A stretch of DNA of 64,000 nucleotides from Mustelus asterias. Its lineage: Eukaryota. The stretch lies in the NCBI RefSeq assembly GCF_964213995.1, contig NC_135826.1, positions 37,076,001 to 37,140,000 on the forward strand. The letters run 5' to 3'. Under the pieces are notes generated by a model, which was given only the letters and a program-made list of their open reading frames with translations, was not told the origin of the DNA and ran no database searches. Of the stretch, positions 1 to 64,000 are shown one piece after another. The first letter of the stretch is position 1. The number at the start of each line of letters is the position of its first letter. The translations under genes were made by a program, and so were the position numbers.

Positions 1-3000
1 AGTGTGTGTCGGGCAGAGTGTAGTGTGTGTCAGGCAGAGTGTAGTGTGTGTCAGGCAGAGTGTATTGTGTGTCGGGCAGAGTGTAGAGTGTGTCGGGCAG
101 AGTGTAGAGTGTGTCAGGCAGAGTGTAGAGTGTGTCGGGCAGAGTGTAGTGTGTGTCAGGCAGAGTGTAGTGTGTGTCGGGCAGAGTGTAGTGTGTGTCG
201 GGCAGAGTGTAGTGTGTGTCGGGCAGAGTGTAGTGTGTGTCGGGCAGAGTGTAGAGTGTGTCGGGCAGAGTGTAGTGTGTGTCGGGCAGAGTGTAGTGTG
301 TGTCGGGCAGAGTGTAGTGTGTGTCGGGCAGAGTGTAGTGTGTGTCAGGCAGAGTGTAGTGTGTGTCGGGCAGAGTGTAGTGTGTGTCGGGCAGAGTGTA
401 GAGTGTGTCGGGCAGAGTGTAGTGTCTGTCGGGCAGAGTGTAGAGAGTGTCAGGCAGAGTGTAGTGTGTGTCAGGCAGAGTGTAGTGTGTGTCGGGCAGA
501 GTGTAGAGTGTGTCAGGCAGAGTGTAGTGTCTGTCGGGCAGAGTGTAGTGTGTGTCGGGCAGAGTGTAGAGTGTGTCGGGCAGAGTGTAGTGTGTGTCGG
601 GCAGAGTGTAGTGTGTGTCGGGCAGAGTGTAGTGTGTGTCGGGCAGAGTGTAGTGTGTGTCGGGCAGAGTGTAGTGTGTGTCGGGCAGAGTGTAGTGTGT
701 GTCGGGCAGAGTGTAGTGTGTGTCAGGCAGAGTGTAGTGTGTGTCGGGCAGAGTGTAGAGTGTGTCGGGCAGAGTGTAGAGTGTGTCGGGCAGAGTGTAG
801 TGTGTGTCGGGCAGAGTGTGTCGGGCAGAGTGTGTCGGGCAGAGTGTAGAGTGTGTCGGGCAGAGTGTAGAGTGTGTCGGGCAGAGTGTAGGGTGTGTCG
901 GGCAGAGTGTAGTGTGTGTCGGGCAGAGTGTAGTGTGTGTCGGGCACAGTGTAGTGTGTGTCGGGCAGAGTGTAGTGTGTGTCAGGCAGAGTGTAGTGTG
1001 TGTCGGGCAGAGTGTAGTGTGTGTCGGGCAGAGTGTAGTGTGTGTCGGGCAGAGTGTAGTGTGTGTCAGGCAGAGTGTAGCGTATGTCGGGGGGAGTGTA
1101 GTGTGTGTCAGGGGAGTGTAGTGTGTGTCAGGCAGAGAGTAGCGTGTGTCGGGGGGAGTGTACAGTGTGTCGGGCAGAGTGTAGTGTGTGTCGGGCAGAG
1201 TGTAGCGTGTGTCGGGGGGAGTGTAGTGTGTGTCGGGCAGAGTGTAGTGTGTGTCGGGCAGAGTGTGTCGGGCAGAGTGTAGAGTCTGTCGGGCAGAGTG
1301 TAGTGTGTGTCGGGCAGAGTGTAGTGTGTGTCGGGCAGAGTGTAGTGTGTGTCGGGCAGAGTGTAGAGTGTGTCGGGCAGAGTGTAGAGTGTGTCAGGCA
1401 GAGTGTAGAGTGTGTCGGGCAGAGTGTAGTGTGTGTCAGGCAGAGTGTAGTGTGTGTCGGGCAGAGTGTAGTGTGTGTCGGGCAGAGTGTAGTGTGTGTC
1501 GGGCAGAGTGTAGTGTGTGTCGGGCAGAGTGTAGTGTGTGTCGGGCAGAGTGTAGTGTGTGTCGGGCAGAGTGTAGTGTGTGTCGGGCAGAGTGTAGTGT
1601 GTGTCGGGCAGAGTGTAGTGTGTGTCGGGCAGAGTGTAGTGTGTGTCAGGCAGAGTGTAGTGTGTGTCGGGCAGAGTGTATTGTGTGTCGGGCAGAGTGT
1701 AGAGTGTGTCGGGCAGAGTGTAGTGTCTGTCGGGCAGAGTGTAGAGTGTGTCAGGCAGAGTGTAGTGTGTGTCGGGCAGAGTGTAGTGTGTGTCGGGCAG
1801 AGCGTAGAGTGTGTCGGGCAGAGTGTAGTGTCTGTCGGGCAGAGTGTAGTGTGTGTCGGGCAGAGTGTAGTGTGTGTCGGGCAGAGTGTAGTGTGTGTCG
1901 GGCAGAGTGTAGTGTGTGTCGGGCAGAGTGTAGAGCGTGTCGGGCAGAGTGTAGAGTGTGTCGGGCAGAGTGTAGTGTGTGTCGGGCAGAGTGTAGTGTG
2001 TGTCGGGCAGAGTGTAGTGTGTGTCGGGCAGAGTGTAGTGTGTGTCAGGCAGAGTGTAGTGTGTGTCGGGCAGAGTGTAGTGTGTGTCGGGCAGAGTGTA
2101 GAGTGTGTCGGGCAGAGTGTAGAGTGTGTCGGGCAGAGTGTAGTGTGTGTCGGGCAGAGTGTACTGTCTGTCGGGCAGAGTGTACTGTCTGTCGGACAGA
2201 GTGTAGTGTGTGTCGGGCAGAGTGTGTCGGGCAGAGTGTAGTGTGTGTCAGGCAGAGTGTACTGTCTGTCGGGCAGAGTGTACTGTCTGTCGGGCAGAGT
2301 GTACTGTCTGTCGGACAGAGTGTAGTGTGTGTCGGGCAGAGTGTGTCGGGCAGAGTGTAGAGTGTGTCGGACAGAGTGTAGTGTGTGTCGGGCAGAGTGT
2401 AGTGTGTGTCGGGCAGAGTGTGTCGGGCAGAGTGTAGAGTGTGTCGGACAGAGTGTAGTGTGTGTCGGGTAGAGTGTGTCGGGCAGAGTAGTGTGTGTCG
2501 GGCAGAGTGTAGTGTGTGTCGGGCAGAGTGTGTCGGGCAGAGTGTAGAGTGTGTCGGGCAGAGTGTAGAGTGTGTCGGGCAGAGTGTAGAGTGTGTCGGG
2601 CAGAGTGTGTCGGGCAGAGTGTAGAGTGTGTCGGACAGAGTGTAGTGTGTGTCGGGCAGAGTGTGTCGGGCAGAGTGTACTGTCTGTCGGACAGAGTGTA
2701 GTGTGTGTCAGGCAGAGTGTGTCGGGCAGAGTGTAGAGTGTGTCGGGCAGAGTGTAGAGTGTGTCGGGCAGAGTGTAGAGTGTGTCGGGCAGAGTGTAGA
2801 GTGTGTCGGGCAGAGTGTAGTGTGTGTCGGGCAGAGTGTGTCGGGCAGAGTGTAGAGTGTGTCGGGCAGAGTGTGTCGGGCAGAGTGTAGAGTGTGTCGG
2901 GCAGAGTGTACTGTCTGTCGGACAGAGTGTAGTGTGTGTCGGGCAGAGTGTGTCGGGCAGAGTGTAGAGTGTGTCGGGCAGAGTGTAGAGTGTGTCGGGC

Positions 3001-3010
3001 AGAGTGTAGC
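1..3010. repeat. Tandem array, 21-bp unit GTCGGGCAGAGTGTAGTGTGT with 14-bp deletion variants; runs off the window start
   Basis: Visible directly; explains the CVGQSVV / CRAECSV heptapeptide ORFs. Confidence 0.97.
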
Positions 3011-3178
3011 ATTTGTCAGGTAAAGTGTAGAGTGTATCTGGATAATTTAGGAAGATGCCAATAAGCTTCCCAAAGCTTCAAATGATGGGGTTAATTTTCC
3101 ACTCTCTGCTCCTCTGCCTTTCTGTCCTCGCTCCACAATTGGTCTGATTTTCCATTATAAATTTCCACAAAAGCATGC

Positions 3179-4990
3179 AAAGAACAAAGAACAAAGAACA
3201 ATACAGCACAGGAACAGGCCCTTTGGCCTTCCAAGCCCGTGCCGCTCCCTGGTCCAAACTAGACCATTCTTTTGTATCCCTCCATTCCCACTCCGTTCAT
3301 ATGGCTGTCTAGATAAGTCTTAAACGTTCCCAGTGTGTCCGTCTCCACCACCTTGCCTGGCAGCGCATTCCAGGCCCCCACCACCCTCTGTGTAAAATAT
3401 GTCCTTCTGATATCTGTGTTAAACCTCCCCCCCTTCACCTTGAACCTATGACCCCTCGTGAACGTCACCACCGACCTGGGGAAAAGCTTCCCACCGTTCA
3501 CCCTATCTATGCCTTTCATAATTTTATACACCTCTATTAAGCCTCCCCTCATCCTCCGTCTTTCCAGGGAGAACAACCCCAGTTTACCCAATCTCTCCTC
3601 ATAACTAAGCCCCTCCATACCAGGCAACATCCTGGTAAACCTCCTCTGTACTCTCTCCAAAGCCTCCACCTCCTTCTGGTAGTGTGGCGACCAGAACTGG
3701 ACGCAGTATTCCAAATGCGGCTGAACCAACGTTCTATACAACTGCAACATCAGACCCCAACTTTTATACTCTATGCCCCGTCTTATAAAGGCCAGCATGC
3801 CATATGCCTTCTTCACCACCTTCTCCACCTGTGACGCCACCTTCAAGGATCTGTGGACTTGCACACCCAGGTCCCTCTGCGTATCTACACCCTTTATGGT
3901 TCTGCCATTTATCGTATAGCTCCTCCCTACATTATTTCTACCAAAATGCGTCACTTCGCATTCATCTGGATTGAACTCCATCTGCCATTTCTTTGCCCAA
4001 ATTTCCAGCCTATCAATATCCTTCTGTAGCTTCTGACAATGCTCCTCACTATCTGCAAGTCCTGCCAATTTTGTGTCGTCCACAAACTTACTGATCACCC
4101 CAGTTACACCTTCTTCCAGATCGTTTATATAAATCACAAACAGCAGAGGTCCCAATACAGAGCCCTGCGGAACACCACTCGTCACAGGCCTCCAGCCGGA
4201 AAAAGACCCTTCCACTACCACCCTCTGTCTTCTGTGACCAAGCCAGTTCTCCACCCATCTAGCCACCTCCCCCTTTATCCCATGAGATCCAACCTTTTTC
4301 ACCAGCCTACCATGAGGGACTTTGTCAAACGCTTTACTAAAGTCCATATAGACGACATCCACAGCCCTTCCCTCGTCAACCATTCTAGTCACTTCTTCAA
4401 AAAACTCCACCAGGTTAGTGAGGCATGACCTCCCTCTCACAAAACCATGCTGACTATCATTAATGAGTTTATTCCTTTCTAAATGCGCATACATCCTATC
4501 TCTAAGAATCTTCTCCAACAACTTCCCCACCACGGACGTCAAGCTCACCGGCCTATAATTATCCGGATTATCCTTCCTACCCTTCTTAAATAATGGGACC
4601 ACATTAGCTATCCTCCAATCCTCTGGGACCTCACCTGTGTCCAGTGACGAGACAAAGATTTGCGTCAGAGGCCCAGCGATTTCATCTCTTGTCTCCCTGA
4701 GCAGCCTTGGATAGATTCCATCAGGCCCTGGGGATTTGTCAGTCTTTATATTCTCTAACAAACCTAACACTTCCTCCCTTGTAATGGAGATTTTCTCCAA
4801 CGGTTCAACACTCCCCTCCGAGACACTCCCAGTCAACACATCCCTCTCCTTTGTGAATACCGACGCAAAGTATTCATTTAGGATCTCCCCTACTTCTTTG
4901 GGCTCCAAGCACAATTCCCCACTTTTGTCCCTGAGAGATCCGATTTTTTCCCTGACAACCCTTTTGTTCCTAACATATGAATAAAATGCA
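3179..4990 (-). mobile_element. 5'-truncated young CR1-clade LINE (HER1-like); ORF2 reverse-transcriptase part open at 3259-4914
   Basis: RT motifs NYRPVSLTS, DFSKAFDKVPH, GVPQGSVLGPLLF, YINDL, KFVDDTKL; C-terminal HLEYCVQFWSP; (GTTCTTT)n 3' tail. Confidence 0.95.
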
Positions 4991-5346
4991 GATTATATTC
5001 AGTAGGATGCAGCAATTCCAGTGCATTCACAATGCAATAGTATATAAGTGTTGGATGCTGCTGGTAACCAGTAATGTGAGGATGGCTGAATATTGAGTCC
5101 TTTGGGGAACAGGGAGGTTTTATAGAACCTTCCCTTCCGGAAGTTCAGTCTGCCTGGTTAGACTGCGCAAATGACTGCAATTTTTCTTGCCATTTTGTAC
5201 TCCTCCTTTATACTTTCTCCCCTTGTAGACCAGCCAACCATGCCAGCATGTTGACAACTATGATAGGCTAGGTTCAATGTGGATGAAAAAGAACATAGTT
5301 TAGAGGGAATTTATGATACGGTTAGATTGTACACTGGTTGTGGAAA

Positions 5347-5675
5347 TCATAGAAATGAAATCATAGAAACCCTACAGTGCAGAAGGAGGCCATTCGGCCC
5401 ATCGAGTCTGCACTGACCACAATCCCACCCAGGCCCTACCCCCCCATATTTTACCCGCTCATCCCTCTAACCTACACATCCCAGGACTCTAAGGGGCAAT
5501 TTTTTTAACCTGGCCAATCAACCTAACCCGCTCATCTTTGGACTGTGGGAGGAAACCGGAGCACCCGGAGGAAACCCACTCAGACACGAGGAGAATGTGT
5601 AAATTCCACACAGACAGTGACCCGAGCCGGGAATCGAACCCGGGACCCTGGAGCTGTGAAGCAGCAGTGCTAATA
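5347..5675 (-). mobile_element. HE1-type tRNA-derived V-SINE
   Basis: B-box GGTTCGATTCCC, V core GGTTTCCTCCGGGTGCTCCGGTTTCCTCCCACA, CR1-like 3' tail ending in TTTCTATGA repeats. Confidence 0.85.
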
Positions 5676-6664
5676 CAGGAGATGAAATGAATGAGACAAT
5701 AAGACAGTGAAGCATACATACGATGGGAAGGAATTAATTGAATCAGATAGGGCTGTTTTTCCCAAATTGAGTTCCACGGGATCCTGGAAGAGGCATCCAG
5801 GTGTCCCACAGTACGTTTGGACCTTGTAAATTTGAAAAAAGAAGCTGTCCTTCCATCTTCAAATCATAGAATCCTACAGTGCAGCACGAGGCCATTCTGC
5901 CCATCGAGCCCACACTGGCAACAATCCCACCCAGGCCCTATCCCCATAACGTCATGTATTTACCCTGCTAATCCCCTGGCACTGAGGGGCAATTTAGCAT
6001 GGCCAATCAACCTAACCCACACATCTTTGGACTATTCAATCAGAGAAGGTTTTCACACTGTGTTGGCAACTGATAGGCTGACTAGTGTGCCTATCAGCAG
6101 CCAATGCACTGAGAAGCCAGCCTCTGATTGGACAAGCTGGAAATAGCGGCAAATTGAGAATTCAAAGACCTGGGCAAGGGCAAGAGTGAAGGAAAGCGGG
6201 AGGCGGAGCAAGGTAGATAATAGCCATGGGTCAGGAGGAAGCGTGTGTGTGTGTGTGTGGGGCGCATGTGTTTGTGTGTGTAAAAGGTGTGGGTGAATGT
6301 GTGTGAGTGGCTGATATGAGAATCTAGCTCTTCAGCAGAATTCTGAATATTAAACAAATATGAGGGCAATAAAGTAGCATTAGTCCTCCCATTAAAAATG
6401 ACAAAAAGAAGGTAAGAAGTAAGTACTTTGTTAAATAAGATAATTTTTAATACTAATGAATGTATACAGATAAGAAGTAGAAAAAACTTCTATATATTTG
6501 TTTTTGTATCTTTGTCCCTATTGAGCAAAACCAATCAAGTTTTTGTGGTTTAGTTCTTCAATATAATAAGTGTGTTTCTCAAGTGTTCCGTCAGTACCCT
6601 TGGTAGGTCAAAAGGGTTCTGTGTCTGCCAAAGTTTGAGAAACCCTGAGGTAGGGTGTCCACTG

Positions 6665-7605
6665 TCATAGAGTAATACAGAACATAAAGAGGCCCTTCAG
6701 CCCATTGTGTCTGGGTTGGCCATCAAGCACCTATCTATTCTAGTGCCACTTTCCAGCACTTGGTCCGTAGCTTTGTATGCTATGGCATTTCAAGTGCTTG
6801 TCTAAACTCTTCTTCAATGTTGTGAGGGTTCCCGTCTCCCCCACTAAAGGAAAGGTTTCTTCCTATCTACCCTATCTATGTCCTTCATATTTTGTATACC
6901 TCAAACAGGTCCCCCCTCAGCTTTCTCTGCTCTAAGGTTTACCAAGATGTTACCTGGTATGAGGGATATTAGCTATGAGGAGAGATTGAATGAACTGGGA
7001 TTGTTCTCCCTGAGGGGCGACCTGATGGAAGTTTATAAAATTATGAGGGGCATAGAACGGGTGAACAGTTGGAAGCTTTTTCCCAGGGCAGAAATGACAA
7101 TTACAAGGGGGCACAAGTTCAAGGTAAGGGGGGAAAGGTTCAGTGGAGTTATTGACCCCTTAGTAGAGGGGTCAATCAGGGGGTATGGATTTAAGGTAAT
7201 GGGCAGGAGATTTAGAGGAGATTTGAGGAAAAACCTTTTCACCTTGAGGCCAGTGGGAATCTGGAATTCACCCCCTGAAGTAATGGAGGAGATGGAAAAC
7301 CTCACAATATTGAAGAAGAGTTTAGCTACGGACCAAGTGCTGGAAAGTTTTTTTACACAGAGGGTAGTGGTGGCCCAGAATGCACTGCCAAGTGAGGTGG
7401 TTGAGGCAGATATGTTAGCGACATTTAAGACTTATCTGGATAGACACATGAACAGACGGAGAATAAAGGAATACAGGCGGTTAATCTAGAAAGGACAACG
7501 TGATCGGCGCAGGCTTGGAGGGCCAAAGTGCTGTACTGTTCTTTTATTTTTTGTTCTTGTTCTAAGGAAAACAACCCCAGCCTAACCAGCCTCTCTTTGT
7601 AGCTT
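6665..7605. mobile_element. Nested CR1 fragments: minus-strand CR1 3' end interrupted by a plus-strand CR1 3' end (6938-7560)
   Basis: TSD TCTAAGG at 6931-6937 and 7561-7567; ORF 6878..7489 encodes CR1 ORF2 C-terminal peptides. Confidence 0.8.
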
Positions 7606-8465
7606 CATTGTCTATCAGGTGTGGTTAACTAGATGACGTAGAGTTTACAATGGGCTGTGAGAGGAAATTAAATGGGTAAAATATAGTCCATTGTAAAATG
7701 TACATGGTCTGTGTGAGAAGATGGATGAGATGCGGTTAATCATAGACGAAAGAGTATATCAGCTGTGCAAGGAGATTAGACGGGTGAGGTGGTGTCTATG
7801 ATAGATTATAGGGTGGAATAGGACAATGGGTAGAACGCTTGTATCCCTGTTCTCATTTCTTTCAGGTCCTGTCACGGTGCCTGTAATAATGACAACAACA
7901 AGTTTGAGCTTGCTAATAGTCACACACAGTCAGATTTTAAGTTCCATCTCCTTATCCTCTGCACTATAACCGAACCTCAAGACTTTTGAATGAAGTCGAC
8001 TATGGATCAATGTATGATTTGGAGTGTGACTGATAAAGCCAAATATCCCAAAGATCCCTAAATCCCACTGTGAGCAGCTACAAGTTTATTTGGGAATGAA
8101 CGTTGGGACAGGCCGGACATGAGAGATTGCCGCAGAACTCAGGCCACTAAAGGATGCCAGGAAATAGGAACCCTGAGCTCCTTTGCAATTATCTGATTAA
8201 ATACAACTTGGCGAAAGGTTGGTTAGAATTTACTGTGTGGCCGCAGCAACAAGCATCTCCAGAGCACAAGGCTCCTGCTCTGCAGGGATCATTTACATGC
8301 TCTCTCTAATTATTCAGGGCCATCATTTTGTAAAAACGTGTCCCAATTAGTGAACAGCCAGCCTCGATAATTAGAGAGCACGAGTTTCCTTTGCTAATGC
8401 ACTCCCTCGTCTCGATGAGCCAGTTAATTTTAACATTTGGCTGCTTTATATTTACTTTTCCACAG

Positions 8466-8585
8466 ACGTCGATGAATGTTCCAGCAGCCCTTGTGTGAAT
8501 GGTGACTGCGTTAACACACCCGGCGCTTACCACTGCAAGTGTCACGATGGTTTCCAGAGTACTGCCACCAAGCAGGCCTGTATCG
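8466..8585 (+). CDS. FBN3: Fibrillin exon, cbEGF3
   Basis: cacag|AC..G|gtgag; [40 protein letters not shown]; 120 nt. Confidence 0.95.
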
Positions 8586-9234
8586 GTGAGTCCAGCCACA
8601 GAGATCAGAGTCTGCAAACTCCTCCTCAACCAGTTAATGAATGCATTCTGTTTGTCCCCACAGCTCACTGGTTCCACCTTAATCTTGTTATTACCTATAT
8701 ATTGATATGGTTTATTGGCAACGATAAGATAATGCACTGGGAACAATTTTAACATAGCTTTGCAGATCTCTACTAAAACAAATACGACACAAATCAAATG
8801 TCCTCCCTCCTCTTCTATTTAGAACAACTACAGTCATTTGCATTTACATTTATGAGTTGGAATACTCTCCCCTTGCCTGGGTGAGTGCAGCTCCAACAAC
8901 AATCAGGAAGCTTGTGTTCATCCAGCTCGCTTGATTAGCACCCCAGCCACGAATGTTCATTCCTTTCACCACCAGAAAACAGTGAGAGCCGTGAGTACCA
9001 CCTTCAAGATGCACTGCAGGAACTCACCAAGATTCCTGAGACAGCGCCTTCCAAACCCACGACTGCTACCATCTAGAAGGACAAGGGCAGCAGATAGCTG
9101 GGAATACCACCACCTGGAAGTTCCCCTCCAAGTCACTCACCATCCTGACTTGGAAATATATCGCCATTCCTTTACTGTCTCCAGGTCAAAGTACTAGAAT
9201 TCCCTCCTTAACAGCACTTTGAGTCTCCCTACAT

Positions 9235-9380
9235 AGCAGATACCCACTCCATCTGACGAAGGAGCAGCGCTCCGAAAGCTAATGGCATTTGCTACCAAAT
9301 AAACCTGTTGGACTTTAACCTGGTGTTGTTAAAACTCTTACTGTGTTTACCCCAGTCCAACGCCGGCATCTCCACATCAT
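9235..9380 (+). mobile_element. Short Penelope-like pLTR insertion (family A)
   Basis: 12-bp TSD GTCTCCCTACAT at 9223-9234 and 9381-9392; same sequence as the pLTR at 62894-63094. Confidence 0.8.
9249..9285 (+). ncRNA. Minimal type I hammerhead ribozyme motif
   Basis: ccat-CTGACGA-a-ggagc/agc/gctcc-GAAA-gc-TA-atgg: stem I ccat/atgg, 5-bp stem II, palindromic AGCT stem III. Confidence 0.7.
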
Positions 9381-9726
9381 GTCTCCCTACATCACATGGA
9401 CTGTGGTGGTTTAAGAAGGCAAATCACTATCACCTTCTCAAGGGCAATTAGGAATGGGCAACAAATGTTGGTCTATCCAGCAGCGCCCACATCCCACAAA
9501 TGAATTTTTTAAAAGCCATAGCAAATTTAGTATAGTAAACTGTCCCAAGGCACTTCACAGAGAGAGAAATTTGACACCAGCCACAGAAGGGGATGTTACG
9601 ACAAGTGATCGAAAGCTTGGTGCAAGAGGTAAGATTTAGGAGTGATTTAAAGGGAGATAGAGAGGCGGAGAAGTTTAGGACCAATATTCCAGACTTCAGG
9701 ACTTACATAGCTATCAATGGTCAATG

Positions 9727-10050
9727 AGCAGCATGGTGGCACAGTGGTTAGCACTGCTGCCTCGCAGCGCCAGGGACCCTGGTTCAATTCTGGCTTCGGG
9801 TCACTGTCTGTGTGGAGTTTGCAAGTTCTCCCCGTGTCTGCGTGGGTTTCCTCCAGGTGCTCTGGTTTCCTCCCATGGTCCAAAGATGTGCGGGTTAGGT
9901 GGATTGGCCATGCTAAATTGCCCCTTAGTGTCTGGGGGACTAGCTGGGCCTGAATGCATAGGGATAGGGCCTGGGTGGGATTGTTGTCAGTGCAGGCTCG
10001 ATGGGCTGAATTGCCTCCTTCTGCACTGTAGGGATTCTTTGATTCTATGA
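9727..10050 (+). mobile_element. HE1-type V-SINE
   Basis: tRNA-like head TGGCACAGTGG..GGTTCAATTC, V core, CR1-like tail. Confidence 0.85.
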
Positions 10051-11030
10051 AAGAAGTTGGGAATTCGCACCATGTTTTTAAGCTGATGGGAGATTAGGAA
10101 TTCATCCATCGCTGCACAGAATCAGACCTGGGCTCTATTAACTCCTGGACCTCATTAAAATTCCCGGGTTTACTTTCTGCCCAGGACAGGGAAGAAGAGG
10201 CTGCCGGCCTGAGGACCGGGCATCCAAAGGAAAACAACACGTCGACAACAACAGCATTTGGGAAGTCTGGGCTCGGAGAACACGGCTACGGATTACATGA
10301 GTGTGCTGTAGCTGTCCTGGGTTCGAGCCCAGGAATTGTGAAAGCTCTTGTTCCCATTATCTCATTGAGTGCAGTCAATGCATCAAAATACCAGATGCAG
10401 CAAACTCACACAAGCGTCCTTTCATTTCAAATTTCTAGCTGCTGTGGTTTGGACTGTTTAGATTGCTGCCCACTGAGAGTTCAATTTGCCCGTTTCCAGA
10501 TCCATTTTACTCAGAAATCTAAACAGATGTTGGCAAGAGATGTTTGCAGCATCTGTCTAGGCTGGACTCAAACCCAGGAACTGGAGGCGAGAGGGACGGC
10601 CTGGTGGTTGATCATATTTCACTGTTGCCACCAGAGAGTTACTGGCAGCAATGCCAAAAGTAACCGGCACTACCCATGCCCCAGGGGGGTGGGGGGTGGG
10701 GGGGGGGGGGGGGGGGGGGGCACCACCATTTTGTTCTGGTTGTGCTGTGTTTGTGTTGAACTGGAAGCTGATCCGACATTTAAATGGGGATCAATATCCC
10801 ATTGAATTTCTTCTAAAGTGGATTTTCGGAAAAACATGATGCCGTACATCTTTATACAGGCACGGTTACTCCAGAAATCCCTTTGGGAATATACATGCAG
10901 TAATGTCACCGTGGATCTCATAGGGGTGTTGTGTTTGTGACAGCCTTATTAGTCTGATCAGACATGATTCTCACACACCAGCAGTGTGAAATTTGGAAGC
11001 TTGAGTCCAGAGCCAGACTCGAGTGAAGGA

Positions 11031-11132
11031 ACAAAAACAGAAAATGCTGGAAAATCTCAGTAGGCCTGACAGCATCTGTGGAGAGAGAATAGAGCTAGCA
11101 TTTCGGGTCTGTACAACCCTTCATCAGAGAGT
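11031..11132 (-). mobile_element. PLE pLTR fragment (family B) with degenerate hammerhead motif
   Basis: Reverse complement reads CTGATGA-a-gggtt..agaccc-GAAA-tgct-agct; matches copies at 14731 and 32518. Confidence 0.6.
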
Positions 11133-11592
11133 GCTTAACTCACTGCCACTTCTCTATCAGGTGAAGGAATTGTCCCCAAGCCCCATTGCTGGAAGCTGGG
11201 GAGCTTTGCCATTGTGCATGCATTCCTTAAATTCCAATTGCCAGAATCTTACCACCGTTCACGCCGGTGGGATTTTCCCATCCCGCCGCGGTGAATGGAG
11301 ATTTGGCTGGCTGCCAAATTCTCCGACTTCGCTGCAGTGGGAGGGTGGCATGAATGGCAAGTAAGATCGCGCCCAATGTGTGCCAGATCTTTTATATCAA
11401 GGTCAGCCTCTGATGATGGGATCCTTTCCAAAGCTTTCTCAGATGGTATAACAGGACCACTAGTGATCTTTCTTCAGGGACATGGCTCTTAATGCCAACT
11501 CAAGTTGGCCAGGTGACAGGAGAATGCAGTTGACATCTGGATGGGTGACATCCTAAAAATCTTCTTTTTAAAATTCCTCTTTTGTTCTTTAG

Positions 11593-11718
11593 ATATAGAC
11601 GAGTGTATCCAGAACGGGGTTTTATGCAGGAACGGCCGGTGTGTTAACACTGACGGAAGCTTCCAATGTATCTGCAACGCTGGCTTCGAGCTCACCCCTA
11701 ATGGAAAGAACTGCATTG
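11593..11718 (+). CDS. FBN3: Fibrillin exon, cbEGF4
   Basis: tttag|..|gtaag; [42 protein letters not shown]; 126 nt. Confidence 0.95.
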
Positions 11719-13261
11719 GTAAGTATGCTTCACCCATATCGATCCATCTGCAACTAACACTGAGAGCACACTTCCAACATCCTGAGTTCCAGAGAGCAAA
11801 CACATGAAGTTACATCTTCGAATCAGGACTCAGAGCAGGAAGCAAAGTTATATCAGAAATAAAAACCGAAAATGTTGGAAAAGCTCAGCAGGGATATTAG
11901 GCAGCAGCAGAAAAGCTGAGTTAATAGAGCGGAATTTTCCATTCTCTTCACAGAGTGCTGGCTGAGGCACGAAGACTGTTGTGTAACTCACTGGCTGCAA
12001 AGCCGACTTCTCTTGCCAGATAATCCAGCCCATCTGTGCAGAAAAGAATCTGCAGGCGTGGCCCACACCATCCTGCTGGCGGGATGGGACCGGACAAAGC
12101 CAGCAGCCGGGAATCCAGAGATCGGGACACCGTTGTTGACGGATGCCCCAATCTCCAATAGGCAACGTAGGAACCCCCCCCCCCCCCCCCCCCCGCCACA
12201 CAGATATGGGGACACCCGCCCGCCCACAGGTATGGTGAACCTTCGTAACATGCACAAGGGAAACGCTCCCAACCGATAAGGCCTTCCTGCCCCATGGAGC
12301 TCCCCAGAGAGTAGTGCCTCTGTACTGCCCGGTGGGCATCCCTCTTCTCCCAGTGCATCCACAGTGCAGTTAGGAAGGAAATTGCAGGACTTTGACCCAG
12401 TGACAGTGAAGGTATGGCGGTATATTTCCAAGGCAGGACAGACAAGTGGCTTGGAGGGAAACCTGTGAGAGGTGACGTTCCCACGCATCGGCTGCCTTTG
12501 CCCTTCTAGGTGGTAGAGGTTGCGGGTTTAGAAGGAGCCCTGGTGAGTTGCTGCAGTGCATCTGGATGGTGCACACTGCTGCCACTGTGCAATAGTGGTG
12601 GAGGCAGTGCATATTGAAGGTGGAGGATGGGGAAGGCTGCTTTGTCCTGGATGGTATAGAGCTTTTTGAGAGTTGATGGAGCTACACTCATCCAGGCAAG
12701 TGGAGACTATTCCATCACACTCTTGACTTCAACCTTGCTGATGGTGGAGAGATATTTGGGAGATAGGAGGTGGGTTACACGCCACAAAATTCCCAGCCCC
12801 TGAACAGCTCTTTTAGCCACAGTATTCGGTGACTGGTCCAGTTCATTTCCCGGTCAATGGTAATCCCCCCACAGACTGTTGATAATGTGGATTTCAGTGA
12901 TGGTAATGTCTTTGAATATCATGGGGAGATGGTTAGATTCTCTCTTGTTGGGGATGGGCATTGTCTGATGATTGTGAGTTCCAAATGTTATTTGCCACTT
13001 CTCAGCCCAAGCCTGAATATTGTCTTGCTGCACATGGACACAGACTGTGTCACTATCTGAGGAGTCATGATGAGTGCTGAATATTGTGCAATCATCACCA
13101 AATTCTCCCTAAACTACAAATCCAATTTCAACATATAACAATTTTAAACTCACCACATGATATTATAACTCAAGCTTTCTCGGGACCTCACACCGTGGAA
13201 TTCTCACCTTCCTCAGATTGTCCTTCATCCTGTAACGCACAAGCTTTTCAAAACCATGTGT

Positions 13262-13510
13262 TCATAAGTTCATAAGATATAGGAGCAGAATTAGGCCATT
13301 CGGCCCATCAAGTCCGCTCCGCCATTCGATCATGGCTGATATGCTCCTCGTCCCCATTTTCCTCCCTTCTTCCCATAACCCTCCAACGCAATACCAATTA
13401 AAAATGTGTCTAACTCCTCCTTAAATTTACTCACTGTCCCAGCATCCACTGCACTTTTGGGGCAGTGAATTCCACAGATTCATAACCCTTTGGGAGAAGT
13501 AGTTTCTCCT
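13262..13510 (-). mobile_element. CR1 3' fragment
   Basis: CR1 3' UTR (GGCCATTCGGCCC..CATGGCTGAT) with short tandem tail. Confidence 0.7.
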
Positions 13511-13586
13511 GATATGTTGCCCATAATGTCTCCAAAGTGAACAGTTAAAACTCATAAGACTGACAAATAATGAATTTTATCCTCAG

Positions 13587-13709
13587 ATCATGATGAATGT
13601 GCCACTACCAACATGTGCCTGAATGGAATGTGCATTAATGAGGATGGCAGCTTCAAATGTATCTGCAAAAATGGCTTTGTCTTAGCTCCGAATGGCCGAT
13701 ACTGTGTGG
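13587..13709 (+). CDS. FBN3: Fibrillin exon, cbEGF5
   Basis: ctcag|..|gtaag; [41 protein letters not shown]; 123 nt; not in the ORF track. Confidence 0.95.
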
Positions 13710-13847
13710 GTAAGGATCTACTACTAGGTGCTCCTGTATGGGTAAGAATCTATTAACTGCAAGCTATTGAGTAAGTAAGGTCCCACTCCCAGTGAAACTG
13801 ATAAATGTACAAGGAGCCTAGTGAAACAGACTATCTATCCCTTAATA

Positions 13848-14317
13848 TGAAACATAGAAGATAGGAGCACGAGGAGGCTATTCGGCCCTTTGAGCCTGCT
13901 CCGCCATTCACTACGATCATGGCTGATCATCCAACTCAATAGCCTAATCTTGCTTTCTCCCCATAACCTTAGATCCCATTTGCCCCAAGTGCTACATCCA
14001 GTCGCCTCTTGAACACATTCAATGTTTTGGCATCAACTACGTCTTGTGGCTCACCACTTACACCGCTTACAGAGGCTCACCACTCTTTGGGTGAAGAAAT
14101 GTCTCCTCACCTCTGTCCTAAATGGTCTACCCGAATCCTCAGACTGTGACCCCTGGTTCTGGACTCCCCCACCATTGGGAACATCCTCCCTGCATCTACC
14201 CTGGCTAGTCCTGTTAGAATTTAATAAGTCTCTATGAGGTCCCCCCCCTCATTCTTCTAAACTCCAGTGAAAACAATCCTAACCTAGTCAATCTCTCCTC
14301 ATACATCAGTCCCGCTG
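13848..14317 (-). mobile_element. CR1 3' fragment; same subfamily as 27790-29030 and 49945-50505
   Basis: Shared CACCACTCTTTGGGTGAAGAAATGTCTCCTCACC block. Confidence 0.8.
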
Positions 14318-14730
14318 TCTTATTACATATTCTGAAATGCCCCAAGGCGCCTGGCATACAGTGAGTTATTATTGGTGACTGTTATGTAAACAGTTGCGAA
14401 CGAAATAGTTTGTGCCCAGCAAGATCATACAAACAATGATGATGACTGGCTGCTGATGTATTTTTGATGATTTTGGTTAGAGGGGACAGGTGGTACAAAA
14501 GGTACAGAGGGGACAGCATCAACTGTACAAAGTAACTAATTGTGTTCAATTATTTTCCATCTCCTGCCCACGTAACTCGCTGGGTGAGGGCCTAGGAAGC
14601 CGATTCCTTCAGAGCTGCGTCTCTGACTGTCTGGCTATCCTCTAAGTTGATTGGCACGGTGGGATGAGTTCCACAACACACATTGCACTGTGGAGGCACA
14701 AATAGCAACACAGAACAAAAATATACTTGT

Positions 14731-14866
14731 ATAAAGGGAAAATACTGCGGGTGCTGGAATCTGAAACCAAAACAGAAAATGCTGGAGAAACTCAGCAGAT
14801 CTGACAGCGTCTGTGGGGAGAGAAGAGAGCCAATGTTTCGAGTCAAGATGACCCTTCGTCAGAGCT
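14731..14866 (-). mobile_element. PLE pLTR (family B) with hammerhead motif at about 14828-14866
   Basis: Reverse complement agct-CTGACGA-a-gggtc/atctt/gactc-GAAA-ca-TT-ggct. Confidence 0.7.
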
Positions 14867-15335
14867 TGTTTCTTTTTGTCCTCTTCTGTGATTGTTCGTC
14901 CCAATTCCCTTCTCCGGGAGACGCTGGTAGATACTGGGGTACAACTGCTGGTCACCCTTCGGTACCTCACTTATGTGGCCATTCTTTACCAATCTAGACA
15001 GTGTCAGACCATGAAGATCATCACAGCTGAGTCCGATTCTCTCTCACTAACATCCACAAAGGGATTCTATAGCAGAATTCCCGAATCGAGATTCCTGACT
15101 GTGCTTTCCCCTCTCCCTAGCCCAGTGGTGTTGAGAGCAACCCTTTCCTGCTCTAGCTCAGGTCAGCATCATTGAACGTGGCTTCTCACTGTTTTCTGAA
15201 ACAGTTCAACACTGGATAAACACTCAGGAGAGTGTGTCGAGGGTTTGAATTGGTTTCAGTGCTCTGTTTCTCACTAGTTGCAACTTAATTTGAACCAAAC
15301 TTCTGACCCCGAATGATTCTCCTTCCTCCTTGTAG

Positions 15336-15458
15336 ATATTGATGAATGTCACACACCTGGTATCTGTATGAATGGTCGCTGCATTAACTCAGAAGGTTCC
15401 TTCAGATGCGAATGCCCTCCAGGTCTGGCCATTGGAGTGGATGGACGTGTGTGTGTCG
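15336..15458 (+). CDS. FBN3: Fibrillin exon, cbEGF6
   Basis: tgtag|..|gtagg; [41 protein letters not shown]; 123 nt. Confidence 0.95.
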
Positions 15459-15684
15459 GTAGGTAATTTAAACTAGTAAATAACCATTACAGAGATTCCC
15501 AACAGTGATGACTGTTAAATGCATACGGAGTGTGCTGTGACTTATTTCTTGTAAGAATGCATTTCCATTCAAAGTGCATTTCCACTCTGTCTCACACTGT
15601 TAGTATTCGATTTCAACTCACAATGCTGTCGGTTTACCACATTCAATGGTCTGCCTCAGCTTGAGATGTCGACTCAAACTCATT

Positions 15685-16000
15685 GATTATAGAATCATAG
15701 AATCCCTACAGCGCAGAAGGAGGCCATTTGGCCCATCGAGCCTGCACTGACCACAATCCCATCCAGGCTCTATCCCCATAACTCCATATATCCATCCCGC
15801 TAATCTTCTAATCTACGCATCGCGGAACACTAAGCAGCCATTTAGCACGACCAATGTACCTAACCAGCTCATCCTTGGACTCTGGGAGGAAACCAAAGCA
15901 CCCAGAGAAAACCCACGCAGACACAGGGAGAATGTGCAAACTCCACACAAACAGTTACCCAAGCCGTGAGGCAGCAGTGCTAACCATTGTGCCACCGTGC
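15685..16000 (-). mobile_element. HE1-type V-SINE
   Basis: V core and tail as in other copies. Confidence 0.8.
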
Positions 16001-16018
16001 CTCCCTCACCTTCTGTAA

Positions 16019-16420
<402 letters not shown>

Positions 16421-16499
16421 TAGAAGAGAATCCAAGTAGAAGTGAAAAGCTGAGTGTCACACCATCATCTTCCAAACAATCAACACCCTGTGTTAGCCT

Positions 16500-17300
16500 G
16501 TGCAGGGCAGGTGGATGAGGCGGTTAAGAAGGCTTATGGGGTACTTGCCTTCATTAGCCGAGGCATAGGAAGGATTGGGAAGGATTGCGTTGCATTCAAG
16601 AGCGTGCAGAGGAGATTCACCAGGACGTTGCCTGGGCTGGAGGGTTTCTGCTATGAAGGGAGGCTGGTTAGGCTGGGTTAGAGAAGTGAAGGCTGAGGGG
16701 GGGAACCTGATTGAGGTGCACAAGATTATGAGGGACGTAGATAGGGTAGTCAGGAAGAAGCTTTTCCTCTTAGTAAAGGGGTCAATAACCAGGGAGCGTA
16801 GCTTTAAGATAAGGAACAGGAGATTTAGAGGGGATTTGGGAAAAAGTATTTTCACCCAGTGGGTGGTGGCAGTCTGGAACTCAGTGCCTGAAAGGGTGGT
16901 GGATGCAGGAACCCTCACAATATGTAAGAAGGCCATCATGTGGAGATGCCGGCGTTGGACTGGGGTGGGCACAGTAAGAAGTCTCACAACATCAGGTTAA
17001 AGCCCAACAGATTTATTTGGAATCACGAGCTTTCGGAGCGCTGCTCCTTCACCAGTTGAGTGACTCATGATTCCAAATAAACCTGTTGAACTTTAACCTG
17101 GTGTTGTGAGACTTTTTACAATATATAAGAAGCATTTAGACGAGCACTTTAAACGCCACAGCATACAAGGCGACGGACAAAGTGCTGGAAAATGGGATTA
17201 GAATAGATAGGTGCTTGGTGGCCGTATCTTGGTGGCCCAGATACGATGGGCCGAATGGCCTCTTTTTGTGCTGTAACACTCGATGGTTCTGTGATTCTAT
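16500..17300 (+). mobile_element. CR1 3' fragment carrying a PLE family A fold-back insertion (about 16932-17117)
   Basis: CR1 peptides VQRRFTR.LPG and FTQ.VV.VWN; near-TSD ACAATAT(G/A)TAAGAAG at 16917-16931 and 17118-17132. Confidence 0.75.
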
Positions 17301-18422
17301 GTGTATTTTGTTGATATTTATTGTTGTAATTTTCCTTCTTCGGCAACCTTCTGACCCTTTGCTACATCTGAACGCTAGTTTGTAGGGACATAACGAGTTA
17401 TATTTTCTGAAGAAAGTTAGTGGGAAGATTTCCATTTTGCCTGACCTGCAGCGGGAGGGAAGCCATTGAGTGAGAAGCTGCAGAGAAGGACATGAGCTCC
17501 TCCTGCTGGCTGCTCAGACACATTGGCCTTCAGCCACAGCACAGAAAAAACTGACTTGGGAGGAGGACAAATCCTGTGGATTGTGCCGCTCGTGTGGAAA
17601 ATGCCATCCAGCTTTTCTCTCAGATTGCAATCGTGAATCAATTAGGATAATAAAGGGAATCGAGGGTCGTGGGGGACAGGAAGGAAAGTGGAGCTAGGGT
17701 CACAATTGGATCAGCCATGATCCTATTGGGTGGCAGAGCAAATTCAATGGGCTGAATGGCCTACTCCTCTTATTCCTTATGATTGCATAATTATGATTTT
17801 AAATTACTTGCCAGAAGGAAATAAAATTGTTCAAAAGTTTGCACATTTATTATTTAAGATGATAAAACTGAATGTACTAAAGAATAAAATCAGAAGAATT
17901 GCCTGGTAGTTATTAAGTTCAGCTACCGCTTTGGGCAGCTCATTAAACACTTACCCGTTTAAAAATCTCCGCTGATTTCAGCCAGGTCCTCAAGCAATTC
18001 CAAAGCTTTGCTAACCCCCTGTATTGTTTAATCCTCGGCAGCATTCATCTTCCCAACCAACATCACTAAAACAGATTATCTGGTCATTAACACGTAACTT
18101 TTTATGGGATCCTGCTGTGCGCAATTGGCTGCAGGGTTTCCCACATTATAACAGCGATTACACTTCCAAATCCTCTCCAGTGGCTGTAAAAAAAGCCCTT
18201 CGGGGTCGCCTGAGATCAGGATAGGTGCTACGTAAATGCAATTATTTTCACATTATTTATCGGCTGATTTCAGGTAAAGTTGGGACTTCAAGCAGTTTAC
18301 GTCAGATGTTCGCATTTTGGTAAAGTGAGATTCCAGCTGTATCCAGTGCGGGGAAATTAAAACAAAAGGTGCTGGAAATACTCAGGTCAGGCAGCATCTC
18401 TGGAGAGAGAGAGAGAGTTAAG

Positions 18423-18558
18423 GGCCGGAATTCTCCGCCCTCGCCCGCGGCTAGGATTATCCAGTCCCGCTGCCGTGAATGGAGATTTGGCTGAGCGCCA
18501 AGTTCTCCGTTCTCGCTGGCAGCCGTAGCGAGGTGTGCGAGACCGGAGAATTCCGGCC
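18423..18558. mobile_element. MITE, PIF/Harbinger-like
   Basis: Perfect 14-bp TIR GGCCGGAATTCTCC..GGAGAATTCCGGCC; 3-bp TSD AAG. Confidence 0.8.
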
Positions 18559-18704
18559 AAGGTTGCAGGGGGATTTTGCCCTTTCGTCCGAACCTTTTTG
18601 CTCAGTGAGATTTCCTTGTTGGTTTCTCGCCGCCTTGGTTTTATTGTCCACCTCAAATAGTGGGGGATTGTAGCACCTACTGAATCCTCAGGAGCACCAA
18701 GGCC

Positions 18705-19075
18705 ATAAGATGTCGAAGCAGAGGTAGGCCATTCGACCCATCAAATCTGCTCCATCATTCAATGCGATCATGACTGATCTGATGTGAGAATCCTTAACTC
18801 CACTTTCCCGCCTTATCCCTGTAACCTTTGATTCCCTTGCTGATTAAAAATCTGACTATCTCAGCCTTTAACATTAATGACCCAGTCTCTACTGCCCGCT
18901 GCAGTAAAGAATTCCACATATTCATTACCCTCTGAGAGAAGAAATTTCTCCTCATCTCCGTCTTAAATGGGTGACCCCTTACTCTGAGATTATGCCCTCT
19001 GTTTCCAGACTCCCACAAGGGGAACAACCTCTCAGCACCTACCCTGTCAAGCCCCCTGAGAATCCTATAGGTCCC
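18705..19075 (-). mobile_element. CR1 3' fragment
   Basis: ORF 18794..19084 peptide RRNFFSQRVMNMWNSL. Confidence 0.8.
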
Positions 19076-19169
19076 AAAGCACATAAAAAAGATGAATTAT
19101 TTATCTGAAGTGCAATCAGTGTTCTTAGGTCAGGAGGGAGCGCTGATCGTGTGATCTGGTAAGGAGAAT

Positions 19170-19533
19170 GGACGTCAGTGGCATTGTCACTGGACTAGTT
19201 GGCCCAGGCTCTGGGGGTCATGGGTTCAAATCCCAGCAGGGCAGCTGGTGGAATTTAAATTCAGTTCATAAAATTTGGAATTGAAGGCTAATCTCAGTAA
19301 TGAAGGCTGTGAGAACAACCAGCAATTTTTGTGAAAACCTACCCGGTTCACTAATGCCCCTCAGGGAAGAATGTCTTCCATCCTTACCCAGCCGGGCCTA
19401 CATGTGACTCCAGACCCACAGCAATGTGATTGACTCTTAACTGCCCTCTGAAAGAGCCTGGCAAGCCACTCAGTTGAGGATAATTAGAGATGGGCAACAA
19501 ATGCTGGCCTTGTCAGTGACACCCACATCCCAT
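19170..19533 (+). mobile_element. tRNA-derived SINE sharing its 3' tail with the old LINE family at 8850-9505
   Basis: B-box GGTTCAAATCCC; tail AATTAG.GATGGGCAACAAATG..CCCACATCCCA also at 9446-9497. Confidence 0.6.
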
Positions 19534-19534
19534 G

Positions 19535-19875
19535 GAAGACGGTAGCACAGTGGTTAGCACTGCTGCCTCACAGCTCCAGGGACCTGGGTTCGATTCCCGG
19601 CTTGGGTCACTGTCTGTGTGGAGTTTGCATGTTCTCCCCGTGTCTGCGTGGGTTTCCTCCGGGTGCTCCGGTTTCCTCCCACAGTCCAAAGATGTGCGGG
19701 TTAGGTTGATTGGCCATGCTAAAAAAGAAATTGCCCCTTAGTGTTCTGGGATGCGTAGGTTAGAGGGATTAGTGGGTAAATATGTAGGGATATGGGGGTA
19801 GGGCATGGGTGGGATTGTGGTCGGTGCAGACACGATGGGCCGAATGGCCTCTTTCTGTACTGTAGGGTTTCTATG
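19535..19875 (+). mobile_element. HE1-type V-SINE (young)
   Basis: Intact A/B boxes and V core. Confidence 0.85.
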
Positions 19876-20066
19876 AATAAATGTGAAAGATAAGGTGGAG
19901 TGATCATGGTCCTTGGATTTCTTTCATCCATTTCCCGAACAGAATTCCCTGTAAGTGATATTCCCTGCTGGAAATGCTCAGGCCCTGGATTATTTTCTGT
20001 GGTTGATGGCAGAGACTTAGATTGCCGTCTTTCTGACTTGCTTCATTCTCCCTCTTGTTTTCACAG

Positions 20067-20120
20067 CTGAATTTCAGGCTTTGTGCAGCAGTGGTATCGG
20101 AATCACAGCTGATGGGCGAG
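20067..20120 (+). CDS. FBN3: Fibrillin small exon, TB2 (second part)
   Basis: cacag|CT..G|gtagg; AEFQALCSSGIGITADGR; 54 nt. Confidence 0.93.
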
Positions 20121-20340
20121 GTAGGGACAAGCACAACCGGTCCGTCTGACTGGCGTCGCTGAATCTTCACCGCGTGAAAACCAAATCGTATTGCGTTTCA
20201 TTTTCCTTGTGCGCAAACCTCAACAGAAGCAGATTTTAACCTGTGGGCGCGGCTGGATAAAAGGCAGAATAACTTTGGGTCGCTTGTATCATTGACCAAT
20301 GTCATTCTGTCACTGACTTAGTCAACTCTTTCCTACATAT

Positions 20341-20672
20341 GGGGTGGCACGGTGGCACAGTGGGTTAGCACTGCTGCTTCACAACTCTAGGGACCCGGGT
20401 TTGATTCCCAGCTCGGGTCACTGTCTGTGTGGACTTTGCACATTGTCTGCGTGGGTTTCTTCCGGGTGCTCCGGTTTCCTCCCACACTCCAAAGATGTGC
20501 GGGTTATGTTGATTGGCCATGCTAAATTGGCCTTTAGTGTCCCAGGATGTATAGGTTAGTGGGGTAAATGTGTGGGGTTGTAGGGATAGGGCCTGGGGTG
20601 GGATGATTGTCGGTGCAGACTCGATGGGCCGAATGGCCTCCTTCTGCACTGTTGGGTTCTATGATTCTATGA
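20341..20672 (+). mobile_element. HE1-type V-SINE
   Basis: V core; (ATTCTATG)n tail. Confidence 0.85.
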
Positions 20673-21334
20673 TATTGAGGATTTCCGTGAAAGTGATTAG
20701 CTCTTTCCTCATTAACTGTCTGTAAAAAGGCTGAAAGAGGGATTCAAAATATTCCAGCATCGTTTTAATAAATAGTATGGGGCAAATTTTCCGGTCTTAC
20801 CCACCGCGGGAATCGTCGCAGGCAGACGGAATATTTGACAGATCATTTAAAGGTCTGTTGACCTGGGGCTGGAATTTCCAGTCTTGGGGTGGGGGTGACT
20901 GGAAAATCCCGTATGTCTATATGGGATAGTTTTATCTTCAAGGCTTTTTGGCCAAAGCATCTGATTTGTAGTTTCACGGAAAAATAGTCATAATATGGCA
21001 CTCAAATTCCAAAATGAGGCTCTAACCCCTTGTAACAAGGATGGGATTTGATTTGCTGAGTAACTGCAGAGCTGGACAAGTAGTTCTAATCCCCCTGACA
21101 CCAAGGGGCAATTTAGCATGGCCAGTCCACCTAACCTGCACATCTTTGGAGTGTGGGAGGAGATCGGAGCACCCGAAGGAAACCCACGCAGACACAGGGA
21201 GAAAGTGCAAACTCCATACAGTCACCCGATGCTGGAATTGATGTACAGTTAATGTGTTCCCTGATCATGCTGAGTGAAAATGAGGAGAGAGGACAATAAA
21301 GCACTGGTTAGAATACATTTTGTGTTGCTCCTAG

Positions 21335-21460
21335 ATATTAACGAGTGTGCCTTGGACCCTGATATCTGTGCCAATGGGAACTGTGAGAACCTGCGTGGCA
21401 GTTACCGCTGTATCTGTAACATCGGCTACGAGTCTGACGTCAGTGGCAAGAATTGTGTCG
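21335..21460 (+). CDS. FBN3: Fibrillin exon, cbEGF7
   Basis: cctag|..|gtaag; [42 protein letters not shown]; 126 nt. Confidence 0.95.
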
Positions 21461-21914
21461 GTAAGTGTGGCATCCTGATCCACTGTGGGTCATTTTATAC
21501 TCTGCCTTCCCTGAAAGCACATCCGTTATCGTATGAATCAAATCAGGAGTAACTGTGTTACACTTTTTGCTGTTGGTCGATCTTTCAGATGTAAATGAAG
21601 CCACTTGTCGATTTAAAGCCCGAATTTTAGTTGGGAAAAGGTATATATTCAGTCCACTATCCAGGAGGGCAGAATCGCACTTGCTGTTATAGTCCAGTAG
21701 ATTGTATACAGAATGCTTCACCCTCTATTGGACAGAAAGGAGGAACATTCCAGGTTAGAGGGCATGGTCAACAACTCCAAATCAATGAAAATATCTTGCG
21801 CAAAAACACAAAAGTTTGACTCATTTCACTTCCTTCTCCCTCCTTGCGACCACTGAGTAACGTCCAATCACCCTGAGCCCATCAAAATACAAATATCAGC
21901 ACCTAGAATCCAGA

Positions 21915-22233
21915 TCATAGAATCCCTGCAGTGCAAAAGGAGGCCATTCAGCCCATCGAGCCTGCAACGAGGACGATCCCACCCAGGCCCTATCCCCGTA
22001 ACCCCACATATTTACCCTGCTAAAGCCCCTGACACTAAAGGGGCAACTTAGCATGGCCAGTCCACCTAACCCGTACACCTTTGGAGTGTGGGAAGAAACC
22101 GGAGCACCCGGAGGAACCCCACGCACACACAGGGAGAATGTGCAAACTCCACACAGTCACCTAAGACAGGAATTGAACCCGGATCCCTGGCGCTGTGAGG
22201 CAGCAGTGCTAATTACTGTGCCACTGCGCCACC
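21915..22233 (-). mobile_element. HE1-type V-SINE; a partial copy also at about 21080-21240(-)
   Basis: V core and tail on the minus strand. Confidence 0.85.
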
Positions 22234-22639
22234 CCCTGCCTTCTCCTGCTGCCCTCATTATCGTTCTTAGCTCTGGACCCAGCTGCTCCTCCCTCACAAT
22301 ATGCCCGAGTCACACAGATTGTAGGTCATGTAATTATACATCAGGTGTGTGGGAGGAAAAGCAGAAGGGAGCGAATGGCAGGGAGGGATGGATGTGTGGA
22401 CAGGCTGAGCAAGGATGGAGGGGAAAGAGAGTGAGTGAGGTGAATGAGGGAAGGGTGAGTGAGCAGAGGGCTTGTTAGCGGGTACTGGAAAGCTGGGGTA
22501 AATACCGAACCTTGGTACCTCACTGAGATTCACCTGACTCAAGCAGACTGAGGACAATTAGACAATTGCTTCAGTACAGTGTGCTGCATCGATTCCCAGA
22601 ATAATCTACAGTATTACAAAACGATGCCTCTTCCCACAG

Positions 22640-22765
22640 ATATCGACGAGTGTTCTGTCAACATGTTGTTGTGTGATAACGGACTGTGTCGGAACACACC
22701 AGGCAGCTACACGTGCACCTGCCCCACAGGCTATGTCTTCAAACCTGATACTGAAACGTGTGAAG
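22640..22765 (+). CDS. FBN3: Fibrillin exon, cbEGF8
   Basis: cacag|..|gtgag; [42 protein letters not shown]; 126 nt. Confidence 0.95.
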
Positions 22766-23069
22766 GTGAGAATCGAGACATTACCCGACCGGAATGTTCT
22801 TTTTTAGCCAGCGTGTCAGCGGTTCCGATTCCAGGACAGAGAACTTGGATTTATCGCCATGGTTACACTGAGGAGAGAATCACAGTGAGGGCAGATTGAT
22901 TGACACATCCATGCCTCTCTAACCATTTGCCCAGCTATCCCAGAGACATGGTGGCTACTGCTTCTCGAAGACTCCTGCCCTTCCCCCTGCCTGTTTCCAT
23001 GGAGAGGTGTAACATTACTGCAGATTCATAAAGCTGTAGGATCCTTCTGGCTCAGCTGAGCAAAATATC

Positions 23070-23580
23070 ACATACAGCGGACGAGATCCATTGACTCTGT
23101 CTAAACTTCCCGCTGCCTCGGAAAAGAAGCCACTATAATCAAGGACCCCACACACACCCCGGATATATTCTCTTCCACCTTTTTCCATCAGGAAAAAGAT
23201 ACAAAGGTCTGAGAACACGTGCCAACCGACTCAAGAGCAGCTTCTTCCCTGCTGCCGTCAGACTTTTGAACGGACCTACCCTATATTAAGCTGATCTTTC
23301 ACTACACCCTGGCTGGAATTTTACCGGCATTCCCGCTCCAATTCCAGGGGCGGACTCGGCTCGGAGAATGGCATTCTCCGTTGGCCTCGGGTGGGATCGT
23401 ACGAACCTTGGGTGGACGTGCCAATAAAATTCCGCCCCCTATCTGTAAATGTAACACTATATTCTGCACTCTCCCTTCCTTCTCCCCTATGAACAGTATT
23501 TTTTTGTCTGTATAGCACGCAAGAAGCAACACTTTTCACTGTATCCCCAATACATGTGACAATAATAAATCAGATCAAAC
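23070..23580 (+). mobile_element. Rex1/Babar-like LINE 3' fragment with a MITE inserted at 23311-23437
   Basis: Encodes PSGKRYKGLRTRANRLKSSFFPAAVRLLN, typical of the Rex/Babar C-terminus; MITE has TIRs and a CCT TSD. Confidence 0.7.
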
Positions 23581-23716
23581 AATATTATCATTATTGGTCA
23601 ATGAAGGCACATTGATGGCAAATGCAGTAAATGCATGGCCCTCCTGCCTGTAATAACCCAGCATCTGTATCTCCAGTTGTGAGCAAGTGTAAGTAACCGT
23701 GCCTTTGTATTTCCAG

Positions 23717-23836
23717 ATGTGAATGAGTGTGAATCCAGCCCGTGTGTGAATGGTTACTGCCGAAATATGGCGGGCTCGTTCATCTGCGAATGTTCACTTG
23801 GCAGCAAATTGGATCCAACCAGGACTATCTGCATTG
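23717..23836 (+). CDS. FBN3: Fibrillin exon, cbEGF9
   Basis: tccag|..|gtaag; [40 protein letters not shown]; 120 nt. Confidence 0.95.
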
Positions 23837-24015
23837 GTAAGTCATGCGGTGCCAAGGCATCACTTTACCCAGTGCCATGCTCCCCAAGGGAAGAGTCTGG
23901 AGATCAGTCTGTAACCCAGGCCCTTTCTCTCTTCGCGTTCACCAGACTATGAGCTGCAAGGCTGTGTTGTGGACTGAGTCCTGTTTTATTCATGGTTTAA
24001 TTTGGGGTTTATCTC

Positions 24016-24311
24016 TGTGGTGAACCATTGTTGGTTACCACCAGGAGTGCTGAGCCATGGTTGGCCAGCACTATGGGTTTGTAGATATGTTACTGTTGGG
24101 GTTAGGGTTGGGCTGTTCTACCTGTTAATATTGTCCTATGGTACACTCCAGTTGGCTCCGCCTTCCTGGAGATGTATAAAGGCCACTGCTCTGTCTGGTG
24201 ACCCTTTAGTCTGGGATTGTATATTGTATATAGTAGCTCCGTTATTGTTGGTAATAAAAGCCTTTATTTCCCGGGTACAATCTAGCCTCCCGTGTGATTT
24301 ATCGCGCATCA
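24016..24311 (+). mobile_element. Solo LTR (296 bp)
   Basis: TG..CA ends, GTATAAA TATA-like box, AATAAA, 5-bp TSD ATCTC. Confidence 0.85.
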
Positions 24312-25447
24312 ATCTCTATGCCATTTTATCCTTTAATCTTCCAGACCCGATGCCTCTGAATGGCCCAGTCCCAAGCAGCGACATGTAACAACAACCACTT
24401 ATATTCATATAGCTCCTCTAATGTCATAAAATGACCCAAGACACTTCACCTGAACACTCTGAAACAAAAAGAAGACACCAAGTCACATAAGGAGATAATA
24501 AGTAGGTCAGATGAGCAAAATTAGGCAGAGGAGGTCATTTTAACGAGTGTCTTCAAGGAGGAAAGTGAGCTAGGGAGATGGAGAGGGGATTTCCCAGAGC
24601 TTGGGCCTGAGACATCTGAAGGAGCAGTCACCAATGGTGCTGTGATTAAAATCTGGAATGCACAAGAGGCCGGAATTAGAGGAGCGCAGAGATCTCGGGA
24701 GGGGTTTGAACTAGAGGAGGTTACACAGAGAGTGAGGGCCGAGGCTGTGGAGAGATTTGAAAGAACAGGTTTTAAAATCCTTTTTAATTTTTAAAATCAA
24801 AGTGTTGCTGAACCAATGTGGTTTGGCGAACACTGGGGTGATGAGTGAACGGGGGACTTGGTGCAAGTTAAGAAGTGAGCAGCAGAGTTTGACCTCAATT
24901 TAACGGAGGGTAGAATGTGGGAGAGCAGCCAGGATTGCACTGGAATAGGCAAGTCTAAAGGTAACAAATGTATGCAGGAGGGTTTCAGCAGCAGATCATT
25001 TAAGATTTCATTTTTGGGATGTGGGTGTCACTGGCTGGCCAGCATTTATTGTCCATCCCTAATTGCCATTGAGAAGGTGATGGTGAGCTGCCTTCTTAAC
25101 CTCTGTAGTCCATGTGGTGTAGGTGCACCCACAGTGCTGTTAGGGAGGGAGTTCCAGGAGTTTGACCCTGGGACAGTGAGGAAACGGCGATATACTTCCA
25201 AGTCAGGATGGTGAGTGACTTGGAGGGGAACTTCCAGGCGCTGGTGTTCCAATGTGTCCGCTGTCCTTGTCCTTCTAGATGGAAGTGGCCGTAGGTTTGG
25301 AAGGGTTCACTGGTGCCTGTGGGGTGAGAGGGTGGGGCATGGGGAAGGGGGTTTTGGGAGGGGGTGGAGGTGTTGGAAGGGGGTGAGGGTGAAGGGCGAG
25401 CTGGAGGGAAGCGTGACAAATCCGGTTCTCTGCTTCTTTTCCTACAG

Positions 25448-25585
25448 ACAGCATGAAGGGAACGTGCTGGCTGAACATTCAGGATGGACGCTGTGAGGTC
25501 AACATCAATGGAGCTACACTGAAATCCGAGTGCTGTGCCACCCTGGGAGCGGCCTGGGGAAGTCCCTGCGAACACTGCGAGCTGG
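25448..25585 (+). CDS. FBN3: Fibrillin exon, hybrid domain 2 (first part)
   Basis: tacag|..|gtact; [46 protein letters not shown]; 138 nt. Confidence 0.94.
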
Positions 25586-26551
25586 GTACTCACCTTGTCT
25601 GTGGGGTTTAGTGTGCGTGGGGCGGGGGGGGTGGCGGTGTTGGCAGCGGTGCTGTTGCTTTCACAAAGCTGGGACTGTTATATAACATTGACATTATACG
25701 GCACACACAGTAACCGGACCCCAGCGGAGTCTATTTGACAGTCCAGCCACCGAGTGCTTGTTCCTCCCCAATACATTTGTTTGAAACTATTAAGGAAGTG
25801 CTAGATTACATACTCGCTCAATACTTGGGATTTCGGCACTTGAATCAGCTTGTAATCGGCCAGTAGGAAAATGTCTGGAGGTGTGACGGCTGGGTGCGGT
25901 TTTCTCTTTATTGGAGCGTGAGGATGTAGGAGAGACACCGGTCCCAAATGTTTGACATGCCAGTGAGCAGCTATATTGATTGATGATCATTGTGCCTTGT
26001 TTGAGTAGGTGGGCAAGGGAGCCAGCAGAATTGGAGATGGATTCAAGGCAGCGACCATTTGCTGTCCGATAAGCGAAAGTTGATGTTGCAGGAAGCAATG
26101 CACTTAGCTCCAAGAACCTTGATCCTAATAGCCTACACAATATAGGCTGAATGAATAGAAAATGCTGAGATGTGTACATTTCAGCAGAAGATCCCGTTGC
26201 CAGATGTGCAATTTTATTAATGATTATCCACGTGTTTGAGTGGACTAAATCTTCATACTCACCCCAGGCAGAATTAAGTTATAGTAGCTGGATTAACATA
26301 TTTAAATGAGGCACAATTATCCTCCTTATGGCCTCTTTTGTAGCATAAATAATGCACCATTCAAATTTCTCCAAAGATGTGACTTTTCTGCCTTGTTCCA
26401 GACGTTACCTCACTCCAGTTTGCACTGGGACAGGCGCCTCCACAGAATATTTCTGCACAATGTGTTGTTCCGTCAGCGTTCCATTCGAATAAATGGATTT
26501 CACCACTTGAAATGAAACCCCAGAATTATTCAGTCATTGAATCTAATGGAT

Positions 26552-26764
26552 CAGTAAGTAGTCTCACAACACCAGGTTAAAGTCCAACAGGTTTATCTGG
26601 TAGTACCAGCTTTTGGAGCACTGTCCCTTCATCAGGTGAGAGACTCACCTGATGAAGGAGCAGCGCTCTGAAAGCTGGTACTACCAGATAAACCTGTTGG
26701 ACTTTAACCTGGTGTTGTGAGACTACTTACTGTGCTTACCCCAGTCCAACATCGGCAACTCCAC
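26552..26764. mobile_element. PLE family A fold-back element with hammerhead-like cores on both strands
   Basis: 89-bp arms at 26552-26640 and 26644-26732; TSD CTAATGGATCAG at 26543-26554 and 26765-26776. Confidence 0.8.
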
Positions 26765-26913
26765 CTAATGGATCAGGCTTGATGTTTTGCAGGGTCTGTC
26801 GCAGGCATGTTGGGGGAGTAGGGGGGTGGCCTGGTGGTGGGGTGTCGGGGGGGTGGTGAAGAACAACAGTCGAGAGCTGGATTTGTCAAACACTCTTTGT
26901 ATTTCTTCTGCAG

Positions 26914-26964
26914 ATCCGACCTGTCCCAGAGGCTACGCCAGGGTGAAGGGTGTTACCTGCGAAG
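26914..26964 (+). CDS. FBN3: Fibrillin small exon, hybrid domain 2 (second part)
   Basis: tgcag|..|gtcag; DPTCPRGYARVKGVTCE; 51 nt. Confidence 0.92.
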
Positions 26965-27227
26965 GTCAGCTCAAATATGTTCCATCGTTCCAACTGCAAC
27001 AAGGGTTAAAATCACCCAGAACTGACTCAAGCTATGACATAAACAGACAATGGGTAGATTTGTGCTATAGTGTGTGCAGGTGATAGTGAATCTCTATTCT
27101 TATTTCCATTGGCTTCAGGATCTACCTCTGTGTGTGCACAGATTCCAAACAATTATTGACATTAGCTGATAAGAGCCAACAGGTGAGGGAAGGTGCTACC
27201 TTTATTATGAAGCTAATGTAGTTACTG

Positions 27228-27520
27228 GGTGGCACAGTGGCACCGTGATTAGCAGTGCTGCGCCAGGGACCTGGGTTTGATTCCCAGCTTGGATCACTGT
27301 GCAGAATCGGCACGTTCTCCCCATGTCTGCGTGGTTTTCCTCTAGGTACTCTGGTTTCCTCCCACAGTCCGAAAGACGTGCTGGTTAGGTGCATTGGCCA
27401 TGCTAACTCCTCCTTCAGTGTATCCAAGCAGTGCCAGAGTGGGGATTTTCACAGTAACTTCATTGCAGTGTTAATGTAAGCCTACTTGTGACACTAATAA
27501 ATAAACTTTAAACTTTTAAA
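27228..27520 (+). mobile_element. V-SINE with an alternative 3' tail; second copy at about 51976-52285
   Basis: HE1-like head and core, but tail GGGGATTTTCACAGTAACTTCA.TGCAGTGTTAATGTAA..AATAAA. Confidence 0.75.
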
Positions 27521-27789
27521 CTTAGTTTGGGAGGTGTTTAGTGATCTTGTAGAGATCTATCAGATTATTGAGGGTGCATAGAAAGTTAACCCAGGGCTTT
27601 AAGTCAAACAGTGGGAGTAGAACTTGGGACAAAAGTTCAACCACATTAGTGGCAGATTTAGGGCAGATGTCAACAAAAGCTTTGCATCAGTGATTCAATT
27701 GGTATAAATATAGGTGACATCAGACCTGATGCCCATTCTCGTCAAAGGTGACCAAAGATATTTTTGCTACCTTCTTTAAAGATGTAACA

Positions 27790-29030
27790 AGTTGTAACTA
27801 GTAGAATTGACAAAGGAGAGCCAGTCGATGTGGTATATTTGGACTTTCAGAAAGTGTTTGGCAAAGTCCCACATAAGAGATTATCGTGCAAGATTAAAGC
27901 GCATGATATTAGGGGAAGTGTATTGAGATGGATAGAAAACTGGTTGGCAGAGATGAAACAAAGAATAGGAATTCATGGGTGCTTTTCAAATTGGCAGGCA
28001 GTAACTAGTGGGATGCCACAGGGATCGGTGCTGGGACCCCAGTTATTCACAATATATATTAATGATTTGGATGAAGGAACAAAATGTAACATCTCAAAGT
28101 TTGCAGATGATATCAAGTTGGGTGGGAGGGTGAGCTGTGACGAGGATGCAGAGATCCTTCAGAATGATCTGGACAGGTTGAGTGAGTGGGCTAATCAATG
28201 GCAGATGCAGTATAATTTGGATAAATGTGAGGTTATTCACTTTGGACGCAAAAACAAGAATGCAGGTTACTACCTGAATGGCTGTAAATTGGGAGAGGGG
28301 AATGTGCAGTGGCACCTGGGTGCCCTTGTGCACCAGTTACTGAAGGTAAGTATACAGGTGCAGCAGGTGGTAAAGAAGGCAAATGGTATGTTGGCCTTCA
28401 TTGCGAGAGGTTTCGAGTACAGGAGCAGGGATGTGTTGTTGCAATTATACAGGGCCTTGGTGAGGCCACACCTAGAGTATTGTGTGCAGTTTTGGTCTCC
28501 TTTTCTGAGGAAGGATGCTCTTACTCTCGAGGGAGTGCAGCAAGGGTTTACCAGGCTGATTCCAGGGATGGTGGGACTGATATATGAGGAGAGATTAACT
28601 AGGTTAGGATTGTTTTTGCTGGAGTTCAGATGAATGAGGGGGGATCTCATAAAGACTTATAAAATTCTAACAGGACTAGACATTGTAGATACAGGGAGGA
28701 TATTCCCAGTGTTGAGGGAATCCAGAACCAGGGGTCACAGTCTGAGGATTCAGGGTAGACCATTTAGGATGGAGGTGAGGAGACATTTCTTCACCCAAAG
28801 AGTGGTGAGCCTGTGGAATTCATTACCACAGGAAGTAGTTGATGCCAAAACATTGAATGTATTCAAGAAGAGGCTGAATATAGCACTTGGGGCGAATGGG
28901 ATCAAAGGTTATGGGGAAAAAGCAGGATTAGGCTATTGAATTGGATGATCAGCCATGATCGTGATGAATGGCGGAGCAGGCTCGAAGGGCCAAATGGCCT
29001 CCTCCTGCTCCTATCTTCTATGTTTCTATG
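27790..29030 (+). mobile_element. 5'-truncated CR1 LINE; RT frame broken by one TGA at 28631-28633
   Basis: ORFs 27830..28633 and 28634..28939 are in the same frame; PQGSVLGP, YINDLD, KFADD. Confidence 0.93.
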
Positions 29031-29401
29031 TTTTACCAAAAGAAACAAGACCATGGCTTTTTAACATTTGCATCAGGGCTAATCCGCAATTGTTCCAAAC
29101 CGTTACTGAACCAAGTTGCAACCCAAAGTTGTATCTAAATTGATTCTGTGAAGCCTTTTATCTTCCTATCAAACAGATGTTGGAACATGTCCAATTTTCC
29201 TAATTCAAGTGTTGGCCGCTGATATTGTTTCTGAGCTCAGAATTCTGTTAAACTTAAGATCTGATATTCAGATTCTCTCAGTCTTTTTATCATTGCTTGT
29301 TGGCACTCTAACTTTCTCTAAACATATCGATAACATTACCTTACTTTGCCTGTTTTCTGAATAGGGAACTGAATAGTTTGTGATGTCTCTTTTCCCACCA
29401 G

Positions 29402-29527
29402 ACGTGAACGAGTGTGATGTATTCCCCGGTGTTTGCACAAACGGACGTTGTGTGAACACTCAGGGTTCGTTCAAGTGTGACTGCCCTGAAGGACTGACTC
29501 TGGATGGGACTGGTAGAACCTGTGTGG
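29402..29527 (+). CDS. FBN3: Fibrillin exon, cbEGF10
   Basis: accag|..|gtgag; [42 protein letters not shown]; 126 nt. Confidence 0.95.
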
Positions 29528-30005
29528 GTGAGTACTGATCACTGAGGGCCCAGGGAGGAGGAGAAAATGTTTAATGCAGCCACCCCACTGAAGACAAAAG
29601 GCAAAAAAATAAATTGACACAATACAGTAGTTTAAGCTTTTTTTAATCAAAGCTTTGTGTTTGCCCTGAAAGGCAGAAGACCCACTGACTGAGTTCTTTG
29701 CTGGAGTAACAGAGAGGGTTGATGAAGGTAGTGTAATAGATGTTGTACATTATGGACTGGATTCTCCGATCTTGTCCGTCCTGCCCCCACTGCCAGCAAG
29801 AATGGAGAATTTGGTGCTCAATCAGAACTCCATTCACTACAGCGGGACTGGAAAACCCCAGCTGCAGATGAGGTTGGAGGTTTCCGGTGATGGTCTTTCA
29901 AAATACATTTGATAAATTACCTCATAACTGACTCATCCTGTAAATAGAAGGATTGTGACAGCAAATGGACAATGGTAACTTGTCACATAAGGGACAGGAC
30001 ATGGA

Positions 30006-30131
30006 GGGCGGAATTTCCGGCCGCGCTTGCCCAAAAGCTAGAAAATCCCGCCCGGGGTCAACAGACCTTTGCATGGTCTGTGTCCCACCCACTACGATTC
30101 CCATGGCGGGTGGGATGGGAAAATTCCGCCC
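30006..30131. mobile_element. MITE, same superfamily as 18423
   Basis: TIR GGGCGGAATTT..AAATTCCGCCC; TSD GGA. Confidence 0.75.
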
Positions 30132-30149
30132 GGAGTGTATTGGTAATTG

Positions 30150-31310
30150 GACGATTTCCTAATTGGATTGAAGTGTGCAGTCAGTCCCCCCAGGGGTTGG
30201 CACAGTTTTGTGATTTGTAGATTACAGAAAATTTGGCAATAGAATAGATAGTGAGAATGATAGTAGTAGATTTCAGGAGATCAATACAAGTTGTGGAAAT
30301 GGGCAAACAAATGGCATTTGAAATGTAAAATGGATAAATATGAAAAGATGCACTTTGGAAGAAACAACATGGAGTGGCATCATGATCTGAACAGTGCTAT
30401 TTCCAATAGGGACCTTAGTGTGTCTGTTCACAAATCATTAATTATGGCAGGGCAAATTGATAAGGCAGTTAATAACGCAAGTGGATATCTACTCTGTAAA
30501 TAGGGGCATTAAACAAAGGAGTCATTCTAAACCTTTACAAATCACAGGTTTGGACTCGGTGGAGTATTGTATACAACCCTGGACATCACAGAATAAATTT
30601 TCACAGTGACTTCAGTGCAGTGTTAATCACATTTTTGGGGAGATGCAAAGACTTTGGAAAAAGTACAGCCAAGGTTTGCCAGCTTGATACCAGAGGGTCT
30701 TCAGTTAGTGAAGAGATTAGTGAAGCTAACAGCAGGGAAGCAACTGGGAGACTTAATAGAGACATTCAAAATTGGACATAGATAAAGCAAGTAGGGATAA
30801 ATTGTTTCCTCTGGGAAGTAGATTGATGTTGTTGTTAACATATCTTCACCTCCATACTATTTCTTTTACCGTTTGGGGAAATAGAGGTGAAAGGATTTCT
30901 GAGTTGATTATCAGCCTATTGAACCGCATTGAATGTTTGTTCTGTGGCCAACAAGGTCTGGCATTGGACTCAAATGCTGAGCTTCTGATTCAGAGATAGG
31001 GACGCTACCACAAGACCTCCTAGTGGGTCGATAACTCAGAGGTCATAGGTTTAAAGTAATTGTCAGAAAACTAGAGAGGAAATGTGGAGAAATTTCACAC
31101 CGCGAGTTGTCATGCTCCAAATGCACTGCCTGAAAGGGTGGGAGAAATAGATTCCATTGGAATTTTCAAAAGGCAGTTGAACAAGTACTTGAAGAGGACT
31201 AATTTGCAGGGTTGAGTGGGCAAAAGCTGTGTCTGGGACTAAACTAGGCAGCTGTCTTAAAGAACTGACACAGGCACAATGGGTTAAATGGCCTCTGCGT
31301 TGTGCTGCAA
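30150..31310 (+). mobile_element. Highly decayed CR1 fragment
   Basis: Remnant peptides WANKWH..MHFGRNN and a CR1-like 3' end. Confidence 0.6.
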
Positions 31311-31371
31311 TGTCCCATTGTCGGAAGACAGTCAGCTGGTGGCACCCATTCATTTTGCTGCAGGAAACATA

Positions 31372-31498
31372 GGGAGGAGTTTTCCTGTCCCGTCCGCCAC
31401 GGGAATCAGAGCAGGTGAGGGGCGGACCATGGAAAGGTCTGTTGACATTGGACGGGATTTTCCAGTTTTGGGGCGAGCACGGCAGGAAAATCCCACCC
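31372..31498. mobile_element. MITE
   Basis: Degenerate TIR GGG..TTTTCC / GGAAAA..CCC; TSD ATA. Confidence 0.7.
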
Positions 31499-32517
31499 AT
31501 AATGTTTGGTAATGACCAATGTCTGCGTTGAGTAAACATCACATTGCAGTCAGACACAGCAAACCCATTGAAAGTGGAAAATGGGTATTTCACATGGACT
31601 AATTTGATAACCTTGATGAAGTCAATTAAAGGATCATTATTCCAACTTGCAATTGGTACCTGATAGAACACCAAACAGAATAGGAAATGCCTTTTTTATG
31701 ACCTCAGTAGAGCCCAGTAACTTTTTTAAAAAGTAGATGAAATTCAAAATCCCAGTTATTTACTAACCAAATAAAGTCACAAGATTCCATGGTTTAAAGC
31801 AGAAGAATTTTTACGCTACAAGTATCAACAGAGCAAACACTAAATGTTATCTATCCTATCTATCTGGGGAAAATCAAATTAACAAGTAAAGTTCCTTCCA
31901 GGAACTAGTCTGATCCCCAGCTGACAGCAGCACAACAACCAACCCTAATTTTACTTGCATGCTCTTTACCACAAATCGCACATTTTTGCAGAATCTGCTC
32001 AGATTGGTCTGGATGCTGTAAATCTCCACTTCTATCTTCAAATAACTTACTCTCTTTGTTTATTCTTAGCTTCTGGATCTGGCCTATTTTTGAGTATTCT
32101 TCAGCTTGTCTTTTCTGCTCAAATGAATTTAACAACTGCTACTGCGCAGCTTGGACTGACCTGCGTCCTTTTGTATCTTTCAACAAGGTTTAGATTCCCC
32201 AACCTCAGCTTGTTTTTGGTTTCCTTAGAAACTGGAAAGTTCAGTTTTCTTTCTAGGTTTAACTTTTCTGCTTCCTTTTCAGTTTAATTTTCAGTTCAGT
32301 TTGCCTCAAAAACATACAAGTTAAATTTTATGGTGTAGATTCCCTCACACTTTTCATGGATATGAGGCTCTGATGAGCAGTTATCCCCTCAGGACAGAAG
32401 TTTAGCTGTAACACGGCTAACTGAAGTGACTGGATACTGAGTATTAAAACCCGGTGAGGAGTTCAGCTCCTTGTTATTGCTGATGTGTCTACTGCTAATT
32501 TACAGCCCCTCATGTAC

Positions 32518-32719
32518 CTTGGATAAAAGCAAATTACTGCGGATGCTGGAATCTGAAACCAAAAGAGAAAATGCTGGAAAATCTCAGCAGGTCTGGCAGC
32601 ATCTGTAAGGAGAGAAAAGAGCTGACGTTTCGAGTCCAGATGACCCAAAAGGGTCAGCTCTTTTCTCTCCTCACAGATACTGCCAGACCTGCTGAGATTT
32701 TCCAGCATTTTCTCTTTTG
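32518..32719. mobile_element. PLE family B fold-back element
   Basis: 67-bp arms at 32560-32626 and 32653-32719; TSD CCCTCATGTAC at 32507-32517 and 32720-32730. Confidence 0.8.
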
Positions 32720-32864
32720 CCCTCATGTACTTTACTGTCTGAGCTAAATATAAAGTGCTGTTAATATGGAAGGATTATTTGGTTGCTGTTAGTGTAGTAA
32801 CCCTGTGATGAGCCATTCTTGAGCCGTTCCTTGGGACTAATCTCATGCTGTCCATCTCCTCTAG

Positions 32865-33092
32865 ATGTTCGCCTGGAACACTGCTACCTGAAGTGGGAGG
32901 AGGACGAGTGTACAGAGCCAATGGCAGGCCGGTACCGCATTGACGCTTGCTGCTGTTCGATCGGCCATGCCTGGGGTGGGGACTGTGAGGAATGCCCACA
33001 GCCTGGCACGCGGGAATATGAGACCATTTGCCCCAGGGGACCAGGATTTGCCAACAGGGGTGATGTTTTGACAGGCAGACCATTCTACAAAG
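32865..33092 (+). CDS. FBN3: Fibrillin exon, TB3 (RGD at 33056-33064)
   Basis: tctag|..|gtaat; [76 protein letters not shown]; 228 nt. Confidence 0.95.
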
Positions 33093-33874
33093 GTAATGGC
33101 TCAATTAATCTATATATATCATGTGTTGGCATTTTCCTCGACACGCAATCCCTGCTGTCTTGATTTTGATTAATTTTTAATGTTAATATCTAACAGTGAA
33201 ACTGCCGATGTAAACAGTTATCTGTAACAGTGTAGTTTCTGGATCTGGCCTATAGATGGTGCTGTGAGGCAGTTTTACAGTTCTCTCTCCCAAGCCTGTA
33301 CCCATCATGTATAAGAAAATAAATTATATTCATCTACTGGCCGTGGGAGGAGGCTTTGTGACATTTCTTCCTCTACGCTAGAAACTCAGCTTCCAGTTCC
33401 ACCCCAGGACTTGACGAGCACTTATATGGCCAAACAAGATGGTTAATATCCTACAAATCCTTCCAACATATGCCAGGTGGTAAAAGTGGAACAGCTTCCT
33501 GGGCAGCTATGTGATGTAAAGAAAGTTGGAGATTAGCAGGGTAAATACGTGGGTTTACGGGGATAGGGCCTCAGTGAGATTGTTTTTGGTGCAGGATCGA
33601 TGGGCCGAATGACCTACTTCTGCAGGGTAGGGATTCTATGATTCATGGAGAAGTGAACTTTAACACTCCACAACCACCACTGACTGTTGGAAGTGCTGTG
33701 TGCAATTTACTTTTAATGTTTCAATAAATACAGAAAAATTACAAACTCTAGGGATACTTGATCCCATAAATCAAGTATTTATTGTTTGTGAGTTGAATTT
33801 TTATTGCCTGGATCACATGGACTGTTTATAGTGTTCTCAGCTTCATAGCTGTTCTCTGCCTCCAGTATTCAATA

Positions 33875-34183
33875 TCATAGAAACCCTACAGTGCAGAAGG
33901 AGGCCATTCGGCCCATCGAGTCTGCACCGACCACAATCCCACCCAGGCCCTACCCCCACATATTTACCTGCTAATCCCTCTAACCTATGCATCCCAGGAC
34001 TCTAAGGGGCAATTTTTTTTAACCTGGCCAATCAACCTAACCCGCACATCTTTGGACTGTGGGAGGAAACCCACGCAGACACGAGGAGAATGTGCAAACT
34101 CCACACAGACAGTGACCCGAGCCGGGAATCGAACCCGGGACCCTGGAGCTGTGAAGCAGCAGTGCTAACCACTGTGCTACCGT
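33875..34183 (-). mobile_element. HE1-type V-SINE (young)
   Basis: Near-identical to copies at 5347 and 59040. Confidence 0.85.
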
Positions 34184-34851
34184 ATCTTTCTCAATTTGAC
34201 ACGCTCCTGGCACACACTGTTCTCGAAGCAATGCTCCGTCCGGTACAATTGATCCACATTAAAGCCAACACATTTCACAGATGTTGTGGTGTTGGATGGA
34301 TCTTTGTGATTAAAGGTTTGATTAAGTATAGGGCCTTTTCACTAGTGTTTAGGATGCTGGGATATTCTCACTGCCATCGTGTTCTCCTCTTGCTTTCTCC
34401 GGCTCTCTACCAAGTGAAAACTGGACAGTGACATTTGCACCCAGAGTCAGGCGATTGTAAAGGGGGACAAAAGAGGGACATAAACCAAATAATTTGAGCA
34501 GGTAAAAGGAAGAATCAAACCCCTGAATGCCTCATTTGCAGATGCAGCAGGAGCCTGTTTTCATTGAATAGATGTCACTGTGAAGTTACAGATAACCGTG
34601 CTCCACATATGGGATTTACCTTGAACCCACAGATTGATGATTCAAAAACTCAGGGTGAACATAAATGATGGCACGGCAGAGTTTGTCTCAGTTGCAGTCA
34701 TTCCACTCCCTTCTCCCTTCCACTCCAAGAAGGGAGTGAAACCATCCCACCCACATGGCTTCTGATGAGAGGTCCAATTTGCCATTTCCAATAGTGACCA
34801 GGACAGTGAATGTAGGTTAATCACAATCAGTCCCAATGCTCCATTATGGGT

Positions 34852-35220
34852 GAACAAAGAACAAAGAACAGTACAGCACAGGAAACAGGCCCTTCGGCCC
34901 TCCAAGCCTGTGCCGCTCCATGGTCCAACTAGACCAATCATTTGTATCCCTCCATTCCCAGGCTGCTCATGTGACTATCCAGGTAAGTCTTAAACGATGT
35001 CAGCGTGCCTGCCTCCACCACCCTACTTGGCAGCGCATTCCAGGCCCCCACCACCCTCTGTGTAAAAAACGTCCCTCTGATATCTGAGTTATACCTCGCC
35101 CCTCTCACCTTGAGCCCGTGACCCCTCGTGATCGTCACCTCCGATCTGGGAAAAAGCTTCCCACTGTTCACCCTATCTATACCCTTCATAATCTTGTACA
35201 CCTCTATTAGATCTCCCCTC
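34852..35220 (-). mobile_element. CR1 3' fragment, same subfamily as 3179-4990
   Basis: ORF 34938..35201 closely matches the C-terminus of ORF 3259..4914; (GTTCTTT)n tail. Confidence 0.9.
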
Positions 35221-35454
35221 AGGTGTGCAGGTTAAGCATGGCCAGTTTCTCCCTTCCTTTCTTCCTGGGTATTGACACGGTTTTATGTACATTCAGTCTC
35301 CCGCTGCCTCTGTATGGATGCAGGTCAGAATCTGTATAGGCAACTCTCCATCTCTTGTTTTCGGGGTCGTTTCTGGATATTGTGGCTTTAGGTTGAAAAT
35401 ATCTGACCTGTGATTTTAACAATGTTCTTAATGACTGCACTAAATGTCTTTCAG

Positions 35455-35580
35455 ATATCAATGAATGTAAAGTCTTCTCCAGTCTGTGCACGTATGGAAC
35501 TTGCCGGAACACGATTGGCAGCTTTAAATGTCGCTGTGAGAGTGGCTTTGCCTTAAACATGGAGGAGAGGAATTGTACAG
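35455..35580 (+). CDS. FBN3: Fibrillin exon, cbEGF11
   Basis: ttcag|..|gtagg; [42 protein letters not shown]; 126 nt. Confidence 0.95.
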
Positions 35581-35882
35581 GTAGGACATCACTCGGAGAG
35601 ACAGGGTAATTATAATTCCTTATCTGAGACAGATATGGATAACATTCTCTCAACTCTCTCTCTGTCTTCTGTTTATCTGTCTTTTTCATTTGTATCTCTG
35701 TGTCTCATTCCTTCTCTCTTTCTATTTCTCCCTGACTCTGTCTAAACCTTCTCTCCATCTCGCTTTTTCTTTCCATCTGTCACATTCTGTTCGTCTTTTG
35801 TCTCTTGTTCTTTTTCTGTTCATCTCAGTCTATTTTTTTGTCTCTTTTCTCTCCTTCCCCCTCTCTCCCACTCGCCGACTGA

Positions 35883-36038
<156 letters not shown>

Positions 36039-37979
36039 TGACAATTACCGGCTAATTACTGCTGAATGTCCCTGACCCGTAGTTCAATAGTAAATGAGAG
36101 TGAATCACAACAGCAACTGGGGCTGAATGAACTGAGTGAGATATTTAGGCACATCAGAACTGAAGAATATGAAGAATGAGGAAAACCCACCTGCCTAACA
36201 CACTTAACCATTGAATCAGCTTCACGTATCCAACTCCTCACCATTTCCTTCACTCATGCCTTCTCACCATTTACCTCAGTCCCTTCTCTCTCCAGAAACA
36301 CGGGGGTGGGGCGATCTTACCAAAAACATTCTAAGTGCCAAACGAGCGTGGAAACGGGAGAGAATCATGCCCATTTTTTTTTGGCCTGTATCTTATGCCA
36401 CTTAGCACAAAAAAAGGGTGCCTACCCTGAGGGTGAAAAAGCTCTTCCGAACTTTGCTTCCTACTCTCAAACAGAGCCGAGGAGAAATGACTTCTCTCAA
36501 AGGGTGGCGAGTCTGTGGAATTCACTACCCCAGAGTGTGGTGGATGTCGGGACTTTGATTAAATTTAAGGAGGAGATAGACAGATTTTTAATTAGTAATG
36601 GGTTTGAAGGGCTGTGGTGAACCGGCAGGAAAGTGGAGTTGAGGCTGAGGTGAGATCAGCCATAAATGGCAGAATAGGCCCGAGGGGCTGAATTGCCGAC
36701 TCCTGCTCCGAGTTTTTCTGATAAACTCCTCATTTTAAATCTGTTTCCCTGGGATTTGAATCCCAGATGTGTAGACGCCGGAGTAAACACAGTAAGAAGT
36801 TTGAGACCCAGCACAGTGGACAATTTGTCTGGACTAATTAAAAATCCCTTCAGACCTAGAAAATCATCCATCATTCTAACTTAAATTCTCTTCTTTAAAT
36901 TGCTGACCCTCCACCTTACCTTGGGTGCCCCTATGAGCCTTCACAAGGGCAGTAATATATTTCCGATAATGAGGTGCCCAGAACTGCACACAGTAAACTA
37001 ACCAAGGTCTGACTAACACGTGATATGCAGCAACAGCCTCTGCAGGTTTGTAAGCTGCCCCTCTGGTATTGTAGTTGAGGATCGTCACTCATTGTCCATC
37101 TCACTCTTACAGAGCAGTGCTGCGTCTTCATCTTCTCCTGAGCCAAGAGCCCTCTCCTGATGTTGGCCATGATTGCCTCCCACCGTCCCCAATAACCCAC
37201 AAGAGCCTGTCCTTGACCCCAATATCAGCCACTGTCCCATATTGCCTTGCAATTACTCTCAGTGGCTACCATGAGCCTTAGTGCTCCCAACAATGCTTCC
37301 CAACCCTACTATCTGCACTGTCCACAAAGTGTCCAGGCAATATGTATAAAATGCATTTCCTGTGGTCCACTAGTTTGAATAAGTTGAAGGCCATGGGATA
37401 TGGGCTGTGCAGTAATGAGTTTGGCAGTGCACCATGGCAGGGTCTAAACTGGGGATGCCAGCGCCCCGTCGCCCCACCCCCGGGTCCTTTTACATTCGCA
37501 CAATCTGGCCCTGGATCCACATGGATATTGCCAGAACTGGAAGTACCGAGTAAAGCCCAGCTCTCCTTCTTGGAATGGCCTCAGCCACCCTTCGTGGTGG
37601 CCTGTTTTAATGGCTTCCACATGTCGCTGTGAGGAAAACTGCTAGCAGCGACTGAGCACTGCCAAACAATCCTGTATTCACTGGAGCTGGGAACAGCTGT
37701 AGAACACTTAATAAATCCCACACAGCAGAGATTGAAAGAACATTCCAGAACTTATATTGCCTGAGCCATAATTAGAGGTGTGAAAGAGATGTACCATTAA
37801 CATCAGAGAGAGTCCCTCATTGTGCTGCAGACCTCACACCATGTTACCGGTCTGTATCGTTCCCTGGATCCCACAACCCATGATGGAATCCACAGTCCCG
37901 ACTAAGTTACAATTTCTGTCAAATGAAGGAGCACAGAACTAAAAGGTCACTTAAAGGTTTTCTGTCAGGACTCTACTGC

Positions 37980-38980
37980 TCATATACTCATTTGTACAGG
38001 CCATCCTACTTATACACCCTCCTCATTTCAGGCCCTTCCACTAATACTCACCCCTGTACAGACTCTTCCGCTAATACTCACCCTATATAGACCTTCCCAG
38101 TAATGTTCACCCCTGTACAGACCTTCCCACTAATACTCACTCCCGTACAGACTTTTCCGCTAACACTCACTGCTGTACAGACTTTCCCATGAATATTCAC
38201 CCTGTACAGACCTTCCCAGTAATGTTCACCCCGTATAGACTTTCCCACTAATACTCACCCTGTACAGACCTTTCCAATAATACTCACCCTGTACAGACCT
38301 TTCCAATAATACTCACCCTGTACAGACCTTTCCAATAATACTCACCCCTGTACAGACCTTTCCAATAATACTCACCCCTGTACAGACTTTTCCGCTAATA
38401 CTCACCCTGTACAGACCTTTCCAATAATACTCACCCTGTACAGACCTTTCCAATAATACTCACCCCTGTACAGACTTTTCCGCTAATACTCACCCTGCAC
38501 AGACCTTTCCAATAATACTCACCCTGTACAGACCTTTCCAATAATATTCACCTCTGAACAGACCTTTGGTGCATAGATTAGCTAGATAGTCAACATCTTT
38601 TCCCAGAGGTAGGGGAGTCTAAAATTAGAGGGCATAGGTTTAAGGTGAGAGGGGAAAGATACAAAGGGGTCCAGAGGGGCAATTTTTTCACACAGAGAGT
38701 GGTGGGTGTCTGGAAAAAGCTGCCAGAGATAGTAGAAGAGGTGGGTCTTTTAAAAAGCATTCATTCAGTTACATGGATAAGATTGGTATAGAGGGATATG
38801 GGCTAAATACAGGCAATTGGGACTAGCTTAATGGTAAAAACTGGGAGGCATGGACAAATTGGGCTAAAGGGCTTGTTTCTATGCTGTAAACCCATGACTC
38901 TATGACTCACCCCTGTACAGACCTTTCCGCTAATACTCATCCCAGGACAGACCTTCCCATGAATACTCATCCCCGTACAC
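37980..38980. repeat. 29-30 bp minisatellite CTCACCC(C)TGTACAGACCTTTCCAATAATA, split by a CR1 3' fragment (about 38567-38905, +)
   Basis: Visible tandem units on both sides of the CR1 fragment. Confidence 0.9.
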
Positions 38981-39181
38981 TGCTTCTTAGTCAAAAACAG
39001 CCCTAAACAACACTCAGTATCAAGGGACTTTTTTCAATGTCCAACACTTTTGTCACAATATTGTGTTATTTGTGTTAATGAAATAATATGTGTGTGAATG
39101 GATTTATACAGATTAAAGTCAGCTTCAGTCTCACACTGAGAGCTGAATGCTCACTGCTGCTGGTTTTAGCCCAAGAAATAA

Positions 39182-39436
<255 letters not shown>

Positions 39437-39732
39437 TAACAGATGCTACATTTTTACCGCAGTAAAGCTGTGGTGCCACTGCTATAGATTCAGCTTTCCT
39501 TAAACAAATATTGGGCGGAATTCTCTGGCCTCGTTGGTCTGAAAGCTGGAAATTCCCACCCGACCGTCGATGGGGTTTCACATTGTCCGCAACCCGCCCA
39601 CTAAAATTCCGGTGACAGGCAGGATGGGAGAATTTATTATCTCCAAGATCTGAAGAACTCTAGAGTTGCCAATTTTGGCTGAATGTTTTCATTGACATTT
39701 CATGACATCATCTCTGGCTGCCAACCACCGCG

Positions 39733-39765
<33 letters not shown>

Positions 39766-39837
39766 ACCACACACTCCCACCATTGGGTGTCCAACATCTC
39801 CATGTTGGCAACGTCTGACCTTCCTACATGGGAATGC

Positions 39838-40183
39838 CTCGGTGGCACAGTAGTTAACATTGCTGACTCACAGCTCCAGGGACCCGCGTTTGAATCCAGC
39901 CTTGGGTTACTGTCTTTGTGGAGTTTGCACGTTCTCCCCGTGTCTGCGTGAGTTTCCTCCGGGTGCACCGGTTTCCTCCCACACTCCAAAGATGTGCAGG
40001 CTGGGTAGATTGGCCATGTTAAATTGCCCTTTAGTGTTCCAAGATGTGTAGGTTGGGGGGATTAGCAGGGTAAATATGTGGGGTTATGAGCATAGGGCAT
40101 CGGTAAAACGCTCTGTACGAGAGCCAATGTAGACTTGATGGGCCGAGTGGCCTCCTTCTGCACTGTAGGGATTCTATGATTCT
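39838..40183 (+). mobile_element. HE1-type V-SINE
   Basis: V core and tail. Confidence 0.8.
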
Positions 40184-40636
40184 ACACCAAGTGGAACATG
40201 AACAAATTCTTTATTATTTGACTGGCTCATTCTTGTCTGTCAGCCAAACAGCCACTTTTCCACCTCCAACCATTTTACAATTAATAGATTAAAGTGCTCA
40301 AAAAAAATCTGAGGAATGTACAATCCTTTTTAAGGCCCGTGTGATTGCTCTCCTGGGCTTTGCTCGCGTCTCAGAGTTTAATCTTTCATTCCTGGAAAGG
40401 CCATGGTCAAACCTGGAGGGCCGGCAAATGTCCAGTGAAGGCCATGCCTCTAAATGTGCCCCAAGCTTGGGACATTTGGTGCATTTCTTCCCCTCCTCCT
40501 TCCGGTCATTGATCCTGAAGGCTTCAGGAATAATCTGGAATGTTTTGAGTTGAACGTGCTGTCTGATGTTTGTTTTCTGTGCTCAATTCGCCGTGACCCC
40601 TGAACACTTCCTTCACACATTTCTTCCCGGATGCAG

Positions 40637-40762
40637 ATATCAACGAGTGCTCGCTGAGTGACAACCTGTGCAAGAACGGGCGCTGCGTCAATATGATTGG
40701 GACCTACCAGTGTGCCTGTGACTCGGGATACCAGGGCACAGCTGACAGACAGGGCTGTATGG
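40637..40762 (+). CDS. FBN3: Fibrillin exon, cbEGF14
   Basis: tgcag|..|gtaag; [42 protein letters not shown]; 126 nt. Confidence 0.95.
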
Positions 40763-41171
40763 GTAAGGGCTGCAGAAATGACATTAAACAATGTGGCAAA
40801 GTGTAAAATACTGACTAATCATAGGAAGGTTAATCTCCACACATATTTAACCTGCTCAGATGTTTATTCATCCTTCCAGACAAATGAATTGTGACCTGTT
40901 TGAGGTTAAACTTGGCGAATGAAGGGAAACCTGTCGGAGAACATTCATTCCGGCCAGTTCCACCCCCTCAGTCTACCCTCAATCATCAGCGAAGTGCTGG
41001 AAGGTGTTATGGACAGTGCAGTCCCGCAGCACTGACCCAGCAATGACCCGCTCACTGATGCTCAGTTTGGGTTTCTCCAGGGTTACTAAATTCCAGTCCT
41101 TGTTACAATATACATCCAAACTTGGACAAAATAACTGAATTGCTGCACCTGTCCTCAATACGGTGTCCCTC

Positions 41172-43030
41172 AAGCCCCATATCCCTCAGTGCCAAACACT
41201 CACCTTCTCCCCGTATCCCTCAGCTCCACAAATTCACCTTCTCTCCATATCCCTCAGCACCACGCACTCACCTTCTCTCCATATCCCTCAGCACCACGCA
41301 CTCATCTTCTCCCCATATCCCTCAGTGCCAGACACTCACCTTATCCCCATATCCCTCAGCACCACGCACTCACCTTCTCCCCATATCCCTCAGCACCACG
41401 CACTCACCTTCTCCCCATATCCCTCAGTGCCAGACACTCACCTTCTCCCCATATCCCTCAGTGCCAGACACTCACCTTATCCCCATGTCCTTCAGCACCA
41501 CGCACTCATCTTCTCCCCATATCCCTCAGCACCACGCACTCACCTTCTCTCCATATCCCTCAGCACCACAAACTCATCTTCTCCCATATCCCTCAACACC
41601 ACGCACTCATCTTCTCCCCATATCCCTCAGCACCACGCACTCATCTTCTCCCCATATCCCTCAGCACCATGCATTCACCTTCTCCCCATATCCCTCAGTG
41701 CCACGGACTCATCTTCTCCCCATATCCCTCAGCACCACAAACTCATCTTCTCCCATATCCCTCAACACCACGCACTCATCTTCTCCCCATATCCCTCAGC
41801 ACCACGCATTCACCTTCTCCCCATATCCCTCAGTGCCACGGACTCATCTTCTCCCCATATCCCTCAGCACCACGTACTCACCTTCTCTCCATATCCCTCA
41901 GTTCCACGCCCTCACCTTCTCTCCATATCCCTCAGCACCACGCACTCACCTTCTCCCCATATCCCTCAGTGCCAGACACTCACCTTCTCCCCATATCCCT
42001 CAGTGCCAGACACTCACCTTATCCCCATGTCCTTCAGCACCACACACTCACCTTCTCCCCATATCCCTCAGCACCACACACTCATCTTCTCCCCATATCC
42101 CTCAGCACCACGCACTCACCTTCTCTCCATATCCCTCAGCACCACAAACTCATCTTCTCCCATATCCCTCAACACCACGCACTCATCTTCTCCCCATATC
42201 CCTCAGCACCACGCACTCATCTTCTCCCCATATCCCTCAGCACCATGCATTCACCTTCTCCCCATATCCCTCAGTGCCACGGACTCATCTTCTCCCCATA
42301 TCCCTCAGCACCACAAACTCATCTTCTCCCATATCCCTCAACACCACGCACTCATCTTCTCCCCATATCCCTCAGCACCACGCATTCACCTTCTCCCCAT
42401 ATCCCTCAGTGCCACGGACTCATCTTCTCCCCATATCCCTCAGCACCACGTACTCACCTTCTCTCCATATCCCTCAGTTCCACGCCCTCACCTTCTCTCC
42501 ATATCCCTCAGCACCACACACTCATCTTCTCCCCATATCCCTCAGCACCACACACTCACCTTCTCCTCATATCCCTCAGTGCCACGCATTCACCTTCTCC
42601 CCATATCCCTCAGCACCACGTACTCACCTTCTCCCCATATCCCTCAGTGCCAGACACTCACCTTCTCCCCATATCCCTCAGCACCACACACTCACCTTCT
42701 CCCCATATCTCTCAGCACCAAGCACTCACCTTCTCCCCATATCCCTCAGTGCCATGCACTCACCTTCTCCCCATATCCCTCAGCACCAAGCACTCACCTT
42801 CTCCCCATATCCCTCAGCACCACACACTCACCTTCTCCCCATATCTCTCAGCACCAAGCACTCACCTTCTCCCCATATCCCTCAGTGCCATGCACTCACC
42901 TTCTCCCCATATCCCTCAGCACCACACACTCACCTTCTCCCCATATCTCTCAGCACCAAGCACTCACCTTCTCCCCATATCTCTCAGCACCAAGCACTCA
43001 CCTTCTCCCCATATCCCTCAGTGCCGCCTA
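41172..43030. repeat. 34-bp minisatellite CCCCATATCCCTCAGCACCACGCACTCACCTTCT (about 54 units) with a higher-order duplication
   Basis: Visible tandem units; variant units recur at a 576-bp offset. Confidence 0.95.
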
Positions 43031-43508
43031 CCCACGTAATCCTCCATCTTCTCTCTCCAGAAACAGATGTAATTATTTATTTCCCTTCCACACTAGCTTC
43101 TGTCTGAATGCTCAATGATATTTTGTTCCATAATCTGATTTATCGTCGGAGTGATAAAGTTCCCCACATTACCCTTCCTACTTTTAAATTTTGTATCAAT
43201 TGATTTTGCCAAATCCCTTTGTTAATCTGGGAAACCTCACCCCGCAATCTTCTGTTTTAAAAAAAATGAATTCCAATTTACCCTTTTCCTCAACCATGGT
43301 TATCCTTCAATGAGTCTTCCCAGAGTCAATGACAGTGTACTAATATAGTGAAAATGCTACAGTCAGTATATATAGTCAATATAGTCAGTATGCTAATCTC
43401 ATTCTCATTACTGCAGGAAATCCTCATTTTGGTTTTCACTGTGAGGTTAATAAGGTGGGTGTGTGTTACACAAAGCCCCAGCTATCTGTTGACTTTTTCC
43501 TACTTCAG

Positions 43509-43631
43509 ATATTGATGAATGTACAATCATGAACGGGGGATGTGACACACATTGCACAAACTCAGAGGGAAGCTACGAGTGCAGCTGCAGTGAGGGCTAC
43601 GCACTGATGCCTGACAAGAGAACATGTGCAG
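43509..43631 (+). CDS. FBN3: Fibrillin exon, cbEGF15
   Basis: ttcag|..|gtagg; [41 protein letters not shown]; 123 nt. Confidence 0.95.
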
Positions 43632-43803
43632 GTAGGCCGCATGAGACTGTTAATACTGATGGTGTTCTGTAGTATGGTAAACTCTCCTTGTGATACTAAC
43701 AGGGTATCGAGCCTGATGCTGTTTACAAGCCCAGTACAATTTTACCATTATTTCGAATTGGTTTACGACTCCAATTATAACTGAAATCCATGTGACATTG
43801 AGG

Positions 43804-43995
43804 ACACAGTAAGAGTTTTAACAACACCAGGTTAAAGTCCAACAGGTTTATTTGGTAGCAAATGCCATTAGCTTTTGGAAGGAGCAGCGCTCTGAAAGCT
43901 AATGGCATTTGCTACCAAATAAACCTGTTGGACTTTAACCTGGTGCTGTTAAAACTCTTACTGTGTTTACCCCAGTCCAACGCCGGCATCTCCAC
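43804..43995. mobile_element. PLE family A fold-back element
   Basis: Arms at about 43804-43875 and 43895-43966; TSD ACATTGAGGAC at 43795-43805 and 43996-44006. Confidence 0.8.
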
Positions 43996-44039
43996 ACATT
44001 GAGGACTGTCAGAATTAGAATCAACCATTACTATTCAAG

Positions 44040-45490
44040 ACAAATGACCAAACCTGGTTAAATGAGGAGTCAAGGATAATACGCCAGGAGTATCACCAGG
44101 CATACCTGAAAATGAGGTGTTAACCTGGTGAAGCTACAGCACAGGGCTACATACATGCTAAACAGCAGAAACAATATGTAATAGACAGAGCCAAGTAGTC
44201 CTACAACTGAAGACCAGATCAATGTTCTGTGGTTCTGTTCTGATCATGAATGGTGGCAGCCAGTTAACTGGGGGAGAAGACTCCACAACCGTCCTCAATG
44301 ATGAAGGAGCCCAGTACATCAGTGCAAAAGGTAAGGCTGAAGCACTCACAACAATCTTGACCCAGAAATACCAAGTGGATGATCCTATCTCAGCCGCCTC
44401 CTGGGGTCCTCAGCATCACAGATCCTCAGCCATTTCAATTCACTCCCCGTGATAGCAAGAAACATTGATCAAACTGGATACTGCAAAGGCAATGGGCCCT
44501 GAAAACATCCCGACAGTAGTTTTGAAGACTTGTGCTCCAGAACTAGTTGCACCCCTAGCCAAGTTGTTCCAGTATGGAAGTGTGGAAAATTCCTGGGTAC
44601 GTCCTGAACACAAAAACCAGGACAAATCCGATCCAGCCAATCAGTCTACTCTCGATCATCAGAAAAATGATGGAAGGTGTCATTGATGGTGCTATCCAGC
44701 AGCACTCACTCAGCAATAACCTGCTCACTAATGTTCAGTTTGGGTTTCACCAGCGCCATGCAGCTCCAGACCTCTTTCTAGCCTTGGTCCAAACATGGGA
44801 AAAGAGCTGAATGCCAGAGGTAAGGTGGGAGTGACTTCCCATCAAAGTAGCATTTAACTAAATTTGGCATCAAGGAATCCTTGTAAAATTGATGTCAAGG
44901 GGAATCGGTGGGGGGGGGAGGAAACTCTCCATTGGTTGGAGTCATACTTGGCACATGGGAAGATGGTTGTGGAGGTCAATCATCTCAGCCCCAGGATATC
45001 ACTGCAGGAGTTCCTCAGGATAGTGTCCTAACCCAACCAGCTTCAGCTGCTTCATCGATAACCTTCCCTCCATCATAAGGTCAGAAGTAGGGATATTTGC
45101 CGATAATTACACAATATTAAGTATCTTTATCCTCAGATACTGAAGCAGTTCATGTCCACATGCAGCAAGACCTGGACAATATCCAGACTTGGGCTGACAA
45201 GTGGCAAGTAACATTCATGCCACACAAATGCCAGGCAATGACTATCTCCAACAAAAGAGAATTGAACCATCTTTTGACATTCAATGGCGTTACCACCACT
45301 GAATCCCCCACTATCAACATCCTGGGAATCACTGTTGACCAGAAACTGAACTGGACCAGCCATATAAATAATGTAGCTATAACAGCAGGTCAGATGCTGG
45401 GAAAACTGTGGCGAGAAACTTAAACTTCTACTCCCCAAAGTCTGCCCACCATCTATGCAGCATAAGTCAAGAGTTTGGTTGAATATCACT
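44040..45490 (+). mobile_element. Decayed CR1/L2-clade LINE RT region
   Basis: Remnants PISLLSII.KMMEGVI, QFGFHQ, QQDLDNIQTWADKWQVTF. Confidence 0.8.
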
Positions 45491-45494
45491 CTTA

Positions 45495-46530
45495 AATGGT
45501 AAGAGGTTGGGAAGTGTTGGTGTCCAAAGGGACTTGGATGTCCTTGTTCATGAGTCACTAAAAATGAGCAGGCAGGTGCAGCAAGCAATCCAGAAGGCAA
45601 ATGGTATGTCGGCCTTCATCGTGAGAAGATTTGAGATGCTTTGCTATCAGAGCCTTGCTGAGACTGCACTGTGGTGAACCATCGTTGGTTCCCACTAGGT
45701 AGTACTGAGCCAGGGTCTGGCCAGTACTACGAGTATGTATATATGTTGCTGTTGGGGTTAGGGATGGGTTGTTCTACTTGGCTGTTGGGGTTAGGGTTGG
45801 GCTGTTACACCTGTATTATAGTTATTATGGTACATCCCAGTCGGGCTCCGCCTCCTGGGAGAGGTATAAAGGTCACTGCTCTGTCTGGGACCCCTCAGTC
45901 TGGGATCGTGTACTATACATGGTAGCTTCGTTGTAATAGTAAATAAAAGCCTTTATTTCCTTGAGCATCTCAAGTCTCGTGTGTGATAACGCGCATCATG
46001 CACCTTGAGTATTATGTACAGTTTTGGACTCCTTATTTAAGGAAGGAAAGACTTGCTATAGAGGGAGTGCTACAGAGGTTCACCAGACTATCCCTGGAAT
46101 GTCAGGATTGTCCTATGGGGAGTGATTGCGGAAACTATTCTATCGTTTTGCAGAATGAGAGGTGATCTCATTGAGAGTTACAAAATTCTTACAGGGCGTG
46201 ACTGTAGATGGGACGTTTCCCCTGGGGGTGAGACTAGAACCACGGGACACAATCTCAGAATAAGGGCAGGCCAATTAAGACTGAGATGAGGAGGAATTTC
46301 TTCACTCAGAGGGTGGTGAATCGTTAGAATTCTCTATCCCTGAGGGCTGTAGAAGCTCAATCCTTGAGCATGTTCAAGACAGAGATCGATAGATTTTTGG
46401 ATACTAATGGACATCAAGGGATATGAGGGTAGAGTGGGACAGTGGCATGGAGAAAGATAATCAGCTATGATCCAACTGAATGGCAGAACAGGTTCTCCAG
46501 GTTGAATGGCCTACTCCTGTTCCCATGTTC
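45495..46530 (+). mobile_element. CR1 3' fragment interrupted by a solo LTR
   Basis: HLEYYVQFWTP peptide resumes right after the LTR. Confidence 0.75.
45670..45998 (+). mobile_element. Solo LTR (329 bp), same family as 24016-24311
   Basis: TGTGGTGAACCAT..CGCGCATCA ends; TATA-like box, AATAAA; 5-bp TSD TGCAC. Confidence 0.85.
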
Positions 46531-47434
46531 CCCTTTCTTTCCTGGATGAGTGCATCTCCGAAGCCATTCAAGAAGCTTGAAAACATTCAGGACAAAGCAG
46601 CCAGTTGATCAACACCTCATCCACCGTCTTAAACATTCAAACCATTCAAACCGACACACATGGGCAGCAGTGCGTACAAGATACAAGGCTCCTTTGACAG
46701 CACTTTCCAATCCTGTGACATCTACCACCTAGAAGGACAAGGACAGCAGGAGCATAGGAATGCCACCAGCTGCAAGTTCCCCTCCAAGCCACACACCATC
46801 CTGACTTGAAACAACGTCACTATTCCAGCAACGCTCACATTCCATGAATTAATTTTTTTTTAAATTCAGACTCGAAACCTCATTTGTTAACTGATGACTC
46901 ATCAGTTCGTGTTTCTAAAGAGTTAGACTGCTGTCTTTAAATCCTGTTACTTAAACCAAATACAGTAAGAAGTTTAACAACACCAGGTTAAAGTCCAACA
47001 GGTTTATTTGGTAGCAAAAGCCACACAAACGCATTGAGAGACACGGGGCAAAGACACGTATGTGGAGTTAGGTCACAGGTCAACCATGATCTCATTGAAT
47101 GGCACAGCCTCGAGCAGCTTTGTGGTGTCCTCCTGTTCCTATGCTCTAATGCTTGATAAAGGTTAGAACTGCCAGACTTCCATCAGACAAAGTAATAAAT
47201 GAAGCACCTCCTGGCGGATTGGCTATCGAATTGGATAAGGTGTCATCCATTCCTTCAGGCAACAACCCCCCCACTCACTGGAACAGCTGCAACAGGCTGC
47301 CATGTGTAGACTTATTTTGTGACCAACACAGGTCAGACAGAGGTTAAAGGATTACAAACAAATTGAGGTGTAAGTGTGAGAAATTGGTGTAAAGTTGAAC
47401 ATTTTTGGTAACTGATTGTTTTTGATTTGTTCAG

Positions 47435-47560
47435 ATATTGATGAATGTGAGGAGAATCCTGATATTTGTGAGGGTGGACAGTGTACCAACATCCCTGGGG
47501 AATATCGTTGCCTCTGCTACGATGGCTTCATGGCTTCCATGGATATGAGGACCTGTCTGG
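47435..47560 (+). CDS. FBN3: Fibrillin exon, cbEGF16
   Basis: ttcag|..|gtgag; [42 protein letters not shown]; 126 nt. Confidence 0.95.
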
Positions 47561-48119
47561 GTGAGATCTGAAGTCCATTCTTTTTGTTTAAACTTCACAT
47601 GGTTAGCAGGAGACAAATATACATCAAGAGTAGTGCCAACTGCATTTAGAGATAGCAGGAGAATATTTCAGGAGTGTTGGTGAGTTTTTATGTACTGATT
47701 GTGGTGATGTTTTCAATCCCCCTTCCATTTAAGGCCCAGTTCCCCAGGTCACAGTGATCCAGGGTGAATCACACGATGTGGGCCTCAGCACTGAGGGCAC
47801 GTTGCTCGCGAGAGATGGGCGATTCCGCTGGAGCACGGTTTATTCTTACACAAGGCCTCGAGCCCTTTCACCAGACTGATGGAGTTTGAGGGCGGGATCT
47901 TACAGCCTCGCTCATCCCAAAACTGTTAAATCCCACCCCCCCCCCCCCCCCCCTCCGAGGTCAATGGACCTTTCCATGTTCCGCCACTCACCCGCTCCAA
48001 TTCCCGTGGCAGGCAGGATGGCAAAATTTCAGCCTTAGTGTTTCCTAGAACCGAAGAACAGACAAAGTTATTCATAGGGAGAAGGAACAGACACAAGTCA
48101 TGTGGGGGGAGGATGTTTG

Positions 48120-48980
48120 ACATTGGAGGAGAGAGAGAGTCAGTGATGAGTGTGGGGGGAGGGATGGGGCCAGTGGTGAAGCGGGGGAGAGGAGGGATGG
48201 AGCCAGTGGGGGGGCGGGGGGGGGGGGGGGGGGGGGGGGGGAGGTGGCAGGCGGCAGGCATGGAGCCACTGGTGAGTGGTGGGGGAGAAACAGTTCTTGT
48301 GGTGAGTCGGGGGAGGGGCAGGGCCAGTGGTGAAGGCGGGGGGGGGGGGGGGGGGGGAGGGATGGAGCCAGAGGAGAGGGTGGAATGGGGGGAGGGGAGG
48401 GAGGTGGCAGGGATAGAGCCACTGGTGAGTGGTGGGGGGGAAACAGTTCATATGGTGAGTCGGGGCAGGGACAGGGCCAGTGGTGAAAGGGGAGGAGGGA
48501 TGGAGCCAGAGGAAGCGGTGGGGGTCGGAGGGATGAAACCAATGGCGAGTTGGGGGGTGGGGGGGGTTGGTGGTGGGGGAGTTGGATGGAGCTCATGGTG
48601 AGTTGGGGAACGGACCGAGATGGAGGTGAGTGGGTATAGGGGTCAGGGTCAGTGGTGAGTGGAGGGAGGGATGCAGCCAGTGGGGAGTGTGAGGGAAGGA
48701 AGGAGCCATCGGGGAGTGGTGGGGGAGGGAGAGATGGAGGTGAGTGAGGGTAGGGACAGAGCTGGTGGTGAGAGGAGGTAGGGTAGTGTCGGAGCCGGTG
48801 GGGAGTGTGAGGGAAGGAAGGGGCCAGTCAGGAGTGGTGGGGGAGGGAGAGGGACGTGTGAGGGGAGGGATGGAGCTGGTAGTGAGTGAGTTGGGGAAGG
48901 TGTGAGTGGAGATAGGGTCAGAGATGGTGGTGAGTGGGGGAGAGACAGAGCTCATAGTGAACTGGGGGGAGGGATGAACC
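48120..48980. repeat. G-rich low-complexity degenerate repeat
   Basis: Long G runs; internal duplication at about 48262-48335 and 48415-48487. Confidence 0.8.
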
Positions 48981-49206
48981 CAGTGGTTCTCGTGCAGTTG
49001 TTGCAAACCAGATTGAAAACAGCCAGCGTACAGCTCATCTGTAACCAATTGAAACCCCAAAGCACAATATTTGAATTTAAGCTTCCACCCCCTCAGCACC
49101 AACGTAGATTCAACCTGTGAAACTGGGACTTGTAATAACTTCTGACCGGCTCCAATTTCATTATTTAATGTGGAAAAAAATCTTTCATTTTGAACTTTCC
49201 TTCCAG

Positions 49207-49332
49207 ATGTTAATGAGTGTGACCTGAACCCTAACATCTGTCTCCATGGCGACTGTGAGAACACCAAAGGCTCTTTTATCTGCCATTGCCAGCTGGGATA
49301 TTTTGTGAAGAAGGGAACAACGGGCTGCACAG
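49207..49332 (+). CDS. FBN3: Fibrillin exon, cbEGF17
   Basis: tccag|..|gtggg; [42 protein letters not shown]; 126 nt. Confidence 0.95.
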
Positions 49333-49944
49333 GTGGGAACTTTAACTCTTCACTTTGTTCTCGTGCAGACTTTCCACTGATGTTCAAACCCAATCTCCAC
49401 ACAAACCAAATCAAAGGCTCTTTGTTCAGAGTTCAGTATAAATGTTATAAATCTTTCCAAGTTCATGTGGCCGTGTGTAAACCACCAACATGCTTTCCTG
49501 AGATCTCTCACCCCTTCCTACATCCTCACTGTGCCAAAATTAAGGCTGATTTCAGAGTCTCCTCCTCAACTTCACCCTTTCCCAGGATCTGAAACCTGTG
49601 AAACTCCTTAGGCCCGATTTTAACTTCCTCAAAACCATTCACTTATTCAGATTTGCTGCTAAATTAATAGATATTTGAAGCGAAGAAAGATCCAGGGTGA
49701 AAGGGAGACAGTGGAGGAGTGGGATCAGTTTTGGATTTTTCTAGCTAAGAGCCGGACAGATACAGTGTCATAAAATTCTTTGGTTTTAAAATAAGCCTTG
49801 TGCCCACATTGTGCCAAGTTTTACAGTGCTCATCCCATTGGCTGACCACATTGTGCCAAGTCTTACAGCACTCATCCCATTGGCTGACCACATTGTGCCA
49901 ATTTGCAGCACACTTACTGATTGCCATAACACCCTCATCTTAAA

Positions 49945-50505
49945 ACATACAAACATAGAAGAGGAACAGGAGGAGGCCATTTGGCCCTTCGAGCCTGCTC
50001 CACCATTCATCATGATCATGGCTTATTGTCCAACTCAGTAGCCTAATTCTGCTTTCTCCCCATAACCTTTGATCCCGATCGCCCCAAGTGCTCTATCGAG
50101 CCGCCTCTTGAATACATTCAATGTTTTGACATCAACTACTTCCACAGGCTCACCACTCTTTGGGTGAAGAAATGTCTCCTCACCTCCGTCCTAAATGGTC
50201 TATCCTGAATCCTCAGACTGTGACCCCTGGTTCTTGTCTCCCCCACCATCAGGAACATCCTTCCTGCATCCACCCTGTCTAGTCCTATTAGAATTTTATA
50301 AGTCTTTTATGAGATTCCCCCCTCATTTGTCTGAACTCCAGCAAAAACAATCCTAACCTAGTCAATCTCTCCTCATACATCAGTCCCATCATCCCCAGAA
50401 TCAGCCTGGTAAACCTTCGCTGCACTCCCTCGAGAGCAAGGACATTCTTCCTCAGAAAAGGAGACCAAAACTGCGCACAATATTCTAGGTGTGGTCTCAC
50501 CAAGG
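49945..50505 (-). mobile_element. CR1 3' fragment
   Basis: ORF 50288..50503 peptide VRPHLEYCAQFWSPF. Confidence 0.85.
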
Positions 50506-50777
50506 AAAATAAGATCAGAGCTTAATATTGATCGAGTAGTGAGACGGAATTTTATTCAGAATTTTTTAAACATTGTCTAATCTGTCCCGGAACATCTAAG
50601 AACAATAACGCATTCTAGAACATTTTGTAATTGAAGCGAATTAATCTGCACATAAAATGACTCCTTAACCTTCATTCTCTGAGGTAAATTTGTTTTTTTT
50701 TGATGATTCTATAAGCTGTGTGTTCTGGCTCTGTGCGCACCATTGAAACTTTTCTACTCAACTTTATACTTTTTCAG

Positions 50778-50900
50778 ATATTGATGAGTGTGAAATTGGA
50801 GCTCACAACTGTGACATGCATGCCTCTTGTGTGAACGTGCCAGGGAGCTTCAAGTGCAAGTGTCGTGACGGATGGATTGGAGATGGCCTTGAGTGTATCG
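50778..50900 (+). CDS. FBN3: Fibrillin exon, cbEGF18
   Basis: ttcag|..|gtaag; [41 protein letters not shown]; 123 nt. Confidence 0.95.
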
Positions 50901-52790
50901 GTAAGCATGCCAACGCTTTTGGGTTTTGTTCAATCGAATTGGGGATAGCAAATTAAATTTCAATGATGAGGAATAAATGAAATCAGAGAGGCTGTGGGTG
51001 GGATTCCTCTCCCCGCTCCACCCTCCCCCCGCACAGCATCTTTTCTGGCAGCAGAGGCAGCTTGCCATTGGCCAGCAGTAGGATCTCCCAGTCCTGCCAA
51101 TATCAATGATATTGCGCTGTTCGTCAGCAGCGCAACCGGGGAACCCACCACAGGGGGGGTCACCGTCGGCAGGACCGGAAGATCCTGCCGGCAGGAAGGG
51201 CTGGAAATTTCAGCCCTCTGGCTTCACACTTTCTTCAAGCAGTGTTGTCCAAGTCAGGCCAATGAGTGCTTTGCAGGGGCACTTGCAGGTGCCTGCTGCC
51301 CTTGTCCTGCGAGCTGGTACAGGTAGTGGGTTTGGGAGATGCTGTTGAAGAATTATTGATGCGTTGCTCCTGTGCCTCATACAGACGGCACACTCTGCCA
51401 TCATGTGGCGCTGGTGGTGGAGGGAATGAATGTTTAGGGGGGGGGGGCGGTGAATGGGATGTTGCTTTCACCTTCACAATGAGCTGAATTTAGGGAGTAT
51501 AACATTTAAAGCCACGCCAGCTTAATCTTGATCACAGTCTGCTCCCTGAGTTAATTGTGCATTAGGTACTTGTGATGTTACGATCGAAGGGCTGGTGTTT
51601 AATGGGTTAGAGTTTGATGAGCCAGTTTTATGATTTGTTAACATAAAAAGCATGATCACGTGAGTCGTTTCACAAAACGTCTGCGTGAACCCCCTGTGAT
51701 TGTAACAAGGGCTGGCTCTCCTTTCCCCCACGCTCCCCTCGGCCTCCGTGGAGATTTGGTGCTGCCCATTCATGAAGTTGCCCCCTCTCCCCATTTCTCC
51801 GGTGTGACACTGGGCCACAAAGCTCCCAGGTGCCATCCTCAGACTGTGCCATTGCCCAGTCACAGCCTGTCACAGCAGTTGGGATGCAGCAATTGGCCTC
51901 AGCACCCAGGAGCTGAAAAGAGGGAGGATCAGCCAGGGCGACAATATTCACATTTATAAATAGTTACAGTTGTATGGGCAGCACGGTGGTAAAGTGGTTA
52001 GCGTTGCTGCCTCACAGCGCCAGGGACCCAAATTCAATTCCTGTCTTGGGTCACTGTCTGTGCAGAGTCTGCACGTTCTTCCCGCGTCTGCGTGGGTTTT
52101 CACCGAGTGCTCCTGTTTCCTTCCACAGTCCGAAAGACGCGCTGGTTAGGTGCATTGACCATGCTAAATTCTCCCTCAGGGTACCTGAAAAGACGCCAGA
52201 GCGTGGCGACTAGGGGATTTTCACAGTAACTTCACTGCAGTGTTAATGTAAACCTACTTGTGATGCTAATAAATGAACTTAAATTTTAACATTTTATTTA
52301 TTCACATATAAACGTATAAAATTAAAATCTGAAAAGATTGGAAAATGGAATTATGGGATCATGGGCATATTCAGCTCTTGGTTATATTGTGATCGAGGCA
52401 CTCAGTTAAGATTAAAGCACCAGCCTTGAAGTGCTGAGGAACAAGAACACTATCTGTGAGGAGTTTGCACATTCTCCCTGTGTCTGCGTGAGTTTCCTCC
52501 CACAGTCCAAGGAATGTGGGTTATGTTGATTGGCCGTGCTAAATTGCCCCTTGGTGTCAGGGGAACTAACGGGTTAAATGCGTGGGGCTACAAGGACAGG
52601 GGCTGGGTTGGATTGTGGTCAGTGCAAACTCAATGGGCTGAATGGCCTCCTTCTGCACGGTAGGGATTGTATGTATGATTCTATGAAGAAGGTCCCAGCT
52701 CGCAACATGGGTTTGTTGCCGGGTGAACCTTGTGGAATGAGGGATTTGTTGGGATTTGGCTTCCGATGACCTTTGGTTTTTCCATTGCAG

Positions 52791-52913
52791 ATCTGGATGA
52801 GTGTGCCACCGAGGAGCACCAGTGCAACCCCAGTGCCAACTGCATGAATACGCCAGGCTCCTATCGCTGCACGTGTAAAGATGGTTTCAGTGGCGATGGC
52901 TTCAGCTGCTCAG
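52791..52913 (+). CDS. FBN3: Fibrillin exon, cbEGF19
   Basis: tgcag|..|gtaac; [41 protein letters not shown]; 123 nt. Confidence 0.95.
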
Positions 52914-53469
52914 GTAACGGCTCCCAGCTGGGGAAATGAGAACGAGACAGAATGAACAGCTGCACCTGCTCCGAGACATTGTGCTACTCCATGCTCAGGA
53001 AGCGTGGGACAGTCTGATGATCAGTTGTTAACGTTAGGAATAGTTTATGCGACTTTGGGCCTACCTTTCCTCTTGTCTCTGATGTTGTCTTTAGGGCTGT
53101 GGGACCCTTTAATGTCCAACAATTCACACTAAGTACTGCTGTCACCAGCAGCTGCAGGAGCCATATCAAAAGGAATTTTCCCCCTCTCGCCCCCCCCCTC
53201 TCTCCAAGCAGAGGGGCTGCCATCTCTGGGCAGGCTCAGTCCTGGTATCAGAGATGTGGGCCTGTGATTCAGGCTTATCCAAATGCTTACGCCCAGTCGA
53301 CAATGAGGGCGATTCTCAACTCAGTCAGCAACCAGGACGATTCAAGTAGAGTCATTTGCAGAAACAAGCAATTGTTTATCAATCAAAATAACAAAGGGTT
53401 AAACCTGCAAGCAGATCAGTTGACTTTGTTTGACTGACTTTTTGCAAACAGCGTTGGAAAGGAGAACGG

Positions 53470-53620
53470 AAAATGCTGGAAAATATCCTCAAGTCTGACA
53501 GCACCTGTGGAGAGAGATTGAAGCTAATGTTTTGAGTCTGGATGACGCTTCATCGGAGCAAACCTGCTGAGATTTTCCAGCATTTTCTGTTCTTGTTTGA
53601 GATTCCAGCACCTGCAGGAA
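53470..53620. mobile_element. Degenerate PLE family B fold-back
   Basis: AAATGCTGGAAAAT ... ATTTTCCAGCATTT inverted pair around a decayed hammerhead-like core. Confidence 0.55.
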
Positions 53621-53684
53621 TGGCTTGCCATTCTCCAATTCAAATATGTAGATTGCTAACGTGTGGAGCAGAGAATTGAAATGA

Positions 53685-54580
53685 ATGCCGGAACTTTACC
53701 TCCTCGCCCGCCCACCCGAGGCTCGTAAGATCCCGCCCGAGGCAAATGGAGAGTGTTGTTTTGCGAGCCTCGCCCTCTCCGATTCTGGGACGGGCAAGGC
53801 AGTAAAATTTCGGCCAAAGTGTCTGATCCGACAAAGTCTTGCCTTCCAAAAGTCAGTCTAGCAGATAAACGCCGGAATTGTACCTTCTCGCCCGCCTCGG
53901 AATCAGAGCGGGCGAGGGACAGACAATGGAAATGTCCGTTGACCTCATATGGGAATTTCCGGTCTCGCTTGAGCGAAGCTGTAAAATCCCACCCATAGAC
54001 ACCAGAAGTCAACGGACCTTTGCATGGCCCGGCCCCGCCTGCTACAATTCACGTGGCGGGTGGGACGGAAAAATTCTGCCCATTGTACTCAACTCAAACC
54101 AAAAGCAGTAAATACCATAACAGGTATCGCCAAGAAATGCACTGCACCACTTATGGTGTTTGGCAAATCTTGTCGATGTTAGGGCTGTCTGCTTAGGTTA
54201 CGTCGCTGCTTCTAACAAGGAGATGCGCTCATTTCCCACACCCATACATCTGGTAACCATCAGTGTGGTCCTAATAGTAGACAATAGCACCCTGAAAGAA
54301 TCTGTTTTTCAGCAGATTGCCAAGAGGAAACCCATAACCTATAGGCAGAAATGAACCAGCTCTGCCCCAATAGTTCTCTACCACCTCTCCACATGGCAAT
54401 TTCCCAGCTCTCTCGTCCAGTTAGAAAAGAAACATCCCAGGTGGGATTCTCCGGTCTTGTCCGCGGTGGGACCCATTGCAAGTGAGAACGGAAAATTTGG
54501 CTTTCCGGCCAAAACGCCATTCACTTTCAGCAGCAGCGGAGAATCCCAGCCCCGAATGAGGATGGAAAATTTTGGTCCAC
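53685..54580. mobile_element. Cluster of 3-4 MITEs of the GGNNGGAATTT-TIR group
   Basis: Repeated TIR-like ends at about 53687-53815, 53871-53993, 54010-54081 and 54440-54577. Confidence 0.6.
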
Positions 54581-54975
54581 ATCTTTCATAGAATTTCACG
54601 GGTTTATATTCTCATTGAAGCTGTGGATCCAGGTCCACAAAGATGAGTCACTATAAATGGAGAGGATCCTGCCTCCAACAGTGAGATCTCCTGTAATATA
54701 AATCAGTAAATTGATCAGCATTACTTCCATGTCATAAGTTGCTTGAGTATTACTCCTCAAGCAAGGGCTAGAATGGAAAATTATAGCCAAGTTATAGCTG
54801 GGAGGATGAGGGAAGATTTTCTGTAGTCCACAGGGTAGTATAACCTATGTCTATCTGAAGGTTTCCTTGTACACACTGACACCCTCCGATTAGCTAAGTA
54901 ATCTGGAGCAGGAATCTGCTCGAATAGGGATTGCCACACTGTGCTACTGACCAACTGACCTGTTTCTCTGTGCAG

Positions 54976-55101
54976 ATGTTGACGAATGTGCAGAAAATGT
55001 GAACCTGTGTGAGAATGGGCAGTGTCTGAATGCTCCCGGGGGATACCGCTGTGAATGCGAAATGGGATTCACACCAACTGAGGATAGCAAGGCGTGCCAA
55101 G
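54976..55101 (+). CDS. FBN3: Fibrillin exon, cbEGF20
   Basis: tgcag|..|gtaag; [42 protein letters not shown]; 126 nt. Confidence 0.95.
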
Positions 55102-55546
55102 GTAAGGTCATAAGAAAAGCTTCTGTAGGAAGCCGCAAGGCTTCCACAATCCAGTGAATGTTCAGTCATTTTTCTCACAACATTAATAACGTTCAGTAAT
55201 GCAGATGGTCAGAGGCAGACTCACCACATCCTGGCAATAACTTCAGTGGGCTGGCTTTGGCCTTCTCTTTGTTGGTTCATTGATTGTACAGACTCGATTA
55301 TTGAACTTGACAGATACTTGTCAGACTGAAAGATACCCACTTGAAATAGAAACCGAGGACGCTGATGACTGTCAGGGTGTTTGCAATAGTTTCTGTTTCT
55401 CTCGCTGATAGTTTTAGCCTTTTATCTGGGGATATCGAACAATGCCGCGTCACAGTAATCAGTCCAAGAATTTGTTGGCGATCGTTTTCTCAGCACATCT
55501 GTTGCTAAATGAAGCCGGGTGTGTTCAGGGGTCCTGTGTGTCTAAA

Positions 55547-55845
55547 ACGGGAGTCTAAAACTAGAGGGCCTAGGTTTAAGGTGAAAGGGGAAAGATTTAA
55601 AAGGGACCTGAGGGGCAACTTTTTCACACAGAGGGTGCTGCGTGTATGGAATGAGCTGCCAGAGGAGGCGGTGGACGGGTACAAGTACAACATTTAAAAG
55701 GCATTTGGACAGGATAGGAAAGATTTAGAGGGATTCGGGCCAATCGCAGACAAATGGAACTAGTTCAGCTTAGAAAACCTGGTTGGCATGGACAGGTTGG
55801 GCCGAAGGGCCTGTTTCTGTGCTGTATATCTCAATGACTCTATGA
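55547..55845 (+). mobile_element. CR1 3' fragment
   Basis: Peptide RFKVKGERFKRDLRGNFFTQRVLRVWNELP. Confidence 0.85.
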
Positions 55846-55933
55846 CCCCTGCGGCTTTATCTCTGATGTGACACAGTGTGTAGTGGATGTGTCTGATCTT
55901 ACTTTCAATATCCCTTTGTGATTTTGCGTACAG

Positions 55934-56056
55934 ATATCGATGAGTGCTCCTTCCAGAACATTTGCGTTTTTGGCACGTGCCAGAACCTACCTGGAATGTT
56001 CCGCTGTGTTTGTGATGATGGCTACGAGCTGGATAGAAGTGGAGGCAATTGCACAG
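55934..56056 (+). CDS. FBN3: Fibrillin exon, cbEGF21
   Basis: tacag|..|gtgag; [41 protein letters not shown]; 123 nt. Confidence 0.95.
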
Positions 56057-56699
56057 GTGAGTTCAAAACTGGATGATTCCTGCATTCAGTCTCATTAATA
56101 GATTGCCCTTTAATAGAACCATGCCACATTTAGTCTAATTAATCAACCCGACTTTAACTAATCATGCCACATAAAGCTGAAGTTTAGGCATTGTGATAGG
56201 ATTCATTTTGTGATTTATAAATGATTAGAATTAAACAATAAAATCTTTATCTTTGTAAAATATCTGAGTCTTATATTAGCAGAGTAGAGAGACTACCTCA
56301 CAAGCCTTGGCCTTCAATAATTCATGGCTTTGATCTATTTTATGAGTTTTCTTACAAAAGATCTGACCTCACAGCCCCCCCACGGGTCGGATAACTCACC
56401 ATGAATGTGCTGCCTCAGAGCTTTGCAGTGAAATAAAACATAAAGAAACAGTGAGTTACAGAAAACAAATTGTTCAGTCAGACACTGATTCGGACACACG
56501 GTGAATGCAGCTATTTTGTAACACTGGATTCCCCCACAAGCAGGAAAAGACTAGGCACCAGGGATCAAAGCTCAGACTCTGGGACTGTAATTACGAGAAC
56601 AGATTTCACCCTGATGGCTTGCGTGTGGCAATGTTACAGCCTCGTAACTCAACCCCAGCCACAAGCCACTTGGTGTTCTTTGAATGTGTCAGTCGTAAC

Positions 56700-57150
56700 T
56701 CAGCATGGCCCTCTTGCCTCTAAGTCAGACAGTGGTTGGTTCACATTCCACTCCAGAGAATAACCAAAAATTCTAGGCTGGCATTCCTGTGCAGTACTGA
56801 GGAAGTGCTGCACTATTAAAGGTGCCGTCTTTCAGATATGATGTCAAACCATAGCCCCGTTTTTCCCTCTCAGTGATTGTAATAAATCCATGGCAATGCT
56901 TTGGTGAAGAGCAGGGAAGTTCTCCCTGGCGTTCTGTCCGAAATATATCCCTCAGTCAACACAACAACAAACATGCGTTCTGGTCATTGATCACATTTGT
57001 TATTTGTTGTTTGTTACTCCTTGCTGTGGGCCAATTGGCTGCCATGTTTCCTACAAAATAATGATGACGATACTTCAAGAGAATTTCATTGGCAGTAAAG
57101 CACGTTGGGATGTTTCGAGGTCATGGAAGGCGCTACTTAAATACAAGTCT
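56700..57150 (+). mobile_element. Deu-domain SINE (SacSINE1/AmnSINE-like); a 3' fragment also at about 18030-18245
   Basis: Blocks GTGCAGTACTGAGG.AGTGCTGCAC..GGTGCCGTCTTTC and GAAGAGCAGGG.AGTTCTCCC resemble the recalled Deu-SINE consensus. Confidence 0.6.
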
Positions 57151-57714
57151 TTGTCGATCTGTGTAAGTTTAAAAATCCTGGTGATTTAGTCGATGCACTG
57201 GCACAGTGCGTTTGAATGCCAACATCGTGGGAACGGTGGAGTGGGCAGATGGCTAAAGGAGGCCTGAGGGACAACCAGCCCTGGAGTACGTTCACATGTG
57301 CCTGACGGTCAGATTGAAGTGACATAGTACAGCCTAGAGCAGCTGATGCAACCGCCCGCCCATTCAGTCAGCTGCAGTTGGCAACAAGGAACAGAGGAGA
57401 GAAGATTAATAAAAACATCATTGGGTCAACTAGATCTAAATGTTTTCCAATATCCATCAGCTATATTGGACATGTGAAAGAGAAATGAAGACAAATTTGC
57501 AAACCACATGACGCCTCCACGATGGCTGAATGGCTGTACCTTACTCTGATACTATGATGTATTGGTTGAGTAATAAATAATCATACAATGAAGCGTATAT
57601 TACTAAGGATGAAAAGAATGAGTTTCAGAACCTGATTGGTGATGGATTAATGATTGATAGTTAATCAGTTACTTGATGGATTAGTTTAACGATGGACTGA
57701 GTTTATGTTGACAG

Positions 57715-57837
57715 ATATCAATGAATGCGCTGACCCTGTGAACTGCATCAATGGCCTGTGTGTGAACACCCCTGGGAGCTACCTGTGTAACTGCCCGACA
57801 GATTTCGAGCTGAACCCCACTGGTGTTGGCTGTGTTG
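57715..57837 (+). CDS. FBN3: Fibrillin exon, cbEGF22
   Basis: gacag|..|gtaag; [41 protein letters not shown]; 123 nt. Confidence 0.95.
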
Positions 57838-58824
57838 GTAAGTCTGATCTCCACTCCAGAAATTGGAGGCGATACAATCAAATCTTCCATCTCTAAGATA
57901 GGGTGGCACCAAGGACAATTAACAGTTCCCCACCTCCACCCTCGTAGCTCCTTCCTCTATCAGTTTCAGTCTTCTCTAGCATGGTCTACCCATCCATCTC
58001 CCACCCATCTCCTCCCACAGCCCATTTATGCCTTGAACTATCAGGGAGTATAGCCATTCTGCCATTTAGTCTTCCCAGCGAAAGTTCTAAACACTCACTC
58101 ATAAGTAAATAGAACATAGAAAGCCACAGCACAAACAGGCCCTTCGGCCCACAAGTTGCGCCGATCACATCCCCACCTCTAGGCCATAGAACATAGAAAG
58201 TACATTCACTATCCTCACATCTCTGATGTTCATTTCTGGCTGCCTCCCATCCACTGAAATAATTATCCACACCAGAACTGTGCTCTGATACACAGTGCCT
58301 TGAACATGGGATGGATCAGTTTCTTGATGTGTGGATGTATGTGCATGAATTCTATCTCACTGCTGTAATTTTCCTTACCAATTAAAGGCTAAACTTATCC
58401 CTGCACCATTGACTGGGCATTATTCCCAGTATGAACGTGCGAACAAGGAGCCATTCGGCCCCTCCAGCCTGCTCTGCTATTTAATAAGATCATGGCTGAT
58501 CTGATAGTAACCTCAAATCTGCAGCTTGCCGACTCTAATAACCTATCATTAATCTTTATTGTAGGAGTCTATTTAATGTAAAGAAAATATCTACTAGTAA
58601 GTTAAAGTATTGTTGTCCATACGGGCACAGGGACCTCACCTGTCCTTGGCTCTTTGTGCTATACGTAAGGGTGATAATTGTATCAACTTCAAAAACATGA
58701 CCACCACTCAAATCTTTAATTGATTTTCACACATGCATACTCACGCATGCTCACACATGCACATGCACTCATGCATGTACATCCACATACAACCCAAGCT
58801 CTAATATCGGAAGTGAAACAGCAA

Positions 58825-60290
58825 TCTACTGGTACTTCTTTCTGTTTAGTTTATTTGCTGCTCACAATCTGTTCTCCTCTAAACTGCGGAGACCAAATGT
58901 AGGCCGGATGATCACTTTGCAAAAAGCCTCCATTCGGTCCGTCAATGTGACCCTGAGTTTCCAGTCTCCAGTCATTTTAATTCTCCACTTTACTCCCACC
59001 CTGACCTTTCTCTCCTCGGCTTCTGCACTGTTCCAATGAAGATTAGAAAGATTAGAAACCCTACAGTGCAGAAGGAGGCCATTCGGCCCATCGAGTCTGC
59101 ACCGACCACAATCCCACCCAGGCCCTCCCCCCACATATTTTACCCGCTAATCCCTCTAACCTATGCATCCCAGGACTCTAAGGGACAATTTTTAACCTGG
59201 CCAATCAACCTAACCCGCACATCTTTGGACTGTGGGAGGAAACCGGAGCACCCGGAGGAAACCCACGCAGACACGAGGAGAATGTGCAAACTCCACACAG
59301 ACAGTGACCCGAGCCGGGAATCAAACCCGGGACCCTGGAGCTGTGAAGCAGCAGTGCTAACCACTGTGCTACCGTGCCGCTCAAGGCAAACTCGAGGAAC
59401 AGCACTTTACCTTTCAACTGGGCACTTTACAGACTTATGGACTCATCACTTGAGTTTAACAATTTAAAATCATAACCTCTTCCCTATTTTTTTTCCTTTT
59501 TCTCACTGTGTGTTCTATTTGTTGTTCCTTCTCTCTTACTTCCTTTTGTTTGCTTTCCAAAGGCAACTATTCAGGACCTTACCATTCACACCTCCTCAAG
59601 ACACATCGTGGGCAGGGTTTTCTGGCTGCGCTCGCCCCAAAACTGGAAATACTGCCTCACAATGCCAGGGAACCGGGTTCAATTCTGGCCTTGGGTCACT
59701 GTCTGTGTGGAGTCTGCACGTACTCCCCGTGTCTGCGTGGGTTTCCTCCGGGTGCTCCGGTTTCCTCCTACAGTCCAAAGATGTGCGAGCTAGGTTGATT
59801 GGCCGTGCTAAATTGCTCCTGAGTGTCGGTGGGATTAGCAGGGTAAATACATGTGGGCCTGGTTGGGATTGTTGCCAGTGCATCCTCGATGGGCTGAATG
59901 GCCTCCTCCTGCACTGTATGTATGGTGTGCTATGGTATGGAAAGTTCCGCCCGAGGTCAATGGACATTTGCATGGTCCACGCCCGCCTGCTACGATCCCC
60001 GTGGTGGGCGGGACGGCACCCTTATGTTTCTTTACTCTTTCTATTCCAAATCCCTTTGGCGTCGCACCAGGAAACCTCTTGTCATTTAATCTCTCTTGCC
60101 CTCCAGCTGATCACAGACCTTCTCCTTTTGTTCTTTTTCCACCCTCCTCCTTTTTACTTGCTCGAAGCCAATTACATTTCGAATCTTTCCTGGTCCTGAT
60201 GATAGGTCAGTGACCCGAAACATGAATCATTGTTTTCCTCTCCACGGATGCTGCCGGATTTATTGAATATTTCCAGCAATTCCTGTTGTT
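58825..60290 (+). mobile_element. Decayed Penelope-like element 3' part: GIY-YIG endonuclease remnant plus family B pLTR; interrupted by two V-SINEs and a MITE
   Basis: Peptides ETKCRPDDHFAKSLHSVRQCDPEFPVSSHFNSP and KLEEQHFTFQLGTLQTYGL; CTGATGA..GGTC-agt-GACC-CGAAA at 60196-60220. Confidence 0.7.
59040..59380 (-). mobile_element. HE1-type V-SINE (young); an opposite-strand copy at about 59650-59940 sits inside a MITE
   Basis: Full head, V core and tail. Confidence 0.85.
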
Positions 60291-60604
60291 TCAATGAGCA
60301 CCCATTCCACAAACAAGTCACACACAAAATGACAGCATTGCGAAACATCACACATATAGCATGGCTCACAATCTGTTACAAAAACCATGTTGGAACATCT
60401 TGACCTTTAAGACTGCATTCTGACATGTCCCTCTTGATGAATCTCTGCAACCCAACCGCACCCCCCTACACCCCGGTCCCGTCCCGTGTCCCCCCCCCCC
60501 CCCCCCCCCCCCCCCCACCGCCCCCCCCCCCCCCCCCCCCCGCCCCCCCTTACACAGGCATGGTCACTGTATTAGTTTACCGTTCATGTTTGGTTCTATT
60601 ACAG

Positions 60605-60766
60605 ACACGCGTGTTGGTAACTGCTTCCTGGAGACCTTGCCGAGGGGAGATGGTGGCATCTCCTGCAGTGCAGAGATTGGCGTTGGTGTCACTCGAGCCT
60701 CGTGCTGTTGCTCCCTGGGAAGGGCTTGGGGAAACCCTTGTGAATTCTGCCCTCTGGTCAACTCAA
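60605..60766 (+). CDS. FBN3: Fibrillin exon, TB4 (first part; RGD at 60643-60651)
   Basis: tacag|..|gtaag; [54 protein letters not shown]; 162 nt. Confidence 0.95.
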
Positions 60767-61587
60767 GTAAGTGTAATCAATGTATCCCGGGTACTTTGAA
60801 CATACCTTTATCGGGCAATTAGATCAGGGGTGATTGTGAAGATGGGAGGGAAATTTTAATGGAACTGATGAAAGGGGAAATCTAGAAGTTCATGAAGTCT
60901 CCCTCTACAGATTGGTTCAGAAACACTTTGGACTCTTTTGGGATTACATCCCTGTCATGTGCCGTAGAAGATAAATATTTCTGCCTATCACAGGATATTG
61001 AAATTTTGTAGCATCAAGTGCAGCAATATCAAGCAGGCACCTGCCCAGATCCTTCAGTCACTGCTCCATCTTGTGTATTGTTCACAGTAGGACCCGCTAT
61101 AGCTGATCCTACTCAGCTTCCCTGGTGTTTGGTTCCATGTTCTGCATCGTCACCAGCGCAAAGCAGGAGTCATCACCTTCTTAACAGCTAGCCATCCTTT
61201 TGAATCACAGTCTCCTTTAATGACTGCAGTCGGACTAGCCCTCGAACAGCAGAAAATAGTTTGAGAGAAAGGACAGATTATAATATGGGTGTCCTGCGTG
61301 AGTTAAATTTGCATTTAAGTTTCCAGAAATGAAAGTTGTCCCAGCTGAGCAAAGACTATAGAAACCAATACAATAGAGAGAAATAAGAAAGGTTGACAAC
61401 AGAGAGAAACCTCGGTGCAAAGAGGTGAGGTGGAGATGGAAGGCTGGAAACAAGGTAACGATGAGAAATACAAATCAAATGTGATAGAATTTGAAATGAG
61501 GAAAACTCATCTATCGGTTGATAAACTTTGAGTTAACGGATGTCTAGACTTTAAGTACTCATTTTTACACCATAAATTCTGTTGCAG

Positions 61588-61656
61588 CTGAATACAAGAC
61601 TCTGTGTCCAGGAGGAGAAGGTTTCAGACCAAACCCTATCACAGTCATCCTGGAGG
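61588..61656 (+). CDS. FBN3: Fibrillin small exon, TB4 (second part)
   Basis: tgcag|..|gtaag; [23 protein letters not shown]; 69 nt; followed by an 81-nt intron. Confidence 0.95.
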
Positions 61657-61718
61657 GTAAGTCAGCCATCTCACTGAAGTCCCATTATAAAGAGAGCTTG
61701 CTATAGACTGCAATGTGA

Positions 61719-61877
<159 letters not shown>

Positions 61878-62583
61878 TGAACCCCGGCAGCCGCTTCAGG
61901 CTTTTTTGGTACAGGAACGTGCTGTAGTTATTGTGGAAATCTAGACATCTTTCCCTTCCATCTATCCATAGTATTCTCTCTCGACTACAATGAGGTCCAA
62001 TCAATCTTCCATCTTTCTGGACTGACTGATCCAGTTTGTTTTTAGCTTATGGAGCTAAATATACAATTTAACTAAAAGTAAAAAATGTGAACTCTTCAAT
62101 TCTGTTGATCTTATATCCTACTGTAACTCCAATCTCACTCTTCCTGTTTCCCCAATCTCTCTCTTTAATCTCACTCACTCTGCTTTCCCTACTTTTCAAT
62201 ATAACTCCAAACCCTCTTGATGTCTCCGACTGCAAGCCTCTGCCTCTGCGTTTCACCCCTTCTCTCTTGATGAGCTGCCCTTTCTCCAATCCCTCTCTCC
62301 CTGTTCTCTATCTACCTCACTGACCATCACCATCATTTCAGAAATGTGTAACATTTCATTTTTCTTCATTGAATTGTAAATGCCACCTATGTGCCCATCC
62401 TGTCAGCCTGCGTACGTCCTGTTGCAATCTTTCACAGTCGTCCTCATATTTTCCCACAACAAGTTGCTGTTATCAATACATTTCAACAATGGTCCTTCAA
62501 TTCCTAAGGCCAGATCAATTCTATATAATGTAGACAAAAGCAGTCGATGGAACACCACGGCCAGAAGTTTCTGCTGCAAGCAA

Positions 62584-63094
62584 GTTTATTTGGTAGCAAA
62601 TACCATTAGCTTTCGGAGCGCTGCTCCTTCGTCAGATGGAGTGGAAATGTGCTCTCAAACAGTGCACAGAGACACAAAATCAAGTTACAGAATACTGATT
62701 AGAATGCGCACACATGAGGACGGCCTAACCCGGGATATTGGATTTATGTCACATTATCAGTAACCCCCACAGCTTGCCTCCTGGACTTGCGGGCTGTCCT
62801 GTCTGGAGACAATACACATCTCTTTAACCTGTGCTTAATGCTCCCTCCACCCACATTGTCTGTATCTTTAAGATCTGGCTGGTTGTAGGGATTCGCATTC
62901 TAATCAGTATTCTGTAACTTGATTTTGTGTCTCTGTGCCCTGTTTGAGAGCACATTTCCACTCCATCTGACGAAGGAGCAGCGCTCCAAAAGCTTATGGT
63001 ATTTGCTACCAAATAAACCTGTTGGACTTTAACCTGGTGTTGTTAAGACTCTTACTGAGTTCACCCCAGTCCAACGCCGGCATCTCCACATCAT
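62584..63094 (+). mobile_element. 5'-truncated Penelope-like (Neptune-type) element: inverted pLTR + ORF end + direct pLTR + 3' extension
   Basis: 62584-62708 is the reverse complement of 62894-63018; intervening peptide RTHEDGLTRDIGFMSHYQ* resembles the GLNRDxGF C-terminus of PLE GIY-YIG ORFs. Confidence 0.8.
62603..62639 (-). ncRNA. Minimal type I hammerhead ribozyme motif, intact core
   Basis: Reverse complement ccat-CTGACGA-a-ggagc/agc/gctcc-GAAA-gc-TA-atgg, identical to 9249-9285. Confidence 0.7.
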
Positions 63095-63408
63095 GGCTGC
63101 CAGCAAGGACGGAGAATTTGGCGCTCAGCCAAATCTCCATTCACTGCAGCGGGACCAGAGAATCCTGCCGGCGTGAAAGCTCGGTAAATTCCGGCACACA
63201 TCCATTCCAAGCAGCATACTTTTACTCCAAACCTATTACTGTCTGCCGTCCAAACATTTCTCTATCCTTTTGGCCAACTGGCACAGTTTACCATATTAAC
63301 CGACGAAACTCCATACACACCACATCCACTGCATCTCCTTCATCTCTCCTTTCTGCTTGTCCTTCGTTCATGGTATTTAATTAATTTGAATGGGATGTCT
63401 TTATCCAG

Positions 63409-63534
63409 ATATTGATGAGTGCACCACTCACATCGGAATCTGTGGGCCCGGAACATGCTACAACACCTTGGGCAACTATACCTGTGTCTGCCCTCCGGAG
63501 TACATGCAGGTCAATGGAGGAAACAATTGTATGG
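63409..63534 (+). CDS. FBN3: Fibrillin exon, cbEGF24
   Basis: tccag|..|gtaag; [42 protein letters not shown]; 126 nt. Confidence 0.95.
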
Positions 63535-64000
63535 GTAAGAGGCTTGCTTTGTGTCGAGGGCTCAGATATACACAAGAGGGAATGATGATCAACGTGAAAT
63601 ACTCACAAGAGCTCAGCAGGATTAAAGCTATAGGGGAGTGTGGGTCAGCTTCATGCACAGGGACGCTAATGGTGTATTCAGGATATAATACCAATGTAAT
63701 ACTAAACAACAACAACATAGGAGTTAGGAGCGGTTCAGTCCTTCGAGCCCGCTCTGCTATTTAACATGATCATGGCTGATCTTATCCTGGTCTCAACTCT
63801 ACCTGCCTGCTCCCCATCGCCCTTTATCCTGCTTTTCATCAGTAGTGGAGCTAAGAACATGACCCAGAATTTACACCATGCAAAATATTTCTTCAAATAC
63901 TAGTACAATGCAGTATAACAGTGGGTCAATATCTCCATAATCTATCAGAGCTCTTTGGCGGAGGCTATTCACAGCTACTTCTACAGTGTAATAAACTCAG

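What the first reader, a model, noticed from the sequence alone, without database searches (positions are those of the whole stretch)
9223..9392. 146-nt TSD-flanked element carrying a minimal hammerhead ribozyme, sense to the fibrillin pre-mRNA
Seen: ccat-CUGACGA-A-[GGAGC-agc-GCUCC]-GAAA-GC-UA-augg, with a predicted cut after 9281, inside a short insertion with a perfect 12-bp TSD. Established: Penelope-like elements carry minimal type I hammerheads in their pLTRs, with a tiny palindromic helix III thought to need dimerisation. Inference: a ribozyme-bearing non-autonomous or truncated unit in a vertebrate ECM gene intron. It is the only fully canonical sense-strand copy I found here, so any intron self-cleavage would occur at this site.
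Basis: partly seen in the sequence, partly recalled or inferred. Interest (0 to 1): 0.7.

Follow-up and report, generated by a model that had tools for sequence, protein, structure and literature searches.

The report
Shark Penelope stump with minimal hammerhead
This 146-base insert in a shark fibrillin intron is the broken-off end of a very common jumping gene; it carries a small self-cutting-RNA motif of a known kind that likely cannot cut on its own, so it is likely an ordinary passenger.

Summary
The insert (9235-9380), the 12-bp TSD, the minimal type I hammerhead motif (predicted cut after 9281) and its sense orientation in a fibrillin intron are all present. It is not a mini-element of its own. 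It is the last 146 nt (pseudo-LTR end plus tail) of an endonuclease-bearing, Neptune-type Penelope-like retrotransposon of a shark. Sister subfamilies have intact 893-aa RT/GIY-YIG copies. The core motif has 42,927 exact genomic matches, and 12 bp is the family's modal TSD. Across subfamilies the stems stay paired while N7, N17 and loop II vary, so the motif matters to the element. Published minimal hammerheads of this kind are inactive as monomers, and no intact sense-strand partner lies in the window, so intron cleavage is unlikely. Sister copies show no spike of 5' ends at the predicted cut. Family side results: a symmetric target motif (TG..TSD..CA) and a pile-up of 5' ends just upstream of the ribozyme. 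The scan noted this family before on other DNA, including this genome. New member of a known kind; low interest.

The parts
9223..9234 (+). left copy of 12-bp target-site duplication
   Evidence: empty-site alignment
9235..9380 (+). 5'-truncated Penelope-like element end (3' part of pLTR plus tail), 146 nt
9235..9241 (+). 5' strand of a predicted distal helix I (pairs with 9287-9293); the insert begins at its first base
   Evidence: pair probability 0.73-0.94, predicted
9249..9252 (+). helix I, 5' strand (CCAU)
9253..9260 (+). core CUGANGA plus the extra unpaired A before helix II
   Evidence: consensus in PMC4209133
9261..9273 (+). helix II (5 bp, 3-nt loop)
9274..9281 (+). GAAA, palindromic AGCU in place of helix III, UH; predicted cut after 9281
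   Evidence: sequence; cut position by established hammerhead numbering, untested
9282..9293 (+). helix I 3' strand (9282-85) and distal-helix 3' strand (9287-93)
9298..9303 (+). AATAAA hexamer of the pLTR, sense to the host gene (use untested)
9341..9380 (+). optional tail between the family's two preferred 3' ends; ends at the AT of the element's start codon
9381..9392 (+). right copy of the TSD
8855..9510 (+). older host repeat, LINE-like 3' remnant (approximate limits), interrupted by the insert
   Evidence: the LINE family name was not tested
8466..8585 (+). upstream fibrillin cbEGF exon (donor GT at 8586)
11593..11718 (+). downstream fibrillin cbEGF exon

Best explanation
The insert is the last 146 bases of a Penelope-like retrotransposon, likely copied into this intron by an abortive target-primed reverse transcription, and its hammerhead motif is likely a silent passenger. 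Shown: identity with the element's pLTR end and tail, the 12-bp TSD, family-typical ends, and stem conservation across subfamilies. Inferred: the family's RT/GIY-YIG protein nicked both strands 12 nt apart, began copying at the distal start site next to the ORF's ATG, stopped after 146 nt (at the RNA's front end or prematurely) and joined directly to the upper strand. Inferred from published relatives: the motif needs a partner copy or the element's protein to cut, so fibrillin pre-mRNA would be spliced essentially uncut.
For: Two other loci are 100% identical over all 146 nt. 20 of 29 best sisters continue into shared element sequence, with GIY-YIG and RT frames upstream. At least 6 of 16 fetched regions hold a long intact ORF whose ATG follows this sequence, with a second copy after the ORF; 893 aa in L074. 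Copy numbers are 42,927 (core) and 162,329 (downstream 32-mer), with reversed-pattern controls at 0. TSDs of 10 bp or more flank 45 of 93 insertions versus 0-1 in shuffles, mode 12; L126 is a 143-nt twin with a 12-bp TSD. 3' ends fall at insert positions 143-146 in 59 of 98 copies and 109-113 in 26 of 98. 97.6% of stem cells pair in 14 subfamily representatives. 38 of 59 full-length sisters are fully canonical, so an intact motif here needs no host selection. A Schistosoma monomer showed no cleavage (PMC4209133); the Anolis ribozyme cut only with element protein and was not needed for insertion (PMC11167929).
Against: No activity or RNA-end data exist for this sequence. The intact ORF copies found are sister subfamilies (88-93% identical to the insert), not its exact parent. 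The predicted distal helix I may stabilise this motif more than those assayed. An empty allele was not seen in laid runs (uninformative). The GIY-YIG Pfam score was just under the curated cut-off (21.7 vs 22.6 bits) and was not reported on the whole protein.
Confidence: 0.86

Rival explanations
1. The motif cuts the fibrillin pre-mRNA at 9281 at a level that matters, by pairing in trans with another pLTR-bearing RNA or when bound by the element's protein.
For: The motif is canonical, sense-oriented and predicted to fold in intron context (helix I about 0.6, helix II 0.77). Potential partners are abundant. An engineered fast hammerhead in an intron lowers mRNA up to 20-fold in zebrafish, less than 3-fold for weaker ones (PMC11856399, passages).
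Against: Minimal motifs are weak even as dimers (PMC4209133). The trans helix is 4 bp (-4.5 kcal/mol), and the predicted best two-molecule fold is not the hammerhead dimer. No intact sense partner lies in the window. The insertion is young (identical to two other loci), unlike conserved intronic hammerheads.
Confidence: 0.05
2. The 146-nt unit is a separate non-autonomous mini-element (SINE- or retrozyme-like) that multiplies as a unit.
For: It is short, TSD-bounded and ribozyme-bearing; one other simple copy (L167) starts at the same base; 5' ends pile up in this zone. Retrozymes are proposed to derive from pLTRs (10.64898/2026.07.22.740005).
Against: 5' ends of sisters are spread continuously, 56 of 93 insertions are inverted two-arm forms, the copy is single, not tandem, and it has no sequence that the long element lacks.
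Confidence: 0.05
3. The insert affects the host, if at all, through its sense AATAAA (premature polyadenylation), not through the ribozyme.
For: AATAAA at 9298 is sense to the gene.
Against: It lies about 710 nt below a 5' splice site, where U1 usually suppresses such sites (recalled). No RNA evidence.
Confidence: 0.04

Closest known systems
Minimal hammerheads (min-HHR) in pLTRs of metazoan Penelope-like elements (PMC4209133)
   Same: Fits the published consensus: CUGANGA, one extra base, G10.1-C11.1, 4-bp helix I, palindromic 15.2/16.2, no helix III. The turtle (Chrysemys) row has the same GC palindrome and a similar downstream A-rich motif.
   Different: No shark entry was found in the supplement PDF. 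Helix II is 5 bp, and a 7-bp distal helix I is predicted.
EN+ Penelope-like elements, Neptune/Nematis type (PMC8557442, PMC3846280)
   Same: One ORF with RT then GIY-YIG, CX4CxxC linker, pLTRs, frequent inverted 5' arms, optional 30-40-nt tail on one end, TSDs.
   Different: TSDs centre on 12-13 bp (8-10 bp in the Adineta examples read). Targets show a symmetric TG..CA motif that I did not find in the passages read.
Poseidon_Ac of Anolis (PMC11167929)
   Same: Two 3' end points that bracket the tail; cleavage of both strands; ribozyme in the pLTR.
   Different: There the ribozyme and RT start sites lie inside the ORF start; here the ribozyme is about 100 nt upstream of the ATG and the distal end point is at the ATG. 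Targets here are not AT-rich (46.5% GC).
Non-LTR retrozymes (10.64898/2026.07.22.740005) and conserved intronic hammerheads of amniotes (PMC6155905)
   Same: Type I hammerhead; intronic, sense location.
   Different: Single, not tandem; minimal, not canonical; a young repeat copy, not a conserved single-copy motif.

Membership tests
PLE minimal hammerhead (min-HHR) | Core CUGANGA, GAAA and UH in type I order | tested here: met
PLE minimal hammerhead (min-HHR) | Extra base between A9 and G10.1; G10.1-C11.1; palindromic 15.2-16.2; short helix I | tested here: met
   sequence; compared with the consensus
PLE minimal hammerhead (min-HHR) | Stem covariation across families | tested here: met
   97.6% of cells paired, U-A/C-G swap next to the core (6 vs 8 rows), A-U/G-U/G-C in helix II. 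The 14 rows were my picks, are related, and the 4 subfamily-C rows are aligned 2 nt off in helix I, so these are few independent events.
PLE minimal hammerhead (min-HHR) | Located in the pLTRs of a PLE | tested here: met
   motif on both sides of intact ORFs
PLE minimal hammerhead (min-HHR) | Self-cleavage as dimer or with protein | not testable with these tools
   Indirect test (5' ends of sister copies at the cut) showed no spike:
EN+ Penelope-like element | Single ORF with RT and C-terminal GIY-YIG | tested here: met
   RVT_1 E 2.7e-10; GIY-YIG E 2.6e-4, just below cut-off; motifs at 791-842; several homologs carry PF01541
EN+ Penelope-like element | pLTRs, inverted 5' arms, optional tail, TSD | tested here: met
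Neptune clade | CX2-5CxxC linker between RT and EN (shared with Nematis) | tested here: met
   residue 754; definition from PMC8557442 passages
Neptune clade | RT phylogeny groups with named Neptune references | not tested
   No named reference sequences were obtained (one search hits are unnamed or 'uncharacterized')
Non-LTR retrozyme | Tandem units, each with a complete hammerhead | tested here: not met
   single copy between TSDs
Domesticated intronic hammerhead | Conserved at the orthologous site across distant species | tested here: inconclusive
   no contig spans the site in any laid run; identity to two other loci argues for a young insertion
Rfam hammerhead families | Covariance-model hit | tested here: not met

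The most novel reading that the evidence does not exclude
The tens of thousands of stumps of this shark Penelope family are a genomic record of its insertion chemistry. A symmetric, probably dimeric endonuclease cuts TG-NN-[12 bp]-NN-CA sites. Reverse transcription starts at the tail of the 5' pLTR and runs off at the RNA's start just upstream of the ribozyme, giving strong-stop-like cDNAs such as this insert. The fall in junction rate upstream of the predicted cut may be the footprint of a protein-assisted minimal hammerhead that cuts part of the RNA in the germ line.
Probability: 0.2. Interest if true: 0.55.

Novelty: new member of a known kind. Interest (0 to 1): 0.2.

Why it matters
As a single locus it matters little: at one exact core match per 86 kb, most long shark genes should hold such a copy. 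If the monomer did cut host pre-mRNA, thousands of sense-strand intronic copies would tax shark gene expression, which would be notable but is unlikely. The family is the more useful object. It has intact ORFs, a measurable symmetric target motif and two sharp 3' start points. That makes it a good substrate for the open questions of how Penelope-like elements insert and what their ribozyme does.

Tried and rejected
Rfam: no hammerhead model hits; the miRNA-family hits at 32600 and 43840 are hairpins below gathering score. RNA evidence: no RNA holder listed; laid contigs were swamped by repeat copies and showed neither an empty site nor RNA ends. Cut-site footprint: a sample suggested one (7 of 98 5' ends within 2 nt of the cut), but whole-genome counts did not bear it out. 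Cut window (insert positions 44-48): 669 of 47,674; window 3' of it (53-57): 1,568 of about 132,000; window 5' of it (39-43): 339. After my correction for the chance of passing the pattern (assumed base frequencies) these are about 1.0, 1.05 and 0.4% per base. Ends exactly at the cut (246) exceed those 2 nt upstream (192), but 28 of 30 examined are inverted junctions, mostly a perfect palindrome, against 19 of 30; plain host-flanked starts are not enriched. Cap signature: no single extra G in the 4 TSD-bounded of 15 simple copies that start upstream of the core, and none in this insert; the sample is too small. Family-wide targeting of tail-like DNA: effect tiny (9.45 vs 8.79). One search used a mis-set structure and was redone. 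One search timed out and crashed; they were redone. The dimer energy omitted the distal stems and is not a fair comparison with the monomer. The fibrillin paralogue was not determined. The mixed sample and the subfamily sample overlap in the first 3 Mb of C1, and both arms of inverted insertions were counted.

Full report
Observation. The window holds a 146-nt insert at 9235-9380 between two identical 12-mers. Removing the insert and one 12-mer restores an older repeat that aligns straight across the junction in 17 of 22 hits, so the TSD is real. A descriptor finds this motif and one antisense copy (62635) in the window and none in 50 simulated sequences. Rfam has no matching model. The host gene is a fibrillin on the plus strand: cbEGF exons flank the insert and a TB-domain exon matches fibrillin-1. 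The insert lies about 650 nt below the donor and 2.2 kb above the acceptor. The regex scan found no EGF or TB exon between them.

What it is. Positions below count from the insert's first base. The 29 best sister loci share the 3' end, and 20 of them continue 5' into common sequence. That sequence leads to GIY-YIG and RT frames. Of 16 regions fetched around long frames, at least 6 hold a full element: pLTR with ribozyme, an ORF whose ATG is at the insert's last bases, and a second pLTR (part of that output was cut). The L074 protein has 893 aa with YIDD, a CX4CxxC linker and GIY-YIG motifs. That linker marks Neptune and Nematis elements (PMC8557442, passages); I built no tree. The closest named relatives are from sharks (Mustelus 94%, Scyliorhinus 86%, Heptranchias 84%), then turtles at 43-45%, so the host is inferred to be a shark. 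The intact copies are 88-93% identical to the insert, so they are sister subfamilies. Two other loci are identical to it over all 146 nt, so it is young.

How ordinary it is. The ribozyme core has 42,927 exact matches and a downstream 32-mer 162,329, with controls at 0. In a sample anchored downstream of the ribozyme, 45 of 93 insertions with both flanks (of 100 units) have a TSD of 10 bp or more, against 0-1 in shuffles, mode 12. 56 of 93 are inverted two-arm forms, and L126 is a 143-nt simple copy with a 12-bp TSD. 3' ends cluster at 143-146 (59 of 98) and 109-113 (26 of 98). This is the optional tail of Penelope-like elements (PMC3846280 and PMC8557442, passages), which in Anolis lies between two RT start sites (PMC11167929, parts 1-2 of 4 read). 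38 of 59 full-length sisters are fully canonical.

The ribozyme. 140 of 151 copies could be parsed. Subfamilies differ in helix I (CCAU/AUGG, UCAC/GUGG, UCAC/GUGA, CAC/GUG), helix II, loop II, N7 and N17, while the core letters stay fixed. In 14 representatives that I chose, 97.6% of stem cells pair and slid controls reach at most 61%; these are few independent events. The motif fits the published minimal consensus (PMC4209133; I read parts 1-2 of 4 of the text and part 2 of 3 of the supplement PDF; the other supplement file could not be searched). That paper reports no cleavage of a monomer and low cleavage of dimers. The Anolis ribozyme cut only with the element's protein, was not needed for insertion, and left no RNA ends at its cut site (PMC11167929). 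Folding predicts helices I and II in intron context plus a 7-bp distal helix that starts at the insert's first base; z-scores are modest (-1.6 to -1.9 for the ribozyme, -0.4 for the whole insert). The other sense copies in the window are 17 kb or more away and defective.

Does the family show cleavage? I tested whether sister copies begin at the cut. A sample hinted at it (7 of 98). Whole-genome counts gave about the same rate in the cut window and 3' of it, and about 0.4 of that just 5' of it (corrections are my arithmetic with assumed base frequencies, and the 3' window pools more subfamilies). Among 70 cut-window loci, 30 were plain host-flanked insertions and their starts were spread over positions 44-48. 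Copies starting exactly at the cut are mostly inverted junctions (28 of 30), many a perfect palindrome centred on AT; a similar palindrome forms at positions 53-54. There is no spike, but the step down upstream of the cut is not explained and leaves partial cleavage open. A separate pile-up of 5' ends lies in the 20 nt upstream of the core: 35 of 153 versus 12 in the next stretch of about 60 nt, and 19 of 98 versus 14. This insert starts in that zone. It may mark the RNA's start, since the Drosophila promoter lies in the pLTR (PMC2377424, passages), or fold-back hot spots.

Target site. Among 190 unique TSD-bounded sites, TG stands at -4/-3 in 105 and CA at +3/+4 in 110, against 6-8% at other offsets; for 12-bp TSDs 44 and 47 of 57. 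This fits a symmetric, two-strand cut (inference; PMC11167929 reports both-strand cleavage and a predicted dimer). This site matches the right half, and its left TG is one base off. One search for a published target preference listed two papers; the parts of PMC4209133 that I read do not report it, and I saw PMC12910113 only in the listing.

Mechanism. Shown: origin, ends, TSD, family statistics. Inferred: staggered 12-nt cut, priming at the distal start site, stop after 146 nt, direct joining. Inferred from relatives: a lone minimal motif is near silent. An engineered fast hammerhead can lower mRNA from an intron (PMC11856399, passages), so the host-effect idea is testable but needs activity that this class lacks.

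Novelty. The kind is published. A search for Penelope, hammerhead and shark returned only a review that names the shark for its head shape (passages of PMC6155905), and the 2014 supplement PDF has no shark entry. A 2026 preprint covers one chondrichthyan for tandem retrozymes (10.64898/2026.07.22.740005; part 1 of 5 and passages; its supplements were not seen and may list this family). The scan holds 236 notes with these words, none near this window and none by sequence. Verdict: new member of a known kind, interest 0.2.

Noticed in passing
G000, 190 TSD-bounded sites in fetched loci: Symmetric target motif: TG at -4/-3 and CA at +3/+4 around the TSD (105 and 110 of 190 vs 6-8% at other offsets), sharpest for 12-bp TSDs.
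   Followed up: yes
window 9219-9402: The empty target resembles the element's own tail end more than 139 of 140 sister sites and 698 of 700 control windows; it may be chance or local microhomology.
   Followed up: partly
window 43804-43996, 26552-26764, 16935-17107, 62581-63094: Inverted two-arm insertions of the same Penelope family; the first gives the miRNA-like Rfam hairpin hit.
   Followed up: partly
window 32571-32708: Another long hairpin with weak miRNA-family hits; it looks like an inverted stump of a second repeat family with a GAAA-CG-UC end, core not canonical.
   Followed up: no
window 60196-60220: CUGAUGA..GAAA motif with a different helix II; it fails the descriptor and may be a decayed copy of another family.
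   Followed up: no
L073:3542-6220 (-), L074:2802-5480 (+), L075, L076: Near-identical full-length elements with open ORFs and two pLTRs, so one subfamily may be recently active.
   Followed up: partly
L232: A sister copy sits beside nearly the same position of the same host repeat as this insert.
   Followed up: no
window 9720-9900: A second common repeat, SINE-like by recall, lies in the same intron.
   Followed up: no
P0054: A Heptranchias epn2 gene model contains this element's RT; it may be exonisation or a misannotation.
   Followed up: no

What the first reader, a model, noticed from the sequence alone, without database searches (positions are those of the whole stretch)
26543..26776. 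Recurrent palindromic mini-elements made only of inverted pLTR + pLTR + short tail
Seen: 89-bp arms with a 3-nt loop, hammerhead-like cores on both strands, an unpaired tail (..CCCCAGTCCAAC..CTCCAC) and a 12-bp TSD. The same design occurs at 16932, 43804 and, in family B, at 32518 and 53470. The fold-back centre always falls in or next to the hammerhead, and in family A the inverted arm stops near CAGTAAG. Established: PLEs often have an inverted 5' pLTR. Inference: either a reproducible by-product of PLE integration or a self-contained non-coding retro-hairpin (retrozyme-like) family; each gives a long intronic dsRNA hairpin.
Basis: partly seen in the sequence, partly recalled or inferred. 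Interest (0 to 1): 0.7.

Follow-up and report, generated by a model that had tools for sequence, protein, structure and literature searches.

The report
Mirror-image stumps of Penelope retrotransposons
This 234-base DNA palindrome in an intron is one of tens of thousands of short stumps of a very abundant Penelope-type jumping gene, not a separate ribozyme element; each was likely built on landing from two short DNA copies of the element's RNA leader, so their centres likely mark where that RNA starts and where its ribozyme cuts.

Summary
It is the short end of a continuum of insertions of an endonuclease-bearing Penelope-like element (Neptune/Nematis type) that has full ORFs in this genome. 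In 1.6 Mb of position-picked DNA, 39 of 47 head-to-head pairs join one tail-less arm and one tailed arm. Sizes run from 114 bp to 3.5 kb, TSDs are mostly 12-14 bp, and 27 minis show 26 different junctions. The commonest centre recurs in five subfamilies and in both orientations, so minis are not a clonal mobile unit or a retrozyme. Arm 5' ends pile up 4-10 nt before the hammerhead (about 30 nt after a TATA-like box, in two unrelated families) and, in family A only, at the predicted cut. Best reading: both nicked target strands prime cDNA on one RNA at two start sites, run off its 5' end and are joined. The centre is not always at the hammerhead. The architecture is published; I did not find the run-off reading in the papers searched. 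This scan has reported it many times before, in this and other genomes.

The parts
26543..26554 (.). left copy of the 12-bp target-site duplication (last 3 nt shared with the start of the inverted arm)
26552..26640 (-). inverted arm ('P arm'): pLTR from 5 nt before the hammerhead core to the proximal 3' end; no tail
26641..26642 (.). 2-nt junction insert between the two arm 5' ends
   Evidence: P5 -5, D5 -6, gap 2
26643..26732 (+). direct arm ('D arm'): pLTR starting 6 nt before the hammerhead core, at the inferred transcription start
26646..26680 (+). decayed minimal type I hammerhead: core at 26649, stem II 26657-26669, GAAA 26670-26673, G at position 17 (26677), predicted not to cleave
   Evidence: cleavage rule recalled
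26604..26638 (-). decayed minimal hammerhead on the inverted arm (GAAA changed, G at position 17)
26733..26764 (+). one-sided tail; in full-length copies it ends at the first Met codon of the ORF
26765..26776 (.). right copy of the 12-bp target-site duplication
16934..17119 (-). family A mini palindrome, opposite orientation; arms end at -7 and +26 (near the predicted cut); 15-bp TSD with 1 mismatch
43804..43995 (+). family A mini palindrome, centre inside stem II (+18/+5); 11-bp TSD at 43795 and 43996
62581..63095 (+). longer family A palindrome carrying the last codons of the PLE ORF, 3' UTR, pLTR and tail; centre upstream of the hammerhead
9235..9381 (+). family A solo direct arm with tail and 12-bp TSD
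46958..47028 (-). family A solo tail-less arm starting near the predicted cut (+27)
32518..32719 (-). family B mini palindrome (second Neptune/Nematis-type PLE); arms end at +8 and +28; 11-bp TSD at 32507 and 32720
53469..53617 (+). decayed family B palindrome; arms end at -3 and +64; no convincing TSD
14726..14870 (-). family B solo arm with hammerhead and tail
11028..11135 (-). family B solo tail-less arm with hammerhead

Best explanation
The element is a short head-to-head insertion of an endonuclease-bearing Penelope-like retrotransposon, likely made afresh at each site when both nicked target strands prime reverse transcription on the element's RNA leader. Shown: parent family with RT and GIY-YIG ORF; two fixed 3' ends (P, and D about 36 nt further, at the ORF start); P+D pairing; 11-17-bp TSDs; a size continuum; 5' ends piled at -10..-4 and at the predicted cut. 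Inferred: (1) the endonuclease makes staggered nicks about 12-14 nt apart; (2) one 3'-OH primes at D and the other at P, mostly on the same RNA; (3) when priming uses the leader, cDNAs run off after about 95-135 nt at the transcription start or at the hammerhead cut, which gives the minis, while priming on a read-through 3' copy gives long, variably truncated arms; (4) host end-joining links the two cDNA ends with microhomology or short inserts. The stumps are likely dead passengers.
For: Parent: ORFs of 837-944 aa, stop to stop, in 9 of 10 fetched loci; RVT_1 E 5e-10; GIY-YIG E 4e-4 to 8e-4, below the Pfam cut-off; CxxxxCxxC linker. 3' ends: 76 P and 75 D among 170 arms. Pairs: 39 P+D, 2 P+P, 0 D+D and 6 unclassified of 47 (p 8e-10 against 50%). 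TSD of at least 11 bp in 33 of 38, control 7 of 150. The same layout at 1.4-kb arms in L094. The two arms' 5' ends correlate (Spearman 0.81; within 3 nt in 10 of 38, 2.0 expected). Variants shared by both arms: 13 observed, 3.6 by permutation, maximum 10 in 2000. Stop rate per nt is 0.039 at -10..-4 and 0.020 at +27..+30, against 0.001-0.010 elsewhere (149 arms). Family B repeats the upstream pile: 10 of 41 young arms start at -4, 30 nt after TATAAA, and genome-wide 1,788 of 3,249 exact cores have a non-templated base there. Two full-length copies begin their upstream pLTR at -9 and -6. In vitro, a PLE protein nicks and extends both strands and starts at two internal sites that bound the tail (PMC11167929).
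Against: No RNA data: the start site and the cut are inferred from DNA ends. No cap-G signature in family B (A 47, C 34, G 19 of the first 100, by eye); the G excess in family A (about 70 of 100) is confounded by the partner arm. Family B shows no pile at its predicted cut (0 of 41 arms at +31). The B boundary also reads as a 3' splice site and is self-complementary. A TATA-like box is missing in 5 of 12 family A reference copies. Exceptions exist: 2 of 20 re-fetched loci have tails on both arms and 2 of 20 have arms of different subfamilies. 57 arms have no mapped partner, though 4 of them carry a short partner stub. The P-leads-D asymmetry is 25 vs 9 overall (p 0.009) but only 12 vs 7 for differences over 10 nt (p 0.36). 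PMC11167929 saw no strand difference in start site in vitro and no RNA-seq reads ending at the hammerhead cut.
Confidence: 0.75

Rival explanations
1. The minis are a self-contained non-autonomous family (retrozyme-like retro-hairpin) that is transcribed and copied as a unit.
For: High copy number (about 62,000 extrapolated, 41,000-90,000). Some centres recur: 11, 7 and 3 of the first 50 share three simple centres. The minis keep the D start site.
Against: 26 distinct junctions in 27 minis. The commonest centre occurs in five subfamilies and in both orientations to the tail (7 vs 3). The P end is also the 3' end of solo arms, of kilobase arms and of full-length copies, so it is not a mini-specific 5' end. 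No head-to-tail tandem. A transcript would fold as one duplex that would bury both hammerheads.
Confidence: 0.05
2. Fold-back or self-priming: one cDNA (or an antisense RNA, as proposed in PMC3846280) snaps back and copies itself, giving the second arm.
For: Explains the correlated 5' ends and shared variants, and the short palindromes at some junctions.
Against: Simple fold-back needs the tailed arm to reach further 5' than the tail-less arm. The opposite holds in 25 of 34 asymmetric pairs, by over 10 nt in 12 after dropping one nested locus. It gives no reason for the copy to stop at P, and solo P-ended arms exist (26). Later central deletions could rescue it in part.
Confidence: 0.12
3. Dual priming on two different RNAs, one per nick (as proposed for L1 in PMC2837659).
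For: 2 of 20 loci have arms of different subfamilies (L248, L253). If both RNAs end at the same start or cut, minis would still look symmetric.
Against: Long pairs also end close together at arbitrary points (-551/-548, -268/-260, -666/-691). Shared variants exceed chance, and both arms match in subfamily type in nearly all pairs read. Two RNAs from one donor locus cannot be excluded.
Confidence: 0.15
4. The by-product model holds, but the 5' piles mark polymerase stalling at the hammerhead fold, microhomology hot spots or (family B) a splice acceptor, not RNA ends.
For: No cap signature. A third small peak at +19/+20 (6 arms). The B boundary is a pyrimidine tract plus AG. An intron ends at helix I in D. 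virilis Penelope (PMC4209133).
Against: The piles are a few nt wide and lie about 30 nt after TATA-like boxes in two unrelated families. Where a B arm ends at -4 inside a palindrome, the partner arm follows directly, with no upstream exon. In one search apparent ends fall from 17 and 8 at -1 and -2 of the cut to 1 at -3.
Confidence: 0.2

Closest known systems
Insertion architecture of EN+ Penelope-like elements: inverted 5'-truncated pLTR, one-sided 30-40-bp tail, TSD (Pen2a_Av in PMC3846280; fig. 2 legend of PMC8557442; passages read)
   Same: Head-to-head inverted copy, tail on one end only, TSD, TATA plus Inr-like motif in the pLTR, tail next to the ORF start.
   Different: Here many insertions lack all ORF sequence (27 of 38 pairs are at most 300 bp). 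TSDs are 11-17 bp rather than 8-10. P+D pairing and the 5'-end piles are quantified.
Neptune/Nematis-type EN+ PLEs (clade features from PMC8557442 passages)
   Same: RT, CX2-5CxxC linker, C-terminal GIY-YIG, hammerhead in the pLTR, for both family A and family B (B: linker and GIY-YIG fragments only).
   Different: No tree was built, so Neptune versus Nematis is not resolved; I found no paper on these two families in my searches.
PAc (Poseidon, Anolis) in vitro mechanism (PMC11167929; parts 1-2 of 4 read)
   Same: Both strands nicked and extended; two internal RT start sites that bound the tail; predicted dimer.
   Different: PAc start sites lie about 111-118 nt inside the ORF, while here D is at the ORF start. 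In vitro there was no strand difference in start site and no RNA-seq sign of cleavage, whereas the genome here shows near-obligate P+D pairing and a pile at the cut.
L1 twin priming and dual priming (PMC2837659, passages read)
   Same: Two cDNAs primed from the two nicks and joined head to head inside one TSD.
   Different: L1 twin priming inverts different parts of the RNA with a deletion. Here both arms copy the same part from two fixed start sites, and this is a common outcome.
Non-LTR retrozymes (PMC7229834 abstract; bioRxiv 10.64898/2026.07.22.740005 parts 1-2 of 5)
   Same: Short, non-coding, type I hammerhead, derived from PLE pLTRs.
   Different: Retrozymes are head-to-tail tandem units expressed as 170-400-nt circles. 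These are single head-to-head insertions with one, often broken, motif per strand.

Membership tests
EN+ Penelope-like element (parent of family A) | Single ORF with RT domain | tested here: met
   912-aa frame of L204, RVT_1 E 5.3e-10; ORFs of 837-944 aa in 9 of 10 loci
EN+ Penelope-like element (parent of family A) | C-terminal GIY-YIG endonuclease | tested here: met
   Pfam GIY-YIG E 4e-4 to 8e-4, just under the curated cut-off; motif visible in translation
EN+ Penelope-like element (parent of family A) | pLTRs from partial tandem or inverted copies, optional 30-40-nt tail | tested here: met
EN+ Penelope-like element (parent of family A) | Minimal hammerhead in the pLTR | tested here: met
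   48 of 82 arms spanning the core meet a minimal descriptor, with stem I CAC/GTG versus CAT/ATG covarying (descriptor written from these sequences, no shuffle control). Rfam gave no hammerhead hit.
Neptune/Nematis clades | CX2-5CxxC linker upstream of GIY-YIG | tested here: met
   family A; family B (L214, L215)
Neptune/Nematis clades | Placement in an RT tree | not tested
   no reference sequences fetched
EN+ Penelope-like element (parent of family B) | RT and full ORF | not tested
   only linker and GIY-YIG fragments seen in 2 of 24 loci
Non-LTR retrozyme | Head-to-tail tandem units, each with a complete hammerhead | tested here: not met
   head-to-head single insertions; index cores decayed
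Non-LTR retrozyme | Expressed as self-cleaved linear and circular RNA | not testable with these tools
   no raw-read RNA run listed
Non-autonomous element copied as a unit | Shared internal junction and shared subfamily variants across copies | tested here: not met

The most novel reading that the evidence does not exclude
PLE integration is a double-priming reaction in which a dimer starts one cDNA at each of two fixed sites on a single RNA, one per target strand. The stump palindromes are a genome-wide fossil 5' RACE that maps the element's transcription start and shows that the minimal hammerhead cleaves in the germline.
Probability: 0.5. Interest if true: 0.65.

Novelty: new member of a known kind. 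Interest (0 to 1): 0.42.

Why it matters
How PLEs make their inverted ends, and whether their minimal hammerheads cut in vivo, are described as open in the papers read (PMC8557442, PMC4209133, PMC11167929). The stumps give counts that any model must meet: P+D pairing, correlated 5' ends, piles at -6 and +29. They point to simple marked-element tests. In practice, tens of thousands of near-perfect hairpins per genome will mislead miRNA, MITE and ribozyme annotation (Rfam's only hits in the window were sub-threshold miRNA models on these hairpins), and they are candidate sources of intronic dsRNA. The element at 26543 itself is likely an ordinary dead insertion.

Tried and rejected
Rfam: no hammerhead match; 10 sub-threshold miRNA hits on the 32.6-kb and 43.9-kb hairpins, rejected as shape matches. 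Sequencing runs: no RNA holder listed, contigs only, so nothing was laid; no evidence either way on expression. Arm homogenisation by gene conversion: arms were closer to each other than to the best other copy in only 8 of 34 pairs, with 189 private versus 41 shared changes; not supported as an ongoing process. The arm comparison was void (self-hits) and was redone; only its TSD control is used. Searches crashed and were redone. A-to-G editing marks shared by both arms: 4 of 13 shared versus 17 of 144 private, p 0.076; inconclusive. Cap-G signature: absent in family B, confounded in family A. L001-L030 were picked by similarity to the index element, so they were not used for junction frequencies; L020 was dropped as a duplicate of L011. 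Literature: 8 searches found no paper describing ORF-less P+D stumps or 5'-end piles. Subscription papers (for example Evgen'ev and Arkhipova 2005, Pyatkov 2004, Arkhipova 2006) and Repbase/Dfam entries were not available, and no supplements were read; these may bear on novelty.

Full report
1. Observation. The element is real and as described: 89-nt arms at 26552-26640 and 26644-26732, an exact 12-bp duplication at 26543 and 26765, a 32-nt unpaired tail, and a hairpin far beyond chance (z -21.7). The other four sites share the design. 53470 is decayed and lacks a convincing TSD, and 16932 is in the opposite orientation. Both hammerhead motifs of the index element are decayed. The window lies in a + strand gene with calcium-binding EGF and TB-type exons (fibrillin-like, name recalled), and all five sites are intronic. 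The genome is 3.68 Gb.

2. Parent elements. [quoted passage not shown] Nine of 10 loci fetched for long frames hold ORFs of 837-944 aa, stop to stop. The linker marks the Neptune/Nematis type (PMC8557442, passages). In L202-L204 the tail ends at the first Met codon of the ORF. Family B has its own parent with the same linker and GIY-YIG motif, seen as fragments in 2 of 24 loci.

3. Unbiased sample. I took 160 stretches of 10 kb at round coordinates on contigs C1-C26. Positions are counted from the first base of the hammerhead core (0); the first base after the predicted cut is +29. Family A gave 170 arms, with 3' ends at P (76), D (75) or elsewhere (19). Of 51 head-to-head pairs, 47 were away from stretch edges: 39 P+D, 2 P+P, 0 D+D, 6 unclassified. 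One P+D pair with a 192-nt gap was dropped. Of the remaining 38, 33 have a TSD of at least 11 bp (control 7 of 150), 27 are at most 300 bp, and 11 are 308-3545 bp. L094 shows the identical layout with 1,434-nt arms. Another 57 arms had no mapped partner (31 D, 26 P), 4 of them with a short partner stub. Extrapolated, there are about 62,000 family A minis (41,000-90,000) if the sample is representative. Family B gave 21 P, 19 D and 1 other end among 41 young arms, and 7 of 8 pairs were P+D.

4. Mobile unit or by-product. The 27 minis have 26 distinct junction coordinate pairs. Genome-wide, 1,076 palindromes have both arms exact next to the upstream pile; the first 50 show 32 distinct centres, with three simple ones recurring 11, 7 and 3 times (by eye). 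I fetched 20 loci with those centres. The commonest centre occurs in five subfamilies and in both orientations to the tail (7 vs 3, one with two tails), so it arises repeatedly rather than by descent. In that set 2 of 20 have tails on both arms and 2 of 20 have arms of different subfamilies, so P+D from one source is the rule, not a law.

5. Where the centre falls. Both arm ends lie within -15..+37 in 16 of 27 minis. The stop rate per nt among 149 arms is 0.039 at -10..-4 and 0.020 at +27..+30, against 0.001-0.010 in the other bins; there is a smaller peak at +19/+20. The upstream pile sits at a conserved CACT about 30 nt after a TATA-like box present in 7 of 12 reference copies; PMC3846280 notes the same pair of motifs in a rotifer pLTR. 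Two full-length copies start their upstream pLTR at -9 and -6. In family B, 10 of 41 young arms start at -4, 30 nt after TATAAA, and 1,788 of 3,249 exact cores have a non-templated base just 5' of that A (some may be templated variants). For the cut I tallied by eye the first 100 of 1,246 matches. After removing 21 near-intact copies, 12 of another subfamily and 5 indel variants, the 62 left end at +4: 11, +3: 7, +2: 7, the cut: 11, -1: 17, -2: 8, -3: 1 (counted from the cut). Against this: family B has no pile at its cut, no cap-G is seen, and the B boundary also reads as a splice acceptor.

6. One template or two. The 5' ends of the two arms correlate (Spearman 0.81; within 3 nt in 10 of 38, 2.0 expected; within minis 10 of 27, 2.7 expected), also at arbitrary points in long pairs. 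In 29 related minis the arms share 13 variants, against 3.6 by permutation. The tail-less arm reaches further 5' in 25 pairs and the tailed arm in 9 (p 0.009), but only 12 vs 7 for differences over 10 nt (p 0.36). Simple fold-back predicts the tailed arm to be the longer one, so it cannot make those 12 without later deletion.

7. Mechanism. Shown steps are the anatomy and counts above. Inferred: staggered nicks 12-14 nt apart; one cDNA from D and one from P, mostly on one RNA; run-off at the transcription start or the hammerhead cut when the leader is used; end-joining at the centre, with short templated inserts at some junctions (L071, L086). This joins the in vitro findings of PMC11167929 (both strands extended, two start sites, predicted dimer) to the known genomic architecture (PMC3846280, PMC8557442). 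It differs from the antisense self-priming proposed in PMC3846280. The index element carries G at position 17 in both arms, so its template likely could not self-cleave, which fits both arms reaching the start site; this is a single case.

8. Novelty. The architecture is published. The ORF-less form, the P+D rule and the 5'-end piles were not found in 8 literature searches, which cannot see subscription papers or Repbase. Papers seen: PMC11167929 (parts 1-2 of 4), PMC4209133 (parts 1-2 of 4), bioRxiv 10.64898/2026.07.22.740005 (parts 1-2 of 5), PMC8557442, PMC3846280, PMC8969392 and PMC2837659 (passages), PMC7229834 (abstract); no supplements. This scan holds 235 earlier notes with the same words in at least 33 genomes and 176 fitting notes in this genome. 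Those shown reach the same reading; mine was recorded before I looked, and they are not independent support.

9. Verdict. Ordinary dead PLE insertion of a known architecture. Its family is a useful record of the integration reaction. Interest 0.42.

Noticed in passing
window 8375-63761, + strand: About two dozen calcium-binding EGF exons and TB-type exons (25486, about 32950) of a fibrillin-like gene span the window.
   Followed up: partly
L171, L212 (family B32 subfamily): The hammerhead core reads TTGACAA, that is U3-A8 in place of C3-G8, the covariation reported for Schistosoma PLEs in PMC4209133; 2,741 exact copies of a 32-nt core.
   Followed up: partly
L171, L170, L150, just 5' of the family B hammerhead: A pyrimidine tract plus AG directly before stem I reads as a strong 3' splice site; intronic copies in sense orientation could act as splice acceptors.
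   Followed up: no
window 26552-26560 and 26632-26640: The antisense strand of the family A pLTR holds two donor-like motifs, at the P end and at the upstream pile; no role shown.
   Followed up: no
L239; L045:123-213: Short tandem re-starts from the upstream pile are joined just after the hammerhead, which looks like a template jump between the two stem I strands or re-initiation.
   Followed up: no
L056:3256-3500, L056:9742-9926, L069:7894-8154: Family A and family B stumps are directly adjacent or nested, which suggests insertion into each other's pLTRs.
   Followed up: no
window 3259-4992 (-), 27788-28633 (+), 6848-7489 (+): LINE RT fragments of CR1-like type (class recalled), the longest 577 aa.
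   Followed up: no
window 1102-3077 and 41059-43118: Two long GC/AC-rich minisatellite arrays that give spurious ORFs.
   Followed up: no
window 59191-59812, 20444-21194, 33530-33986, 6748-7348: Further inverted repeats with 231-555-nt spacers that belong to neither family.
   Followed up: no
L011 and L020: The same stump with identical flanks on two contigs: a segmental duplication or an assembly duplicate.
   Followed up: partly
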